Shown: piece after piece, positions 1-64,000 of the stretch
How the letters are laid out: the number at the start of each line of letters is the position of its first letter
How positions within the stretch are numbered: the stretch's first letter is position 1
Assembly (NCBI RefSeq): GCF_016793705.1
Contig: NZ_JAEULO010000043.1
Span: 351 to 64,350, forward strand
Length of the DNA: 64,000 nt
Direction of reading: 5' to 3'
Source: Tabrizicola sp.
Lineage (GTDB): Bacteria > Pseudomonadota > Alphaproteobacteria > Rhodobacterales > Rhodobacteraceae
Made by a program: the position numbers and the translations under genes
The notes under the pieces: generated by a model
The model's database searches: none
What the model was told of the DNA's origin: nothing
Seen by the model: the letters and a program-made list of their open reading frames with translations, nothing else

Positions 1-1488
1 AGCTTCGGCATCGTCCAGGCCACCCTCGACGCCAGCGCACAGATGCTGGCCGACTTCCCGCAAACTTCCCACATCCTCCTTGCCTCCGGCTCCTGCCTGC
101 CGATCCGGCCCGTCCGCGCGCTACAGGCCCACCTCGCCCAGCACCCCGACACCGACTTCATCGAAAGCGTTACCACGGCGGACGTCGGCTGGACCGTCGG
201 CGGCCTCAACGAAGAGCGCTTTACCCTCCGCTTCCCCTTCTCCTGGAAACGCCAGCGCAGGCTCTTCGACGGCTACGTCACCCTGCAACGCACGCTGCGC
301 TTCCGCCGCCGTATCCCGCAGGGCCTCGTCCCGCATCTCGGCAGCCAATGGTGGTGCCTGACCCGCCCCACCCTGCAAGCCATCCTGAACCACCCTGACC
401 GCCCCGCGCTGGACCGCTACTTCCGCCGTGTCTGGATTCCCGACGAAAGCTACTTCCAAAGCCTCGTCCGCCAGGTTTCCACCCGGATCGAAAGCCGCTC
501 GCTCACGCTCTCCAAATTCGACTACCAGGGCCGCCCCTACACCTTCTACGACGACCACCTGCACCTTCTGCGCCAGACCGACGCCTTCCTCGCCCGCAAG
601 ATCTGGCCCCAGGCCGACCTCCTCTACCGCACCTTCCTGACGCCCGACGGCGACCGGACGCTGGAGCCCAACCCCGGCAAGATCAACCGCCTCTTCGCCA
701 AGGCGGTCGAGCGCCGCGTCAAGGGCCGCCCCGGCCTTTACATGCAAAGCCGTTTCCCGATCCGCGCCCGCGGCGGCACCCTTTCCGCCGCGCCCTACGG
801 CGTGTTCTCCGGCTTCGCCGAGCTGTTCCACGACTTCCAGCCCTGGCTTCAACGCGCGCTGGACGCCCGGGTCCACGGCCATCTCTTCGCCTTCGACCGC
901 GCCGAATTCGCCGGTGGCGAAAGCGTCTTCAAGGGTGGCCTCTCTGACAGCCCCACCTTGCGCGACTACAACCCGAAAAGCTTCCTGACCAACCTGATCT
1001 GGAACACAAGGGGCGAGACCCAGTGCTTCCAGTTCGGCCCCGCCGACGAACAGGCCATCGCCCCCTTCCTCGCCTCCGACCCCAACGCCACGATCTTCGC
1101 CGTCACCGGAGCCTTCGCCGTACCGCTCTGGCTATCGGGGCGCAGCGCCGCCGAGGTCCGCCCGGAAGCCGCGCGCTTGCAGAAGGTGGAATCCGACTTC
1201 CTGCACGAATTGAACGGGCCGGAAACCAAAGCCAATGTCCGCATCTGGTCGCTGGCCGATTTCATCGAGAACCCCGCCGAGCCGCTGGAGCAACTGGTCG
1301 ACCTTCTGAACCCCCGCGCCGCGCATCGCGTGACCGACCTGCCGCAGCTGATCCCGCTCACCGGCTTCGGCAGCTTCCTGCAAGACCTGCGCAATCAGGG
1401 GATGGCCCCGGTCCTGATGGGCGATTTCCCTTCGGACGCCGAGCTTGCCCGGCCCGACCAGCCCTTCCGCCCCCGGATCGTCCGGTAA
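1..1488 (+). CDS. Core-2/I-branching-type (GT14-like) glycosyltransferase, 5'-truncated by the window edge
   Basis: Frame is open from base 1 (SFGIVQATLDASAQML). Motifs GSQWWCLT and WIPDESYFQSL are typical of the branching-enzyme family. Confidence 0.7.
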   Translation, partial: SFGIVQATLDASAQMLADFPQTSHILLASGSCLPIRPVRALQAHLAQHPDTDFIESVTTADVGWTVGGLNEERFTLRFPFSWKRQRRLFDGYVTLQRTLRFRRRIPQGLVPHLGSQWWCLTRPTLQAILNHPDRPALDRYFRRVWIPDESYFQSLVRQVSTRIESRSLTLSKFDYQGRPYTFYDDHLHLLRQTDAFLARKIWPQADLLYRTFLTPDGDRTLEPNPGKINRLFAKAVERRVKGRPGLYMQSRFPIRARGGTLSAAPYGVFSGFAELFHDFQPWLQRALDARVHGHLFAFDRAEFAGGESVFKGGLSDSPTLRDYNPKSFLTNLIWNTRGETQCFQFGPADEQAIAPFLASDPNATIFAVTGAFAVPLWLSGRSAAEVRPEAARLQKVESDFLHELNGPETKANVRIWSLADFIENPAEPLEQLVDLLNPRAAHRVTDLPQLIPLTGFGSFLQDLRNQGMAPVLMGDFPSDAELARPDQPFRPRIVR

Positions 1489-2876
1489 TGCCGCGCTTCC
1501 ACTCCTTCGTCGTCTTCGCCGAGATGCGCACCGGGTCGAACCTCCTGGAGGCGAACCTCAACGCCCTGCCCGGCGTCACCAGCCACGGCGAGGTCTTCAA
1601 CCGCTACATCCTCGGCAAGAAAGACCGGACCGAGCTTTTCGGCATCACGATCGAGGATCGCGACCGCGACCCGCGCCCGCTGCTGCGCAAGTTGCGCGAG
1701 GAGACCGAGGGACTGCCCGGTTTCCGCTTCTTCCACGACCACGATCTGCGCATCCTCGATGATGTGCTGCCCGATCCGGGTTGCGCCAAGATCATCCTGA
1801 CCCGCAACCCCTTGGAAAGCTACGTCAGCTGGAAGATCGCCCAGGCGACCGACCAGTGGAAACTGACCAATGCCCGGCGGCTGAAAACCGCGAAGGTCCG
1901 CTTCGACGTGGCGGAATTCCTGCAACATCTGCAAGACATCCAGGCCTTCCAGCTTCTCCTGCTGCACAGCTTGCAGACCACCGGACAGACCGCTTTCTAT
2001 CTCGACTACGAAGACTTGGGCTCGGTCGAGGTGCTGAACGGCCTCGCCGCCTTCCTGGGGGTGGAGGGTCGGCTGAGGGCGCTGGACGATACTCTGAAGA
2101 AGCAGAACCCCGGCCCGCTGGAGGACAAGCTGGAAAACCCCGAGGCTTTGGCGGAAGCCCTCGCTGCGGTGGACGTGTTCAACCTCGGCCGCACCCCCAG
2201 CTTCGAGCCCCGCCGCGCTGCCGGGGTGCCGACCGCTCTCGCCTCCGACGCGGGCCTTCTCTTCTTCCCCATCCGCTCCGGCCCCGAAGCCACGATCCGC
2301 GAATGGTTCGCGTCTCTGGGCCCCGTGACCGACGGCTTCGAGCAGAAGTCGCTCCGCCAGTGGAAGCGCAAGCATCCCGGCCACCGCAGCTTCACCGTGC
2401 TGCGCCACCCGCTCCTGCGCGCCCATGCCGCCTTCCGGCAAAAGATCGTTCAGGGCGAAGCGCAGGATTTGCGGCGCATCCTGATCAACGGCTTCCTCGC
2501 CGAACTGCAGCCCCCCGGCGAGCCCTTCGCCAGCGTCGAGGCCGAACGCGCTGCCTTCCTGATCTTCCTGAACTATTGTCGCCTTGCAACCGGCGGGCAG
2601 ACCGGCGCGCGCGTCGATCCCGGCCTCGCCAGCCAGACCGCCCTGGTGCAGGGCTTCGCCAGCTTCCAGCCGCTCGACCACCTGTTGCGGGAAGATCGCC
2701 TTGCCGAAGGCCTCGCCGCCCTCGCCGCCGAGGTGGGCGCCCCACCCGCCGCGATCACGCCCGACCCCGCCGAAGCCGCGCTCCTGTCGATCTGGGACGA
2801 AACCCTGGAAGCCGCCGCCTCCGAGGCCTACCAGCGCGACTACATGGGCTTTGGCTTCACCCGCTGGCGCAAGTAA
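1488..2876 (+). CDS. Sulfotransferase (NodH/Stf0-like N-domain plus a second sulfotransferase-like C-domain)
   Basis: ATG overlaps the upstream TAA. N-terminal PAPS-loop-like MRTGSNLL and LTRNPLESYVSW; C-terminal FTVLRHPLLR motif. Confidence 0.7.
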   Translation: MPRFHSFVVFAEMRTGSNLLEANLNALPGVTSHGEVFNRYILGKKDRTELFGITIEDRDRDPRPLLRKLREETEGLPGFRFFHDHDLRILDDVLPDPGCAKIILTRNPLESYVSWKIAQATDQWKLTNARRLKTAKVRFDVAEFLQHLQDIQAFQLLLLHSLQTTGQTAFYLDYEDLGSVEVLNGLAAFLGVEGRLRALDDTLKKQNPGPLEDKLENPEALAEALAAVDVFNLGRTPSFEPRRAAGVPTALASDAGLLFFPIRSGPEATIREWFASLGPVTDGFEQKSLRQWKRKHPGHRSFTVLRHPLLRAHAAFRQKIVQGEAQDLRRILINGFLAELQPPGEPFASVEAERAAFLIFLNYCRLATGGQTGARVDPGLASQTALVQGFASFQPLDHLLREDRLAEGLAALAAEVGAPPAAITPDPAEAALLSIWDETLEAAASEAYQRDYMGFGFTRWRK

Positions 2877-2960
2877 CCGCTCCTGCGCCGCGCCTTCGGC
2901 TTCTCGTCGCAGCGCAGCGAGGCGCGACGAAGTCGACGACGAGCGGTCGTCGGGAGTGGG

Positions 2961-3032
2961 TTAAGAAATCCCTAACGCCCGCGACCAACGCATTGATTCA
3001 GTTGAAGGATCAGAGATTGTCCACCGTGGACA
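2961..3032. repeat. Intergenic repeat copy A (IHF-consensus site plus TGTCCAC-N-GTGGACA palindrome)
   Basis: IHF-like AATCAATGCGTTG on the minus strand at 2986-2998; palindrome at 3018-3032; collinear with 32666-32737. Confidence 0.75.
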
Positions 3033-3035
3033 GGA

Positions 3036-3500
3036 TCACGCCGCCTGCGGCGCCCTTGCCTCGGTCAGGATCGCATACAGCTTCGCCGGGTCCGAATTCG
3101 CCCGCAGCTTGGCGACCACCGCCGCGTCCCGCATCGTCCGGCTGACCAGCGCCAGCGCCTTCAGGTGATCCACCCCGGAATCCTTCGGCGCGAACAGCCC
3201 GAAGACCAGATCCACCGGCTGCCGGTCGACGCTGTCATAGTCCAGGGGTTTCTCCAGCCGCAGGAAGACCCCGATGATCCCCTTCAGGTCCTCCAGCCGG
3301 GCATGGGGCAAAGCGATGCCATGCCCCACGCCGGTCGGCCCCAGCGACTCGCGCTCCTGCAGCCCGTCGATCGCCGCCGCTCCGCTCAGGCCATAGGCCT
3401 GCGCCGCGATCTCGCCCAGCTCCTGGAACAGCCGCTTCTTCGAGGTGAATTGCCCGACAACCCGAACGGCCCCCGGGGTAAGTAGCTTCGATAGTTCCAT
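3036..3500 (-). CDS. ptsN: PTS EIIA(Ntr)
   Basis: RESLGPTGVGHGIALPHAR phosphorylation motif; follows hpf. Confidence 0.95.
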   Translation of the reverse strand: MELSKLLTPGAVRVVGQFTSKKRLFQELGEIAAQAYGLSGAAAIDGLQERESLGPTGVGHGIALPHARLEDLKGIIGVFLRLEKPLDYDSVDRQPVDLVFGLFAPKDSGVDHLKALALVSRTMRDAAVVAKLRANSDPAKLYAILTEARAPQAA

Positions 3501-3531
3501 GGGTCGGCGATGATCCTGCGTCGGGGACGCT

Positions 3532-4107
3532 CTACTTGCTGTTGCGAGGGTCGATCCAGCCGATGTTCCCGTCTTCCCGACGATACACGACGTTCACGCC
3601 CCCATGTCCTTCGTTCCGGAACACCAGCATCTTCTGCCCTGCCAATTCCATCTGCATCACGGCCTCGCCGACGGTGATCGAAGGAATCTTCGTCTCCATC
3701 TCGGCGATGACCACGGGCTGCAGGCTGTCGGGCTCAGCTTCGTCGGCATCCTCGGTTGCGGCGAGGATATACGAGGACGCCCCGCCGAATTCAACAGGGC
3801 CCGAGCGGTTCGAGTGGTGGTTGCGGATCCGCCGCTTGTAACGGCGCAGCTGCTTGTCCATCTTCTCGCGGCAGGATTCGAAGGCCGCATAGATTTCCGC
3901 CGCGTGCCCCTTGGCCTGCGCGGTCAACCCGGTGGACAGGTGGATCACCGTCTCGCAGACGAACTCATGCGCGGACCGCGAGAAAACCACGACACATTCG
4001 GTCGGGCGCTGGGCGTATTTCTCCACCACCTCGCCCAGTTCCGCCTTCACATGGGTCTGAAGAGCCTCACCAACGTCGATCTGTTTTCCACTGATCTGGT
4101 AGCGCAT
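3532..4107 (-). CDS. hpf: Ribosome hibernation factor (long HPF/RaiA)
   Basis: MRYQISGKQIDVGEAL start with AAAAGGAG RBS; C-terminal S30AE-like domain (NVVYRREDGNIGWIDP). Confidence 0.93.
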   Translation of the reverse strand: MRYQISGKQIDVGEALQTHVKAELGEVVEKYAQRPTECVVVFSRSAHEFVCETVIHLSTGLTAQAKGHAAEIYAAFESCREKMDKQLRRYKRRIRNHHSNRSGPVEFGGASSYILAATEDADEAEPDSLQPVVIAEMETKIPSITVGEAVMQMELAGQKMLVFRNEGHGGVNVVYRREDGNIGWIDPRNSK

Positions 4108-4323
4108 GATCTCTCCTTTTCGCATGCTTCCGGTTGGGCCACGGCGCTCGGCCCGTGCGGTCCGGTTCTTCTGGGTAGAGGCGGAAAGAACGTTGCGTCA
4201 CGCCGCACCTGCCGGTTGGAGTCACCGCGAAAATCGGGGTCGGGACATGGGCATCAAACGCACTCATTGAGGGTATTTGGCGACGAAGCCCCCCCGCTTG
4301 TCAACCGAATCGATGGCCCCGGT

Positions 4324-5082
4324 TCAGACGATGCGGAAGTTCTCGCCGAGATAGACCCGGCGCACGTTCTCGTCGCGGACGACCTCTTCCGTGGTGCCCG
4401 ACATCAGCACCTTGCCGTCGTGCAGGATATAGGCGCGGTCGACGATCTCCAGCGTCTCGCGGACGTTGTGGTCGGTGATCAGCACCCCGATTCCGCGAAC
4501 CTTCAGATCATGGACCAGATGGCGGATTTCCCCCACCGCGATCGGGTCGACCCCCGCGAAGGGCTCGTCTAGCAGCAGGTATTTCGGGTCCGCCGCCAGG
4601 CAGCGCGCGATCTCCACCCGCCGCCGTTCGCCCCCCGACAGGGCCAGCGCGGGGGTGTGCCGCAGATGGGTGATCGAGAACTCGGACAGCAGCTCCTCCA
4701 GCCGCTCGCGCCGCTTGTGCCGGTCGGGCTGCACGATCTCCAGCACCGCGAGGATGTTGTCCTCGGCCGACAGGCCCCGGAAGATCGACACTTCCTGCGG
4801 CAGGTAGCCGATCCCCAGACGGGCCCGGCGATACATCGGCAGGGCGGTCACGTCCTTGCCGTCGATCAGCACCTGCCCGCCTTCCGGCATCACCAGCCCG
4901 GCGATGGAGTAGAAGCAGGTCGTCTTGCCCGACCCGTTCGGTCCCAGAAGCGCCACCACCTCGCCCCGGCGCAGGTCCATGCTGACATCGCGGATCACCG
5001 GGCGCTTGTTGTAGCTTTTCCGCAAGCTGCGGATCTGCAGCCCGGCCTCGCCCGCCGTCACCTTCAGTTCTGGCGGGGCCAT
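4324..5082 (-). CDS. lptB: LPS export ABC ATPase
   Basis: GPNGSGKTT Walker A, LSGGERRRVEIAR, LLDEPFAGVDP. Confidence 0.96.
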   Translation of the reverse strand: MAPPELKVTAGEAGLQIRSLRKSYNKRPVIRDVSMDLRRGEVVALLGPNGSGKTTCFYSIAGLVMPEGGQVLIDGKDVTALPMYRRARLGIGYLPQEVSIFRGLSAEDNILAVLEIVQPDRHKRRERLEELLSEFSITHLRHTPALALSGGERRRVEIARCLAADPKYLLLDEPFAGVDPIAVGEIRHLVHDLKVRGIGVLITDHNVRETLEIVDRAYILHDGKVLMSGTTEEVVRDENVRRVYLGENFRIV

Positions 5083-5567
5083 CAGTTGCCCCCCGGCACG
5101 AAGGTCGTCGTCACCCGGCCTTCCATCACGCCAGTCCCGTCCTTGAGGTTGATGGTCAGCTTCTGCCCGGCCATCGCCGAGGGCCCCTGCGTCAGTAGCA
5201 CATCGCCCGACAGCACGATCACGCCGGAGTCGATGGTGTAGAGCGCTTCCCGCGCCTCGGCGGCATCGCCCAGGTTCGTGACCACCACCCCGCCCGAGGC
5301 CACCAGCTCCTGAATGTTCTTCTGGTCCGGGCCGTAGCTGACCTTCACCTCGCCCGCCGCCAGCTTCATTTCGCCCTGCGTCACCACCACATTGCCGCTG
5401 AACACCGCCGAGCCATCGGCGTTGTTCACCGCCAGCTGGTCGGCCTGCACCTGCACCGGAAGCGAGGTGTCCTGGTTCAGGTCTCCAAAGGCGATCTTCT
5501 GCTGCGCCTCGGCGCTCGCCGCCGCCAGCGCCAGGGTCAGGACCAGAAAACCAAGCCGAAATGCCAT
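5082..5567 (-). CDS. lptA: LPS transport periplasmic protein (OstA-like)
   Basis: Signal peptide, beta-jellyroll motifs FSGNVVVTQG and LSGDVLLTQG; sits between lptC and lptB. Start re-assigned to 5567. Confidence 0.88.
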   Translation of the reverse strand: MAFRLGFLVLTLALAAASAEAQQKIAFGDLNQDTSLPVQVQADQLAVNNADGSAVFSGNVVVTQGEMKLAAGEVKVSYGPDQKNIQELVASGGVVVTNLGDAAEAREALYTIDSGVIVLSGDVLLTQGPSAMAGQKLTINLKDGTGVMEGRVTTTFVPGGN

Positions 5568-5589
5568 GCCTCGAACCTCTGCCGTCGTC

Positions 5590-6198
5590 TCAGCCGCCGG
5601 GCTGGTATACCAGCCGGACGCCGCCCTTGAAAACCAGAACATAGGCGCCGGGGGTCCGGTTGTCCTGACTTAGCACCATGCCATCGGCGCGGATCTCCCC
5701 CGCCGGGCCCGTCGCCACCACCGGAGCACGGCTTTCCAGCCCCGTCCGGTCCAGCTTCGCCGCCACTTCCGCCGTCTCCAGCCGATAGCCGGTGGCCGTG
5801 CTCAGCATCACGCCGCCGGACAGGATCACCTGCCGCGCGGCATCGTCCATCGTCGCGGTCGCCGCAAGAAGTTCCGTGCGACCGCCGTCCGGGGTGGCAA
5901 GCTCCAGCCGAAGCCCCTCAGCCGTGGCTGGGCTGCCCTCCGCCTCGGGCCGCGCCTCGGCCGCCGAAAGCGTCAGCGCGGCGCCGTCCTCGGTCGTCCC
6001 GGCATAGTTGGGTGCGGTCATCCGGGGTTCGCGCGCCAGATCCTCGACATCGACCTCGGCATAGGGCAGCGCGGCCTCGGGGTCGATCCGGCGCGCGACC
6101 AGGAACAACGTCGACAGGATCGCCAGCGCGGTCAGCGGCAGTGCCACCTTCAGCCAGCCCACCAGCCGCGTATGCCGGTCGACCCGTGCCATGGTCAC
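5590..6198 (-). CDS. lptC: LPS export periplasmic protein LptC
   Basis: Single N-terminal TM (WLKVALPLTALAILSTLF); kdsD-lptC-lptA-lptB synteny. Confidence 0.85.
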   Translation of the reverse strand: MTMARVDRHTRLVGWLKVALPLTALAILSTLFLVARRIDPEAALPYAEVDVEDLAREPRMTAPNYAGTTEDGAALTLSAAEARPEAEGSPATAEGLRLELATPDGGRTELLAATATMDDAARQVILSGGVMLSTATGYRLETAEVAAKLDRTGLESRAPVVATGPAGEIRADGMVLSQDNRTPGAYVLVFKGGVRLVYQPGG

Positions 6199-7157
6199 AC
6201 CACGCCCGCGCGCAGGCAGTCATGCACATGCAGGATGCCGATGGCCCTGCGGCTGTCCGGCGCGGTGACCAGGAGGCAGGTGATCTTGCGGTCGTTCATC
6301 AGGGCCAGCGCCTCGCCCGCCAGCGCCTCGGGGCCGATGGTGCGCGGGTTGGGAGTCATCACCTCGCCCGCCCGGTGCAGCATCAGGCCCTCCAGATGCC
6401 GCCGCAGGTCGCCGTCGGTGATGATCCCGGCCAGGTCGCCCTTGGCATCCGTCACCCCCACGACGCCGAAACCGCGCCGGGTGATCTCCAGCAGGGTCTC
6501 GCCCATCGGCAGCGTGTCGGCCACCAGCGGCGGGTCGTCATGCATCAGATCGGCCACCTTCAGAAGCCGCGCCCCTAGCTTGCCGCCGGGGTGGAACATG
6601 CGGAAATGTTCCGGCGTGAAGGCGCGATGTTCCATCAGAGCGATGGCCAGCGCATCGCCCAAGGCCAGCGTCATCGTGGTGGAGGTGGTGGGCACGATCC
6701 CGGTTTCGCAGGCCTCCGGCACCTGCGGCAGCAGGATACCCACCGTCGCCTGCCGCATCAGGGTGGAGCCCTCGCGACTGGCCACCCCGATCAGTGGAAT
6801 GCCGAAGCGCTTGGCATGGGCAAGGATATCGGCCAGTTCGGGCGTCTCGCCCGAGTTCGACAGCACGATCAGCACGTCGCCTTCGGCCACCATGCCAAGG
6901 TCGCCGTGGCTCGCCTCCGCCGGGTGGACGAAATGCGCGGGCGTTCCCGTGCTGGCGAAGGTGGCGGCGATCTTGCGGGCGATATGGCCAGACTTTCCCA
7001 TGCCCGAGACGATGACCCGCCCCTTCGCCGCCATCAGCAGGGTGACGGCCTTGGCGAAGCTGTCGTCCAGCCCCTCGGCCAGCGTGGCAAGCGCCCCCGC
7101 CTCGCGGCGGATCACCCTTTGCCCGGTGGCGAGGAGGTCAGTGGAGGAAGATGTCAT
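6195..7157 (-). CDS. kdsD: Arabinose-5-phosphate isomerase (KpsF/GutQ, SIS plus CBS domains)
   Basis: GMGKSGHIARK, HPAEASHGDLG, HPGGKLG; C-terminal CBS pair. Confidence 0.93.
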   Translation of the reverse strand: MTSSSTDLLATGQRVIRREAGALATLAEGLDDSFAKAVTLLMAAKGRVIVSGMGKSGHIARKIAATFASTGTPAHFVHPAEASHGDLGMVAEGDVLIVLSNSGETPELADILAHAKRFGIPLIGVASREGSTLMRQATVGILLPQVPEACETGIVPTTSTTMTLALGDALAIALMEHRAFTPEHFRMFHPGGKLGARLLKVADLMHDDPPLVADTLPMGETLLEITRRGFGVVGVTDAKGDLAGIITDGDLRRHLEGLMLHRAGEVMTPNPRTIGPEALAGEALALMNDRKITCLLVTAPDSRRAIGILHVHDCLRAGVV

Positions 7158-7752
7158 TGGCGTCTTCCCAGCCCAGAAGGTCCAGCTCGGCCCGGGTCGG
7201 CAGGAAGGCGAACAGGCGCTCGGCCAGCTCCATCCGGTCCTCGCGGATCAGCCGTGCCTCCAGTTCGGCCTTGAGCGCGTGCAGGTAAAGCACATCTGAC
7301 GCGGCATAGTCCCTCTGCGCCTCGGTCAGGGTTTCGGCACCCCAGTCGCTTGTCTGCTGCTGTTTCGAGACATCGACGCCGACCAGATCGGCCAGCAGAT
7401 ATTTCAGCCCGTGCCGGTCGGTGAAGGTGCGGATCAGCTTTGAGGCGATCTTGGTGCACCAGACCGGGGCGGTGGTGACGCCGAAGGCCTTCTTCATTAC
7501 CGCGATGTCGAAGCGGCCATAGTGAAAAAGCTTCAGCGTGGCGGGGTCGGCCAGCAGCCGTTCCAGGTTCGGCGCCCGGGTCTGGCCCTTGGCGATCTGC
7601 ACCAGATGCGCGTCGCCCGCGCCGTCCGACAGCTGCACCACGCAAAGTCGGTCGCGCCGGGGGTCAAGACCCATGGTCTCGGTGTCGATGGCGACGACGG
7701 GGCCAAGGGTCAGGCGGTCGGGAAGGTCGGATTGGTGCAGGTGGATGGCCAA
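7138..7752 (-). CDS. rnd: Ribonuclease D-family 3'-5' exonuclease
   Basis: DEDD motifs AIDTETMGL, FHYGRFD, YAASDV. Probable TTG start at 7752. Confidence 0.85.
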   Translation of the reverse strand: MAIHLHQSDLPDRLTLGPVVAIDTETMGLDPRRDRLCVVQLSDGAGDAHLVQIAKGQTRAPNLERLLADPATLKLFHYGRFDIAVMKKAFGVTTAPVWCTKIASKLIRTFTDRHGLKYLLADLVGVDVSKQQQTSDWGAETLTEAQRDYAASDVLYLHALKAELEARLIREDRMELAERLFAFLPTRAELDLLGWEDANDIFLH

Positions 7753-7939
7753 GGGAATGCTCTTTGCTGGATCAGCCCCCGGATTACGCCCGTGGCCCTG
7801 AAGGGTCAACCGCAGCGGCGGGTTGGAACATGGGGACTTTGCACCGCTTGCAATGCTTCGCGGCGCTGACGATTCTTTCCGGGGCCACCGCAGATCGACC
7901 GCCCGGTTCATGCCCGGAAACTCGCTAAAATCCGACAGG

Positions 7940-7954
7940 TTAAGGCGCCGTAAA
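7940..7954 (+). promoter_or_regulatory. CtrA-like box upstream of motB
   Basis: TTAA-GGCGCCG-TAAA, one mismatch to TTAA-N7-TTAA. Confidence 0.55.
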
Positions 7955-8003
7955 GCCTGCGTCTGCTATCACTTGTTCCGGGTAGAAGACTTGGGTGATG
8001 TGG

Positions 8004-8849
8004 ATGGCTGCGCAAGGCAATGCGGCGCCGGTCATCATCAAACGGAAGAAGGTTGTCGGTGGCGGGGGCCACCATGGCGGGGCCTGGAAAGTGGCCTACG
8101 CCGACTTCGTGACCGCCATGATGGCGTTCTTCCTGTTGATGTGGCTGTTGAACGCGACGACGGAAAAGCAACGCAAGGGAATATCGGACTATTTCAATCC
8201 GACGATCCCGGTGAACCGGATCTCGGGCGGCGGCGACGGCGCCTTCGGGGGCGACAGCGTCTTCGCCGAAGAGACGATGGCGCATGACGGTACCGGAGCG
8301 GTCGACCGCAAGACCGCCGCCAGCGCGACCGCCGCCAGTGGGGACGGTGCCGGCAAGGGGGCGGCGGGCGAGGGCAAGGCCATGTCCGAGCTGGAAGATG
8401 TCGAAAAGGCCCTGATGGCGCGGGGCGGCGAAAGCAACACGATGGAGCGGCTTCTGCGCCATGTCGTGACGCGGGTGACCGACGAAGGCCTGGTGATCGA
8501 GCTGTTCGATCTTCCCGATGCGCCCCTTTTCGTGGGGGAAACGGCCGAACCCTCGCCGGTGCTTCTGGCGCTGTCCGGCCTGCTGTCCGAGGTGCTGAAC
8601 CTCACCACGAACGAGATTGCGGTCGCGGGCCATCTGCGGGCGCTTCCGGTGACGCTGATCGACAACCCGGTCTGGGACCTGTCGGCGCTCAGGGCGCAGA
8701 CGGCGCGCGAGCAGTTGGAAGAGGCCGGGCTCGACCCCGCGCGGATGCAGCGGATCTCGGGCTATGCCGACCGGAAACCGGCGGTCTCGGACCCGGCGGC
8801 CGAGCGCAACAACCGGATCGAGGTGATCCTTCTGCGCCGGAACCGATAA
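8004..8849 (+). CDS. motB: Flagellar stator protein MotB
   Basis: HGGAWKVAYADFVTAMMAFF TM motif; OmpA-like C-terminus (RNNRIEVIL). Confidence 0.93.
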   Translation: MAAQGNAAPVIIKRKKVVGGGGHHGGAWKVAYADFVTAMMAFFLLMWLLNATTEKQRKGISDYFNPTIPVNRISGGGDGAFGGDSVFAEETMAHDGTGAVDRKTAASATAASGDGAGKGAAGEGKAMSELEDVEKALMARGGESNTMERLLRHVVTRVTDEGLVIELFDLPDAPLFVGETAEPSPVLLALSGLLSEVLNLTTNEIAVAGHLRALPVTLIDNPVWDLSALRAQTAREQLEEAGLDPARMQRISGYADRKPAVSDPAAERNNRIEVILLRRNR

Positions 8850-8867
8850 TGGGTCGAATTTTACCCG

Positions 8868-8882
8868 TTAGGCCGGTGTTAA
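8868..8882 (+). promoter_or_regulatory. CtrA-like box upstream of flgE
   Basis: TTAG-GCCGGTG-TTAA, one mismatch to TTAA-N7-TTAA. Confidence 0.55.
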
Positions 8883-8939
8883 GCGACGCGGATGCAGGGT
8901 CGGCGCTACAGGAGTCGAAGCTGCAGAAAGGCGCTTACC

Positions 8940-10247
8940 ATGACGATTTCCTCCTCGCTTTCCGCAGGCGTGGCCGGTTTGAACGCGAATGCCACCCGGC
9001 TGGCCTCGATCTCCGACAACATCGCGAACTCGGGCACCTATGGCTACAAGCGCGCGTCGACGGATTTCACCAGCATGGTGATCACCTCCTCGCGCGGGTC
9101 GGGCACCTATTCCGCGGGGGGTGTGCGGGCTTCCACCGTGCGGTTGATCGACGAACGCGGCGACCTCGTCGGCACCGGCAACCCGCTGGACCTGGCGATC
9201 GCCGGGCGCGGCATGTTGCCGGTGATCAACGAGGTGTCGCTGGGCAATGCCCTGTCGGACACGCCCTTGCTCATGACCCGGACCGGCAGCTTCCGCACCG
9301 ATGCCGACGGCGTGCTGAAGACCGATTCTGGCCTCGTGCTGCTGGGTTGGCCCGCCAATGCCGACGGCACCATCCCCTCGAACCCGCGCGACACGATCTC
9401 GGGACTGGTGCCGATCGTGATCAACACGAACCAGACGGCGGGCGATCCGACCACGACGATGAACCTCGGCGTGAACCTGCCCGCGACCTATACTGTCGCC
9501 GGGTCTACCGCTACGCCGCCGCCGCTGTCGGTCGAGTACTTCGGCAACCTCGGCACCTCGGAAGCGCTGGAGGTCACCTTCGTTCCCGTCGTTCCGGCCA
9601 CCGGATCGTCGAACCAGTGGACGATGCAGATCCGCGACAGCGCGGGCGGGGGCGCGCTGATCGGCGAATACAATCTCACCTTCGATGATTCACGGGGCGC
9701 AGGCGGCACGCTCGCCTCGGTGACAGTGGTTTCCGGCGGGGCCTACAACCCGGCGGACGGCACCTTGGCGCTGAACGTCGCCGGTGGTCCGATGACCGTC
9801 GGGATCGGCCGGTTGGGCGACCCGAATGGCCTGACCCAGCTGTCCGACAACTTTGCCCCGGTCTCGATCACCAAGAACGGCTCGCCCGTCGGCAACCTGA
9901 CCACCATCGAGGTCGACGAGAAGGGCTATGTCAACGCCACCTACGACACCGGCTTCACCCGGCGGCTGTACCAGATTCCGCTGGTCGACGTGCCCAACCC
10001 GAACGGCCTTCTGTCCTTGTCGAACCAGACCTACCAGGTCTCGCCCGATTCCGGCTCGTTCTTCCTGTGGGACGCAGGCTCCGGCCCGACCGGCTCGATC
10101 CAGGGTTATTCGCGCGAGGGGTCGAAGACCGATGTCGCGGCGGAACTGACCAGCCTGATCCAGACCCAGCGCGCCTATTCCTCGAACGCCAAGGTGATCC
10201 AGACGGTGGACGAGATGCTGCAGGAAACCACCAACATCAAGCGGTAA
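8940..10247 (+). CDS. flgE: Flagellar hook protein
   Basis: ISDNIANSGTYGYK N-terminus; DVAAELTSLIQTQRAYSSNAKVIQTVDEML C-terminus. Confidence 0.94.
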   Translation: MTISSSLSAGVAGLNANATRLASISDNIANSGTYGYKRASTDFTSMVITSSRGSGTYSAGGVRASTVRLIDERGDLVGTGNPLDLAIAGRGMLPVINEVSLGNALSDTPLLMTRTGSFRTDADGVLKTDSGLVLLGWPANADGTIPSNPRDTISGLVPIVINTNQTAGDPTTTMNLGVNLPATYTVAGSTATPPPLSVEYFGNLGTSEALEVTFVPVVPATGSSNQWTMQIRDSAGGGALIGEYNLTFDDSRGAGGTLASVTVVSGGAYNPADGTLALNVAGGPMTVGIGRLGDPNGLTQLSDNFAPVSITKNGSPVGNLTTIEVDEKGYVNATYDTGFTRRLYQIPLVDVPNPNGLLSLSNQTYQVSPDSGSFFLWDAGSGPTGSIQGYSREGSKTDVAAELTSLIQTQRAYSSNAKVIQTVDEMLQETTNIKR

Positions 10248-10253
10248 CAGGCG

Positions 10254-11717
10254 ATGAGCGTCACCTCCGCCCTTGCCGGAGCCCTGTCGGGCCTGTCGGC
10301 CACCTCGCGCCAGGCCGAGATCCTGTCGTCGAACGTGGCCAATGCCACCACGCCCGGCTATGCCCGCCGCCAGGTCAGCCTCGGCTCGGCAGTGCTCGCG
10401 GGCCATGGCCAGGGAGTGCAGGTCCTGGGCATCACGCGCGATGTCGACCGGCAGCTTCTGGGCGAGCGGCGGATCGCTCAGGCCGGGGGTGCCGACCGCG
10501 ACGTGCGGGCCGCGTTTCTGGCCCGGGTGGAACAGGCGCTCGGCACGCCAGACAGCCAGGGCTCGCTCGCCGCACGGCTTGCAGCTTTCGATCAGGCGCT
10601 GGTGGAAGCGGCGGGCCGCCCGGAGTCGCAGGCGCGGCTGACCGGCATTGCCACCGCCGCGAAGTCGCTGATCGACGGGTTGGCTGCGGCCAGCGATGAC
10701 ATCCAGACCGCCCGCACCACCGCCGACCGCCAGATCGGCGAAGAAGTCGGCAAGCTGAACGCCACCCTCGCCCAGTTGCAGGAGCTGAACGTCGAGTTGC
10801 GGTCCTTCACCGGGGCAGGGCGCGACATCTCGGCGCTCCTGGACAAGCGGCAGCAGCTGGTCGACCAGATCTCTGCCATCGTACCCGTCCGCGAGATTCC
10901 CCGCGATCTCAACCAGATCGCGCTGTTCACTACCGGCGGCGCGCCGCTCCTGGAAGGCTCGGCTGCCGTCATCGGCTTTTCGACCACCCATACCATCACA
11001 GCCGAGATGACGCAGGCCTCGGGCGGGCTCTCGGGCATCACCATCAACGGAAGGCCCTATGATACCGCAGGCTCGGCCAGCCCGATCCTGGGGGGCAGCC
11101 TGGGCGCGCTCTTCGCGGTGCGCGACGAGCTTGCGGTCAGTGCCCAGGGCAAGCTGGACGCGGTCGCGCGCGATCTGGTCGAACGTTTCGCCTCGCCCTC
11201 CGTCGACCCCACGCTTGCTCCGGGCGCGGCGGGCCTCTTCACCGATGCGGGCGCCACCTTCGACCCGCTGAACGAGGCGGGCCTTGCGAGACGCCTCTCC
11301 CTCAATGCCGCCGCCGACCCCGACCGGGGCGGCGCGCTTTTCCGCCTGCGCGATGGGCTGGGGGCCGCAACCGAAGGCCCGCCGGGCAATGGCACGCTGA
11401 TCACCGCTCTCCACGCCGCGCTGACCGAGGCCCGGCCCCTGTCCTCGACCGGCTTCGCCACTGGGAACCGCAGCTTCGCCACCCTGACCGGCGACCTGAT
11501 GAGCGATACTTCGGCACTGCGGCTCTCGGCGCAGTCCGAGCAGAGCTTCGCCTCGGCAAAGCTGATCGCACTGACCGACCTCGAAGCGCAGAACGGCATT
11601 GATACCGACCAGGAGATGCAGGATCTGCTGGTGATCGAGAAGAACTACGCCGCCAACGCAAAGGTGATCCAGGCGGTGGCCGACATGATCGACACGTTGA
11701 TAAGGCTGGACGGATGA
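10254..11717 (+). CDS. flgK: Hook-associated protein 1
   Basis: SSNVANATTPGYARR; GIDTDQEMQDLLVIEKNYAANAKVI. Confidence 0.92.
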   Translation: MSVTSALAGALSGLSATSRQAEILSSNVANATTPGYARRQVSLGSAVLAGHGQGVQVLGITRDVDRQLLGERRIAQAGGADRDVRAAFLARVEQALGTPDSQGSLAARLAAFDQALVEAAGRPESQARLTGIATAAKSLIDGLAAASDDIQTARTTADRQIGEEVGKLNATLAQLQELNVELRSFTGAGRDISALLDKRQQLVDQISAIVPVREIPRDLNQIALFTTGGAPLLEGSAAVIGFSTTHTITAEMTQASGGLSGITINGRPYDTAGSASPILGGSLGALFAVRDELAVSAQGKLDAVARDLVERFASPSVDPTLAPGAAGLFTDAGATFDPLNEAGLARRLSLNAAADPDRGGALFRLRDGLGAATEGPPGNGTLITALHAALTEARPLSSTGFATGNRSFATLTGDLMSDTSALRLSAQSEQSFASAKLIALTDLEAQNGIDTDQEMQDLLVIEKNYAANAKVIQAVADMIDTLIRLDG

Positions 11718-12712
11718 CCCGGATCTCGGTTGGCGACGCGAGCCTCACGAACATCCTGGCGCGGCAGAGCGCCGATCTGCGCGGTCAGGTGCAGCGCGCC
11801 TCGCAAGAGGTAGCGACCGGCAGGCATTCCGACCTCGGCGCCGCCCTGCGCGGGGACTTCTCGCCGCTCCTCGCCATCGACGCGAGCCTCGCAGGGCTGT
11901 CGGCCTACAAGTCGAACACCGCCGATGCGGCCTTCCAGACAGCGGCCCAGCAAAGCGCGATCAGCGGGCTGTCGGACCTGGCCTCGGGCATTTCGACCAC
12001 CCTGCTGGGCGCAAAGAACGCCACGCCCGCGCAGATCGACACGCTGGCGGCTGACGCCAAGGGGCGTCTCGCCTCGGCCATCGGGCTGCTGAACACACAG
12101 GCCTCCGGTCGCGCGATGTTTTCCGGGGTGGCGACGGATACGGTCCCGCTCGGCCCGGTCGAGGACATGCTCACCGCCCTGCAAACCGCCGCTGCGGGGG
12201 CCGCCACCGCGGGGCAGGTGACGGCGGCCGTGACCGGCTGGTTCTCCGACCCGCTGGGCTTCGGTGCCTTCTACCAGGGCGGCAGCCCGCTCTCCCCTAC
12301 CCCCATCGCGCAGGGCGAGGCGGCGGAGGTCTCGACCACAGCGATGGACCCGGCCCTGCGCGATTCGCTTGCAGGCTTTGCGATGGCGGCGCTGATCGAC
12401 CGGGGTATCCTTGCCGGTGATGCGACCGAACGCGGGCGACTCGCTCAAGCGGCCGGTCAGCAACTGGTCTCGACCGAGGATGCGCGGACCAGCTTACAGG
12501 CGCGGATCGGCACGGTCGAGGCGCGGATCGAAGCCGCGCGGACCCGGAATTCGGCGGAGGAAACCTCGCTGGGCATCCTGCGATCGGACATTGGCTCGGT
12601 CGATCCCTACGAGGCCGGCACCCGGCTGGAGGCGATCCAGTCGCAACTGGAATCGCTCTACCTCGTCACCGCCCGCGTCTCGCGGCTGAGCCTTGCGGAG
12701 TATGTGAGATGA
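11714..12712 (+). CDS. flgL: Hook-associated protein 3 (flagellin-like)
   Basis: Follows flgK with a 4-nt overlap; flagellin-like termini (VDPYEAGTRLE...SLYLVTARVSRLSL). Confidence 0.85.
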   Translation: MTRISVGDASLTNILARQSADLRGQVQRASQEVATGRHSDLGAALRGDFSPLLAIDASLAGLSAYKSNTADAAFQTAAQQSAISGLSDLASGISTTLLGAKNATPAQIDTLAADAKGRLASAIGLLNTQASGRAMFSGVATDTVPLGPVEDMLTALQTAAAGAATAGQVTAAVTGWFSDPLGFGAFYQGGSPLSPTPIAQGEAAEVSTTAMDPALRDSLAGFAMAALIDRGILAGDATERGRLAQAAGQQLVSTEDARTSLQARIGTVEARIEAARTRNSAEETSLGILRSDIGSVDPYEAGTRLEAIQSQLESLYLVTARVSRLSLAEYVR

Positions 12713-13800
12713 TCCGTTTCCTGCTGGCCCTGTGCCTTTTCGCCAGCGCAGCGCTGGCCGAGCCGATCCGGATCAAGGACCTGGTGGAGTTCGATGGGGT
12801 GCGCGGCAACGACCTGGTCGGCTACGGGCTGGTGGTGGGCCTGAACGGCACCGGCGACGGGCTGCGGAACGCACCCTTCACCGAGGAGATCATGGCCAAC
12901 CTGCTGGAGCGGCTGGGGGCCAACGTGACGGGCGAGGAATTCCGGCCGAAGAACGTGGCCGCCGTCTTCGTGACTGCGCAGCTGCCACCCTTCGCCCGCG
13001 CCGGGGGGCGGATCGACGTGACGGTCTCGGCCATCGGGGACGCGAAGAGCCTTCTCGGCGGGACGCTGGTGATGACGCCGCTCAATGGCGCGGACGGGCA
13101 GATCTATGCGGTGGCGCAGGGGACGATCATCGCGGGCGGCGTGTCGGCCGAAGGCGATGCGGCGCGGGTCACGCAGGGCGTGCCCACGGCGGGGGTCATC
13201 CCCTCCGGTGCGCGGGTGGAGCGGGAGGTGGAGTTCGACTTCGCGGGCCTGCCGGTGCTGCGGCTGGCGCTGAAGGCGGCGGACTTCACCACCGCCGCAC
13301 GGATCGAGCAGGCGGTGAACGCCGAATTCGGCGCGCGGGTGGCCGAGATGCAGGATGCGGGGACGGTGGCAGTGGACATCGGCGCGACGGGGATGCTCTC
13401 GCCCGCGCATGTGCTGGCCCGGATCGAGGGCATCCTGGTCGAGCCCGAGACCCGGGCGCGGGTGGTGGTGGACCAGCGGTCGGGGACCATCGTGATGGGG
13501 GCGGACGTGCGGATCAGCCGGGTCGCGGTGGCGCAGGGGAACCTGACGCTGCGGGTCGAGGAGAGCCCGCTTGTCGTCCAGCCCAACCCCTTCACCGAGG
13601 GTGAGACGGTGGTGGTGCCCCGGACCAGCGCCTCGATCGGGAAGGAAGGGACGGGGCTTGCGGAAGTGCAGGGGGGGACAGATCTGGCCGAGGTGGTGGC
13701 CGGGCTGAACGCGCTGGGGGTGGCCCCGCATGACATGATCGACATCCTGAAAAGCATCAACGCGGCGGGGGCCCTGCATGCGGAGTTCGTGGTCAACTGA
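12709..13800 (+). CDS. flgI: Flagellar P-ring protein
   Basis: RIKDLVEFDGVRGNDLVGYGLVVGLNGTGD. Confidence 0.96.
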   Translation: MIRFLLALCLFASAALAEPIRIKDLVEFDGVRGNDLVGYGLVVGLNGTGDGLRNAPFTEEIMANLLERLGANVTGEEFRPKNVAAVFVTAQLPPFARAGGRIDVTVSAIGDAKSLLGGTLVMTPLNGADGQIYAVAQGTIIAGGVSAEGDAARVTQGVPTAGVIPSGARVEREVEFDFAGLPVLRLALKAADFTTAARIEQAVNAEFGARVAEMQDAGTVAVDIGATGMLSPAHVLARIEGILVEPETRARVVVDQRSGTIVMGADVRISRVAVAQGNLTLRVEESPLVVQPNPFTEGETVVVPRTSASIGKEGTGLAEVQGGTDLAEVVAGLNALGVAPHDMIDILKSINAAGALHAEFVVN

Positions 13801-13806
13801 CGCGGT

Positions 13807-13877
13807 TGTCCACGGTGGCAGAAATTAGAGACATCTGGAATCAACGGGTTGCGCGTGGACAGTAAGGATCTGGCAAG
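13807..13877. repeat. Intergenic repeat copy C (inverted relative to A and B)
   Basis: TGTCCACGGTGGCAG at 13807-13821, IHF consensus AATCAACGGGTTG at 13839-13851, extra GTGGACAG arm at 13856-13863. Confidence 0.65.
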
Positions 13878-13979
13878 GAATGGCGCTGCCGTCGGGTGCA
13901 GCAAATGATGTCTCCAGGGCGGATGGTGGGGCGTGCGGGCACACAGTGCGGGTTGGGCAGGGCGACCTGCCCTCGCCGG

Positions 13980-14876
13980 TCAAACCGGCACGGCGCTTTC
14001 GAGGGTCGCCGAGGGGAAGGAGCGGCAGATCTTCGTGATCGTCTCCCGGTTCTCGCTCAGGCAGGCGGCAGTCGACAGGGCGTCCGCCAGCGCGGCGGAG
14101 GGTGCGGACACCGAGACGGAGCGCCAGGGCGACAGGACGGGCCGGGCGGTGCGGGGGTCGAGGATGTGGCTGCTCACGCCGTCGCCGCCGAAGGTCATCC
14201 CGAGGGGCGCCGATGTGGCGAGCGCCCGGTTGCGCAAGGCAAGGCTGCCCCCGGCCTCCAGCTGAACCGGCCAGTCGCCTTCGGGCAGCGCCACCATCTC
14301 GCCGGTGTCGATCAGCGCGCGGGTCAGGCCATGCCCGGCCAGAAGCGCTGCCACTCGGTCAGCGATGTAGCCCTGCGCGATGCCGTTCAGCGTCAGCCCC
14401 ATGCCGGGGCGAAGCGCGATCGCCTCGGGTTCCAGCCGGACCGCGGCCCAGCCGATCAGCGCGCCGGCCCGCGCCCGGTCGGCATCGGAAGGCGGCGTCC
14501 CGGCCTCGCGCGCCGCCGCTTCGGCCCGCCACAGCGGCTGGACCGTCGGGTCGAAGCGGCCCTCGCTCGCGGCATGGACGGAACCGGCGATGGCGAGGCA
14601 TTCCAGCAGCTCGAAGGGCGGTTCGGGCAATGTGCCGTCACGGTTCAGCCGGACCAGGGCGCTGTCGGGCAGATACAGCGAGAAGACCCGCTCCAGCCGC
14701 CGGATTTCGGCCATGGCGAGCGCGGCGAGCTGCGGTGCCTGCGGATGCTGGAGCCGCAGCGTGACCTTCGCGCCAAGCGCAACCCCAGTTTCGACGTGCA
14801 GGTCGGGCCGCTGGGCGAGCGCCATCGACGGGGCGAGGGCGGCGGAAATGGCGATGAAGCGGCGGCGGGTCAGCAT
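13980..14876 (-). CDS. nosX: FAD:protein FMN transferase (ApbE family) NosX
   Basis: Tat signal MLTRRRF; LTLNGIAQGYIAD; SHILDPRT; last gene of the nos operon. Confidence 0.9.
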   Translation of the reverse strand: MLTRRRFIAISAALAPSMALAQRPDLHVETGVALGAKVTLRLQHPQAPQLAALAMAEIRRLERVFSLYLPDSALVRLNRDGTLPEPPFELLECLAIAGSVHAASEGRFDPTVQPLWRAEAAAREAGTPPSDADRARAGALIGWAAVRLEPEAIALRPGMGLTLNGIAQGYIADRVAALLAGHGLTRALIDTGEMVALPEGDWPVQLEAGGSLALRNRALATSAPLGMTFGGDGVSSHILDPRTARPVLSPWRSVSVSAPSAALADALSTAACLSENRETITKICRSFPSATLESAVPV

Positions 14877-14878
14877 GG

Positions 14879-15430
14879 TCAGCCTCCGGTGGACAGGGAT
14901 TTCAGACGGTCGGAATAGCCCTCGTCGCCCCCGGTGAGATCGGGTGTCAGGGGCGCAAGCGCGCTGTCGGGGATCGCTGCCAGCGCCATGACCGAACCGC
15001 CGTGCAGAGCGGCGAAGGCACGGGCCTTGTCAGCATCGGCGAAGGGCGCCAGCTCCGGCGCGCCCATGCCACCGGTGACATCGGCCCCGACAACATATGT
15101 CGCAGTCGTCGCATCGGTCCAGTTCGTCGCCCCCGGCTGGTCCCAGGTCGCCCCTTCTGCCCCCATGTCGCTGACATAGATCGCAAGCACCCTGTTGCTC
15201 TGCTCGGGCAGGCGCAGGTAGGTCACAAGGTCGGTGACCTGGCTGAAGAACAGCGGCGCGCCCGGCAGGCCTTCAAGATGGACCTGCCCCTTCGGCCCTT
15301 CATGCTCCAGGAGGTTCATCTGGCAGAAATAGCCCAGGGTTTCCGGCGCGAGCGGAAGCGGGTCGGTGTTCTGCGCCACCTCTTCGTTGCAGGCGCCAAG
15401 GGCAAGGGCAAACAACAGCGCACGTTTCAT
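14879..15430 (-). CDS. nosL: Copper chaperone lipoprotein NosL
   Basis: Lipobox LALGAC; GYFCQMNLLEHEGPKGQ; GGMGAPE. True start is 15430, inside the longer tracked ORF. Confidence 0.9.
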   Translation of the reverse strand: MKRALLFALALGACNEEVAQNTDPLPLAPETLGYFCQMNLLEHEGPKGQVHLEGLPGAPLFFSQVTDLVTYLRLPEQSNRVLAIYVSDMGAEGATWDQPGATNWTDATTATYVVGADVTGGMGAPELAPFADADKARAFAALHGGSVMALAAIPDSALAPLTPDLTGGDEGYSDRLKSLSTGG

Positions 15431-16248
15431 GGCGTGACCTTTCGGAAGGCAGCGGCGGCCAAGGCCAGCGCGGCCAGGGGCCAGAGCAGGACCGAGGCGA
15501 GTGACTGCCACAGCGGTATGGCATCGGCGGCCCCGCCCACCCCGGCAGCGGCGGCGGTTGCGCCCGAGGCGGTGAGGTTGAACAGCCGGAAGGCATCGGC
15601 CGGGTTGGCGAGAAGGGCGACGGGGAAAGCATCGGTCGTGAACCAGCCGCCGTTGTCTGCGACGATGGCCGACAGCAGGGCAAGGTCGTAGAGGACGACG
15701 AGGCCGAGCCAGAGCCCGACGGCAAGGCCCGCGGCGCCGGACGGGCGGCGCGACAGTGACGACAGCGCATAGCCCACGCCGAGGAAGGTGGCGCCGAGGA
15801 GGATTGAGGACCAGGAGAGCCGCCAGAGCGCGGGCAGGCCCTGCACTGCGGTCGGGTCGGACCAGAGGGTCACGGCGGCGGCGAGGCCGTGGCCAAGGAG
15901 GACGGCGAGCGTCAGGATGGCGAGATGGGCGAGGAGCTTGCCGAGCAGGATTTCCCACCGCGCGATGGGATAGGCGAGGAGCAGCGGCAGCGTGCCGCGT
16001 TCGGTTTCCCCGGCGATGGCGTCGAAGCTCATCAGGAGGGCGAGGAGCGGGATCAGGTAGACCGAGAGCGAGGTGAGCGAGGCGACCGTGACCGACAGCC
16101 GGTCGACGCCCAGCCCGCCGGTCGGGGCGGAGCCGGCCAGCGCGAGGACCAGCGAGAAGACCGCCATCAGGGCCAGCGCGATGGCGACCCAGCGGTTGCG
16201 GAGCGCGATGCGGAATTCGGTCCGGGCGGTGGAGAGGATGCGGATCAT
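15427..16248 (-). CDS. nosY: Nos ABC permease
   Basis: Multi-TM protein; GETERGTLPLLLAYP. Confidence 0.92.
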   Translation of the reverse strand: MIRILSTARTEFRIALRNRWVAIALALMAVFSLVLALAGSAPTGGLGVDRLSVTVASLTSLSVYLIPLLALLMSFDAIAGETERGTLPLLLAYPIARWEILLGKLLAHLAILTLAVLLGHGLAAAVTLWSDPTAVQGLPALWRLSWSSILLGATFLGVGYALSSLSRRPSGAAGLAVGLWLGLVVLYDLALLSAIVADNGGWFTTDAFPVALLANPADAFRLFNLTASGATAAAAGVGGAADAIPLWQSLASVLLWPLAALALAAAAFRKVTP

Positions 16249-17141
16249 TGCAGGCCCCCCTGGCTGAAATGGGCGTAGAGGTCTTCCAGGCTGGGGGGCA
16301 GGACTTCGAGGTCGGCCACCTTGTCGCCCAGCCCGGCGATGCGGCCCAGCGTTTCCAGCTTCTCGGCCTGCGGGCAGGTCAGGTGCAACGCCCCGTCGAC
16401 CAGGATCGCCCCGGGCAGGGCGCGGGCGATGTCGGGGGCGTAGCCGTTGCGGGCGGTGACGTGAAGCGCCACCGGCAGGTCGGCCCGGCGACGGAGGTCG
16501 GGAAGCGAGCCCTCGGCAACCATCCGGCCCTTCGACAGGATCACGATGCGGTCGGTCCGCGCCTCGACCTCGGTCAGGGCGTGCGAGGAGAGGAGGATCG
16601 ACGCCCCCTTCGCCGCCAGATCGTCGAGCAGTGCGTAGAACTCCCGCCGCGACACCGGATCAAGGCCGGAGGTCGGCTCGTCCAGCACCAGCAGGCGGGG
16701 ATGGCCGATCAGCGCCTGCGCCAGGCCGACGCGCTGGCGCATCCCCTTGGAATAGGTGCCGATCCGGCGGCGCGCGGCTTGGGCGAGGCCGACCTTTTCC
16801 AGCAGCGCCATCGCCTGCGACTGGTCTTCCCCGCGCAAGGCGAGATAGTGGCGGGTCTGTTCCAGCCCGGTCAGCGCCGGGTGGAAGGCGGCGTTCTCGG
16901 GCAGATAGGCCACGGCGCGGCGGGCGGCAGCCGAGCCGGGCGTGGCATCGCAGATCGTGACCGCGCCGCTGGTGGCCGGGATCAGGCCGAGGATGATCTT
17001 CATCAGCGTCGATTTGCCCGCGCCGTTGTGGCCGAGAAGCGCGACGCGCTCGCCCGGGGCCACGGACAGGCTGACCCCGGTCAGCGCGGCGACCTCGCCG
17101 AAGCGCTTAGTGAGATCCGAGATCGTCAGTGTCGATGTCAT
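16245..17141 (-). CDS. nosF: Nos ABC ATPase
   Basis: GHNGAGKST, YSKGMRQR, LDEPTSGLDP. Confidence 0.92.
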   Translation of the reverse strand: MTSTLTISDLTKRFGEVAALTGVSLSVAPGERVALLGHNGAGKSTLMKIILGLIPATSGAVTICDATPGSAAARRAVAYLPENAAFHPALTGLEQTRHYLALRGEDQSQAMALLEKVGLAQAARRRIGTYSKGMRQRVGLAQALIGHPRLLVLDEPTSGLDPVSRREFYALLDDLAAKGASILLSSHALTEVEARTDRIVILSKGRMVAEGSLPDLRRRADLPVALHVTARNGYAPDIARALPGAILVDGALHLTCPQAEKLETLGRIAGLGDKVADLEVLPPSLEDLYAHFSQGGLQ

Positions 17142-18435
17142 CGTAGGTGCCTTTGCTCCAACGCCCGGCAACCGCGGCTTCCATGGCGGCGATATCGTCG
17201 GGGACGGGTATGGTGATCGGCTGCATCAAGGGGTGGCTGTCGGTCACGCCGCCCGGCAGGATCGCCGGGAACGAGGACTGCGACCAGCGCACCAGCTGCA
17301 CGGCGGGAGAGCCGGTGAGCAGGGCGGCCGAGGGTTGCGACCACAGGATATGGTCCATCAGGTCGTTCGGGCGGTAGACCCCGTCGGCGATCCCGTCGCC
17401 GTTCAGGTCGAAGGCCGGGTGGTCCGACCAATAGTTGCCGCGGCCCTCGAAGCTCCACTCCATGAACCGGGTGCCGACGTATTTCACCTGCTCCTGGTTG
17501 CCGACGAAAGCGTTGCCGGTCAGCATGTTGCGCTCGGACCCCGCGGTGAAGTGGATGCCGATGCCACAGCCCTCGAAGCGGTTGTTCGCGATCAGGTTCT
17601 TGTGGGCGTTGTAGATGAAGAGGCATTTCCTGGTGCCGCCCCGCACCAGGTTGCCCGCCACATCCGCGTTGTTGGCGAAGTTCAGCATCACCCCATGCTC
17701 GCGGTCGCCGAGCGAGAGGTTGTTCGTCACCACCACCCGGTCGCTGAACATGATCGCGAAGCCCAGGTGGTTGCCGATCGAGATGTTGCCCGACACCTCG
17801 CTGTCGTGGGTATACATGTAGTGGACCGCGAAGCGCAGGTCACGGAACAGGTTGTTGCGGTAGGTGCCCTTCTTCGAGGCGTTCGAGAAGATGCCGTCAC
17901 GGCCCCAGCGGATATCGTTGCCCTCGATCACCGTGCCGGGGCTGTTCCAGATGTAGACACCGTTGCCGCGTTCATTCATGCGCAGGTTCTGTCGGCCCAG
18001 GATCACGTTGTTCCGGACCAGCGTGTCGAGCCCGCCATGGACATCGACGCCATGCATGTTCTCGACCAGCCGGTTGCCCTCGATCCGCGTGCCGTCGGCG
18101 CCCTTGACCACCTTGATCGCGGAATCGATGGACTGGTTGTCGTCGCCCGATCCGATGACTTCCAGCCCGGTCAGGACCACGCCATCCCCGGTCACGGTGA
18201 TCACGGTTCCCCTGCGCTGCCCGTCGACCACTGCGCTGCCGTCACCTTGCAGGGTCAGGGTCCGGTCGATGGTGATGGGCCCCAGATAGGCCCCGCCAGA
18301 GAGAATGAGCACGTCGCCGGGGGCAGCCCCGGCGATGGCTTCGGCCAGCGTGCCCTCACCCGGCATGACATGCGTCTCTGCCGCCAGAAGCGGCGAGGAG
18401 AGCAGCATGAGAAGGGCAAGGACACGCAGCATCAT
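17107..18435 (-). CDS. nosD: Periplasmic N2O-reductase maturation protein
   Basis: Beta-helix CASH repeats; RFAVHYMY and GNYWSD; ATG overlaps the nosZ TGA. Confidence 0.93.
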   Translation of the reverse strand: MMLRVLALLMLLSSPLLAAETHVMPGEGTLAEAIAGAAPGDVLILSGGAYLGPITIDRTLTLQGDGSAVVDGQRRGTVITVTGDGVVLTGLEVIGSGDDNQSIDSAIKVVKGADGTRIEGNRLVENMHGVDVHGGLDTLVRNNVILGRQNLRMNERGNGVYIWNSPGTVIEGNDIRWGRDGIFSNASKKGTYRNNLFRDLRFAVHYMYTHDSEVSGNISIGNHLGFAIMFSDRVVVTNNLSLGDREHGVMLNFANNADVAGNLVRGGTRKCLFIYNAHKNLIANNRFEGCGIGIHFTAGSERNMLTGNAFVGNQEQVKYVGTRFMEWSFEGRGNYWSDHPAFDLNGDGIADGVYRPNDLMDHILWSQPSAALLTGSPAVQLVRWSQSSFPAILPGGVTDSHPLMQPITIPVPDDIAAMEAAVAGRWSKGTYDDIDTDDLGSH

Positions 18436-20387
18436 CAGGCCCCGGTCGGCTCCACGAACATCCGGCCCCGCATCTCCATGTGCAGCGCGTGGCAGAACCA
18501 CTGGCAATAGTACCAGTAGACCCCGGCATTCGCCGCCGTGAAGGTGACGGAACTGGTCGCCTGCGGCCCGATCTCCATCGCGACGCCGTGGTTGCCCATG
18601 GTGAAGCCGTGGGTCAGGTCGTCGATGTCGTCGAGGTTGGTGACGATCACCGTGACCTCATCACCTTCCTTCACCGTGAAGCTTTCCAGCGCGAAGCTGG
18701 GCGCCTGGCTGGAGATGTAGACGCGGACCTTCTTCGGGTCATTCTTGTCGCGGATCACCATGTCCTGCCAGTCGTCCAGGTTCACCCCGTCCGCTTCGGC
18801 CTGGGTACGGGTCTCTGCCCACATCTTGTCCTGCCGGTTCCAGACCGACAGCGGGTTCACCTTGCTTGCCGCCACGCCGATGGCGTCATGCGGTTCGGCG
18901 AAGTTCGGGCCGTCGTGCACCACCACCATCTTGTCGCCCGAGATGTCGATCAGCTGGTCGTTCTCGGGCTTCAGCGGGCCGACGTTCAGGAAGCGGTCCT
19001 TCGAGAACTTGCACAGGCAGACCAGCCAGTTGTTCTCGGCCTCCAGCGTCTCGCCCATCACGGTCTTAAGGTGACCGGGCTGGTACTGCACGTCGACCTT
19101 GTCCTTGATCGGGTCGACCTGTTCGCCGGCATAAGCCTTGATCGCGTCCTCGATGGACCACTTCACCACCTGGCTGTCCAGGAACAGCGAGGTATAGGCG
19201 AAGCCACGTCCGTCGAAGGCGGTGTGCAAGGGGCCGAGGCCCAGTTCCGGCTGCGCGACGATGGTCGTGGACGGATCGGCATCGCCGTCGAAGAGCGCGT
19301 CGAACCTGGTCACATCCAGCACGGTGACGGTCGGCGACAGCTTGCCGCCGATGCAGAGGTGCTTTTTGTCCGGCGCCATGTTGCAGCCGTGCGGGTTGTT
19401 CGGAATGGGGATATAGCGGGTGAACTTGCTCTTCGCGTCCTTCCGCCCGTCCAGCACCCTGACCCCGTTCAGCTCTTCCCCCTCGCCCGCCGCGACGGCG
19501 GCCTCGATCGCGGCGATGTTGAAGACGACGACATGGTCGGCCTCGGCGGCGGTCATGTCGGCCAGCGTCATGCCCATTTCCGAGTTGTAGGACGTGGAGA
19601 AGGCCCACTTGCCCTCATAATCCGCATCGCAGTTGTCGAGGTTGCCCGAGACCATCACCTGCCAGGCGGGCAGCATCGCTTCGGCGTCCACCGCGGTGAA
19701 GATGTTCACATAGGTCGACACGTCCTGCATCGTCGAGCCGTCGTTGACCAGCGGAGCCTCGTCCTCGCCGTTGCAGAAGACGTATTTCGTGCCGGGGAAC
19801 TTCTGCGGCCGCATCCCGTGGATCGCCTTGGCGTTGGGGATTTCCAGGATCGCATCGCATTTCATCACGTCTGCGCGGACCCGGGCGACGCGGGTGTTGG
19901 CCTTGTCGTTCATGAACAGGTACTTGCCGTCGTACTTGCCGTCGGTGAACGACATATGGACGTGGTGCAAATCGCCGTTGTCATGCACCTTCTTGCCGTT
20001 GGCGGCGAGCTGCTTCTTGGTCTTCTCGGTCATCGTGCGCTGGTGGATGCGGACCGATTCATTGGTCTCGCCCCAGCCGGTGGCCGAGCAGCGGTTGAAA
20101 ACCGGCACCCGCATCAGCTCGCGCATCGATGGCAGGCCGAGGATGCGCATCTCGCCGGTCTGGCCCGAGGACCAGAAGCCGTAATGCGTGTCCAGCTGGC
20201 CGGGCGCGACTTCGAAGCCTTCCGCCGCCTGGGCCACGGCGGCCGAGGTGCCAAGCGCCAACGCGCCGACGCCGGCGCCGGTGCCAAGCGCCAGGCGGCC
20301 GCCAAGCGCGCCGGCCAGCGCCGCGCCACCGGCTGTGGCTCCCAGAAGGCCGCGGCGGGAGATGCCAGAGGTGGGTCGTTCAGACAT
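18435..20387 (-). CDS. nosZ: Nitrous-oxide reductase, clade I (Tat-exported)
   Basis: Tat signal ISRRGLL; CuZ His motifs DLHHVH and GPLHT; CuA motif [13 protein letters not shown]. Confidence 0.98.
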
Positions 20388-20399
20388 GATCTGTCCCTT

Positions 20400-22583
20400 T
20401 CATTCAGCAGGTTGGGGTTTGGGTGAGTTCGGATGGCCCGAGATGTTCCGGGCTGGCGAAGCGGCGGCAGTCTCGCGCCGCTTCAGCTTCTTGATCACGA
20501 CCGGACACTTGGTCTTGGACTGGTACAGGACCTGGCAATGCAGACAGTCGATGCATTCGTTCGGGTTGATCTCGCCCGTGGGGTGGATCGACTGGACCGG
20601 GCATTCGATGGCGCAGGTCTGGCAGGGGTTGCCGCATTCCTTGTAGCGCTTCAGCCAGTCGAACATCCGCATCCGCGCGGGGATCGCCAGCGCCGCGCCC
20701 AGCGGGCAGAGATAGCGGCAGTAGAAGCGTTCCACGAAGAGCCCCGCCGCCAGCAGCGCCAGCGCATAGGCCACGAAGGGCCAGGCCCGGACGAATTTCA
20801 GCACGATGGCGGTCTTGAACGGCTCTACCTCGGCCAGATGCTCGGCCTGCTCGATGCTCATGAGGGAAACGCCGAAGAGGCCCAGGAAGATCATGTACTT
20901 GATCGGCCACAGCCGTTCATGCAGGCCCCAGGGCAAAGTCCATTGCGGGATGCGCAGCTTGCGGGCGATCTGGTTGGTCAGCTCTTGCAGAGCGCCAAAG
21001 GGGCAGAGCCAGCCGCAATAGGCGCCCCGGCCCCAGAAGATCAACGAGGCCGCCACGCTGAACCACAGGATGAAGGTCAACGGATCCAGAAGGAAGGCCT
21101 GCCAACTGAACCCGCTGATCAGCGCCCCGAACAGCGCCATCAGGTTGACCACCGAAAGCTGCGCATTGGCATACCAACCGAGGAAAACCAGCGTCACGGT
21201 CAGATAACCCATGCGGAACCACCAGAAGCGGCGCTCGTTCCGGGTGGCGAAGCCTTGGAAGAAGAAGACCAGCGTCAGCACCGCCAGCATCCCGGCGGTG
21301 ATCGCGATTTCAACCTGCTTGTCCTGCCAGATGCGCTTCCACAGCGCCTGCTGCGCCGCCGTCTCTTCCTGCGCGGCAACTGCCTCGGCGGGACCGGTAT
21401 CCTCGGCGGCGACGGGCACCGCGACGGGACGTAGGTATTTCTCGGGCAGCTGATAGCCCAGGTCGAAGGTGGTGTAGAGCTTCTCGATCGGCCCGACCTC
21501 GCGCTGCACCAGAAGCTGGATGCGGAACGGCTTGGTCGGATCGAACCCCACGTCGGCGGGAATCTTGAAGAGATCAGCCTCGGTGAACTCGGGTGCGCCC
21601 GGGGCCGCGACCCCGACCACGCGCTTGTGCATCTTGTCGTGGAACCGGACCGAGACATCGTCCTGGATCAGCACGATCCGGTCGAAGATGCCGCCCCGCA
21701 CATAGCCCGAGCCCTTGAAGCTGTAGATCCCGCGCCCGACGATGATGATGGCATTCTCGCCCGGTTGCAGCCAGTTGCCCAGGTTCGCCGCCTCGCCCTC
21801 GCCCAGGATCACCTTGGCGATCGCCGGGTGGGATACCAAGGCGGCCTGCATCTCGATGAAGGTGGTTTCCGGCGGCTCGGTCAGCGCCCTGGCCGTGGCG
21901 CGCGGATCGCCGAGCGCCGCGAAGGCCGCGTTGACCTGGCCCACGTCCAGCGACAACCGGCGCAGCGTTCCGTCGCCCTCCAGCGCCCTCCAGTCCTGGG
22001 CCGCCGTCGCATCGGGGTTCACCTCGAAGGCCGGACCGGTGCTGGCCGTCTCGGGCGCGAGGCCCCCCAGCCCCATCGCCCGCGCGGCCTTAAGCCCGGC
22101 CCGCACGATGGAATCGTCGATCACCATCACCGTCACGGTCGCACCCGAGATGATGTCGAGGTCATGCGAGGTGCCGCCCGACTTCGCCTCGGCCACAAGG
22201 TCGACGCCGACATAGCTTGCCGCCAGCGCGTCGATCTTGGCCTGGGGAATGCCAATCAGCACGATGGGCTCGGAATGCTTCAGAAGCTTGACGCCGATGA
22301 TCCTGGCGTCCTTGTCGACCGCGACCATCGTGTGAATGGGCTTGCCGGAATAGCCGGTGGTCGACACGAAATCGCTGGTGATGAAGGCCCAGCCGACCGT
22401 CTCGCCCCCTTTCAGGACCGGAACGGCAGGCGCATCCTCGCGCAGCGGACCGAACCCTTCGGCGCCCGCGACCAGTTCTGCCGCAGTGACCTTGGGCAGA
22501 AGGGTCTCCAGGATCGAATCCGCCGCTGCCGGCAGGGGCAGCAGAAGTGCGAGCGAAACGACAAATCGAACAAGAGCTTGCAT
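20400..22583 (-). CDS. nosR: NosR flavo-iron-sulfur membrane protein
   Basis: FMN-attachment ISGAT; CGWLCPFG, CRYLCPLG and C-terminal ferredoxin Cys clusters. Start re-assigned to 22583. Confidence 0.94.
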   Translation of the reverse strand: MQALVRFVVSLALLLPLPAAADSILETLLPKVTAAELVAGAEGFGPLREDAPAVPVLKGGETVGWAFITSDFVSTTGYSGKPIHTMVAVDKDARIIGVKLLKHSEPIVLIGIPQAKIDALAASYVGVDLVAEAKSGGTSHDLDIISGATVTVMVIDDSIVRAGLKAARAMGLGGLAPETASTGPAFEVNPDATAAQDWRALEGDGTLRRLSLDVGQVNAAFAALGDPRATARALTEPPETTFIEMQAALVSHPAIAKVILGEGEAANLGNWLQPGENAIIIVGRGIYSFKGSGYVRGGIFDRIVLIQDDVSVRFHDKMHKRVVGVAAPGAPEFTEADLFKIPADVGFDPTKPFRIQLLVQREVGPIEKLYTTFDLGYQLPEKYLRPVAVPVAAEDTGPAEAVAAQEETAAQQALWKRIWQDKQVEIAITAGMLAVLTLVFFFQGFATRNERRFWWFRMGYLTVTLVFLGWYANAQLSVVNLMALFGALISGFSWQAFLLDPLTFILWFSVAASLIFWGRGAYCGWLCPFGALQELTNQIARKLRIPQWTLPWGLHERLWPIKYMIFLGLFGVSLMSIEQAEHLAEVEPFKTAIVLKFVRAWPFVAYALALLAAGLFVERFYCRYLCPLGAALAIPARMRMFDWLKRYKECGNPCQTCAIECPVQSIHPTGEINPNECIDCLHCQVLYQSKTKCPVVIKKLKRRETAAASPARNISGHPNSPKPQPAE

Positions 22584-22634
22584 GGGCCCCCCGGGGAACT
22601 GGTGCTTGCTTAGTCCGGATCTGCGGAAAGGGCC

Positions 22635-22648
22635 TTGACCTAACTCAA
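22635..22648 (-). promoter_or_regulatory. FNR/NnrR/DNR-type box for nosR
   Basis: TTGAC-CTAA-CTCAA, about 50 bp upstream of the nosR ATG. Confidence 0.75.
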
Positions 22649-22795
22649 GCTTCCGAAAAACGCGATACGGACCCGGCGGCAGAACATCGAGGCGGATTTC
22701 CTGTCTGGCAGGGTAGCCGATTGATCCGGCATTCCACGATCTCTTTACGAAAGAGTTCCTGTCAACCTTTTCCGCATGTAGCATGATGCCAACAC

Positions 22796-23386
22796 ATGTC
22801 CACGACAACGAACATTCCCCCTTCTCTGCTCCCTGCCCGCGTTCATGAAGTCTGCGGACCGGCGGCGACCGGCTTTGCGGCTGTCGCCTGCGCGCAGGGC
22901 AAGGGAGACCTGCTCTGGCTGCGTGAGGACTGGCAGGCCGGGATGCTTGACCCCGCAGGCCTGTCGGCGTTCTGCGATCCCGCGCGAATCCTGGTCGCGC
23001 GGACGAAGAACCAGACCGACACGCTCGCCGCCGCCGAAGAGGCGCTGAGGGATGGCGTGGTCGCGCTGGTGGTGATCGAGATCACCCGCCCGCTGGACCT
23101 GCGCGAGGGGCGGCGGCTGCAACTGGCTGCAAAGGCCGGGCGATCGACGGGCCTCTGCCTGATCCCCGAGGGGGCGGGCAGCCCCGCCACCGAGACACGC
23201 TGGCATTGCGCCCCGGTCTTCGACCCCGCCGAACCGACGGACTCGACTCTGATGCGCTGGGAAATTATCAAGAACAAATCAGGAACAATTGGGGCCTGGC
23301 ATGTTCGATGGAATAGAGCGGCGCATCGTCTCGATGTGGTTTCCCCGGTTGGCCAGCGACCGGGTTCTTCGGCGGCAGGCGGTTGA
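22796..23386 (+). CDS. imuA: ImuA (RecA/SulA-like)
   Basis: RVHEVCG, RRLQLAA; first gene of the imuA-imuB-dnaE2 cassette. Confidence 0.85.
   Translation: MSTTTNIPPSLLPARVHEVCGPAATGFAAVACAQGKGDLLWLREDWQAGMLDPAGLSAFCDPARILVARTKNQTDTLAAAEEALRDGVVALVVIEITRPLDLREGRRLQLAAKAGRSTGLCLIPEGAGSPATETRWHCAPVFDPAEPTDSTLMRWEIIKNKSGTIGAWHVRWNRAAHRLDVVSPVGQRPGSSAAGG
23272..23286 (+). promoter_or_regulatory. Alphaproteobacterial LexA box within the imuA CDS
   Basis: GAAC-AAATCAG-GAAC is a perfect GAAC-N7-GAAC, ending 14 bp before the imuB ATG. Confidence 0.7.
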
Positions 23387-24782
23387 TGGCCCCTTTGCCC
23401 TGACCCTGCGGCTGGACAATACCGAGCGGGTCCATTGCCTGAACCGGCAGGCCGAGGCCGAAGGGCTGTATCGCGGCATGCCGTTCTCCGAGGCCCGGGC
23501 CTTCTGTCCCACCTTGCGCGGCGCCCCGGCCGACCCGGCCCGGGATGCCGTCATGCTGGAAACCTTGCGCCGGTGGGCGACGAAATATTGCCCCTGGGTG
23601 GGGATGGAGGGTGCGGACGGGCTGGTGCTGGACATCACCGGGGCAGCGCATTTGTGGGGCGACGAACCGGCGATGCTGGCCGACATGCAGCTGCGGCTGG
23701 ACCGGGCGGGGTTCGAGGCTCGGATCGGGCTGGCCGACACGCGCGGGGCGGCCTGGGCGCTGGCCCGCCACGGTGGGGGGATCACCGCGCCGGGCGCAGG
23801 TCTGGCCGCGCTGGCAAGCTTGCCCGTCGCGGGCCTGCGGTTGGACGAAGCGACGGTGATCGCTCTGAAGCGGCTGGGGCTGCGGACCATCGGCGCGCTG
23901 GCCACGGCGCCCCGCGCGCCCCTGGCCCGGCGGTTTGGCGCGGGTCTGCTCCTGCGGCTCGACCAGGCGGCGGGCCTTCAGCCCGAGCCGGTCACCCCTC
24001 TTGCCGACCCGCCCCGCCATGCGGTCCGCCTGACCTTGCCGGACCCCATCGGGCTGACGTCTGATGTCATGGCCGGCACCGCGCGGCTGCTTCAGGAGCT
24101 TTGCCTCAGGCTCAAGGCGCAGGAGGTAGGCGCGCGTGTCTTGCGCCTGACCTTGCGCCGGGTCGATCAGGCCAGTTGCCAGGTGGAGTTGCGGCTCGCC
24201 TCTGCCATGCGCGACCCGGCGCGGATCCTGCCGCTTTTCGCGCGAGGGGTGGAGGAGGTGGACGCGGGGTTCGGCATCGACCAGCTGCGGCTGGAGGCGA
24301 CCCAGGTCGACCCCCTGCCCGTGCAGCAGATCGGCCAGGCGGCAGAGGCCCCGGACCGGCGCGACAACCTGATCACCCGGATCGGCACCCGGATCGGGCT
24401 GGACAACATCCGGCGCTTCCTGCCCGCGGACAGCCATATCCCCGAACGCAGCTTCGTCATGATGCCCGCAGCAGGGACGAAGACCTGCGGCGACTGGCAG
24501 GTGCCCCGCCCTCGTCCGCGCCCCCTGCTGCTGTTTCCGCCCGAACCCATCGTCGCGCAAGGAACCCTGCCACCCACCAGTTTCCGCTGGCGGCGGATGC
24601 GCCTGACCACTGCCCGCGCCACGGGGCCGGAACGCATCGCCCCGGAATGGTGGGTCGAGGACGACGGCCCGTGTTCGGGGCTGCGCGATTACTGGCGGAT
24701 CGAGACGCATCAGGGCCGGCGATTGTGGCTGTTCCACATGCCGCAGAAACCGGGCTGGTTCGTACAGGGAGAATTCGCATGA
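23301..24782 (+). CDS. imuB: ImuB, catalytically inactive Y-family polymerase
   Basis: IVSMWFP in place of the catalytic Asp motif; GPERIAPEWW and RDYWRIE C-terminus. Confidence 0.92.
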   Translation: MFDGIERRIVSMWFPRLASDRVLRRQAVDGPFALTLRLDNTERVHCLNRQAEAEGLYRGMPFSEARAFCPTLRGAPADPARDAVMLETLRRWATKYCPWVGMEGADGLVLDITGAAHLWGDEPAMLADMQLRLDRAGFEARIGLADTRGAAWALARHGGGITAPGAGLAALASLPVAGLRLDEATVIALKRLGLRTIGALATAPRAPLARRFGAGLLLRLDQAAGLQPEPVTPLADPPRHAVRLTLPDPIGLTSDVMAGTARLLQELCLRLKAQEVGARVLRLTLRRVDQASCQVELRLASAMRDPARILPLFARGVEEVDAGFGIDQLRLEATQVDPLPVQQIGQAAEAPDRRDNLITRIGTRIGLDNIRRFLPADSHIPERSFVMMPAAGTKTCGDWQVPRPRPRPLLLFPPEPIVAQGTLPPTSFRWRRMRLTTARATGPERIAPEWWVEDDGPCSGLRDYWRIETHQGRRLWLFHMPQKPGWFVQGEFA

Positions 24783-27700
24783 TCCATGCGGCTTTCGAAC
24801 CGGCGGATGACGGGAAAAATGCCCGCTCCCATCGCTATGCCGAACTGTGCGTCACCACGAATTTCACCTTCCTCACCGGCGCTTCGCATCCCGAGGAACT
24901 GGTGCTGCGCGCCGCCGAACTGGGGCTGGAAGCCGTCGCCATTACCGACCGCAACAGCCTGGCCGGCGTCGTGCGGGCGTGGTCGGCGCTGAAGACCTTG
25001 CGGCAAGACGCAGCGAACAGCCTGCGAATCCGCTCATCCACCCGGATCGACACCAGCTCCCGGCAGGAAATCGGACCCGCGCAGGATCTGGCCCATCCGG
25101 CCTGTCCGGCGCTGCCCCGGCTGATCGTTGGCGCGCGGCTTGTCTTGCAGGACAGCGCGGTCGAATGGCTGGCTCTGCCCACGGATCGCAGCGCATACCA
25201 TCGGCTCTCGCGCCTCCTGACGCTGGGCAAGCGCCGGGCCGGAAAGGCGGAATGCCACCTGACGCAGGCCGACCTGGCCGCTCCCGATCCTGACGGCGGC
25301 TGCCGGGGAATGATCCTGATCGCGCTACCCCCTTCTGACCTGCCGCAGTCGGACCCGGACCGGGCGCTTGCTCCGATCCGGGCCATGGTGCGCCGCTATC
25401 CCGGTCATGTCTTCCTGGGCGCCGCGCCGCGCTATGACGGGACGGATCAGGCCTGGTTCGACACCTGCGCCAGGCTTGCACAACAGGCGTCCAGTCCGAT
25501 GGTGGCGGTGGGCGACGTGCTGATGCACCGCGCCGCCCGCCGCCCGCTGGCCGATGTGCTGACCTGCATGCGCGAAGGCCTCACCATCGACCGGATCGGC
25601 ACCCGCGCCCTGATGAACGCCGAGCGGCGGCTGAAAGGCGCCGGGGACATGGCCCGGCTCTATCACCGTCATCCCGCCGCGATCCGCCGCACGCTGGAGA
25701 TCACGGCGCGCTGCGGCTTCGACCTGTCCGAACTCAGCTACGAATATCCCGACGAGATCGCCGATGGCGAAGCGCCCCAGGCCCGGCTGGAACGGCTGAC
25801 CCGCGCGGGTCTGGCCCGGCGTTGCCCCGATGGCATTCCCGACCGCTACCACGACCTCCTGGCGAAAGAACTGGGTGTGGTCGGCGAGCTTGGCTATGCC
25901 GCCTATTTCCTGACCGTGCATGACATCGTGTCCGAGGCCCGCAAGCGCGGCATCCTGTGTCAGGGCCGGGGATCGGCGGCCAATTCGATCATTTGCTGGG
26001 CCCTCGGCATCACCGATGTCTCGCCCGACATGATCGGCATGGTGTTCGAACGCTTCGTCTCGCGCCATCGGGGCGAGCCACCCGACATCGACGTGGATTT
26101 CGAACACGAGCGGCGCGAGGAGGTGATCCAGTGGATCTATGAGCGCTACGGCCGCCACCGCGCCGGGCTTTGCGCGACGGTCATCCATTTCCGCTCCCGC
26201 GCCGCGATCCGCGAAGTGGGCAAGGTCATGGGCCTCAGCGCCGACGTGACCGCCAGCCTCTCGGGGCAGGTCTGGGGCCTGTCAAACGGCGGTGCGGATC
26301 CGGCGCGGATTCGCGAACTTGGCCTGAACCCTGACGACCGCCGCCTTGCCCGCACCATCGCGCTCATCAGAGAGATCATCGGCTTTCCGCGCCACCTGTC
26401 GCAGCATGTCGGCGGTTTCGTCATCACCAAGGGCAGGCTGGACGAGTTGTGCCCGATCGAGAATGCGGCGATGGAGGCGCGCACCTGCATCGAATGGGAC
26501 AAGGACGACATCGACGCGCTGAAGATCCTCAAGGTCGATGTGCTTAGCCTCGGGATGCTGACCTGCATCCGCAAAGCCTTCGATCTGCTGGAAACGCACG
26601 AGAACACCCGCCACACGCTCGCCTCGGTTCCGCAAGAGGACGGGGCAACCTATGACATGCTCTGCCGCGCCGATGCGGTGGGCGTCTTCCAGGTCGAAAG
26701 CCGGGCGCAGATGAATTTCCTGCCCCGCATGAAGCCGCGCGAATTCTACGATCTGGTGATCGAGGTCGCCATCGTCCGCCCCGGCCCGATCCAGGGCGGC
26801 ATGGTCAAACCCTATATCAAGCGGCGGCAGGGGCTGGAAAAGCCGGAACCCTTCGGCCCGGCGCTGGAGGAGGTGACGCGCAGGACGCTCGGGGTGCCGC
26901 TGTTTCAGGAGCAGGCGTTGCAGATCGCCATGGTCGGGGCGGGCTATACGGCGGAAGACGCCGACCAGCTGCGCCGCTCGCTGGCCTCGTTCCGACGCAT
27001 GGGCACCATCGCCCAGCACAAGCAGAAGTTCATCGGCGGGATGCTGGCCAACGGCTACGACCCCGAGGTCGCGGAACGCTGCTTCGGCCAGATCGAGGGT
27101 TTCGCCGACTATGGCTTTCCCGAAAGCCATGCCGCAGCCTTCGCCATGCTGACCTATGTCTCCTCCTGGCTGAAGTGCCACCATCCGGCGATCTTTGCCT
27201 GCGCGCTTCTGAACGCGCAGCCGATGGGCTTCTATGCCCCCGCCCAGATCGTGCGCGACGCCCGCGAGCACGGGGTGGAGATCCGCCCCGTCTGCGTGAA
27301 CCACAGCACCTGGGACAACCGGCTGGAACGGCGTCCCGACGGGCATCTTGCCCTGCGGCTGGGGTTCCGCCAGATCAAGGGCTTCAGCGAGGCGGATGCG
27401 GACGGGATCGTCACCGCGCGCGGCAACGGCTATCCCGATCCCGAAGGCCTCTGGCTGCGGGCTGGCCTGATGTCTCCCGTGCTGGAGCGCCTGGCCGAAG
27501 CCGATGCCTTTTCCGGCCAGGGCCTGACCCGCCGCGATGCGCTCTGGGCCGTGCGGGCGATCCGGGCGCCTGCGCCGCTGCCGCTCTTCGCCAATCCGCT
27601 GGATGGCGAAGGGCTGCGCGAACCGCCCGTCACGCTGCCCGCCATGCATCTGGGCGAGGAGGTGGTCGAAGACTATGTCGCCCTGCGCCTGACCTTGCGC

Positions 27701-28171
27701 GCGCATCCGATGGAACTCTTGCGCCCCGCAATCCCCGGCCTGACGCCTCATGCCGAGCTGGCCCATGTCCCCCTCCGCCGCCTGTCGGTCTGCGGGCTGG
27801 TGATCACCCGCCAGCGCCCCGGCACCGCCTCGGGCGTGATCTTCCTGACGCTGGAGGATGAAACCGGGGTCTGCAACGTCGTCGTCTGGCCGAAGGTCTA
27901 TGAGCGCTTCCGCCGGATCGTGATGGGCGGGCGGCTCTTGCGCGTCACCGGGCGGCTGGAGCGCGAGGGCATCGTCACCCATCTGATCGCCGAACGGATC
28001 GAGGACCTGTCGCCCCGGCTTGCCGATCTCGGTCATCCGCTGGAAGCTGCCGTGGGCCTGACCCAGCCGCAGGCCGACGATGCCCCCCGCCCCCCGCGTC
28101 CTCATCCGGCCCGGGCGCACCATCCGCGGGAACAGGCGAAAAAGCTGTTCCCCAGCCGGGATTTCCATTGA
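24779..28171 (+). CDS. dnaE2: Error-prone DNA polymerase III alpha (ImuC)
   Basis: PHP start YAELCVTTNFTFL; GRGSAANS, PPDIDVDFEH; C-terminal SRDFH. ATG overlaps the imuB stop. Confidence 0.96.
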   Translation: MIHAAFEPADDGKNARSHRYAELCVTTNFTFLTGASHPEELVLRAAELGLEAVAITDRNSLAGVVRAWSALKTLRQDAANSLRIRSSTRIDTSSRQEIGPAQDLAHPACPALPRLIVGARLVLQDSAVEWLALPTDRSAYHRLSRLLTLGKRRAGKAECHLTQADLAAPDPDGGCRGMILIALPPSDLPQSDPDRALAPIRAMVRRYPGHVFLGAAPRYDGTDQAWFDTCARLAQQASSPMVAVGDVLMHRAARRPLADVLTCMREGLTIDRIGTRALMNAERRLKGAGDMARLYHRHPAAIRRTLEITARCGFDLSELSYEYPDEIADGEAPQARLERLTRAGLARRCPDGIPDRYHDLLAKELGVVGELGYAAYFLTVHDIVSEARKRGILCQGRGSAANSIICWALGITDVSPDMIGMVFERFVSRHRGEPPDIDVDFEHERREEVIQWIYERYGRHRAGLCATVIHFRSRAAIREVGKVMGLSADVTASLSGQVWGLSNGGADPARIRELGLNPDDRRLARTIALIREIIGFPRHLSQHVGGFVITKGRLDELCPIENAAMEARTCIEWDKDDIDALKILKVDVLSLGMLTCIRKAFDLLETHENTRHTLASVPQEDGATYDMLCRADAVGVFQVESRAQMNFLPRMKPREFYDLVIEVAIVRPGPIQGGMVKPYIKRRQGLEKPEPFGPALEEVTRRTLGVPLFQEQALQIAMVGAGYTAEDADQLRRSLASFRRMGTIAQHKQKFIGGMLANGYDPEVAERCFGQIEGFADYGFPESHAAAFAMLTYVSSWLKCHHPAIFACALLNAQPMGFYAPAQIVRDAREHGVEIRPVCVNHSTWDNRLERRPDGHLALRLGFRQIKGFSEADADGIVTARGNGYPDPEGLWLRAGLMSPVLERLAEADAFSGQGLTRRDALWAVRAIRAPAPLPLFANPLDGEGLREPPVTLPAMHLGEEVVEDYVALRLTLRAHPMELLRPAIPGLTPHAELAHVPLRRLSVCGLVITRQRPGTASGVIFLTLEDETGVCNVVVWPKVYERFRRIVMGGRLLRVTGRLEREGIVTHLIAERIEDLSPRLADLGHPLEAAVGLTQPQADDAPRPPRPHPARAHHPREQAKKLFPSRDFH

Positions 28172-28237
28172 GACAGGCCGCCAAACCCCCGATTTCGGGC
28201 CAGAGGCTCGCAACGGGGCCTCCCCAGGCATGAAACG

Positions 28238-28265
28238 GACCCCGGCAGCGCGACCTGCCGGGGTC
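28238..28265. terminator. Hairpin between convergent genes
   Basis: GACCCCGGCAG-cgcgac-CTGCCGGGGTC, perfect 11-bp stem. Confidence 0.7.
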
Positions 28266-28279
28266 CTCGTCTTTCGGGG

Positions 28280-28529
28280 TCAGCGGTTGCGCCAGTCGCG
28301 ATGGGCGGCTTCGGCATGACCCTCGGAATCTCCGGACCATCCCTGGCCCCGGTCATCCCCGAAACGCGACGACATCGACCGCCCGCCGCCGAACCCCGCC
28401 GAAGAACCGATCCCGGCGGTCTTCGTCGCTGGTGAAGCGCCCCTATTCGTCACGCTCGCGGGAATTCGCGTTCCTGTTCGTCTGGATCACCGTTCCTGAT
28501 GTTGCGGCGGACGTGCCGCCCGCTGCCAT
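28280..28529 (-). pseudogene. Degraded small stress protein (RDExGRF / GDSEGHAEAA-type)
   Basis: Frame 1 reads ...SRERDE*GRFTSDED (TAG at 28443-28445). After a frameshift the other frame reads ...GQGWSGDSEGHAEAAHRDWRNR*. Confidence 0.55.
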
Positions 28530-28624
28530 TTGAACCGGAAAGGAAGGGTTGTTCCCCCTCCCATCCCGGTCAGCTTCAAGGGGAAACGTCGGCCGAGAAT
28601 CCAGCCGACGCCGCTTTCGTAGCG

Positions 28625-29236
28625 TCAGTTCTTCTTCGGGGAACTTCCGCTGCTCTCACCCGAGCCCGAGCTGCCGCCCATACCCGACCCGCTGCTGCCG
28701 TGCACGCCCGAGCCGGACTTGCGGTTCTTGCGCCAGTCCTCGAACTCGCTGTCGAATTTCTTCTGGCGCTCGTCGTTGAATGCCTTGAAGTCCTCGTCAT
28801 GGGCCTGCATCTGCCGCTCGCGCCAGTTGTGGTAATGCTGGTCCTGGCTCATGCGGCGGCCCGGCTGGCCCTGCCCGCCCTGGCCGTAGCCGGACTGATA
28901 GTCACCATAGCCGCCTTGCGCATAGCCATAGCCCTGCCGATCGCCATAACCGCTCTGATCGGAATACATCCCGCCGCCCGCTTCGCCGTAGCCCCGGCTG
29001 CGCTGGTCATCGTACATGCCGCCCGACTGCCTGCGCGAGCCGTAGGTCCGACCGTAGTCCGACCCCTCGCCGCGGCCCGAGCCGTAATCTTCGTCTTCCT
29101 CGGACCAGCGCGACGACCCCGACGCACCGCGGCGGTTGTAGCGGTCGTCCTCGGCATAGGCGCGACCGGACGGCCCGGCCCGGTCGCCGCGATACGAACT
29201 GCCGCGATGGTCGTCGTCTTCATATCTTTGTGCCAT
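28625..29236 (-). CDS. Low-complexity G/R/D/S/Y-rich protein with a helical C-terminal segment
   Basis: GGAG RBS, EcfG-type promoter; DQHYHNWRERQMQAHDEDFKAFNDERQKKFDSEFEDWRKNR. Confidence 0.8.
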   Translation of the reverse strand: MAQRYEDDDHRGSSYRGDRAGPSGRAYAEDDRYNRRGASGSSRWSEEDEDYGSGRGEGSDYGRTYGSRRQSGGMYDDQRSRGYGEAGGGMYSDQSGYGDRQGYGYAQGGYGDYQSGYGQGGQGQPGRRMSQDQHYHNWRERQMQAHDEDFKAFNDERQKKFDSEFEDWRKNRKSGSGVHGSSGSGMGGSSGSGESSGSSPKKN

Positions 29237-29289
29237 GTCTCTCTCCAGTTGCTTGCCCGCGGGGGCGCCCCCCTTGCGGCTGTCTGTTC

Positions 29290-29314
29290 AACCGGGGCCG
29301 CATCCGATTGTTCC
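29290..29314 (-). promoter_or_regulatory. EcfG-type promoter
   Basis: GGAAC-N17-GTT on the minus strand, upstream of 28625..29236. Confidence 0.75.
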
Positions 29315-29381
29315 AGACCCAGTCAGGGGATCACCCGCGGTTCACGGGCTCTCGCGAAAGCCGGCAGTGGGACATGAAAAA

Positions 29382-29416
29382 CCGGTGGCCGCACCGCTTT
29401 CGCGCACAACCACCGG
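29382..29416 (-). terminator. Intrinsic terminator
   Basis: GC hairpin with G-U pairs and a GAAA loop, followed by TTTTT on the minus strand. Confidence 0.6.
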
Positions 29417-29478
29417 CCCCGGCAGGCCGAAGAGATCGACCCGCCAGTCGTCCCGCGATCAGGGCTGTCGCGGGTCCG

Positions 29479-29928
29479 TCACAGCGTGCCGACCGCTTCG
29501 CAGATCGCCTTCATCTCGGCCAGGTCATAGCCGGTCGGGGCGGTGGTCGCTGGATCGGTCGATGTCGTGCCGGTCGCTGCCCCGTCGCTTGCCGCCGTAT
29601 CCGCAGAGGTGTCCGCGGCGGCGGCCGAGCCGTCCGTTCCCGCATCGCCATGCGCGGTAAGGAAGGCCTGGCAATCGGCCTTGATCATCGTCTGGTCTTC
29701 CGGGCTCAGCGATTGCCAGCCCTTCGTCAGCTCCTCCCTGCTGCGCAGCGTCGCGCTGTCGGCATCGGTGAAGAAGGTGGTCCCGACCGAAAGCGGCCAG
29801 TTGGTCCCGAACTCGCCCGCTGTGGCGGCTTCGGGCGTGGCGTTCCCGATGGCGGTGGCATCGCTCTGGGCAGTCGCTTCCGCTGAAAGCAGAATCGTCA
29901 CGGGCAGGGCAAGGATGACGCGTTTCAT
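29479..29928 (-). CDS. Secreted hypothetical protein
   Basis: Signal peptide MKRVILALPVTILLSAEATA, AAAGGA RBS, two Cys, Ala/Thr/Asp-rich linker. Confidence 0.75.
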   Translation of the reverse strand: MKRVILALPVTILLSAEATAQSDATAIGNATPEAATAGEFGTNWPLSVGTTFFTDADSATLRSREELTKGWQSLSPEDQTMIKADCQAFLTAHGDAGTDGSAAAADTSADTAASDGAATGTTSTDPATTAPTGYDLAEMKAICEAVGTL

Positions 29929-30009
29929 GGCTCGTCCTTTCAATCATTGCAGGATGTCGCGCGGAGCAGCTTGTGCGCCCGCCTATGGTCTGAAGTCGCC
30001 AGTCCTCAG

Positions 30010-30034
30010 AACCATCGGGACAAGGATTTGTTCC
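30010..30034 (-). promoter_or_regulatory. EcfG-type promoter
   Basis: GGAAC-N17-GTT on the minus strand. Confidence 0.7.
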
Positions 30035-30180
30035 CGGTGCACGTGCTTCTCTAGAGGAACGCCGGGATGCAACGGTCGGGCCGCAATCCGCCGATGATCC
30101 GCAGAAAAGGTCTTTACTTTTCGTCGTTTGCGATAACCTTGAACAAACCGGGTTTGCGCTGCGTCGCAGGGAGGGAACCC

Positions 30181-30345
30181 ATGCCGCAGGAAACCGACCC
30201 GAAAGCCGGCCCCGAGACGGATGCTGACCTGCGTCAGGTTCTGGACAATGCCAAGGCGGAACCCGTTCCCGGCAAGATCATCGAACTTGCGGAAAAGCTG
30301 GAGGGCGTGCTCGCCGCGAAGCGGAAGCCGCAAAAGCCTCGCTAG
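30181..30345 (+). CDS. nepR: NepR-like anti-sigma factor
   Basis: LRQVLDNAKAEPVPGKIIELAEKL matches the NepR pattern LRxxxDxxxxEPVPxxxxxL; 54 aa; GGAGG RBS. Start re-assigned. Confidence 0.65.
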   Translation: MPQETDPKAGPETDADLRQVLDNAKAEPVPGKIIELAEKLEGVLAAKRKPQKPR

Positions 30346-30348
30346 ATC

Positions 30349-30537
30349 TCAGCCATGCACCGGCGGGATCACCTTCCCCGGCGGCGGCTGTTGCGGGTCC
30401 TGGGGCGGTACGGGTTGCGGGTCTGGCATCGGGTCCGGAAAGACATCCGGCTCGACAGGATCGCCGGGAACCGGAAGCTCGGGTTCAGCGGGCGGCAGAT
30501 CCGGACCTTCGGGGCGACCGAAAGCATGAGGCATCAT
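30349..30537 (-). CDS. Small Pro-rich protein
   Basis: AGGAG RBS; PAEPELPVPGDPVEPDVFPDPMPDPQPVPPQDP. Confidence 0.6.
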   Translation of the reverse strand: MMPHAFGRPEGPDLPPAEPELPVPGDPVEPDVFPDPMPDPQPVPPQDPQQPPPGKVIPPVHG

Positions 30538-30604
30538 CTGAAGTGCTCCTGTTGCAGGTCGGCAGGGGGAGGGCCGGACCGCAACGCGCGATCCGCTCCT
30601 CTCG

Positions 30605-30904
30605 TCAGTCGCGATGCTCGGGCAGGGCCTTCAGCTGGTCCTTGGTCCAGGACGTCATGCCATGGACGTTGCCGTTCTCGTCGCGCATCATGTTCAGCTT
30701 GTCCAAGGCCACCAGAACCGGCTTCGAGCCGATCCCGAGGAACCCGCCCACGTCGATGACCGCCTGCGCTGTATCTCCGCCCGCCCCGTGCAGATGCGAG
30801 ATCGTGCCCACCTTCTCGTCCTCCGCCCCGTAGATCGGGGCGCTGACCAGGTTCGACTCGGTCAACTCGGCGGCGCTCAGTCGGGTATGCGTGCTATGGT
30901 CCAT
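30605..30904 (-). CDS. PRC-barrel domain protein
   Basis: IYGAEDEKVGTI, VIDVGGFLGIGSKPV, WTKDQLKALP. Confidence 0.88.
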   Translation of the reverse strand: MDHSTHTRLSAAELTESNLVSAPIYGAEDEKVGTISHLHGAGGDTAQAVIDVGGFLGIGSKPVLVALDKLNMMRDENGNVHGMTSWTKDQLKALPEHRD

Positions 30905-30957
30905 CGCAGATCGCTCCTCTGTTCCAGGCCGGACGGTTCCGGCCGATCAGAGGATGC

Positions 30958-30983
30958 AACCGGCAACCCGCCGGGATTGTTCC
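30958..30983 (-). promoter_or_regulatory. EcfG-type promoter
   Basis: GGAAC-N18-GTT on the minus strand. Confidence 0.7.
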
Positions 30984-30996
30984 CCTGCCGAAGGCG

Positions 30997-31182
30997 TCAA
31001 TCCTCCTTGCGCTCTGGCAAGCCCTTGCGCGGGGTGGCCGCCAGTTCTTCCAGCTCGCGCTCCGTCATGGACTTGGCCATGTCCTTCGACGCGCCGAAAA
31101 GCTTGTCCTTGCTCGTCTCGCCGCGCTTTGCGGCCAGGGCCGCCCCCGCCGCCTTCTGCTGTGCCTTCGATCTGGCTGGCAT
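30997..31182 (-). CDS. DUF3008-family small protein
   Basis: MPARSKAQQKAAGAALAAKRG...SMTERELEELAAT. Confidence 0.85.
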   Translation of the reverse strand: MPARSKAQQKAAGAALAAKRGETSKDKLFGASKDMAKSMTERELEELAATPRKGLPERKED

Positions 31183-31275
31183 GATCATTCCTCCGTGTCA
31201 GGTTTCCCCGGCTTCGGGCGTGCGTCAGCTTCGGGAGTGTCCACCATCGGGGCCTCCAGCCGGTCAGGCCATACC

Positions 31276-31301
31276 AAGCCCCGGCCTGCGCGGATTGTTC
31301 C
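31276..31301 (-). promoter_or_regulatory. EcfG-type promoter (variant -10)
   Basis: GGAACAAT with N18-CTT spacing. Confidence 0.5.
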
Positions 31302-31408
31302 CCAACGTCCGCATCACGGAATCGGGAGCCTTTCTCCCGGTCGCGGATCCTTCGGGACCGGCCATCACCGGACGAGATCCGCTTCTTCTCCGGCCTCGCC
31401 GTCTGCCG

Positions 31409-31948
31409 CTACCGGGCCGGAAACGGATGGCTCAGCCCCGGCGCACCCGCCATGCCGAACCGCCACGGACGCTCGACGGCGCGCGTGATCCCGATCCGCG
31501 GGCCGACCAGCAATTCCGTCGCCCGCCCGCCGCCCTCCAGCGCGAACCCCTCGGCACCGAACAAGGTCCCGCCATCGGAAAGCCCGATCCCCAGCGCCTG
31601 GCCCACCCGGCCAGGCCCCGCCGCCAGCAGTCCCGCCCCGCCCCGGCGCTCCCGCATCGCCTCGATGCCGAACTCCGGCCGGATCGCGCGGATCAGCACC
31701 GCCTCGCCCGGCCGCCCCACCACGTTCAGGCACAGATGGCAGCCGTAGGACAGATAGACATAGACGCTGCCCGCCGGGCCGAACATCGCCGCATTCCGCG
31801 CCGTCAGTCCGCGAAAACTGTGCGAGGCCGGGTCGTCCCGCCCATACGCCTCGGTCTCCAGAACGGTCCCGCCCACGCCGCGCACCAGAAGCCGCGCCCC
31901 GATCAGGTCGCGGGCCAGGCCGGTGATCTCCTGGTCAAAGATCAGCAT
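31409..31948 (-). CDS. 3-methyladenine DNA glycosylase (Mpg/AAG family)
   Basis: ETEAY, AMFGPAGSVYVY, AVLIRAI, GPGRV, GPRIGI. Start re-assigned to 31948. Confidence 0.9.
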   Translation of the reverse strand: MLIFDQEITGLARDLIGARLLVRGVGGTVLETEAYGRDDPASHSFRGLTARNAAMFGPAGSVYVYLSYGCHLCLNVVGRPGEAVLIRAIRPEFGIEAMRERRGGAGLLAAGPGRVGQALGIGLSDGGTLFGAEGFALEGGGRATELLVGPRIGITRAVERPWRFGMAGAPGLSHPFPAR

Positions 31949-31978
31949 CCGCCTCTCGCATGAAACTTTCCCCGCTCT

Positions 31979-32004
31979 GGAACGCCACGCCCCCGATCCG
32001 CGTT
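31979..32004 (+). promoter_or_regulatory. EcfG-type promoter
   Basis: Perfect GGAAC-N17-CGTT. Confidence 0.8.
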
Positions 32005-32031
32005 TCCACCTATAGCCACAGGGAACCCGGC

Positions 32032-32301
32032 ATGTCGCGCCAGAAGCCACCCGTTCAACCCTTCAACCTTGCGCTCGAAGGTCGGCTCCTCGCTCACCGT
32101 CGGCTCCTGGTCGAGCTTGTGCGATCCCTGCCCGATGCCCGCCGGGCCGAGTTGATGGACTGGCTCGATGACCGCGCCCTCTATCGGGACGGTCAGGAAG
32201 ATCCCGGCGCCGTTCCGGGCGAGGGGATCGCGCTGGAGCTTGCCCGCGCCGACGAATTCCGGCTTCTGAAGCGTCTCTGCGCCAGTCTGGAGCCCGACTG
32301 A
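32032..32301 (+). CDS. Hypothetical protein
   Basis: ATG 27 bp after the EcfG-type promoter; LEGRLLAHRRLL and QEDPGAVP. Confidence 0.7.
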   Translation: MSRQKPPVQPFNLALEGRLLAHRRLLVELVRSLPDARRAELMDWLDDRALYRDGQEDPGAVPGEGIALELARADEFRLLKRLCASLEPD

Positions 32302-32320
32302 TCCGTCGTTCGGCAGCCGG

Positions 32321-32346
32321 GGAACATTTCGCCCCTGCCGCAGGTT
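32321..32346 (+). promoter_or_regulatory. EcfG-type promoter
   Basis: GGAAC-N17-GGTT. Confidence 0.72.
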
Positions 32347-32379
32347 CCTTCAGGATGTCCAAACCACCCGGAGACTGCC

Positions 32380-32601
32380 ATGTCCGCCCCCAAAACCAAC
32401 CTCGAAACCCAAAGACGTCGGCACATCGTCCCGCTGATCGGCATGGCGCTGGTCGTGATCTTCGGGGTCGGCCTGATCCTCTTCTGGCAGTTCGAAGAGG
32501 CCGCGCGGGGTGACTCTCCGGGCACGGACGTGACCGACAGCCCGGATGCCCGCCCGAACGATGCCACCAACCCGCCCGTGACGCCCGCTCCGATCGAGTG
32601 A
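32380..32601 (+). CDS. Small single-TM protein
   Basis: GGAG RBS; MSAPKTNLETQRRRH, then a TM helix and a P/T/D tail. Confidence 0.8.
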   Translation: MSAPKTNLETQRRRHIVPLIGMALVVIFGVGLILFWQFEEAARGDSPGTDVTDSPDARPNDATNPPVTPAPIE

Positions 32602-32616
32602 AGCCCGGCAAGATGA

Positions 32617-32640
32617 AAGCCCGGCCGCAAGGCCGGGCTT
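32617..32640 (+). terminator. Hairpin terminator
   Basis: AAGCCCGGCC-GCAA-GGCCGGGCTT, perfect stem. Confidence 0.75.
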
Positions 32641-32665
32641 CGCATTTCAGGACGGGGGGCAAAGG

Positions 32666-32737
32666 TTTAGAAAGTCCTAATTTCCACAAGCAACCCCTTG
32701 ATCTGAAACCATTCTCGCGGATTGTCCACTGTGGACA
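32666..32737. repeat. Intergenic repeat copy B
   Basis: IHF-like GATCAAGGGGTTG (minus strand, 32691-32703), 19-nt gap, TGTCCACTGTGGACA at 32723-32737; same spacing as copy A. Confidence 0.75.
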
Positions 32738-32750
32738 GCCCGCACCCGCC

Positions 32751-32924
32751 TCAGCGCTGCTGAGGCCGGTTCTGGTCCTGCTGGCCTTTCTGCTGGCCTT
32801 GGCCCGCCTGCCTTTGGTCGGCCTGGCCCTGACCACCTTGCTGCGGCTTGTGCTGGCCGCCCTGGTTGTCCTGGCCTTGCTGCTTCTGTTGGTCCTGCTG
32901 CGGGTTCTGCTGCTGGTTCGCCAT
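32751..32924 (-). CDS. 57-aa Gln/Gly-rich disordered microprotein (not in the ORF track)
   Basis: MANQQQNPQQDQQKQQGQDNQGG...RPQQR*; AAAAGGAGAG RBS; own EcfG-type promoter. Confidence 0.8.
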   Translation of the reverse strand: MANQQQNPQQDQQKQQGQDNQGGQHKPQQGGQGQADQRQAGQGQQKGQQDQNRPQQR

Positions 32925-32958
32925 CGTTTCTCTCCTTTTCGGCTGGCAATGCAGAAAG

Positions 32959-32983
32959 AACCGCCGTTCCGCCGCATTGTTCC
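32959..32983 (-). promoter_or_regulatory. EcfG-type promoter
   Basis: GGAAC-N17-GTT on the minus strand. Confidence 0.75.
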
Positions 32984-32985
32984 CG

Positions 32986-33010
32986 GGAACCGTCGTCCTC
33001 CCCCCGGGTT
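32986..33010 (+). promoter_or_regulatory. EcfG-type promoter for ku
   Basis: GGAAC-N17-GTT. Confidence 0.75.
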
Positions 33011-33037
33011 GAGCACATTCACCGGATGGAGACCCCG

Positions 33038-33847
33038 ATGCCCGCTGGCGCCTTCTGGAAGGGCTACCTCAAGCTCTCGCTCGTCACCTGCCCTGTGGCG
33101 ATGCAGCCCGCCACCAGCGACAGCGGCCGCCTGCGCTTCCACACCCTCAACCGCCGGACCGGCAACCGGGTGCAGCGGCAGTATGTCGACGCGGTGACCG
33201 GGAAACGGGTGGCGGACGAAGACCAGGCCCGCGGCTACCCGCGCGGGGAAGACGGCCATGTGATCCTGGAGGAAGCCGAGCTTGACGCCGTCGCCCTGGA
33301 AAGCACCCGGACCATCGACATCGAGGAGTTCGTCCCCTCCGGCCGCATCGGCTGGATCTGGTATGACCGCCCGCATTTTCTGGTCCCCGATGACAGGATT
33401 GCCGAAGAGGCCTTCTCGGTCATCCGCGACGCCATGCGGTCCACCGATACCGTCGGCATCGCGCGGCTGGTCCTCTACCGCCGCGAGCGGGCGGTGATGC
33501 TGACCCCGCGCGGCAAGGGGATCATCCTGTGGACCCTCCGCTATGGCGACGAGGTGCGGGACGAGGCGGAGTATTTCGCCGAGGCGGAAGCATCGAAGCC
33601 CGATGGCGAAGCGCTGAAGCTGGTCAGCCGGTTGATCGAAAGCCGGACCGCGGACTGGGACCCGAGCCTGGTCGAGGACCCGGTTCAGGACCGGCTGCTG
33701 AAACTGATCGAGTCGAAGCGGAAGGGCAGCAAGCGGGCGGCCAGGGCCAAGCCGGAGGCTCCGGCGGAGAGCGGCAAGGTGGTCAGCATCATCGACGCCC
33801 TGAAACGCAGCATCGCCGCCGAGAAGGCCCCGTCGCGCAAGCGCTAG
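33038..33847 (+). CDS. ku: NHEJ Ku protein (copy 1)
   Basis: AFWKGYLKLSLVTCPV; YDRPHFL; VVSIIDALKRS. Its stop shares a CTAG with the ligD stop. Confidence 0.94.
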   Translation: MPAGAFWKGYLKLSLVTCPVAMQPATSDSGRLRFHTLNRRTGNRVQRQYVDAVTGKRVADEDQARGYPRGEDGHVILEEAELDAVALESTRTIDIEEFVPSGRIGWIWYDRPHFLVPDDRIAEEAFSVIRDAMRSTDTVGIARLVLYRRERAVMLTPRGKGIILWTLRYGDEVRDEAEYFAEAEASKPDGEALKLVSRLIESRTADWDPSLVEDPVQDRLLKLIESKRKGSKRAARAKPEAPAESGKVVSIIDALKRSIAAEKAPSRKR

Positions 33848-36303
33848 GCGGGCAGAGACCGCGCTGCCTCGGCGAAACCCTCCCAGGGGTCGCGGCGCAG
33901 CGATTGCAGGCGGACGGGCATGGTCCGCACCGTGAAATCCGCAGGCCCTGCCCCGGCGGCAAGCTCGTCCCAGGTCACGGGGGCCGACACCTGCGCGCCG
34001 GGCCGGGCGCGTGTCGAATAGGCCGCCACCGCCGTCGCGCCCCTCTGGTTCCGCAGGTAGTCGACCAGAATCTTCCCCCGCCGCTTCGATTTGGTGATCG
34101 TCGCCACATAGCGGGACGGATCCTCCGAGGCCATTGCCTGCGCAAGGTCGCGGCAGAAGGTCTTGACGGCAGGCCAGTCCGCCCTGGGCTGCAAGGGCGC
34201 CACGACATGCAGCCCCTTGCCGCCCGAGGTCTTGGCGAAGGCCGCAAGGCCAACCGCTTCCAGCCTTTGCCGGACGTCCGTCGCCGCCGCCACCAGGTCC
34301 GCCCATGCGATCCCCTCACCGGGGTCGAGGTCGATCACGATGCGGTCCGGCCTCTCCCAGTCCTTCAGCGTGCCGCCCCAGGGGTGGATCTCCAGTGCCG
34401 CCGATTGCACCAGCGCGATCAGCCCGTCGAGGGTCGCAATCGCCAGCGACGGCGCATCCTTCGGCTCGGCAGGGTCCTGTACCCGCAGGATGGCGGCGTT
34501 CATCCCCTTCCATTCGTGTTTCTGGAAGAACTGCTGCCCGCCGATCCCGTCCGGGCAGCGCAAGAGCGCCAGCGGGCGACCGATGACATGCGGGGCGATC
34601 CAGGACCAGACCGCCGTGTAGTAATCCGCAAGCTCGGCCTTGGTGATCCCCTCCTTGGGCCAGTAGACGCGATCGGGATGGGTCAGCTTGATCCGCCGGG
34701 CGGGAGGCGGGTCGGTGGGCGTGGCTTCCGCGTCCTCTGGCGCTGGGGAGGGCCGTCCTTCGCCCGTCACCTCGCTGGCCTCCTTGTCCTCGCGCAGGCC
34801 CCGAAAGGCGGCGTGGCGCAGGTTGCCGTCGGCGGTCCAGGCTCGGAAATCCACCTCGGCCACCAATTCCGGCCGGACATAGCGCACTCCGCGTTTCTCC
34901 ACGCCCTTGAGCAGCGGGTCGAAGGGCGATTCCCCGGTCTCCAGCGCCTTGAGCCTTGTCATCAGCCCTTCCGCCACGGCGGCGGAGAAGCCTGTGCCGA
35001 CCCGGCCGACATGGTGCAGCTTGTCGCCCCGGAACACGCCCATCACCAGAGACCCGATGGCGCGGGGTGAAGCGGCCGAGGGCACGAAGCCGCCGATCAC
35101 GAACTCCTGCCGGGCCGAGCATTTCGACTTGACCCAAGCCTGCCCCCGCCCTGCCCGATAGGGGCTGTCGCGCAGCTTCGAGACGACGCCTTCCAGCCCC
35201 ATCCGGCAGGCATGGCGCAGCACGATCTCGCCCCGGTCATCCAGATGGTCGCTGAGCCGGATCGGGTCGGCGGCCTTGGCGACCAGCGTGGCGAGCAGGC
35301 GCTTGCGTTCGACCAGCGGCAACGGGGTCAGGTCGTGGCCGTTCAGGTGGAGGAGGTCGAAGACGTAGTAGAGCATCCGGTCGCTGCGCCCCTCGGAGAG
35401 GTCGGCCTGCAAGGCCGAGAAGTCCGATGACCGCCCCGCCACTTCCACCACCACCTCGCCGTCAAGGATCGCCTGTTCGGCGGGGAGCCCTGCCAGCGCC
35501 CTGGCCAACGCCTCTCCGAACCGCCCGGTCCAGTCGCGGCCCGACCGGGTGAAGAGGCGGACCTTGCCGTCCATCAGATGCGCCTGGATGCGGTAGCCAT
35601 CGAACTTGATCTCGTGCAGCCAGCGGTCGTCGCCGGGGGTCGCCTTGACCAGGGTCGCCAGCATCGGCGGCAGGAAGTCCGGCATCGTAGCGGCGGGTGA
35701 GGGCGGGGATCTCCTGCTGCGAGGTTTCCGGGCGGGTTTGCCCGCGACCTCCTCGATCAGCCGTCCCGTCTTCACCGACTCCGGGCGTTCCTCCAGGATG
35801 TCGGGGGCGCTTTCGTCGCGTGCGCTGGCATCCTCGCCCTTGATCAAGAGCCAGTTCTCGCGCTTTTCCCTGGGCTTGCTGCGCATCCGGATCAGGTGCC
35901 AGCGGCCCGTCAGCTTTTCGCCCTTCAGCTCGAATTCCAGATGACCCTTGGCAAAGCCCTTCGCGGCGTCGAAGACCGGCGTCCAGGTGCCGCGGTCCCA
36001 GACGATCACCGTGCCTGCGCCATACTGGCCCGCGGGGATCGTGCCCTCGAAGCTGCCGTAGTCCATCGGGTGATCCTCGACATGGACCGCAAGGCGCTTT
36101 TCGCCCGGCACGAGGCTGGGCCCGCGCGTCACCGCCCAGCTTTTCAGCACCCCGTCCACCTCCAGCCGCAGGTCATAGTGCAGCCGCGTCGCATCGTGCT
36201 TCTGGATGACGAAGACCGGATCGCCCGCCGACTTGCGCTTGCGGCCCTTCGGCTCGGGCGTCGCATCGAAGTCGCGCATCGACTGGTAGGTCTCCAGCAC
36301 CAT
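33844..36303 (-). CDS. ligD: DNA ligase D (phosphoesterase-ligase-polymerase)
   Basis: HYDLRLE (PE domain), HEIKFDGYR (ligase adenylation), KTSGGKGLHV and DYLRN (polymerase). Confidence 0.96.
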   Translation of the reverse strand: MVLETYQSMRDFDATPEPKGRKRKSAGDPVFVIQKHDATRLHYDLRLEVDGVLKSWAVTRGPSLVPGEKRLAVHVEDHPMDYGSFEGTIPAGQYGAGTVIVWDRGTWTPVFDAAKGFAKGHLEFELKGEKLTGRWHLIRMRSKPREKRENWLLIKGEDASARDESAPDILEERPESVKTGRLIEEVAGKPARKPRSRRSPPSPAATMPDFLPPMLATLVKATPGDDRWLHEIKFDGYRIQAHLMDGKVRLFTRSGRDWTGRFGEALARALAGLPAEQAILDGEVVVEVAGRSSDFSALQADLSEGRSDRMLYYVFDLLHLNGHDLTPLPLVERKRLLATLVAKAADPIRLSDHLDDRGEIVLRHACRMGLEGVVSKLRDSPYRAGRGQAWVKSKCSARQEFVIGGFVPSAASPRAIGSLVMGVFRGDKLHHVGRVGTGFSAAVAEGLMTRLKALETGESPFDPLLKGVEKRGVRYVRPELVAEVDFRAWTADGNLRHAAFRGLREDKEASEVTGEGRPSPAPEDAEATPTDPPPARRIKLTHPDRVYWPKEGITKAELADYYTAVWSWIAPHVIGRPLALLRCPDGIGGQQFFQKHEWKGMNAAILRVQDPAEPKDAPSLAIATLDGLIALVQSAALEIHPWGGTLKDWERPDRIVIDLDPGEGIAWADLVAAATDVRQRLEAVGLAAFAKTSGGKGLHVVAPLQPRADWPAVKTFCRDLAQAMASEDPSRYVATITKSKRRGKILVDYLRNQRGATAVAAYSTRARPGAQVSAPVTWDELAAGAGPADFTVRTMPVRLQSLRRDPWEGFAEAARSLPA

Positions 36304-36304
36304 C

Positions 36305-37126
36305 CTATCCCGCCTTCCGCTTCGGCGCCTTCGAAACAGGCTGCCGGCCCTTCGCCGCCTTCGCGCTTTCGCGCAGCGCCGCCATAAGGTCGACCACCTT
36401 TTCGCGCTGTGGCTCTTTCCGGCGCGGCGGCGGGCGGCCTTCCAGCTTGGCCTTCACCAGATCGGCCAGGGCGGCATCGTAGCGGTCGTCGAAGGAGGAG
36501 GGATCGAAGTCGCCCAGCTTGGTGCCGATTATATGCTCGGCCAGGTCCAGCATCTCGCCCTGGATCTCGATCTTCGGAATGTCGGCGAAGGCCTTCTCGG
36601 CCGAGCGGACCTGGTAGTCGAAGTTCAGGGTGTTGGCGATGAAGCCTGCCCCCTGCGGCCGGATCAGCAGCGTGCGGAGACGGCGGAAAAGCACGGTGCG
36701 GGCGAGCGCCGCGACCTGCTTGCGCTCCATCCCCTCGCGCAAGAGCGCGAAGGCCTCGACCGAGGCGGGATCGGCGGGGGCAAGGTAATAGGGCCGGTCG
36801 AAGTAGAGCGTATCGATCTCGGCGCAGGACAGGAAGCTTTCGATGGGCAGGCTCTTGTCGGAGTCGGGGATGGTGGCGGCGATTTCCCCGGCCTCCAGAA
36901 GCACGTAGTCACCGCTGTCGACCTCGTAGCCCATGGCCTCGTCCTCGTCCGCCACGGGTTTGCCGGTTTCGGAATCGACCATCTCGTTGCGCAGCCGGTT
37001 GCCGGTGCGGCGGTTGACCATGTACAGGGCGACGCGGTCGGAGGTGGCGGCCGCAGTATAGAGCTTCACGCCGAAGGCGATCTCGCCCAGGCGCATCCGG
37101 CCCTTCCAGCTTGCCCGTGGCGCCAT
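36305..37126 (-). CDS. ku: NHEJ Ku protein (copy 2)
   Basis: MAPRASWKG; YFDRPYYLAP; VVDLMAALRES. Start re-assigned to 37126. Confidence 0.93.
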   Translation of the reverse strand: MAPRASWKGRMRLGEIAFGVKLYTAAATSDRVALYMVNRRTGNRLRNEMVDSETGKPVADEDEAMGYEVDSGDYVLLEAGEIAATIPDSDKSLPIESFLSCAEIDTLYFDRPYYLAPADPASVEAFALLREGMERKQVAALARTVLFRRLRTLLIRPQGAGFIANTLNFDYQVRSAEKAFADIPKIEIQGEMLDLAEHIIGTKLGDFDPSSFDDRYDAALADLVKAKLEGRPPPRRKEPQREKVVDLMAALRESAKAAKGRQPVSKAPKRKAG

Positions 37127-37177
37127 CTGCCCGTCTCCATTCCCGACCGCAAAGCACGCGGGTCCGACGGAGTCGTG

Positions 37178-37203
37178 AACCGCCGGGTGTGCGGTTCGGT
37201 TCC
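37178..37203 (-). promoter_or_regulatory. EcfG-type promoter for ku2-ligD
   Basis: GGAAC-N18-GTT on the minus strand. Confidence 0.72.
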
Positions 37204-37264
37204 CTTGCCATTCGCCGATCTGGGCTGATTGCCGCCGGCGTGTGGCCGCAGAGCCACTTGGGGC

Positions 37265-37289
37265 GGAACCGCATCTGCCGCCCGGCATT
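37265..37289 (+). promoter_or_regulatory. EcfG-type promoter for the sigma-factor gene (possible autoregulation)
   Basis: GGAAC-N16-CATT. Confidence 0.65.
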
Positions 37290-37318
37290 GACCCCGGCAT
37301 GCCCGATGGAGAGGCCCG

Positions 37319-37792
37319 ATGTCCGACGACGTGCTAAGCCATATCCCCGCCCTGCGCCTCTTTGCCCGGTCGCTCACGGGGCGCTACGGTGATGCGGATG
37401 ATCTGGTGCAGGACACCCTTGTCCGCGCGATTGCCAGCGCCGCCTCCTATTCCGCGGGGACCAACATGCGGGCCTGGTTGTTCACCATCATGCGCAACTG
37501 CTTCTACAACAACCGCGTGAAGCTGAACCGCGAACAGCCGGGGGCCGAGACCTGCGTCTCCGACACTCCATCGACGCCTGACAGCCAGTACTGGCACCTG
37601 CGCGGCCGCGAGGTCGAGGCGGCGCTGATGGCGCTGCCGCAGGCCTACCGCGAGGCGGTGATGCTGGTGCTGGTTACGGGCGAAAGCTACCAGTCCGCCG
37701 CGGACATTCTGGAGGTGGACATCGGCACGATCAAAAGCCGGATCAGCCGGGGACGGAAGCTGCTTCAGGTCGCGCTCGGCGAAGAGGTCTGA
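37319..37792 (+). CDS. ECF sigma factor, EcfG/RpoE2/SigT-like
   Basis: LRLFARSL, ADDLVQDTL, GTNMRAWLFTIMRN, GTIKSRISRGR. Confidence 0.85.
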   Translation: MSDDVLSHIPALRLFARSLTGRYGDADDLVQDTLVRAIASAASYSAGTNMRAWLFTIMRNCFYNNRVKLNREQPGAETCVSDTPSTPDSQYWHLRGREVEAALMALPQAYREAVMLVLVTGESYQSAADILEVDIGTIKSRISRGRKLLQVALGEEV

Positions 37793-37798
37793 GGCCTT

Positions 37799-37823
37799 GG
37801 AACATTCCCCGGCGCGGTGGGTT
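37799..37823 (+). promoter_or_regulatory. EcfG-type promoter
   Basis: GGAAC-N17-GTT. Confidence 0.75.
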
Positions 37824-37861
37824 TGTGGCAGCGAAGCCCCGCAAAACCACAGGAGACGAAG

Positions 37862-38359
37862 ATGAAGACCAAGACCCTCGAAGTGCTGTTCCACGAGACG
37901 CTGAAGGACATCTACTACGCCGAGCGGAAGATCCTGCGCGCGTTGCCGAAAATGGCGCGCGGGGCGCAGTCCCCGGAACTGCGCGCGGCCTTCGAGAAGC
38001 ACGAAGAGGAAACCCAGGGCCATGTCGAGCGCCTCCAGCAGGTCTTCGATCTGATCGGCAAACCGGCGCGCGGCAAGACCTGTCCGGCCATCGACGGCAT
38101 CATCGAAGAGGGCGAAGAGGCGCTTCAGGCCTTCGCTGACACCCCGGCGCTTGATGCCAGCCTTGTCGCCGCGGCCCAGGCGGTCGAGCATTACGAGATC
38201 GCCCGCTACGGCACCCTATGCCGCTGGGCGCAGGTCATGGGCCTGAAGGACGCCGCGAAGCTTCTGGAGCAGACCCTGCAAGAGGAAAGCATGACCGACG
38301 AGGTGCTGACCCGGATCGCGGACGGGTCGGTCAACCAGACGGCGCTGCAAGCGGCCTGA
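37862..38359 (+). CDS. yciF: Ferritin-like DUF892/YciF stress protein
   Basis: LKDIYYAE, HEEET, QAVEHYEIARYGTL; AGGAG RBS. Confidence 0.9.
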   Translation: MKTKTLEVLFHETLKDIYYAERKILRALPKMARGAQSPELRAAFEKHEEETQGHVERLQQVFDLIGKPARGKTCPAIDGIIEEGEEALQAFADTPALDASLVAAAQAVEHYEIARYGTLCRWAQVMGLKDAAKLLEQTLQEESMTDEVLTRIADGSVNQTALQAA

Positions 38360-38656
38360 CCTCCGGCTGCGCTCTGGAGTTGCTCCCTTTCCACAAGGCG
38401 CAGTCGGCGGGCGGTTCCGCTTCCCCCGGAGCCGCCCGTTTCCCGTTTCACCGAGGTGACCGATGCCTGGCCAAGATATGAACATTCACCAGGCCCACCT
38501 GCCAATGAGCGGCTTCATCAGCCGGAATGGCATCTCGTCAACCAGCGCCGGCAGCAGATTGACCCGGCGGGACAACAACACCCGTCCCGACAGCAACCGC
38601 AGGCGGCCGGGCGGCGGCGTCCAAAGGATAGAACCAGGCCAGAAGGATCCGACATC

Positions 38657-39514
38657 GTGACCGATCATCCCAAGCCCCCCTTTCCCGAACAGACCCAGGA
38701 CGCCCCTGGCAGCTTTGCCCCGATGCAGCCCCGCCCCGATCATGGCGAGACGACCTGGGTCGGCGCCGGACGCCTGCAAGGCCGCGTCGCGCTGATCACC
38801 GGGGCGGACAGCGGCATCGGCCGCGCCGTCGCCATCGCCTTCGCGCGGGAAGGGGCGGACATCGCGCTCTGCTTCCTGAACGAAACCGAAGACGCCGCCG
38901 ATACCGCGAGGCTGATTGAGGACGAAGGCCAGAGCTGCGTGAAGATAGCGGCCGACCTGTCCGACTCCGCCGAATGCCGCCGCGTCGTGCAGGAGGCCGT
39001 CAATACCTGGGGCCGGATCGACATCCTGGTGAACAACGCCGCGCATCAGACCGTCTGCGAAAGCTTCGAGGATCTCTCGGCGGCGGAATGGGACAAGACC
39101 TTTGCCATCAACATCGACGCGGTCTTCCACCTGTCGCAGGCCGCCGTGCCGCACATGGGCGCCGGAAGCTCGATCATCAACACCGCTTCGATCAATGCCG
39201 ACAAGCCGAACCCCACGCTTCTGGCCTATGCCACGACGAAGGGTGCGATCCAGAATTTCACCGCAGGCCTCGCCCAGCTTCTGGCAGACCGCGAGATCCG
39301 CGTGAATTGCGTGGCCCCCGGCCCGGTCTGGACCCCGCTGATCCCGTCCAGCATGACTGGCGAGAAGGTGGCGAAGTTTGGCCAGGACAGCCCGATGAAA
39401 CGCCCAGCTCAGCCCGTCGAGCTGGCCTCGGCCTATGTGATGCTTGCCGAGCCGATGTCCAGTTATGTCTCCGGCGCGACCATCGCCGTCACCGGTGGCG
39501 CGCCGATGCTTTGA
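38657..39514 (+). CDS. Classical SDR oxidoreductase (YghA-type general-stress SDR)
   Basis: TGADSGIG, YATTK, NCVAPGPVWTPL. Probable GTG start at 38657. Confidence 0.88.
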   Translation: MTDHPKPPFPEQTQDAPGSFAPMQPRPDHGETTWVGAGRLQGRVALITGADSGIGRAVAIAFAREGADIALCFLNETEDAADTARLIEDEGQSCVKIAADLSDSAECRRVVQEAVNTWGRIDILVNNAAHQTVCESFEDLSAAEWDKTFAINIDAVFHLSQAAVPHMGAGSSIINTASINADKPNPTLLAYATTKGAIQNFTAGLAQLLADREIRVNCVAPGPVWTPLIPSSMTGEKVAKFGQDSPMKRPAQPVELASAYVMLAEPMSSYVSGATIAVTGGAPML

Positions 39515-39520
39515 CGCATC

Positions 39521-39545
39521 GGAACAATCGACGCGCTTCCCGGTT
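39521..39545 (+). promoter_or_regulatory. EcfG-type promoter
   Basis: GGAAC-N17-GTT. Confidence 0.75.
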
Positions 39546-39586
39546 GAGCTGTCTGCACGTCCCTTGCGACAGAAAGGACTTCTACC

Positions 39587-39904
39587 ATGACCGATCTACC
39601 CCCAAGGACAACGCCTGGTACCGATGGCCGCCGCGTCCCGGAGACGCGCTATTCGCAATCCAGCATGTGGATCGTCCTGCTGATTCTTGCGGCAGTCATC
39701 ATTGCCGCGGTGGTCTTCAGCATGAACCGCTCCGGCAGCGTGGTCGACCAGACGGTGATCGAACCAGCCGCCGATACTCCCGCCGTCACCGAAACGGCCC
39801 CCGCGACCGGTGCCGGGACGGGCACCGAACCAGCGCCGATGCCGGAGAGCGGGGAAACCGCGCCAGCCACTCCGGCTCCGGCCACCGATACGACCGCGCC
39901 GTAA
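39587..39904 (+). CDS. Small single-TM protein with a P/A/T-rich tail
   Basis: AAAGGA RBS; WIVLLILAAVIIAAVVF. Confidence 0.78.
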   Translation: MTDLPPRTTPGTDGRRVPETRYSQSSMWIVLLILAAVIIAAVVFSMNRSGSVVDQTVIEPAADTPAVTETAPATGAGTGTEPAPMPESGETAPATPAPATDTTAP

Positions 39905-39923
39905 CTCCCGCCTGACAATCGCG

Positions 39924-39956
39924 CAAAGGCCGCCCCATTGCCCGGGACGGCCTTTG
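39924..39956. terminator. Bidirectional hairpin
   Basis: CAAAGGCCG...CGGCCTTTG between convergent genes. Confidence 0.65.
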
Positions 39957-40007
39957 TCCGTGGTTTCTCCGCTGCGTGCGCCCTTAGGCATGACGTTGAA
40001 CCTGGCG

Positions 40008-40526
40008 TCAGAGATCGACCTCGCCGCGTGTCCCGAGATCGGGTGACTGTTTGCGAACGGCGCCCTTGACCAAGCTCGCAAGCCCGGCCAAGAGACCGGG
40101 GCCATCCCAGATGTCGACATGGCCGGGGTCTATGACCAGTGTCACCACGTCATGCGCCTCCGGACCGTTCGGCCAGAAGACCTCGGCCCCCGGATTCCAC
40201 AGATCCTTGACCAGCTCCTTGTCCGGATTCACCGTCGCGCGGCCCTGCAAGGCCAGATGGTCGCCCTTGCCCTGGTAGGACAGGAAGACCGAGGCCTCGG
40301 CCTCTATCTCTCGTGCTGCAGAGGAGTTCGCTTCGGTCAGGATGTAGATGACACCTTTGTCCAGCGCGGGAATGGTCGACATCGGTCGACCTCGCAGCCC
40401 TTCTGCCGAGCCGGTCACCAGCATGGCGATGTCGATCGCCTTCAGCATCTCCCATACCCTTTCGGCAGGAATTGTCTGCACTGGCGAGGGATTCGGCGTG
40501 TCGGGGTGGTCTGAAACAAGGGCCAT
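40008..40526 (-). CDS. General stress protein (pyridoxamine-5'-phosphate oxidase-like, FMN-binding split barrel)
   Basis: DIAMLVT, LRGRPM, DLWNPGAEVFWPNG. Confidence 0.85.
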   Translation of the reverse strand: MALVSDHPDTPNPSPVQTIPAERVWEMLKAIDIAMLVTGSAEGLRGRPMSTIPALDKGVIYILTEANSSAAREIEAEASVFLSYQGKGDHLALQGRATVNPDKELVKDLWNPGAEVFWPNGPEAHDVVTLVIDPGHVDIWDGPGLLAGLASLVKGAVRKQSPDLGTRGEVDL

Positions 40527-40575
40527 TGAACTGTCCTTTGCTGTGCCACCGCAGCGGCAGTGAATCGCCCAGTCA

Positions 40576-40601
40576 AACGTCCGGTAGCGGGTTTCGGTTC
40601 C
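40576..40601 (-). promoter_or_regulatory. EcfG-type promoter
   Basis: Perfect GGAAC-N17-CGTT on the minus strand. Confidence 0.8.
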
Positions 40602-40689
40602 CGGCTCGTTGCCGACCCCGTCTTGTATGTCACGTGATCATTTCAGCCCGGCTCGTCTGAGACCCTTGCGCGGGGAAGGGTTCGATCCA

Positions 40690-41715
40690 TCAGCGTTGAG
40701 GGATGTTTTCACGAAGGATGATCCGTGGCTCGATGTTCTTCAGCAGAAGATGCGGGGCGGTGGTGGCGATCGCTCCCAAAAGGCGGATGACCGCTTGTTC
40801 GCCCACCAGCTGCACATTCTGGTCGATGACCACATCGATCACTCCGTCTGCAAGCCAGGCATGGGTGCGGTCGGTCAAGTCGTGCATGACGACAACAGGG
40901 CGGCGCGGGGGCCGGACCTCCTCCAGCGCGGCGACGATCCCCGTGCGTCCGGCGCCCACGCAATAGACGCCCGCAAGGTCTGGGGTGCCGCGCAAGAGCT
41001 GGGTCATCGCCACGCGGGTACGGTCACTGCGCTCGCCTGTCTCGATGGGAGGCAACAAGGACAGCGAGGGGAAATCGCGTTCCAGGACGGCGCGAAATCC
41101 GGTCTCGCGGCCCTGATGGCCATCATAGGCGCGCGACCCCATGAAAAGCCCGATGGCTCCGCCAGCGCTGCCTGCCATACGCCCCATCAGCAGCGCCGCC
41201 GTGCGTCCCGCGACGGTGTTGTCGACGCCCACGTAGGCCGAGCGGCCCGAGTCCGGGACGTCGGAGGCAATCGTCACGACCCGCACTCCGGCCTCGCAGA
41301 CGCGGCGGATCGCTTCACGCGATCTTGGGTGGTCGGCGGCGACGAGACCGATGCCGCTGGTGCGCAGGCCAACCGTTTCCAGCGCGGGCAGCAGGGATTC
41401 CGGCCCGAACCCGTCCAGCGTGCGAATATTGCACGAGGCGACCAGCGGGACCGTCGCCGCAAAGCGCCGGATGCCGTTGACCAGTTCGCCCATGAAGCCG
41501 TTCTGCACCATCGGAATGAAGAATTCGAGATGCACGGGACGCGACGGCAGCGTGACCATTCCCTCGACGGGAAGGTAGCCAAGGTCGCGCGCCGCCTGCA
41601 TCACACGATGGCGATTGGCCGCGGCCACTCCGGCGCGACCGTTCAGCACCCGGTCGACCGTCGCGGTCGAAACCCCGGCGCGTCTGGCGATGTCGACGAT
41701 GGTGGACCGGCCCAT
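40690..41715 (-). CDS. LacI-family transcriptional regulator
   Basis: TIVDIARRAGVSTATVDRVLNGR HTH; divergent from the ABC operon. Start re-assigned. Confidence 0.92.
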   Translation of the reverse strand: MGRSTIVDIARRAGVSTATVDRVLNGRAGVAAANRHRVMQAARDLGYLPVEGMVTLPSRPVHLEFFIPMVQNGFMGELVNGIRRFAATVPLVASCNIRTLDGFGPESLLPALETVGLRTSGIGLVAADHPRSREAIRRVCEAGVRVVTIASDVPDSGRSAYVGVDNTVAGRTAALLMGRMAGSAGGAIGLFMGSRAYDGHQGRETGFRAVLERDFPSLSLLPPIETGERSDRTRVAMTQLLRGTPDLAGVYCVGAGRTGIVAALEEVRPPRRPVVVMHDLTDRTHAWLADGVIDVVIDQNVQLVGEQAVIRLLGAIATTAPHLLLKNIEPRIILRENIPQR

Positions 41716-42031
41716 GCGCGGCAGCCTAGAGCCGGATGGGCGGGCTGTCACGGCATTGCTGATGGAATCTGATGTGAACTGCGGTTGCGGCAATCTGTCG
41801 CATCGCCCAAGCTGACCCCATCCGGCGTGGCCTCGTTCAGACGGGCCGCACCGGAAAGCGGCTGCTTCAGGAGGGATGCAGGCCGACTGCCCGACCAGAG
41901 CAAGAACGAGACTGCGACGCGAATTTCGCTGCGGCCCCGATGGGTGGCAAGCTGTCGTGCCGCTGAGAGAACGACCGGCCTGGCCGGAAACCGGGTCAGA
42001 CGACCCAAGGGTCACAAGGAGGAAACCCACG

Positions 42032-42961
42032 ATGATCAAGACGTTGCTTGGCGCCGCCGCTGCGCTTGCCCTGACCGCCGGTCTCGCCGCGGCCGAGGGC
42101 AAGACCTTTTACTGGGTGTCGCATGGCGGCCCGGCCGACCCGGTCTGGACCTATTTCCTGCAAGGCGCCGAGGCCTATGCCAAGACCTCCGGCAACACCG
42201 TCAACACCTCCTTCCACTCGGGCGATGTCCCGAGCCAGCAGGAAGCCGTGCGCGCGGCCATCGCGGCAGGGGCCGACGGCATCTGCTCGACCAGCCCCGA
42301 CCCGGGCTCGATGGTCGATGTGGTGGCCGAGGCCCGGGCTGCGGGTATCCCGATCATCAACTTCAACACCTCGGATTCTGCGCCGAACTGGAATGCCTAT
42401 GTGGGCGGCGACCTGAAGGCCGTGGGCAAGGCCTGGGCGCAGTATCTGGTGGATCATGAGCTGGTGAAGGCTGGCGACTTCGTCTGGATGCCGGTCGAAG
42501 TACCGGGCGCCTCCTACGGCGTTGAGGAGGAAGCCGGGATCAAGGAGGTCTTCGAGCCTCTGGGCATCACCTGGGAAGTCACCGACGCGACGCTGGACCA
42601 GGCCGAGGTGATCACCCGGATGACCGACTACGTCACCGCCAACCGCGACAAGATCAAGGCGATGATCGGCCTTGGCGACATGGTGACCGGATCGGTCAAG
42701 CGGGTCTGGGATCAGGCGGGCGTGCAGCCCGGTGAAATCCCGGTGGTCGGCTGGGGCAACTCGCTCGACACCACGCAAGAGGTGATGGACGGCTATGTAA
42801 ATGCCGGCATGTGGCAGGATCCGCAGGCCACATCGTATCTCTGCCTTTCGGCGCTGCAGATGGAAGGCGACGGCATTCCGCTTGGCTTCAACATCATCAC
42901 TGGCGCGCTCTACGAAAAGGATACGGCGCCGGTCTATTCCAAGATCATGGGCGGCAACTGA
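42032..42961 (+). CDS. Sugar/polyol ABC substrate-binding protein
   Basis: Signal peptide; type I periplasmic binding fold motifs; AGGAGG RBS. Confidence 0.88.
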   Translation: MIKTLLGAAAALALTAGLAAAEGKTFYWVSHGGPADPVWTYFLQGAEAYAKTSGNTVNTSFHSGDVPSQQEAVRAAIAAGADGICSTSPDPGSMVDVVAEARAAGIPIINFNTSDSAPNWNAYVGGDLKAVGKAWAQYLVDHELVKAGDFVWMPVEVPGASYGVEEEAGIKEVFEPLGITWEVTDATLDQAEVITRMTDYVTANRDKIKAMIGLGDMVTGSVKRVWDQAGVQPGEIPVVGWGNSLDTTQEVMDGYVNAGMWQDPQATSYLCLSALQMEGDGIPLGFNIITGALYEKDTAPVYSKIMGGN

Positions 42962-43054
42962 CGCAGGGTTCCTGCACAGTCGGACCGTGACCTTGCCGAA
43001 ACCGCCCGCAGCGATTGCGGGCGGCCCCGGCATCCCTTTCCCCGAGGAACCAGA

Positions 43055-44074
43055 ATGTCCAACCCGTCAACGGTTTCAGCCGTCCATCCCGCCGAGCCGG
43101 GTATCCTGAAGCGCTTCATCGCCAAGCCGGAGTTCGGGCCGCTTGTGCTTCTGGTGGCGATGGTTGTCGTCTTCACCGCGATCAACCCGACGTTCATGTC
43201 ACTGAACAACATCGGCAACGCCCTGACCTTCACCGTCGAGCTGGGGCTGATCGCGCTGGCGATGACGCTTCTGATGACGGCGGGCGAATTCGACCTGTCG
43301 GTTGGGTCGGTCTTCGGATTTGCGCCGGTGGTGATGTGGGCCTTCTTCAACGCCGGGCTGATGCCCCTGCCCGCAGCCTTTCTGGTGGCCATGCTGATCG
43401 CGCTGGGGATCGGGCTTTTCTCCGGCCTCTTCGTCACCCGGCTGGGCATTCCGTCCTTCCTCGTTACGCTGGGGATGCTGCTGGTCGTGCGCGGCGCGGC
43501 CCTTTGGCTGACCTCGGGCTTCCCGCAGCGCACCTGGGACGCGGGCGACCAGTGGCTTGCCAAGCTTCTGGTCGGTGACTTCTACGTGGGCGGTCTGCGC
43601 ATCTACATGAGCCTGATCTGGTTCATCGTCCTGGCGGTGATCTTCCACTACGTCCTGACCCGCACCAGGTTCGGCAACTGGACCCAGGCGACGGGCGGCA
43701 ATCCTGGTGCTGCGCGCAACCGGGGCGTGCCGATCCAGCGGGTCAAGGTGATCCTGTTCATGCTCTCCTCGGCCATGGCGGCGCTGGCCGGGATCATCTC
43801 GTCCATCCGGGTCTCGGCGGCGAACCCGAACTCCGGCACCGGCTACGAGCTGGAGGTCATCGCCATGGTGGTGATCGGCGGCACGGTGCTGACCGGCGGG
43901 CGCGGCACGATCATCGGCACGGTTCTGGGGGTGCTGATCCTGAGGCTGATGCGCAATGGCATCGTCCTGATCGGGGTTCCCGGGCTGGCCTACAACATCT
44001 TCATCGGTGCGATCATCCTGGGGATGATGGCGCTTCATGCCGCGCTGGAACGCCGGCACAACGCGGGGACCTGA
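43055..44074 (+). CDS. Sugar ABC permease (RbsC-like)
   Basis: GEFDLSVGS, IPSFLVTLG, ELEVIAMVVIGGT. Confidence 0.92.
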   Translation: MSNPSTVSAVHPAEPGILKRFIAKPEFGPLVLLVAMVVVFTAINPTFMSLNNIGNALTFTVELGLIALAMTLLMTAGEFDLSVGSVFGFAPVVMWAFFNAGLMPLPAAFLVAMLIALGIGLFSGLFVTRLGIPSFLVTLGMLLVVRGAALWLTSGFPQRTWDAGDQWLAKLLVGDFYVGGLRIYMSLIWFIVLAVIFHYVLTRTRFGNWTQATGGNPGAARNRGVPIQRVKVILFMLSSAMAALAGIISSIRVSAANPNSGTGYELEVIAMVVIGGTVLTGGRGTIIGTVLGVLILRLMRNGIVLIGVPGLAYNIFIGAIILGMMALHAALERRHNAGT

Positions 44075-44076
44075 GC

Positions 44077-44829
44077 ATGAGCGACGAATCTCTTGTCGAG
44101 ATGCGGCATATCGAAAAGTCCTATGGCCGCGTCCATGCCTTGCGCGACGTGAACCTGACGATCCGGAGGGGCGAGATCGTCGGCCTTCTGGGCGACAACG
44201 GCGCCGGGAAATCCACGCTGATCAAGGTGCTTTCGGGTGCGGTGCCCTATACGTCGGGTGAGATCCGCATCAAGGGCAAGCCGGTCAGGATGACCTCGAC
44301 CAACGATGCCATTGCTGCGGGGATCGAGACGATCTACCAGGATTCGGCGCTGGTGCCTCAGCTTTCCATCGCGCGGAACCTGTTCTTGGGGCGCGAGCTG
44401 ACCTCGGGCCATCTGGGGCGACTGGACCTCGACCGGATGAATGAGGTCGCGGCGGACCTGTTGAAGCGGGTGGGCATCTCGAAGAACATCCCGCCCACCA
44501 CGCCCATCGGCTCGCTGTCGGGTGGCGAGCGGCAGGCGGTGGCCATCGCCCGCGCAATGTATTTCGACAGCGACCTGATCATCCTGGACGAGCCGACCAA
44601 CAACCTGGGTGTGGCCGAGACCCAGGGCGTCCTCCGCTTCGTCCGCGAGGCGCGGGACACCGGGCATTCCTGCATCTTCATCGCCCACAACATCCACCAC
44701 GTCTTCCAGGTGGTGGACCGCATGGTGGTGATGCGGCGGGGGACGGTCGTGGCGGATGACCTGAGCCCGAAAACCTCTTCGATCCAGGATGTCGAGGACG
44801 TGATCACCGGGGACCATATCCTCGTCTGA
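44077..44829 (+). CDS. Sugar ABC ATPase (single domain)
   Basis: GDNGAGKST, LSGGERQ, LDEPT. Confidence 0.92.
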   Translation: MSDESLVEMRHIEKSYGRVHALRDVNLTIRRGEIVGLLGDNGAGKSTLIKVLSGAVPYTSGEIRIKGKPVRMTSTNDAIAAGIETIYQDSALVPQLSIARNLFLGRELTSGHLGRLDLDRMNEVAADLLKRVGISKNIPPTTPIGSLSGGERQAVAIARAMYFDSDLIILDEPTNNLGVAETQGVLRFVREARDTGHSCIFIAHNIHHVFQVVDRMVVMRRGTVVADDLSPKTSSIQDVEDVITGDHILV

Positions 44830-44876
44830 GATTGCTTTGATTGGCCGAGGTGGTCCGCCAGCGGAAAGGAGAAGAC

Positions 44877-45905
44877 ATGCGCGCGCTCTACGATCCTGCT
44901 CCCCGCGCGACGGACGAGATCTTCTCGCCCGAAGAGCTTGCCGTTCTGCGGTCGCGCTACGAGGTGACGGAGTGGCAGGGCGAGGATCGGGAGGCCTTCT
45001 ATGCAGAGCACTTGCCGAAGACCGAAATCCTGATCTCGCAGCAGCCGATGGAGTCGGGGCGGCTGGCAATGGCGCCGAAGCTGCGGGCGATCTTCAACGT
45101 CGAGACAAACTTCCTGCCGAACGTGGACTATGCCGAATGCTTCCGGCGCGGCATCCACGTCCTTGCCCCCGGCGCGGTCTTCGCCGCCCCGGTGGCCGAG
45201 ATGGCGCTTGGCATGGCGCTGTCGCTGGCGCGGAACATTCACGGCGAACACGCGGCCTTCCTGACGGGGCAGGAGAAGTGGTTGTTCGAGGGCAACAAGC
45301 AGTCCGAGCTTCTGGCAGGATCAACGGTCGGGATCATCGGCTTTGGTGATCTGGGCCGGTCGCTTTACCGCCTGCTCGCGCCCTTCGGCTGCCGGGTGCA
45401 GGTGTTCGACCCCTGGCTGCCGCACGGTCATCTGAAGCGGCTTGGGGTGGAGCCGGTCGGCTTCGATGCACTGATGGCGGGCAACCGCTTCGTCTTCGTC
45501 ATGGCCACGATCACCACCGACAATGCCGGGATGATCGACTCACGGGCGCTGGGCCTGATGCAGCCCGGCGCAATGCTTCTGCTGATGTCACGCGCGGCAG
45601 CGGCCGATTTCGGTGCGTTGGCCGAAGCGGCTGCCTCGGGGCGCATCCGGGTGGCGACGGACGTCTTCCCGGTCGAGCCGCTGCCCAAGGACGACCCGAT
45701 CCGGGCCGTGCCGAATATGCTCTTTTCGCCCCACCGGGCCGGGGCGCTGACCTTCGCCCTGCGCGAGATCGGGACGCGGGTGCTGGAGGACATGGACCTC
45801 ATCGCCCGCGGCCTGCCGCCGGTCGCCTGCCGCCGTGCCGAGCCCGAGACGGTGGCCCGCATGCGCTCGATGCCCGTCGCCGCCACGCCAGACGAAAAGG
45901 GCTGA
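44877..45905 (+). CDS. D-isomer-specific 2-hydroxyacid dehydrogenase
   Basis: GIIGFGDLG, SR, DVFPVEP, SPHRAG. Confidence 0.85.
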   Translation: MRALYDPAPRATDEIFSPEELAVLRSRYEVTEWQGEDREAFYAEHLPKTEILISQQPMESGRLAMAPKLRAIFNVETNFLPNVDYAECFRRGIHVLAPGAVFAAPVAEMALGMALSLARNIHGEHAAFLTGQEKWLFEGNKQSELLAGSTVGIIGFGDLGRSLYRLLAPFGCRVQVFDPWLPHGHLKRLGVEPVGFDALMAGNRFVFVMATITTDNAGMIDSRALGLMQPGAMLLLMSRAAAADFGALAEAAASGRIRVATDVFPVEPLPKDDPIRAVPNMLFSPHRAGALTFALREIGTRVLEDMDLIARGLPPVACRRAEPETVARMRSMPVAATPDEKG

Positions 45906-45909
45906 GGCG

Positions 45910-47097
45910 ATGGCGGAGCTGTTCGGCGAATCCCTGACGCGGGACGACATCCGGAGGCGGTCGGGCCAGCTTGCGGCCTATGGTGGCGTGCGATTGATGG
46001 AGCTGGCCGATGGCACCGAGCGCGGCATCCGGCTGCTGGAGTTCCGCACCGGGGCGGGCCTGCGCTTCACGGTGCTGGTCGACCGTGCGATGGATATTGC
46101 CGAGGTGGATTGGCGCGGTGCCTCGCTGGGCTGGCACGGGCCTTCGGGGCTGCGGTCGGCGGCCCTGCACGAACCGGAAGGCGAAGGCGGCTTCGGCTGG
46201 GCGCGCAGCTTCACCGGCTTCCTTGTTACCTGCGGGCTGGACCATATCCTTGGCCCGGAAGAGGTGGAGGCCAGCCATTACGGCTATCCTGGTATCCGGA
46301 CCAAGCGGCACGGGCTGCATGGCCGGATCGCCAACATCCCGGCCCGGCTGACCGGCTATGGCGAAAGATGGGACGGCGACCGCTGCATCCTCTGGGCCGA
46401 GGGCGTCGTGCGGCAGGCGACGACCTTCGGCGAATACCTCGTTCTGACCCGGCGGATCGAGGCAGAGCTGGATGGCAGCGAAATCCGGCTGACGGATCGT
46501 GTGACAAACGAAGGCTTTGCGCCGACACCGCATATGTTCTTTTACCACGTCAACCTCGGCGCGCCGCTCTTGGCCGAGGGCGCGCGCTATGTTGCGCCGA
46601 TTGCCGATGTGGTCTGGGCCGCCCATGCGGCGCGCTATCGCGACCAGGGCACCGGCTATGCGGTGGTCCCGGCCCCGCAGGACCGGTTCGTGGAGCAGGT
46701 CTGGCAGCACGAAACCGCGCCGGACGCGGGGGGCGAGGTGCCGGTGGCGCTGATGAACGACCGGCTGGGGCTGGGCCTTCAGGTCACGACCCGCAAGGAC
46801 CAACTGCCCTGCCTGTACGAATGGCAGCATTTCCAGGCCGGGGCCTACGGCTTTGGCATCGAACCCTCGACCCACCATGTCCTTGGAGACAACGCCGCGC
46901 GAGAGCGAGGAGAGATGACCTGGCTGAAAGCGGGCGAGGAGCGCCGCTACGACGCCCGTTTCACCGTTCTGGACGGAGCGGCGACGCTGGGCAAGGCCGA
47001 GGCCCGCATCCGCGCCATCATCGGGCAGCCCGACGATCCTTATCCCACCCCATCGGGCAATTTCCGCCCGCTGACCGTTCCTGCGACGATCCGATGA
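45910..47097 (+). CDS. DUF4432 / aldose-1-epimerase-like protein
   Basis: VLVDRAMDI, LVTCGLDH, LHGRIAN, YHVNLG, GIEP. Confidence 0.8.
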   Translation: MAELFGESLTRDDIRRRSGQLAAYGGVRLMELADGTERGIRLLEFRTGAGLRFTVLVDRAMDIAEVDWRGASLGWHGPSGLRSAALHEPEGEGGFGWARSFTGFLVTCGLDHILGPEEVEASHYGYPGIRTKRHGLHGRIANIPARLTGYGERWDGDRCILWAEGVVRQATTFGEYLVLTRRIEAELDGSEIRLTDRVTNEGFAPTPHMFFYHVNLGAPLLAEGARYVAPIADVVWAAHAARYRDQGTGYAVVPAPQDRFVEQVWQHETAPDAGGEVPVALMNDRLGLGLQVTTRKDQLPCLYEWQHFQAGAYGFGIEPSTHHVLGDNAARERGEMTWLKAGEERRYDARFTVLDGAATLGKAEARIRAIIGQPDDPYPTPSGNFRPLTVPATIR

Positions 47098-47109
47098 CCG
47101 GAGACACCC

Positions 47110-48237
47110 ATGCCAACTGACCAGACTCTTGCCGACCGGCCCGAACCCCTTGTCGAGCGGCGCGACTATTCGCTGACCGGGCCAAGCGCGGCGCTGGCGA
47201 TCGAACGGGGGCTAGCCTCGGCCGAATGGTATCATTCCGATGTGCCGCGCAAGGTAATGAAAGAGTTGATGCAGCGCCGCGACGGACCGGCGATCCGCGA
47301 CACGCTGATCTGGCTGGGTCTTCTGGCCCTGACGGCTGCGGGCGGCATATATTTCTGGGGCAGCTGGTGGTGCGTGCCGTTCTGGGCAGTCTATGGCGTG
47401 CTGTACGGATCAGCCTGCGACAGCCGCTGGCACGAATGCGGCCATGGCACCGCCTTCCGCACGCCCTGGATGAACGATGCGGTCTACCAGATCGCCAGCT
47501 TCATGGTGATGCGCAACCCGGTGTCCTGGCGCTGGAGCCACGCCCGCCACCACACCGACACGATCATCGTCGGCCGCGATGCCGAGATCGCCTTCATGCA
47601 TCCGGCCTCGATCCTGCTGAACATCCTGCATTTCATCGGGATTGTGGACATCTGGCAGTGGATGAAGGTGCTGGTCCGCAACGCCGCAGGCCACCTCACC
47701 CCGGACGAGCGCGACTACATCCCCGAGGCCGAAGTCGGCAAGGCGATCTTCTGGGCCCGGGTGCATGTGGCCATCTATGCCCTGACCCTGGCGGCGGCGA
47801 TCTACTGGCGCACGATCCTGCCCTTCATGCTGATCGGCGGGCCGCGTATCTATGGCGCGTGGCACATGTTCATGACGGGCATGATCCAGCATGGCGGGCT
47901 GGCAGAGGATGTGCTCGACCACCGGCTGAACAGCCGCACCTGCCTGATGAACCCGGTCAGCCGCTGGATCTACTGGAATATGAACTACCATGTGGAGCAT
48001 CATATGTTCCCGATGGTGCCTTACCATGCGCTGCCGCGCCTGCATGAGGTCATCAGGAACGACCTGCCTGCGCCGACCCGCTCGATCCCGGCGGCCTTTG
48101 CCGAGATGGTGCCCGCGATCCTGCGCCAGCGGCGCGAGAAGGGATATTTCCTGAAAAAGACCCTGCCGCCGACCGCGCGCGCCTACCGCGAGGAGCTGCA
48201 CCAGACCATCCCCCACCGTGACGGACTGAAGGAGTGA
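47110..48237 (+). CDS. Membrane di-iron oxygenase, MocD-like (fatty-acid-desaturase superfamily)
   Basis: His boxes HECGH, HARHH, HVEHH; adjacent Rieske ferredoxin. Confidence 0.85.
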   Translation: MPTDQTLADRPEPLVERRDYSLTGPSAALAIERGLASAEWYHSDVPRKVMKELMQRRDGPAIRDTLIWLGLLALTAAGGIYFWGSWWCVPFWAVYGVLYGSACDSRWHECGHGTAFRTPWMNDAVYQIASFMVMRNPVSWRWSHARHHTDTIIVGRDAEIAFMHPASILLNILHFIGIVDIWQWMKVLVRNAAGHLTPDERDYIPEAEVGKAIFWARVHVAIYALTLAAAIYWRTILPFMLIGGPRIYGAWHMFMTGMIQHGGLAEDVLDHRLNSRTCLMNPVSRWIYWNMNYHVEHHMFPMVPYHALPRLHEVIRNDLPAPTRSIPAAFAEMVPAILRQRREKGYFLKKTLPPTARAYREELHQTIPHRDGLKE

Positions 48238-48242
48238 CCGCG

Positions 48243-48557
48243 ATGCAATGGGTTTCCGCCTGCGCCCTGGACGACATCGACCCCGAGGACCTGGTCCGCT
48301 TCGACCACGGCGGCAGGACCTATGCGATCTACCGCGATGAGGATGGCGCTGTCTTCGCCACCGATGGGCTTTGCACGCATGAGCAGGTGCATCTCTGCGA
48401 CGGGCTGGTGATGGGCGACGAGATCGAATGCCCCAAGCACAACGGTCGCTTCAACTACAAGACCGGCGAGGCCGAACGACTGCCTTGCGTGACCACGCTC
48501 AGGACCCATCCGGCGCGTGTGGTGGGCGAGATGATCGAGATCGGGCTGGAGGACTGA
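48243..48557 (+). CDS. Rieske [2Fe-2S] ferredoxin, MocE-like
   Basis: CTHEQVHL and ECPKHNGRF. Confidence 0.9.
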   Translation: MQWVSACALDDIDPEDLVRFDHGGRTYAIYRDEDGAVFATDGLCTHEQVHLCDGLVMGDEIECPKHNGRFNYKTGEAERLPCVTTLRTHPARVVGEMIEIGLED

Positions 48558-48558
48558 C

Positions 48559-49392
48559 ATGGCACGTACCCGCCCGACCGTTGCCGACCTGCGCGCCTGG
48601 AAGGGCAAGCGGCAGCTGACCATGCTGCGCCTCTTCACCCTCGACGAGGCCGCCGCCGCCGAAGAGGCCGGGATCGACCTGGTCTCGATTCCGCCGGATC
48701 TCGTGCTGGATCCGGAATACCGCAAGGTTGCACCCACGCTCTTCTCGATGTCGGGCATGGATCACCTTGGTGCGGGCACGCGGGAGGATTACCTGCGGCT
48801 TTGCGGCAAGCTGCTCTCCGCCGGGGCCGACGCGATGTATTGCTCGGCCAGCATCGACACCGTGCGCTATCTGGCGTCCGAGCATATCCCGGTGGTCGGC
48901 CATGTCGGCCTTGTCCCCAGCCGCGCCACCTGGACCGGCGGCTTCCGCGCTGTGGGCAAGACGGCGGATCAGGCGCTGGCGCTTTATAGGGAATGTCTGG
49001 CCTATGAGGCAGCCGGTGCGTTCGCGGTCGAGATCGAGGTCGTGCCCGAAGAAGTCGCAACCGAAATCAGCCACCGGATGAAGCAACTGCTTCTGTGGTC
49101 GATGGGGTCCGGGGCAGGCTGCGATGCGCAATACCTGTTTGCCATGGATATCCTGGGTGAGCATCGGGGAAAGATGCCCCGTCACTCCAAAGTTTACCGC
49201 GACTTTGCGGCGGAGTACGACCGCCTCCAGCGCGAGAGGGTGGCGGCCTTCACCGAATTCCGCACGGATGTTGAGACCGGCCGCTTCCCGGAGGCCCGCT
49301 TCACGCTGCACATGGTGCCCGAGGAACTGGCAAGGTTCAGTTCGGCGCTGGAGCAAGAGGGTATCGGGGCGGAAAGCACCGGCGAAACCTGA
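48559..49392 (+). CDS. Divergent PanB-like (ketopantoate hydroxymethyltransferase fold) protein
   Basis: PVVGHVGLVP, GGFRAVGK, VEIEVVP and GSGAGCDAQ are retained; LVGDS, ADLPF and VKIEG are absent. Confidence 0.8.
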   Translation: MARTRPTVADLRAWKGKRQLTMLRLFTLDEAAAAEEAGIDLVSIPPDLVLDPEYRKVAPTLFSMSGMDHLGAGTREDYLRLCGKLLSAGADAMYCSASIDTVRYLASEHIPVVGHVGLVPSRATWTGGFRAVGKTADQALALYRECLAYEAAGAFAVEIEVVPEEVATEISHRMKQLLLWSMGSGAGCDAQYLFAMDILGEHRGKMPRHSKVYRDFAAEYDRLQRERVAAFTEFRTDVETGRFPEARFTLHMVPEELARFSSALEQEGIGAESTGET

Positions 49393-49469
49393 CTCTTGCG
49401 TCGCGGGAGAGACGACCTTCTCGTCCGCATATCCGATGCTCAGCTGCGTCGCATATGGCTTCTGTCGGC

Positions 49470-50138
49470 TCAGGCCGCGACCAGCCGCAATATCGTATCG
49501 ATGTTGAAGTGGAGCCGCTCCTCCAGCGCCTCCTTGGTCATGAGGTCGCGCTCGAACACGATGGATCCGGTGAAACGGTTCGTCAGATAGTAATAGCCGA
49601 TGGCGGCGACCGTGATGTTCAACTGCACCGGGTCGACGCCCTTGCGGAAGACGCCCGCGGCAACACCGCGTTCGAGGATCGACTGAACCATCGAGACGAA
49701 TCGGCGGCTGTAGTCCTTCACCGTTTCCGACTTCTTCAGATGCTTGGCGCGGTGCAGGTTCTCGCTGTTCACCAGTGTGATGAATTCCGGGTTCTTCAGG
49801 TAATAGTCCCAGGTGAATCGGACCAGGCGTTCCAGGGCCTCGCGCGGGTCCAGATGGTCGAGATTCAGCTTCTGCTCCGCGATGCGGATATCGAGATAAG
49901 CGTTTTCCAGCACGGTCTGGAACAAGCGTTCTTTCGAATCGAAGTAGTGATAGATCATCCGTTTGTTTGCGCGCGCCTTCTCGGCGATCACGTCCACCCG
50001 CGCGCCGCCCAGGCCGCTCTTTGCAAATTCGCGCTTCGCGGCCTCCAGGATGCGGGCCTTTGTCGCCTCTGCATCCCGGATGCGCGGTTTCTGGGCAGGC
50101 TTCGCCTTCCCTTGGGCTGTGTTCTCACTGGCGTCCAT
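49470..50138 (-). CDS. TetR-family regulator (RutR-like C-domain)
   Basis: ILEAAKREFAKSGLGGARVDVIA, MIYHYF. Start re-assigned to 50138. Confidence 0.92.
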   Translation of the reverse strand: MDASENTAQGKAKPAQKPRIRDAEATKARILEAAKREFAKSGLGGARVDVIAEKARANKRMIYHYFDSKERLFQTVLENAYLDIRIAEQKLNLDHLDPREALERLVRFTWDYYLKNPEFITLVNSENLHRAKHLKKSETVKDYSRRFVSMVQSILERGVAAGVFRKGVDPVQLNITVAAIGYYYLTNRFTGSIVFERDLMTKEALEERLHFNIDTILRLVAA

Positions 50139-50256
50139 CAATCCACTCCCAGGGCATCGGTTTTTGCCGCCTGCGGCGCTGATCCCCTGCCTGCGACCAA
50201 AGCCCGCACTGTTGCAGGTTGCAACAAACATCTTGACTCGGGGGTCAGCTGTCAAG

Positions 50257-50275
50257 TAACCAGTTAGTGCATTAA
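50257..50275 (+). promoter_or_regulatory. Candidate operator/promoter motif copy 1
   Basis: TAACCAGTTAGTGCATTAA. Confidence 0.6.
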
Positions 50276-50368
50276 CGGAGAGGCGTGCGCTGATGACGCA
50301 GGTGTCCGCCCCCGCCGAAGGCAGGGCCACGCTTCCGTGGCATTGGAGTGGAAAAAGGGAGGGAATCC

Positions 50369-51481
50369 ATGTCCACGTTCATCAAGGACTTCGTCGAACG
50401 CGAGAAGATCAACCGTCGGAACTTCCTGTTCGCCTCGGCTGCCGGCCTGACGGCCACGGCAGTTCCGGGCATCCTCGGTCGCGGCGCGGCGTTTGCCGAC
50501 GCGGGTGGCTGGTCGCTGGCCTGGAGCTATCGTGACCGAGCCTCGGCCTACTGGAACGCCATCGTTTCGGGTGGTGAGGCCTATGTCGAGAGCCTTGGCT
50601 TGACCAAGGAAGACATGACGAACCTGATCAACGAGGGGTCGTCCGAAAAGTCGCTCGCCGACATCAAGGCCTTCCTTGCCAAGAATGCCGGCAAGGGCGC
50701 CATTGCCAGCGATCCGAACGACAGCCCGAACGCACGTCCGGTCGTGGAGGCGGTGCGGGACGCTGGCGGCTATGTCTCGACGATCTGGAACAAGACCGAT
50801 GACCTGCATCCCTGGGACATCGGCGACAACTATGTCGCGCACCTGTCCTGGTCGGGCGAAAAGCCCTCGGAGGACGCCGCGCGCCTGCTGTTCGAGAAGA
50901 TGGGTGGAGAAGGCGGCGTCGTCCATCTGGGCGGCATTCCGGCCAACATCCCGGCGGTCGAGCGCCTGAACGGCCTGAAGAACGCTCTGAAGGATTTCCC
51001 GAACATCGAGCTTCTGGACGAACAGTCCGCCGACTGGGACACCAACAAGGCCGCCGAGCTGATGTCGAGCTACCTGACCCGCTATGGCGACAAGATCAAG
51101 GGCGTGCACTGCGCCAACGACAACATGGCCTACGGGGTCATCGAGGCGCTGAAGGCGGAAGGTATTACCGGCATGCCGATCACCGCCTTCGACGGCAACC
51201 CGGAAGCGGTGGATCTGGTGATGAAGGGCGAGCTTCTGGCTACCGTCTTCACCAACCCGCATTGGGGTGGCGGCATCGCGCTGGCCCTGGCGCACCAGGC
51301 CGCCATCGGGGCCTTCAAGCCCTCGGAGGAGCCCAACGAGCATCGCGAGTTCTATGGGCCGTCGATCCTTGTCACTCAGGCAGATGCCGAAGAGTTCAAG
51401 AAGACCTACCTGGACGCGACCCCGACCTATGACTGGACTGATCGTTGGGGCCTGTCGGCGGGCGGTATTGTCTACAAGTAA
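50369..51481 (+). CDS. Sugar ABC substrate-binding protein, Tat-exported
   Basis: INRRNFLFA twin-arginine signal; RbsB-like HCANDNMAYG. Confidence 0.9.
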   Translation: MSTFIKDFVEREKINRRNFLFASAAGLTATAVPGILGRGAAFADAGGWSLAWSYRDRASAYWNAIVSGGEAYVESLGLTKEDMTNLINEGSSEKSLADIKAFLAKNAGKGAIASDPNDSPNARPVVEAVRDAGGYVSTIWNKTDDLHPWDIGDNYVAHLSWSGEKPSEDAARLLFEKMGGEGGVVHLGGIPANIPAVERLNGLKNALKDFPNIELLDEQSADWDTNKAAELMSSYLTRYGDKIKGVHCANDNMAYGVIEALKAEGITGMPITAFDGNPEAVDLVMKGELLATVFTNPHWGGGIALALAHQAAIGAFKPSEEPNEHREFYGPSILVTQADAEEFKKTYLDATPTYDWTDRWGLSAGGIVYK

Positions 51482-51493
51482 GGCCTGACCAAC

Positions 51494-51520
51494 GGGGAAC
51501 CGGGCGCAAGTCCGGTCCCC
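51494..51520 (+). terminator. Stem-loop after the binding-protein gene
   Basis: GGGGAACCGGGC-GCAA-GTCCGGTCCCC. Confidence 0.55.
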
Positions 51521-51562
51521 CAGCCTTTTGCCCCTGCGGGGCTGTCGCCAAGGGAGGGTGGC

Positions 51563-52528
51563 GTGACACGATTTCTGACCCGGGAAGCCGCCATCCGCTG
51601 GGCGCCCCTGCTGGTGCTGATCGCGCTGGTGATCCTGTTCACGGCGATCAATCCGGATTTCTTCGCGCAGCGGAACTTTGCCCGCATTGCGATTGCCGCG
51701 GCGCCCGCCCTGATGGTGGCGATCGGCGTGACCTTCATCATCGTCATGGGCTCGATCGACCTGTCGATGGAGGGCGCGGTTTCGCTGACGGCGGTGCTGT
51801 TCTGCTTCGCCTTCCTGTGGCTGGGGGGCACGTTGGCGGCAGGGGGGTGGCTGGCCATCCCGCTTGCCCTGATCGTCGGAGGACTGATCGGGCTGATCAA
51901 CGGGCTCGTTCATGTCAAGCTGCGCATCCCCTCCTTCATGGCAAGCCTGGCAATGGGGTTTGTCGGGACGGGTGCCGCCGTGCTGATCACCGGCGGCGAT
52001 ATCGTGCGGATCGAGGACGACACTTTCCGGGCGCTTCTGACCTGGCGCATCGCGGGCTTTCCGCTGATGGTCTATGTCGTGGTCATTCTGGCCTTCCTGG
52101 CCTGGTTCATCCAGAACCACACCACGCTGGGTCGGAACTTCTATGCCGTGGGTGGCGGCGAGGAGCTTGCCCACGCCTCGGGGCTGAACGTTCGGCGGGT
52201 TCGGATCACCGGTTTCGTGCTCGCGGGCGTGTTCTATGCCATCGCCGGGATGCTGCAGGTCGCCAAGCTGGGCCAGGCGGAATCGGTCACTGGCGCGAAT
52301 TTCATGTTCATCTCGATCACCTCGGTCGTGGTCGGGGGTGTCGCGCTCTGGGGTGGCATCGGCGGGGTCTGGAACACGGTCGTCGGCGTGCTGATCGTGA
52401 ACGTCATCAACAACGGCATGGTCGTGATCGGACTGCCCGACTATGTGCAGGACGGCATGCTGGGGCTTCTGGTGATCCTGGCAGTGGTCCTCTCGACCGA
52501 CCGGCGCAACATCAGCTTCGTGAAATAG
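51563..52528 (+). CDS. Sugar ABC permease
   Basis: GSIDLSM, IPSFMASL, SVVVGGVALWGG. Confidence 0.92.
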   Translation: MTRFLTREAAIRWAPLLVLIALVILFTAINPDFFAQRNFARIAIAAAPALMVAIGVTFIIVMGSIDLSMEGAVSLTAVLFCFAFLWLGGTLAAGGWLAIPLALIVGGLIGLINGLVHVKLRIPSFMASLAMGFVGTGAAVLITGGDIVRIEDDTFRALLTWRIAGFPLMVYVVVILAFLAWFIQNHTTLGRNFYAVGGGEELAHASGLNVRRVRITGFVLAGVFYAIAGMLQVAKLGQAESVTGANFMFISITSVVVGGVALWGGIGGVWNTVVGVLIVNVINNGMVVIGLPDYVQDGMLGLLVILAVVLSTDRRNISFVK

Positions 52529-52539
52529 GGGGGCGGGCG

Positions 52540-54045
52540 ATGTACGAACTCAAGGCGGTCGACAAGAAGTTTCCCGGTGTCCATGCGCTGAAGGCAGTGG
52601 ATTTCCAGGTCAAGCGCGGTGAGATCGTCGGCCTTGTCGGCGAGAACGGTGCCGGCAAGTCCACCCTGATGAAGGTGATCTACGGCGCCTATCAGCCCGA
52701 CGGCGGCACCATTACCATCGACGGCAAGACCGTGCGCTTCCAGAACCCGCGTCAGGCGATGGAAAAGGGCATCGGCATGGTGTTCCAGGAACAGTCGCTG
52801 ATTTCCAACCTGACGGTCATGGAGAACATCTTCCTGGGTTATGAAGCGCAGTTCGTGCGTCTGGGCGTGATCAACTGGAAGGCCATGGCCGAGGCTGCGC
52901 GAAAGCAACTGGCCAAGGTGAAGCTCGACATCGATCCGGCCACGGTGACGGCCAGCCTGTCCTTTGCGCAGCGCCAGCTGGTCGAGTTGGCCAAGGTGCT
53001 CACGCTTGAGGAGCGGGTCGACGGCGACCTGGTCATCCTTCTGGACGAGCCCACCAGTGTTCTGGCCGAGGACGAGGTCAAGATGCTGTTCCGCATCGTT
53101 CGCGACCTGACGGCACGGGCGAGCTTCATCTTTGTCAGTCACCGCATGGACGAGGTGATGGAGCTTTCCGACCGAATCTATGTGATGAAAGACGGGGCGG
53201 TGGTCGATGTGGTCAACCGGGGCGGCGCCACGGTCGAGCAGATCCAGCACAAGATGGTGGGCCGCAACGTCGACCGGGAATATTACCGTGAGCAGCGCCA
53301 GAAACCCTATGATGACAGCCGCCAGCTGGTGAAGCTGGAGGACGTTGGCCTGCCGGGTCGGATCAGCGACATCTCGCTGACCCTGCATCCGGGCGAGGTA
53401 TTGTGTCTGGTTGGTACCGAAGGCTCGGGCCGCGAGGCGATCCTGCGCACGATCTACGGGATGCGGACCCCCGTGACCGGGCATGTCACGATGAAGGGCG
53501 CGCGGATCGAACGCTTCACCCCGCAGGCGGCGGTCGCGAAGGGCGTCGGCTATGTCCCGCGCGAACGCAAGGTCGAGGGCATCGTCGCGGGGATGAACGT
53601 TTACGAGAACATGACGCTGTCGCAGATGGGTCATTTCTCGAACGCCGGCGTTCTGCGTGTCGGCGAAGAGCGCAAGCTGGCGCGCGACTGGATCGGAAAG
53701 CTGTCGATCAAGGCGCATTCCGAATACGCCGATTGTGGCAACCTTTCAGGCGGGAACCAGCAGAAGGTGGTACTGGCAAAGTGGCGATCCGGCGGGTCGG
53801 ACATCATGCTTCTGGATCACCCGACGCGCGGCCTCGACATCGGCGCCAAGGAAGACGTCTACGAGATGATCCGCGACATGTGCGACGACGGAGTGGGTGT
53901 CATCCTGGTCGCCGACACGCTGGAAGAGGCGATCGGGCTTTCTCACACGATCATCGTCCTCAAGGACGGCCGCATCCAGAAACGCTTTGACTGCGAGCCG
54001 GGCAAGAAGCCTTCGCTTTACGATCTCCTGCACGCGATGATCTGA
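52540..54045 (+). CDS. Sugar ABC ATPase (two-domain, RbsA-like)
   Basis: GENGAGKST, LSGGNQQKVV. Start re-assigned to 52540. Confidence 0.93.
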   Translation: MYELKAVDKKFPGVHALKAVDFQVKRGEIVGLVGENGAGKSTLMKVIYGAYQPDGGTITIDGKTVRFQNPRQAMEKGIGMVFQEQSLISNLTVMENIFLGYEAQFVRLGVINWKAMAEAARKQLAKVKLDIDPATVTASLSFAQRQLVELAKVLTLEERVDGDLVILLDEPTSVLAEDEVKMLFRIVRDLTARASFIFVSHRMDEVMELSDRIYVMKDGAVVDVVNRGGATVEQIQHKMVGRNVDREYYREQRQKPYDDSRQLVKLEDVGLPGRISDISLTLHPGEVLCLVGTEGSGREAILRTIYGMRTPVTGHVTMKGARIERFTPQAAVAKGVGYVPRERKVEGIVAGMNVYENMTLSQMGHFSNAGVLRVGEERKLARDWIGKLSIKAHSEYADCGNLSGGNQQKVVLAKWRSGGSDIMLLDHPTRGLDIGAKEDVYEMIRDMCDDGVGVILVADTLEEAIGLSHTIIVLKDGRIQKRFDCEPGKKPSLYDLLHAMI

Positions 54046-54054
54046 GGGACAGAG

Positions 54055-54996
54055 ATGGATATCCAGCGACTGAAACCGCATTTTCCCTGGATCACCTTGC
54101 TGGTCCTGGTGATCTTCGTCGGCCTGAATGACCCGAACTTCCTGAAACCGGCCAACCTTCTGTCTCTGGCTGGGGATATCGTGCCCCTGTTCATCATGGC
54201 GCTTGGCCTGACCTTCGCAATCTACATCGGCGGGATCGACCTGTCGGCTCAGTCTATGGCGAACATGATCACGGTTGTTGCCTCCGTCTATCTCGCGTCG
54301 CTGGGGATCTGGGTCGCGCTTTTGTGCGTGGCGATCGGCTTTGCCCTCGGGATGCTGTCAGGCTTCATCACCACCCGACTGTTCGTGCCTTCCTTCATCT
54401 CGACGCTGGCTGTCGGCGGGCTGTGCTTTTCGATGGCGCAGTGGCTGTCGGGCAATCGCGCGCTGAACATGGATGCCGCCGAACGCGATGCGCTGTTCGG
54501 CTGGATGATCGGCCGCACCGGTATCATTCCGAACGAACTGTTCCTGGCGGTGGCCTTGCTGGCAATCTGCCTCTTCATCGAACGGCGCACCACGCTCGGC
54601 CGCGCCTTGAAGGCGGTGGGCGCGGGCGAGCTTGCGGCAGCGGCCTCGGGCGTGAACGTGGCCCGCTTCAAGATGCTGGCCTTCGCGATTTCGGGCGCGC
54701 TGGCTGCGGTGGCAGGGCTTCTGTTCGCGGTCAAGCTGTCCGGTGGGGCGCCGACGATTGCCAACGGCTTCCTGTTGCCTGCCATCGTCGCGGTTCTGGT
54801 CGGTGGCACGCCGCTGACCGGCGGCGTGGGCGGGGTGCTGAACACCGCCATAGGTACGCTGATCGTGGCGGTGATCCGGGCCTCGATGCTGTATTTCGGG
54901 GTCGAGGCAACGCAGCAGCAGATGGTCTTCGGACTTGTGCTGATCGCGGCCATCGCGCTGACGATGGATCGGTCCAAGCTGCGGACAGTCAAGTAA
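54055..54996 (+). CDS. Sugar ABC permease 2
   Basis: GGIDLSA, VPSFISTL, AVLVGGTPLTGG. Confidence 0.92.
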   Translation: MDIQRLKPHFPWITLLVLVIFVGLNDPNFLKPANLLSLAGDIVPLFIMALGLTFAIYIGGIDLSAQSMANMITVVASVYLASLGIWVALLCVAIGFALGMLSGFITTRLFVPSFISTLAVGGLCFSMAQWLSGNRALNMDAAERDALFGWMIGRTGIIPNELFLAVALLAICLFIERRTTLGRALKAVGAGELAAAASGVNVARFKMLAFAISGALAAVAGLLFAVKLSGGAPTIANGFLLPAIVAVLVGGTPLTGGVGGVLNTAIGTLIVAVIRASMLYFGVEATQQQMVFGLVLIAAIALTMDRSKLRTVK

Positions 54997-55056
54997 CACA
55001 AGGCAGGCGAGCAGCGGACAAGACGTCGCAGGCGGCGGCTCTTCGTTGACATTTTG

Positions 55057-55075
55057 TAACCAAACAGTTACTTAA
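55057..55075 (+). promoter_or_regulatory. Candidate operator/promoter motif copy 2
   Basis: TAACCAAACAGTTACTTAA, just downstream of a TTGACA (55046-55051). Confidence 0.62.
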
Positions 55076-55116
55076 TGCGCATCGCAGGCGTAAGACGACT
55101 CATGAGGGGGAAGACC

Positions 55117-56613
55117 ATGGACAAGACCACCAGATCGCTTTCGTTGCCCGAAGCCCCGCGCGAATTCGGCTTCTGGTTGGATGGCGTCTGGGAAGCTGGG
55201 CGAGATTTCTTCGACCGCAGTTCCCCGGGGCACGGAACGCCGGTGACGCGCATCCCGAAATGCACGGTGGATGACCTGAACGCCGCCGTTTCCGCCGCGC
55301 GCCGCGCGTTCGAGGATCGCAGCTGGGCCGGCTTGCCGGGGGCCGAGCGGGCCGGGGTACTGCTGCGCACCGCAGAAATCCTGCGTCGCCGCCGCGACGA
55401 GATCGCCTATTGGGAAGTGCTGGAGAACGGCAAGCCCATCGCCCAGGCGCGGGGCGAGATCGACCATGCCATCGCCTGCTTCGAGGTGGGGGCCGGCGCG
55501 GCGCGGATGCTGCATGGCGACAGTTTCAACAGCCTTGGCGACAATCTCTTCGGTATGGTCCTGCGCGAGCCCGTCGGCGTCGTGGGGCTGATCACGCCCT
55601 GGAACTTCCCCTTCCTGATCCTGTGCGAGCGGGTACCCTTCATCCTCGCCTCGGGCTGCACGATGGTGGTGAAGCCTTCGGAAGTGACCAGCGCGACCAC
55701 TCTCCTGCTCGGAGAAATCCTGGCCGAGGCGGGGTTGCCGAAGGGGGTCTACAACGTCGTTACCGGATCGGGCCGAACCATCGGTCAGGCACTGACCGAG
55801 CATCCGGATGTGGACATGCTGTCGTTCACCGGATCGACCGGGGTGGGGCGGTCGGTGGTTCATGCCGCCGCCGACAGCAACTTCAAGAAACTGGGGCTGG
55901 AACTGGGCGGCAAGAATCCGATCATGGTCTTTGCCGATGCCGATCTGGAAGATGCCGCAGACGCCGCCGCCTTTGGCATCAGCTTCAACACCGGCCAGTG
56001 CTGCGTGTCCTCCAGCCGCCTGATCGTCGACCGCCGTGTTGCACTCGAGTTTGAAAAACTTCTGGCGGCCAAGATGAACAAGATCGTCGTCGGAGATCCC
56101 CTGCACGAGACGACCCAGGTCGGGGCCATCACCACGGATGCGCAGAACCAGACGATCCTGTCCTATATCGAAAAGGGCAAGGGCGAGGGGGCAAGAGTCG
56201 TGACCGGCGGCTCTGCGCTGGATCTTGGCCGGGGCAGCTATATTGCGCCGACGCTGTTCACCGGCGTGAAACGGGAAATGTCGATCGCCCGGGACGAGAT
56301 CTTCGGGCCGGTGTTGTCTTCATTCCAGTTCGAGACGGTGGAGGAGGCGATCCAGCTTGCCAACGATACCGTCTACGGGCTGGCGGCAAGCGTCTGGTCG
56401 AAGAACATCGATACCGCGCTAACCGTCTCGCGCCGGGTCCGTGCCGGGCGGTTCTGGGTCAACTGCATCATGGCCGGGGGGCCGGAAATGCCGCTTGGCG
56501 GATTCAAGCAATCCGGCTGGGGCCGCGAAGCTGGCATCTACGGTGTCGAGGAGTACACCCAAGTGAAATCGGTCCATGTCGAAATCGGCAAACGCAATCA
56601 CTGGATCAAGTGA
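55117..56613 (+). CDS. NAD(P)-dependent aldehyde dehydrogenase, L-sorbosone dehydrogenase-like
   Basis: PWNFP, FTGST, LELGGK, GQCCV, EIFGPV. N-terminus PREFGFWLDG...FFDRSSP recalls Gluconobacter SNDH. Confidence 0.85.
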   Translation: MDKTTRSLSLPEAPREFGFWLDGVWEAGRDFFDRSSPGHGTPVTRIPKCTVDDLNAAVSAARRAFEDRSWAGLPGAERAGVLLRTAEILRRRRDEIAYWEVLENGKPIAQARGEIDHAIACFEVGAGAARMLHGDSFNSLGDNLFGMVLREPVGVVGLITPWNFPFLILCERVPFILASGCTMVVKPSEVTSATTLLLGEILAEAGLPKGVYNVVTGSGRTIGQALTEHPDVDMLSFTGSTGVGRSVVHAAADSNFKKLGLELGGKNPIMVFADADLEDAADAAAFGISFNTGQCCVSSSRLIVDRRVALEFEKLLAAKMNKIVVGDPLHETTQVGAITTDAQNQTILSYIEKGKGEGARVVTGGSALDLGRGSYIAPTLFTGVKREMSIARDEIFGPVLSSFQFETVEEAIQLANDTVYGLAASVWSKNIDTALTVSRRVRAGRFWVNCIMAGGPEMPLGGFKQSGWGREAGIYGVEEYTQVKSVHVEIGKRNHWIK

Positions 56614-56614
56614 G

Positions 56615-58216
56615 ATGGCCAAGGGATATGACTATGTGATCGTGGGCGGAGGTTCGGCAGGTTGTGTCCTCGCCGCCCGCCTGTCCGAGGACCCCGCTGT
56701 TCGGGTCTGCCTGATCGAGGCGGGGGGCAAGGACAGCAATCCCCTGATCCATATGCCGGTGGGGTTTGCCAAGATGACCACCGGCCCGCTGACCTGGGGC
56801 CTGGTGACGGCGCCGCAGAAACACGCCAACAATCGCGAGATTCCCTACGCTCAGGCCAAGGTGCTTGGCGGCGGCTCATCCATCAACGCCGAGATTTTCA
56901 CGCGTGGTCATCCGTCGGACTATGACCGCTGGGCGAATGAAGAGGGGGCCGAGGGCTGGGGATTCAGGGACATCCAGAAATACTTCCTGCGCTCTGAGGG
57001 CAACACCATCCTGTCCGGGACATGGCATGGCACAGATGGTCCGTTGGGTGTTTCGAACCTTCCCGCGCCGAACGCGATGTCGCGCGCCTTCGTGCAAGGT
57101 GCTCAGGAACTGGGTCTGCCCCACAGCGCGGATTTCAATGGTGCGGTGCAGGAAGGCGCCGGGATGTACCAGCTTACGGTCCGGGGAAACCGGCGCTGCT
57201 CGGCGGCGGTGGGCTATCTCCGCCCGGCTCTGAAGCGGCCGAACCTGACGCTGATCACCGGCGCTCTGGTGCTAAGGCTGGTATTCGCGGGAAAGCGGGC
57301 AGTTGGGGTGGAATACGCCGCTCGCGGTCAGGTGGCGGTCGCGCGGGCGGAGAACGAAGTCATCGTGACCTCGGGGGCCATCGGCAGCCCGAAGCTTCTG
57401 ATGTTGTCGGGGCTTGGGCCCGCAGCGCAACTGCGCGCGCAGGGGATCGAGGTGCAACAGGACCTGCCGGGGGTCGGCCAGAACCTGAACGACCATTTCG
57501 GCATCGATATCGTGGCCGAGCTCAAGGGCCACGACAGCCTGGATAAATACGGCAAGCCGCATTGGGCGCTCTGGGCCGGCATGCAGTATTTCCTGTTCAA
57601 CTCTGGCCCCGTCACCTCGAACGTGGTCGAGGCAGGCGCCTTCTGGCATTCGGACGGGCAGGTGGCCAGCCCCCCGGATTTGCAGTTCCACTTCCTGGCA
57701 GGTGCGGGCGCCGAGGCCGGGGTTCCAAGCGTGCCGAAGGGATCGTCAGGCATCACCCTGAACAGCTATACGCTGCGGCCCAAGGCGCGTGGGTCCGTCA
57801 CGCTGCGGTCGGCCGATCCGCGCGACCTGCCGGTCGTCGATCCGAACTTCCTGGGCCATCCCGACGATCTGAAGATTTCGACCGAAGGGGTGAAGATCAG
57901 CCGGGAAATCTTCAGCCAGCCATCGCTTCAGAGATACATCAAGACTATCCGCTTCCCCGACACGAGCGTGAAGACCCAGGCCGATTTCGAGGCCTATGCG
58001 CGGCAGTATGGTCGGACGTCCTACCACCCGACCTGCACCTGCAAGATGGGCAAGGACGAGATGTCGGTCGTCGACCCGCAGTTGCGGGTGCGTGGCGTGG
58101 ACGGGTTGCGTGTCTGTGACAGTTCGGTGATGCCCTCGCTGATCGGGTCGAACACCAATGCACCGACCATCATGATCGCCGAGAAAGCCGCCGACATGAT
58201 CCGGGGCAATCACTAG
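56615..58216 (+). CDS. GMC-family FAD oxidoreductase, L-sorbose dehydrogenase-like
   Basis: GGGSAG, GGGSSIN, YHPTCTCKMG, SNTNA. Strongly recalls Gluconobacter SDH. Confidence 0.85.
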   Translation: MAKGYDYVIVGGGSAGCVLAARLSEDPAVRVCLIEAGGKDSNPLIHMPVGFAKMTTGPLTWGLVTAPQKHANNREIPYAQAKVLGGGSSINAEIFTRGHPSDYDRWANEEGAEGWGFRDIQKYFLRSEGNTILSGTWHGTDGPLGVSNLPAPNAMSRAFVQGAQELGLPHSADFNGAVQEGAGMYQLTVRGNRRCSAAVGYLRPALKRPNLTLITGALVLRLVFAGKRAVGVEYAARGQVAVARAENEVIVTSGAIGSPKLLMLSGLGPAAQLRAQGIEVQQDLPGVGQNLNDHFGIDIVAELKGHDSLDKYGKPHWALWAGMQYFLFNSGPVTSNVVEAGAFWHSDGQVASPPDLQFHFLAGAGAEAGVPSVPKGSSGITLNSYTLRPKARGSVTLRSADPRDLPVVDPNFLGHPDDLKISTEGVKISREIFSQPSLQRYIKTIRFPDTSVKTQADFEAYARQYGRTSYHPTCTCKMGKDEMSVVDPQLRVRGVDGLRVCDSSVMPSLIGSNTNAPTIMIAEKAADMIRGNH

Positions 58217-58252
58217 GCACGAAGGGGGGCGGTCGTGCCGCCCCGTCGCGCT

Positions 58253-59071
58253 TCAGTCGAAATCGGGGGCGTAGGGCACCCGGTCCCTGCTGATGATGCG
58301 GTAGCCAGTAGCTGTCATCGCCTCGATCCGCGCCATGTCGATCGCCGACAGGGTGAAGTCCATGACCTCGTAATTCGCGCGGATGTTGGCAGGTCTCGTC
58401 GACATGGTGTTGATCGTGACACCCTTTTGCAAAATCCAGCGCAGCGCGACCTGGGCGGCGGACTTGCCGTAGCCCGCACCGATTTCCGCGAAGAGCGGAT
58501 ACTTGAACACCTCGCCCCGCGCGACCGAGCAGAAGGAGGACAGCGGGATGCCGGTCTCGATCGACGCAGCCAGCAGGCGTGACTGGTCGAGGAGGGGATG
58601 AAACTCCACCTGGTTGGTCACAAGCGGCGTGTCGAGCAGGCCTCGCGCATGGCGCATCATGGCGGCGGTGTGGTTGGAAAGGCCGATGTTCGTTGCCAGT
58701 CCGCGCTTGTGGGCCTGATCCAGAAGGCGCAACGAAAGATCGATCTCGCCGCCCGGTGTGGGCCAGTGGAGAAGCAGGACGTCCACCCGGTCCACCCGCA
58801 ATGCCTTCAGCGAAGCCTCGACCGAAGGCAGGAAACGCGCTTCGGTATAGTTCTCGACCCCAACCTTGGTGGTGATGCACAACCGGTCGCGCGGCACGCC
58901 GCATTCGGCCAGCGCCGCGCCGGTGTCGGCCTCGTTGCCGTACATCTGCGCCGAATCAAAAGCGCGATAGCCCACGTCGACGGCGGCGAAGATCGCAGCG
59001 CGCAGATCATCTCCCTTCAACGGGAAAGTGCCAAACGCGCGCTGATGATTAAGCTGAAACAGGATGTTCAT
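58253..59071 (-). CDS. Aldo-keto reductase (DkgA/DkgB-like)
   Basis: FDSAQMYGNE, ITTK, LLLHWP, NQVEFHP. Start re-assigned. Confidence 0.88.
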   Translation of the reverse strand: MNILFQLNHQRAFGTFPLKGDDLRAAIFAAVDVGYRAFDSAQMYGNEADTGAALAECGVPRDRLCITTKVGVENYTEARFLPSVEASLKALRVDRVDVLLLHWPTPGGEIDLSLRLLDQAHKRGLATNIGLSNHTAAMMRHARGLLDTPLVTNQVEFHPLLDQSRLLAASIETGIPLSSFCSVARGEVFKYPLFAEIGAGYGKSAAQVALRWILQKGVTINTMSTRPANIRANYEVMDFTLSAIDMARIEAMTATGYRIISRDRVPYAPDFD

Positions 59072-59163
59072 TGTCGCTTCCCCCTCTGTCTTCTGTCCGT
59101 AGCCGAATGGGCCGGACTGCAACTGACCCCTTGAAATCAGTCGCGACTCTGAGTATCTAGTTA

Positions 59164-59182
59164 TAACTGGTTAGTTACTTAA
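59164..59182 (+). promoter_or_regulatory. Candidate operator/promoter motif copy 3
   Basis: TAACTGGTTAGTTACTTAA. Confidence 0.62.
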
Positions 59183-59206
59183 ATGAAACCCCGAAAGGAA
59201 CGAGCG

Positions 59207-60778
59207 GTGTCGAAGGTCAGGACTCCAGCCCAGGCAGCGCGGCTTGTCGCCGATGGCGCAACCGTCGCCGTCAATTCGTCGTCCGGGCTGCTTTGCCCCG
59301 ATGAAGTGCTGAAGGCCCTGGGTGAACGCTTCCTGACGGAAGGCGCGCCGCGCGATCTGACGACCGTTCATCCCATTGCCGCAGGTGACATGTTCGGCAC
59401 AAAGGGTGTGGATCACATCGCGCACAAGGGCATGATCCGGCGCATCATCGGGGGTTCCTACCCCTCTGGGCCGACAAATGCCGAACCGCCGCTGATCTGG
59501 CAGCGGATCCTGGCCGAGGACCTGGCCGCCTGGAACGTGCCCTCGGGCATCATCTTCGACATGCTGCGCGAGGGTGCTGCGAAGCGGCCCGGCGTGCTGA
59601 CCAAGGTGGGGATGGACACTTTCGTCGATCCGGAACTGGATGGCTGCGCGATGAATGCCAGCGCACGGGCGATGCCGCTGGTCCGGCGGATGGATTTCGA
59701 CGGGGACACCTGGCTTCACTTCCCGGCAATCCGGCCCGATGTGGCGATCATCCGTGCCTCGACCGCCGACGAGAATGGCAACCTGACCTTCGAGCAGGAG
59801 GGGGCGACGCTGGGCGCCATGGAAATGGCGCTGGCCGCCCGCAATTCTGGCGGGCTGGTCATCGCCCAGGTGCGGCGGGTGGCCGCGCAGGGGACGCTGA
59901 AGCCGCATGACGTGCGGGTTCCGGGGATCCTGGTCGATGTCATCGTCGAGGCGCCTGACCAGCTTCAGACCACGGCGACCGCCTATGATCCGGCGATTTC
60001 GGGCGAACTGTTCCGACCGCTGCACACCTTCCGCCGGGCCGAGTACAACCCGGCGAAGGTGATGGCGCGCCGCGTGGCGATGGAACTGAGGGACGGCTGG
60101 GCGGTGAACATCGGCTTCGGCATTTCGGCGAATGTACCACGCATCCTTCTGGAGGAGGGGCTGCACGGTAAGGTGACATGGGTCATCGAGCAGGGCGCGG
60201 TGGGCGGGGTGCCGCTTCTGGACTTCAAGTTCGGCTGTGCCGCCAATGCCGAGGCCTTCGTCGCCTCGCCGCACCAGTTCCTGTATTTCCAGGCGGGTGG
60301 GTTTGATTGTTCGCTGCTGTCGTTCCTGGAGGTCGGCGCGGACGGCTCGGTCAACGTCAGCCGCCTGTCGGCAACGCCGCACCGCACGGCCGGGGCGGGC
60401 GGGTTCGTTGACATCACCTCTCGCGCGCGGAAGATCGTTTTCAGCGGCAACTTCAACGCCGGCGCAAAGATGCGGCTGGAGGACGGGCGCCTTGTCATCG
60501 ACAAGGAGGGCAGGATCGCCAAGTTCGTGTCCCGGGTCGATCAGGTCAGCTTTTCGGGCAAGCGCGCGCTGGCGCAGGGGCAGGACGTGACCTATGTCAC
60601 CGAACGCTGCGTCATCCGCCTGGAGGAAGAGGGGCTGACCGTGACCGAGATAGCGCCCGGACTGGATTTGCAGCGCGACATCCTGGATCAGGCCGCGACG
60701 CCTCTGCGCATCTCGCCCGGTCTCAAGGAAATGGACGCAGCGCTGTTCCGGCCGGAACCTCTGGGACTGGTTCTGTGA
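59207..60778 (+). CDS. Family I fused acyl-CoA transferase (YdiF/Pct-like)
   Basis: RPGVLTKVGMDTFVDP, ADENGNL, catalytic-Glu segment IEQG, GAGGFVDI. GTG start after AAAGGA. Confidence 0.88.
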   Translation: MSKVRTPAQAARLVADGATVAVNSSSGLLCPDEVLKALGERFLTEGAPRDLTTVHPIAAGDMFGTKGVDHIAHKGMIRRIIGGSYPSGPTNAEPPLIWQRILAEDLAAWNVPSGIIFDMLREGAAKRPGVLTKVGMDTFVDPELDGCAMNASARAMPLVRRMDFDGDTWLHFPAIRPDVAIIRASTADENGNLTFEQEGATLGAMEMALAARNSGGLVIAQVRRVAAQGTLKPHDVRVPGILVDVIVEAPDQLQTTATAYDPAISGELFRPLHTFRRAEYNPAKVMARRVAMELRDGWAVNIGFGISANVPRILLEEGLHGKVTWVIEQGAVGGVPLLDFKFGCAANAEAFVASPHQFLYFQAGGFDCSLLSFLEVGADGSVNVSRLSATPHRTAGAGGFVDITSRARKIVFSGNFNAGAKMRLEDGRLVIDKEGRIAKFVSRVDQVSFSGKRALAQGQDVTYVTERCVIRLEEEGLTVTEIAPGLDLQRDILDQAATPLRISPGLKEMDAALFRPEPLGLVL

Positions 60779-61548
60779 GCGACGAGCGGCTTGATCTGGT
60801 CATCTCCGACGGCATCGCCACGCTGACGATCCGCCGGGCCGAGAAGCACAATGCGCTGGACGCCGAGATGGTCGACGCGCTCATGCCGCTATGCCGCAAG
60901 ATCGAACGGTCGGATGCTTTCGTGGTGATCCTGACTGGCGAGGGTGGCAAGGCGCTGAGCGCGGGCGGGGATATCTCCGCCTGGTCGGCGCTGTCGCCAG
61001 AGGATTTCGGGCGGCACTGGCTGCGCGACGGGCATCAGGCCTTCGACTCCCTGGCCCGTCTGCGCCAGCCGGTCATCGCGGTGCTGAACGGCAGTGCCCT
61101 TGGTGGAGGACTGGAGCTTGCCGCCTGCGCCGATCTGCGCATCGCCGAGTCTCATGTCAAGATCGGCCTGCCGGAAACCGGGCTGGGCATCATTCCGGGC
61201 TGGTCCGGCACCCAGCGCACGTCCCGGCGTTTCGGCGGGCAGGTGGTCCGCCGGATGGCCCTGTTCGGCGAGGTGTTCGGCGCGGACGAGGCGCTGCGGC
61301 TTGGGCTCGTCGATCAGGTGGTGGTGACGGGGGCCGGCATGGATGCGGCGATGGAGCTTGCCGCCCGGCTGAGGGCCCGGTCGTCGCGGGCGACAGAACT
61401 CGTCAAGATGCTGGTCAACGCAGCCGAGGGTGAGGAACAAGGGCGTGTTCTGGAGGCGCTGGCCGGAACCGTTGCCGCCGCCTCGCCCGACCTGGCCGAG
61501 GGGCTGGCTGCCTATCGGGAGCGGCGCAAGCCGGACTTCCGGAAGTGA
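60775..61548 (+). CDS. Enoyl-CoA hydratase/isomerase (crotonase)
   Basis: AGGDI, GGGLE and LPE (both catalytic Glu positions present). Confidence 0.9.
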   Translation: MSDERLDLVISDGIATLTIRRAEKHNALDAEMVDALMPLCRKIERSDAFVVILTGEGGKALSAGGDISAWSALSPEDFGRHWLRDGHQAFDSLARLRQPVIAVLNGSALGGGLELAACADLRIAESHVKIGLPETGLGIIPGWSGTQRTSRRFGGQVVRRMALFGEVFGADEALRLGLVDQVVVTGAGMDAAMELAARLRARSSRATELVKMLVNAAEGEEQGRVLEALAGTVAAASPDLAEGLAAYRERRKPDFRK

Positions 61549-62804
61549 ACGGGCAGGACCGCGCCTTCCTGACCGGCCTGTTCGAAGCCGTCGTCATGGC
61601 GGCGGACCCACGGAATGCGCTTGCCACCAATCTGCCAGAGCCGCCCAGGGGCCGGACGGTGGTGATCGGCGCGGGCAAGGGCGCGGCTCAGCTCGCGGCG
61701 GCGTTTGAAACCTTGTGGCGGGGTCCGTTCGAGGGCGTGGTCGTCACGCGCTATGGCTACGGATGTCCCACGCGGCAGATCAAGGTGATCGAAGCTTCCC
61801 ATCCCGTTCCCGATGCGGCCGGGTTGGCGGCCAGCGCGTCGCTGTTCGACGCCGTAAGCGGTCTTACATCAGACGATCTGGTCGTGGTGCTGGTCTGCGG
61901 CGGCGGCTCGGCGCTGCTTCCCTGCCCGGCGGGCGGCCTGACGCTGGAGGACGAGATTGCGCTGAATCGCGCTCTCTTGGCTTCCGGGGCGCCGATCTCG
62001 GTGATGAACGCAATCCGGAAGCAGGTTTCAGGCATCAAGGGCGGACGGCTTGCTCTGGCCTGTCATCCAGCGCGGGTGGTGACGCTGGTCGTCTCGGACG
62101 TTCCGGGGGACGATCCGGCGCAGGTGGCGTCCGGCCCCACGGTTCCCGATGCAACAACGCGCGCGGCGGCGCGAGCCATGGCGCTGCACTGGAGGGTCGA
62201 TCTGCCTCCGCGCGTTGCGACCTGGCTGGAGGGCGACGACGGCCTGGCTCCCGATCCGGCGGACCCGCGTTTTGCCGCCAACGAGGTGAAGGTCATTGCC
62301 TCGGCCCGCCTGTCGCTGGAATCGGCGGCGGCCCGGGCAGAAGGGCAGGGTGTTCCAGCCGTGATCCTGTCAGATGCGATCGAGGGAGAGGCACGCGACG
62401 TTGGCCGGGTCCACGCCGCCATCGCCCGGGAGGTGGCGCAGCGAGACAGGCCATTTGCAAAGCCCGTGGTCATTCTGTCGGGCGGAGAAACCACAGTGAC
62501 GCTGCGCGGCGCGGGACGTGGCGGCCGCAACAGCGAATTCCTGCTGGCGCTGGCATTGGCCGCGGAAGATGTGCCCTTCGCGGCACTGGCTGCTGATACC
62601 GATGGGATCGACGGCTCCGAGGTCAACGCTGGCGCATTTGCCACGGGCGCGACGGCCAGCCGCTTGCGCGCGATCGGGCTTGATCCGGCGCAGCTTCTTG
62701 CCGGCAACGATAGCTATACTGCTTTCGCCGCGCTGACTGACCTGTTCGTGCCAGGGCCGACTGGCACCAATGTGAATGATTTCCGCGCCATCCTGCTGCG
62801 CTGA
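61545..62804 (+). CDS. Glycerate 2-kinase (TtuD/MOFRL family)
   Basis: IGAGKG, EASHPVPD, GGGSAL, GGETTV, GTNVND. Confidence 0.9.
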   Translation: MNGQDRAFLTGLFEAVVMAADPRNALATNLPEPPRGRTVVIGAGKGAAQLAAAFETLWRGPFEGVVVTRYGYGCPTRQIKVIEASHPVPDAAGLAASASLFDAVSGLTSDDLVVVLVCGGGSALLPCPAGGLTLEDEIALNRALLASGAPISVMNAIRKQVSGIKGGRLALACHPARVVTLVVSDVPGDDPAQVASGPTVPDATTRAAARAMALHWRVDLPPRVATWLEGDDGLAPDPADPRFAANEVKVIASARLSLESAAARAEGQGVPAVILSDAIEGEARDVGRVHAAIAREVAQRDRPFAKPVVILSGGETTVTLRGAGRGGRNSEFLLALALAAEDVPFAALAADTDGIDGSEVNAGAFATGATASRLRAIGLDPAQLLAGNDSYTAFAALTDLFVPGPTGTNVNDFRAILLR

Positions 62805-62811
62805 GGCCGGG

Positions 62812-63267
62812 TCAGACCTGCATCATCAGCTGGTTGCGACCGCTCTGCACCACTTCGTCGTACTGATTCAACGCAGAAACCTCGAAGCTGACGATCCCGC
62901 GATCCGCCCTTCTGCTCAGGCGCTTGCCCTCGACCACCAGAACCGAGCGAATGCTGTCGCCCAGCAGAACGGGCGCATGGAAGCTCCAGCTCCAGTTGAG
63001 CGAGGCAATCGCGGCCAGTTGCGCCGGGGCCTGGTTCTTGAGCCCGTCGATCACTGACAGCACAAGAAGCCCATGCGCCACCCGGGTCGGAAACCCGAGC
63101 CTCCGGGCGGCGGCTTCGTCCATGTGAAGGGCGAAGCGGTCGCCGCTCAGATCGGCGAACCGATCTATCATTCCGTCATCGATCATGGCGCGCCCGGTCT
63201 CGATCCGGTCGCCGACGGCAAGGTCGCCGTAGCGATGCATGCCTGCCGCAAGACGTCGGCCCGTCAT
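62812..63267 (-). CDS. MaoC-family (hot-dog) acyl-CoA dehydratase
   Basis: FADLSGDRFALH hydratase-2 motif; VAHGLL. Confidence 0.85.
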   Translation of the reverse strand: MTGRRLAAGMHRYGDLAVGDRIETGRAMIDDGMIDRFADLSGDRFALHMDEAAARRLGFPTRVAHGLLVLSVIDGLKNQAPAQLAAIASLNWSWSFHAPVLLGDSIRSVLVVEGKRLSRRADRGIVSFEVSALNQYDEVVQSGRNQLMMQV

Positions 63268-64000
63268 GCCGGAACCGGCGCGTCTTCGCGCAGCAGACCT
63301 TTCGCTTTCAGTGCCTGCCAGAAGGCGGCGGGGATGGAGTGGTTGAACCAGTCGAGGTTCTGCCGCAGCTGGTCGACCGTCCGGGTCCCGGCGCAGAAGG
63401 ACGGGATGGCCGGATGCGCGACCACGAACTGCAAGGCAGCCGCGGGCAGCGGCACCTTGTACTCGGCGCAGACCGCCTCGATCCGGGCAACTTTCTGCAT
63501 CACGTCGGAGGGGGCGGCCGAGTAGTTGTATTTGGCGCCCGGTCTTGCCCCGGTGGCCAGGATGCCCGAGTTGAACCCGCCGCCGACCAGCACCGCCGCA
63601 CCACGCGCTTCGCAGAGGGGAAGGAATTCGTCCAGCGCATCCTGTTCCAGCAGGGTATAGCGCCCCGCCAGCAGGAAGCAGTCGAAGTCGCGCTGCTTCA
63701 GCGCCTCATGGCAGACCTGCCACTCGTTCACGCCGACACCGATGGCCTTGACCACCCTTTCGTCCCGCAGTCTTGCAAGTGCCTTGTAGCAGCCGTCCAT
63801 GGCCTGCCGGAACACCTCAGGCTGATCCTTGCCGCGGGTATAAACGTCGATGTCATGGATGAAGAGGATGTCGATCCGCTCCAGCGCAAGGCGCTGAAGG
63901 CTGTCCTCGAACGATCGCATGGTGCCGTCATAGCTATAGTCGAATTCGATGGTGAAGGGTCCGGCGTTTACCCAGGGTGCATAATTGATCGTCTCGCGCC
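63264..64000 (-). CDS. Aldo-keto reductase, D-threo-aldose/L-fucose 1-dehydrogenase-like; 5'-truncated by the window end
   Basis: Frame stays open beyond the tracked start (FDYSYDGTMRSFEDSLQRL); LLAGRYTLLEQ, GGFNSGILA. Confidence 0.85.
   Translation of the reverse strand, partial: RETINYAPWVNAGPFTIEFDYSYDGTMRSFEDSLQRLALERIDILFIHDIDVYTRGKDQPEVFRQAMDGCYKALARLRDERVVKAIGVGVNEWQVCHEALKQRDFDCFLLAGRYTLLEQDALDEFLPLCEARGAAVLVGGGFNSGILATGARPGAKYNYSAAPSDVMQKVARIEAVCAEYKVPLPAAALQFVVAHPAIPSFCAGTRTVDQLRQNLDWFNHSIPAAFWQALKAKGLLREDAPVPA

Follow-up and report, generated by a model that had tools for sequence, protein, structure and literature searches.

The window, as we call the whole 64,000-nucleotide stretch of DNA analysed here, contains three copies of a palindromic sequence that are, with a probability of about 0.85, the operators of a homodimeric TetR-family repressor encoded at 49470-50138, a prediction made from sequence. 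The first-pass annotation had proposed that these sites join three promoters into one regulon under the adjacent TetR, and this was strongly supported computationally by phylogenetic footprinting, by a motif-first genome search and by the palindromes of paralogous regulators. A search of the literature turned up no experiments on DNA binding, footprinting, mutants or induction for any orthologue of this TetR. The tetR gene is the sole regulator gene of the cluster and is transcribed divergently from the ABC operon. The genes of the cluster are arranged as follows.

49470-50138, minus strand: tetR, a 222-aa TetR-family regulator with TetR_N HTH and TetR_C_29 domains (Pfam), orthologue of S. meliloti SMa1428
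50369-54996, plus strand: CUT2-type sugar ABC transporter operon (Pfam, orthologue map)
50369-51481, plus strand: binding protein (SBP) with Tat signal
51563-52528, plus strand: permease (perm1)
52525-54045, plus strand: two-domain ATPase
54055-54996, plus strand: second permease
55024-55048, plus strand: terminator-like hairpin after the ABC operon, ahead of the ALDH promoter (3 overlapping calls vs 0.1 expected)
55117-56613, plus strand: ALDH, orthologue of Gluconobacter L-sorbosone dehydrogenase (SNDH)
56576-58216, plus strand: GMC flavoprotein dehydrogenase, with ALDH a sndh-sdh-like pair
58253-59071, minus strand: aldo/keto reductase (AKR1, DkgB-like), divergent from the CoA-transferase operon
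59207-60778, plus strand: CoA-transferase, YdiF-like
60775-61548, plus strand: enoyl-CoA hydratase
61545-62804, plus strand: DUF4147/MOFRL glycerate 2-kinase-like protein
62812-63267, minus strand: MaoC dehydratase
63264 to 64000 (truncated there by the end of the window), minus strand: second aldo/keto reductase (AKR2)

Residues 30-74 of TetR matched PF00440, the TetR-type helix-turn-helix (E 2.8e-12), and residues 98-216 matched PF17938 TetR_C_29, a C-terminal ligand-binding/dimerisation domain (E 1.2e-44). The AF2 model was all-helical, at low confidence (pLDDT 64.5). Orthologues with 70-89% identity were found in at least 80 genomes of Rhodobacterales, Rhizobiales, Geminicoccaceae and Gluconobacter, with generic annotation only, and the HTH region showed 88% mean column conservation across 80 of them. 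The ALDH matched PDB 7W5K/7W5L with an E value of 1e-267 (7W5L, 8.7e-268 over residues 4-497). MaoC and AKR2 are probably further members of the regulon, with a promoter outside the window; operators were found upstream of AKR2-MaoC orthologues in three loci (L009, L013 and L030).

The three 19-mers reported earlier, TAACCAGTTAGTGCATTAA (50257-50275), TAACCAAACAGTTACTTAA (55057-55075) and TAACTGGTTAGTTACTTAA (59164-59182), were recovered exactly on the plus strand, with 11 of the 19 positions invariant (1-4, 10-12 and 16-19). As had been noted, they precede the ABC operon, the ALDH-GMC pair and the CoA-transferase operon, ending 94 nt before the binding-protein ATG (50369), 42 nt before the ALDH ATG (55117) and 25 nt before the CoA-transferase GTG (59207), respectively. 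The start codons of the orthologues gave no support to a longer CoA-transferase ORF from the ATG at 59183. The pattern TAACN5AGTN3TTAA, derived post hoc from the three 19-mers, had exactly three matches in the 64 kb window with one mismatch permitted, where shuffles expect 0.02.

What is conserved is an imperfect palindrome of 20 bp, AAGTAAC-N6-GTTACTT, located at 50254-50273, 55054-55073 and 59161-59180. When a site was defined as a match of at least 11/14 to this template, the window contained exactly three, all in the three promoter-bearing gaps of the cluster; shuffles preserving local composition gave 0.34 sites per window and reached three in 0.6% of cases. Positions beyond the template were also informative in the pooled half-sites (Y 97%, A 74%), indicating a genuine palindrome of greater length than the template. 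The operator consensus is tAAGTAACyAr/yTrGTTACTTa, and the centres of its two 7-bp arms are 13 bp apart, slightly more than one helical turn, so that the arms lie on roughly the same face of the DNA. The TAAC..GTTA dyads described in the first-pass annotation occur with N2 spacing (TAAC-N2-GTTA) in copies 1 and 3 but not in copy 2; the dyad common to all copies and orthologues is GTAAC-N6-GTTAC, with 6-nt spacing. That all copies face the same way proved not meaningful, since the core reads as a palindrome; in orthologous loci such as L002 and L006 the 19-mer pattern is matched by the ALDH copy on the opposite strand. The tetR gene adjoins copy 1 only; the minus-strand gene beside copy 3 is the aldo/keto reductase.

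The predicted operators (no strand assigned) and the inferred promoter elements around them are listed below.

50233-50238, plus strand: -35-like hexamer TTGACT of the inferred ABC-operon promoter, at a spacing conserved in orthologous gaps
50254-50273: O1, AAGTAAC-CAGTTA-GTGCATT, containing copy 1 and overlapping the inferred -10/start of the ABC promoter
55046-55051, plus strand: -35 hexamer TTGACA of the inferred ALDH-GMC promoter, at a spacing seen in orthologues
55054-55073: O2, TTGTAAC-CAAACA-GTTACTT, containing copy 2, within the -35/-10 spacer
59131-59159, plus strand: inferred CoA-transferase promoter, TTGAAA (59131-59136), a 17-nt spacer and TATCTA (59154-59159)
59161-59180: O3, TTATAAC-TGGTTA-GTTACTT, containing copy 3 and beginning 1 nt past the inferred -10

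The left arm of O1 equals the consensus, while its right arm, GTGCATT, deviates from the palindrome and belongs to a conserved variant, GTGCRTT. O3 covers the expected start site of the CoA-transferase promoter. An E. coli-type promoter scan of the three gaps called no promoter, and the promoters were assigned solely from conserved -35 hexamers. At tetR-proximal (class A) sites, the distance from the end of TTGACN to the operator is 15 nt in 38/49 cases and 14 nt in 8/49, 46/49 in total; 3 nt separate TTGACA from the operator in 5 of 10 ALDH-upstream (class B) sites; and 5 of 9 CoA-transferase (class C) orthologues have a conserved cccTTGA hexamer whose end is 22-24 nt upstream of the operator. 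The spacings of 15 nt (O1), 2 nt (O2) and 24 nt (O3) in the window agree with the respective classes. Copy 2 had been said to overlap TTGACA; that hexamer (55046-55051) instead lies 5 nt upstream of the 19-mer, and the motif fills the -35/-10 spacer.

Phylogenetic footprinting, put forward earlier as the test on which the motif could fail, found it in orthologous promoters. Among 80 orthologous loci, collected through the TetR protein, the mapped intergenic DNA (32.5 kb) contained 86 sites, compared with 0.61 after shuffling, and the palindrome was absent from the 594 kb of coding DNA of these loci. Sites occurred in 54 of 59 gaps between tetR and the binding-protein gene, in all six gaps between the CoA-transferase and AKR1 genes and in all three between the CoA-transferase and GMC genes. 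Upstream of ALDH they were found in 10/33 gaps, in long gaps only and not in every long gap; the palindrome precedes ALDH wherever a long upstream gap carries the TTGACA hexamer. Gaps without a promoter had no sites, neither between perm1 and the binding-protein gene (0/57) nor between the convergent AKR1 and GMC genes (0/38). A reverse search, in which the motif AAGTAACNAGNTAGTGCNTTA was the only query against 185,579 genomes (596 Gb), returned 109 hits, about 100 of them in the same cluster. For 93 of the 109 the start of a tetR orthologue was 99-433 bp away, 5 adjoined a binding-protein orthologue (4 of these at a locus edge) and 2 lay in other promoters of the same regulon; 9 were outside the cluster, including 7 in unrelated AT-rich genomes. 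In other genomes the operator brings in further members, namely AKR2-MaoC, an acyl-CoA dehydrogenase, paralogues of GMC and a VOC protein.

We propose a standard TetR-type repression switch, a mechanism of an ordinary kind that is conserved in many Alphaproteobacteria. The homodimeric TetR would bind the 20-bp palindrome at each of the three promoters, O1 covering the -10/start of the ABC promoter, O2 filling the ALDH-GMC spacer and O3 covering the CoA-transferase start region. Since the operators overlap the inferred core promoter elements, a bound repressor would exclude RNA polymerase. Binding of a pathway substrate or intermediate to the C-terminal domain may then free the DNA of repressor, which would switch on uptake and catabolism together.

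The cluster of S. meliloti 1021 (SMa1406-SMa1428 on pSymA, with SMa1409, SMa1408 and SMa1406 as counterparts of the CoA-transferase operon) bears on the proposed repression. In the start-site map SMa1428 (tetR) is transcribed, while no mRNA start was assigned to SMa1427 (ABC operon) or SMa1409, the only start listed for SMa1409 being an internal sense start within the coding region (PMC3616915 supplements). This is as expected of repressed targets. Against the proposal, the weak site upstream of ALDH in this strain lies 17-36 nt downstream of a mapped start, off the promoter, and that operon is transcribed. In the TetR family, autoregulation through the same operator is common, not universal. 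Here it is doubtful, because the SMa1428 start, mapped at 786766 (PMC3616915 supplements) and served by the promoter TTTGAC-N18-GTATGA, is about 100-104 nt from the operator at 786643-786662. In the window the centre of O1 is 126 nt from the tetR ATG, and O1 is bordered by a minus-strand TTGACA (50250-50255) that is not conserved.

It is very unlikely that the palindrome is recognised by some other transcription factor from another part of the genome, for instance a global regulator of carbon metabolism, and that TetR has another role there or none. At the tetR-proximal site, some of the association between tetR and the motif could come from tetR and the ABC operon being syntenic. The paralogues argue against this: TetRs with 40-53% identity and non-homologous neighbours (a CUT1 ABC transporter; a TRAP transporter with shikimate dehydrogenase) have the same type of N6 palindrome in their own upstream regions. 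The A. vitis paralogue (53% identity) has AAATAAC-N6-GTTACTT, a 13/14 match and the only such site in 10.6 kb, and the paralogues of Rhizobium sp. 11515TR (46%) and Sulfitobacter (40.5%) have ATATAAC-CATATG-GTTACTA and AATGAAC-N6-GTTAATT, respectively. Furthermore, no second regulator gene is conserved in the cluster, and just three sites in the window fit a global regulator poorly. It is extremely improbable that the three copies represent a promoter element (an unusual -10/extended or alternative sigma-factor site) or AT-rich promoter DNA that is alike by chance. Although the sites overlap the inferred core promoters and intergenic DNA is AT-rich in this 66% G+C genome, the site is dyad-symmetric and stands at three different distances from the -35 hexamer, and therefore is not one promoter element; matched shuffles likewise fall far below the three and 86 sites observed.

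Sites over -35/-10/+1 are typical of repression in the TetR family, which counts against TetR being an activator or dual regulator. This reading, or one with two dimers bound in a second register, either of which would make single-dimer occlusion wrong, is unlikely. It draws on the N2 dyad of O1 and O3, shifted 2 bp relative to the N6 dyad, on the conservation of the non-consensus right arm of O1 and on the S. meliloti ALDH site downstream of its start. However, the N2 dyad is missing from O2, from most ALDH sites and from many CoA-transferase sites, and it is broken (GATA, at a core position) in about one third of tetR-proximal sites, in which the N6 arms are kept; the silence of the S. meliloti targets while tetR is expressed also speaks against activation.

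With this analysis a highly conserved, generically annotated TetR gains a predicted operator and a regulon of several operons, and the operator offers a way to enumerate the genes belonging to a catabolic cluster that is so far unstudied. Tentatively, the TetR and its GTAAC-N6-GTTAC operators may mark an uncharacterised sugar/polyol pathway widespread in Alphaproteobacteria, leading from CUT2 uptake through Zn-ADH/GMC/ALDH/AKR steps of SDH/SNDH type to a YdiF-like CoA-transferase, enoyl-CoA/MaoC hydratases and acyl-CoA dehydrogenase, and finally to glycerate 2-kinase; the same repressor might also control Gluconobacter sndh-sdh. Presence of the cluster in the model organism S. meliloti 1021 provides an experimental entry point. 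The Gluconobacter sndh-sdh genes are in industrial use, and a cognate repressor/operator could serve strain engineering or act as an inducible switch.

The system resembles Tn10 TetR/tetO in having a small two-domain HTH regulator, a palindromic operator predicted to overlap the promoter, a regulator gene divergent from a transporter gene and an expected ligand-induced release. In contrast to Tn10, one repressor would serve at least three separate catabolic promoters instead of just one efflux gene, the operator bears no sequence relation to tetO, and the S. meliloti tetR promoter is clear of the operator, whereas the tetR/tetA promoters of Tn10 overlap. KstR and KstR2 are actinobacterial TetR repressors of multi-operon catabolic regulons with the motif TnnAACnnGTTnnA. 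They share with the system proposed here a TetR-family repressor over many operons of one catabolic pathway, a conserved AAC/GTT-containing palindrome and CoA-thioester enzymes; they differ in arm spacing (here N6 between GTAAC and GTTAC), phylum and pathway, and the proteins are not orthologous (weak similarity to KstR2, E 4e-6). BetI-betBA, for conversion of choline to glycine betaine, likewise places an ALDH and GMC dehydrogenase pair under a TetR-family repressor, whereas the pair here is accompanied by genes for a sugar-type CUT2 ABC transporter, a CoA-transferase, a hydratase and a glycerate kinase. A BetI choline regulon was rejected, as TetR_C_29 is present and no BetI-type C-terminal domain matched, and so was a BADH/betA identity of ALDH and GMC (NCBIfam BADH 451 bits vs a cut-off of 669; betA 495 vs 732).

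TetR_C_29 paralogues beside shikimate/quinate genes in Ralstonia, Rhizobium and Sulfitobacter, for which B. pseudomallei BP1026B_II1561 (PMC11358695) is a comparison case, have the same Pfam architecture at 40-45% identity and lie divergently to a transporter gene, and related TAAC/GTTA palindromes occur upstream of some; they are paralogues and not orthologues, with other target genes and half-site drift (AATGAAC, CTAAC). Searchable literature yielded no regulator or operator for sndh-sdh of Gluconobacter oxydans. Here the ALDH is a clear SNDH orthologue and the order, ALDH then GMC, is identical; in the Gluconobacter loci ALDH and GMC are at 75% and 74% identity, and in Gluconobacter loci L067, L078 and L079 a tetR orthologue stands beside this pair, with operator-like sites. 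Unlike Gluconobacter oxydans, the window and most Alphaproteobacteria embed the pair in a larger cluster for uptake and CoA-dependent catabolism.

The three 19-bp copies reported in the first-pass annotation were located at 50257-50275, 55057-55075 and 59164-59182, all on the plus strand, and 11 of their 19 positions are invariant as described. With one mismatch allowed, the pattern TAACN5AGTN3TTAA, which was built post hoc from the copies themselves, had only three matches in the window (0.02 in shuffled sequence). A fairer test used AAGTAAC-N6-GTTACTT, a template taken from other genomes, with sites scored as matched positions out of 14 arm bases. At a threshold of at least 11/14, exactly three window sites were found, the 20-bp putative operators O1 (50254-50273), O2 (55054-55073) and O3 (59161-59180); shuffles made inside 100-bp blocks, which keep local composition, gave a mean of 0.34 sites, and 0.6% of them reached three. 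A perfect 10-bp palindrome, AGTTATAACT, at 59159-59168 overlaps the left arm of O3 and was not seen in orthologues.

Genes of the cluster in the window
49470-50138, minus strand: tetR (TetR_N and TetR_C_29 domains)
50369-54996, plus strand: CUT2-type sugar ABC transporter (Tat-signal binding protein, permease, two-domain ATPase, permease)
55117-56613, plus strand: ALDH
56576-58216, plus strand: GMC flavoprotein dehydrogenase
58253-59071, minus strand: AKR1, first aldo/keto reductase, DkgB-like
59207-60778, plus strand: YdiF-like CoA-transferase
60775-61548, plus strand: enoyl-CoA hydratase
61545-62804, plus strand: DUF4147/MOFRL glycerate-2-kinase-like protein
62812-63267, minus strand: MaoC dehydratase
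63264 onward, minus strand, cut by the window end: AKR2, second aldo/keto reductase

The CoA-transferase start was placed at GTG 59207, matching orthologues, and not at ATG 59183. The regulator to which the motif had been assigned, "the adjacent TetR", is adjacent to the first copy only; the minus-strand neighbour of the third is a reductase.

A TetR protein search gave 80 comparison loci (70-89% identity) from Rhodobacterales, Rhizobiales, Geminicoccaceae and Gluconobacter, in which the gene cluster is strongly syntenic. Alignment of the tetR-upstream regions revealed a sharp footprint, CTTGACT followed after about 18 nt by aAGTAACyAGwTAGTGCRTTAa, and the sites upstream of ALDH and CoA-transferase genes read (A/G)TAAC-N6-GTTAC(T/A)(T/A). 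Pooled half-sites gave tAAGTAACyA, with Y at 97% and A at 74%; since these two positions stood outside the search template, the dyad is real and longer than the template. On these alignments the conserved unit is a 20-22-bp imperfect palindrome, and the invariant TAAC...AGT...TTAA is its one-strand projection. With 13 bp between the arm centres, slightly more than one helical turn, the two arms would lie on much the same face of the DNA. Despite the common direction of the copies, the element has no inherent orientation: in two other-genome loci (L002 and L006) the ALDH-upstream copy fits the 19-mer pattern on the strand opposite to that of the operon. The embedded TAAC-NN-GTTA dyads are present in copies 1 and 3 and absent from copy 2, most ALDH sites and many CoA-transferase sites. 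Their core is also broken in about one third of tetR-proximal sites, by GATA at the core position, and the N2-spaced dyad was therefore rejected as the recognised unit; the N6 register alone is common to all sites. In 49 of the 59 loci with a gap between tetR and the binding-protein gene, from two orders, the right arm is GTGCRTT(A) and not the palindromic GTTACTT, a conservation indicating that this arm of the tetR-proximal operator is under selection. CtrA (TTAA-N7-TTAA) and EcfG (GGAAC-N16-CGTT) sites were rejected because their spacing does not fit.

Phylogenetic footprinting, proposed earlier as a check, showed the motif to be kept in orthologous promoter gaps. Across the stretches covered by mapped orthologous genes, 86 sites of at least 11/14 lay in 32.5 kb of intergenic gaps and none in 594 kb of coding sequence; shuffled intergenic sequence gave a mean of 0.61 and a maximum of 4. 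A site was found in 54 of 59 tetR|binding-protein gaps, 6/6 CoA-transferase|AKR1 gaps, 3/3 CoA-transferase|GMC gaps and 10 of 33 ALDH-upstream gaps. Gaps without a promoter had none (permease|binding protein, 0/57; convergent AKR1|GMC, 0/38). The ALDH-upstream sites were all in long gaps, about half of them after a TTGACA hexamer, and some long gaps had no site. Gaps of 10-40 nt before ALDH contained none, and there ALDH is evidently cotranscribed with the ABC operon. In most orthologous clusters a gene for a Zn-dependent alcohol dehydrogenase of about 343 aa follows the last permease gene and precedes ALDH (52 tblastn hits; e.g. L002:4090-5121); in the window it is cleanly missing, and the 120-bp gap left at 54996-55117 contains a hairpin, a TTGACA hexamer and the operator. 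Other genomes also have the operator in front of GMC paralogues, of genes for a VOC-family protein, an acyl-CoA dehydrogenase and a GlcG-like protein, and of AKR2-MaoC, whose promoter in this DNA falls past the window end.

A motif-first scan of 596 Gb of genomes with AAGTAACNAGNTAGTGCNTTA (18 specified bases) returned 109 matches, 93 of which lay 99-433 bp from the start of a tetR orthologue. Five more adjoin a binding-protein orthologue, four of these at a locus edge; one (locus L118) is in a CoA-transferase|AKR1 gap and one (L161) directly upstream of a GMC paralogue. The other nine were outside the cluster, seven of them in AT-rich unrelated genomes (34-49% G+C), which is about the number expected by chance.

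Synteny by itself could explain why the tetR-proximal site accompanies tetR. However, TetR paralogues beside unrelated neighbours also carry the N6 palindrome. An A. vitis paralogue (53% identity), divergent from a CUT1 ABC operon, has AAATAAC-GAAGTG-GTTACTT (13/14) in the shared gap, the sole site of at least 10/14 in 10.6 kb. Paralogues from Rhizobium sp. 11515TR (46%) and Sulfitobacter (40.5%, next to shikimate dehydrogenase and TRAP genes) have ATATAAC-CATATG-GTTACTA and AATGAAC-CATGCG-GTTAATT, respectively; near farther paralogues the palindromes have drifted. The palindrome thus tracks the regulator lineage and not the target genes. The cluster has no second conserved regulator. The element at the three promoters, with its further copies in other genomes, is therefore supported by strong comparative evidence as a putative palindromic TetR operator, as the first-pass annotation had proposed. 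TetR paralogues of 40-45% identity in Ralstonia, Rhizobium and Sulfitobacter (L191, L194-L196) lie beside shikimate dehydrogenase, 3-dehydroquinate dehydratase and TRAP/MFS transporter genes, which suggests a sister lineage regulating quinate/shikimate use.

Each promoter class keeps a fixed distance between a conserved -35-like hexamer and the operator. For the ABC promoter it is 15 nt (38/49 orthologues) or 14 nt (8/49) and 15 nt in the window, which would put O1 over the -10 and start region. For the ALDH promoter it is 3 nt (5/10) and 2 nt in the window, with O2 in the spacer, and for the CoA-transferase promoter 22-24 nt (5/9) and 24 nt in the window, with O3 just past the putative -10 (TATCTA), over the predicted start site. 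Because these three placements relative to the -35 differ, the motif is not itself a promoter element. All three are classic positions for steric repression, and TetR bound at O1, O2 and O3 would block the three promoters sterically. An E. coli-type promoter scan of the three gaps found no promoter, so the putative promoter assignments are drawn solely from the conserved -35 hexamers. In metatranscriptome contigs from the activated-sludge source community, depth was low and flat and showed no transcript ends. Gluconobacter RNA-seq contigs, mostly tens of kb long, gave no 5' ends; one run suggests that the ALDH side and the tetR side are transcribed separately, at a resolution too low for placing start sites. 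In one run the depth of the ALDH-GMC contig was about 13 times that of the tetR contig.

The entire cluster is present on pSymA of S. meliloti 1021 (SMa1406-SMa1428). A published map places the mRNA start of the tetR orthologue SMa1428 at 786766 and gives its promoter as TTTGAC-N18-GTATGA; it assigns no mRNA start to the ABC (SMa1427) and CoA-transferase (SMa1409) operons, the sole listed SMa1409 start being an internal sense start within the coding region (PMC3616915 and supplementary tables). This fits an expressed repressor with silent targets. About 104 nt separate the S. meliloti operator (786643-786662) from the tetR start, so the map does not support autoregulation through overlapping promoter DNA in that species. 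A reading of the conserved O1 right flank GTGCGTTAA as the -35 element of a divergent tetR promoter that overlaps O1 was likewise rejected for S. meliloti, the mapped start and promoter being about 100 nt off. SMa1415 (ALDH) has two start sites (PMC3616915), followed downstream by no more than a weak site (10/14); its control may be looser in S. meliloti. In the window, a perfect TTGACA on the minus strand (50250-50255) points toward tetR and abuts O1 (GTTACTTGACA). As this hexamer shows no conservation among close relatives, any tetR autoregulation here would be lineage-specific. In S. meliloti M162 pSymA (L189, 3980-4586), a ParD/RelE-ParE toxin-antitoxin pair has been inserted between the AKR and GMC genes of the cluster.

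Two other loci in the window
40690-42102, minus strand: LacI-family regulator, divergent from another CUT2 ABC transporter
41876-44829: this second CUT2 ABC transporter, in a separate neighbouring locus (40690-49392)
within 36305-38359, minus strand: Ku-domain gene, next to the ECF sigma factor gene
37319-37792: EcfG/PhyR-sigma2-like ECF sigma factor gene
37817-38359: DUF892 gene

The second transporter is followed by 2-hydroxyacid dehydrogenase, DUF4432, a fatty-acid-desaturase-like and Rieske pair and a ketopantoate-hydroxymethyltransferase-like gene; GTAAC-N6-GTTAC was not found in 40690-49392. The 36305-38359 region is a typical general-stress-response neighbourhood.

The TetR is widespread and uncharacterised, and its gene has orthologues of the industrially used sndh-sdh genes as neighbours. 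Its database names are all generic; no characterised close relative was found (best PDB match 2D6Y, E 6e-21), and a structure prediction reached a pLDDT of 64.5 only, too low for a fold search. The searchable literature gave no description of the motif, the TetR, an sndh/sdh regulator, PF17938 or the S. meliloti locus tags, the last being absent from the main text of its papers. Scores of ALDH and GMC against the BADH and BetA models were under the cut-offs. ALDH is orthologous to the L-sorbosone dehydrogenase of Gluconobacter oxydans (PDB 7W5K/7W5L, E 1e-267), and ALDH-GMC is therefore the counterpart of the sndh-sdh pair. Gluconobacter loci (L067, L078, L079) have a reduced cluster, tetR | ALDH-GMC-CoA-transferase-glycerate kinase, with no ABC transporter; an operator-like site, AAGTAAC-CAGATG-GTGCG, is located some 160 bp upstream of tetR, and more sites precede CoA-transferase and acyl-CoA dehydrogenase genes. 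The enzymes encoded by the cluster point to a route for a sugar or polyol, which would run from uptake through alcohol and aldehyde oxidation (SDH/SNDH-type enzymes, reductases) and CoA-thioester chemistry to glycerate and 2-phosphoglycerate. By analogy only, the pairing of CoA-transferase and glycerate kinase resembles the glyceryl-CoA step that has been put forward for the catabolism of deoxyribonate (PMC6365646).
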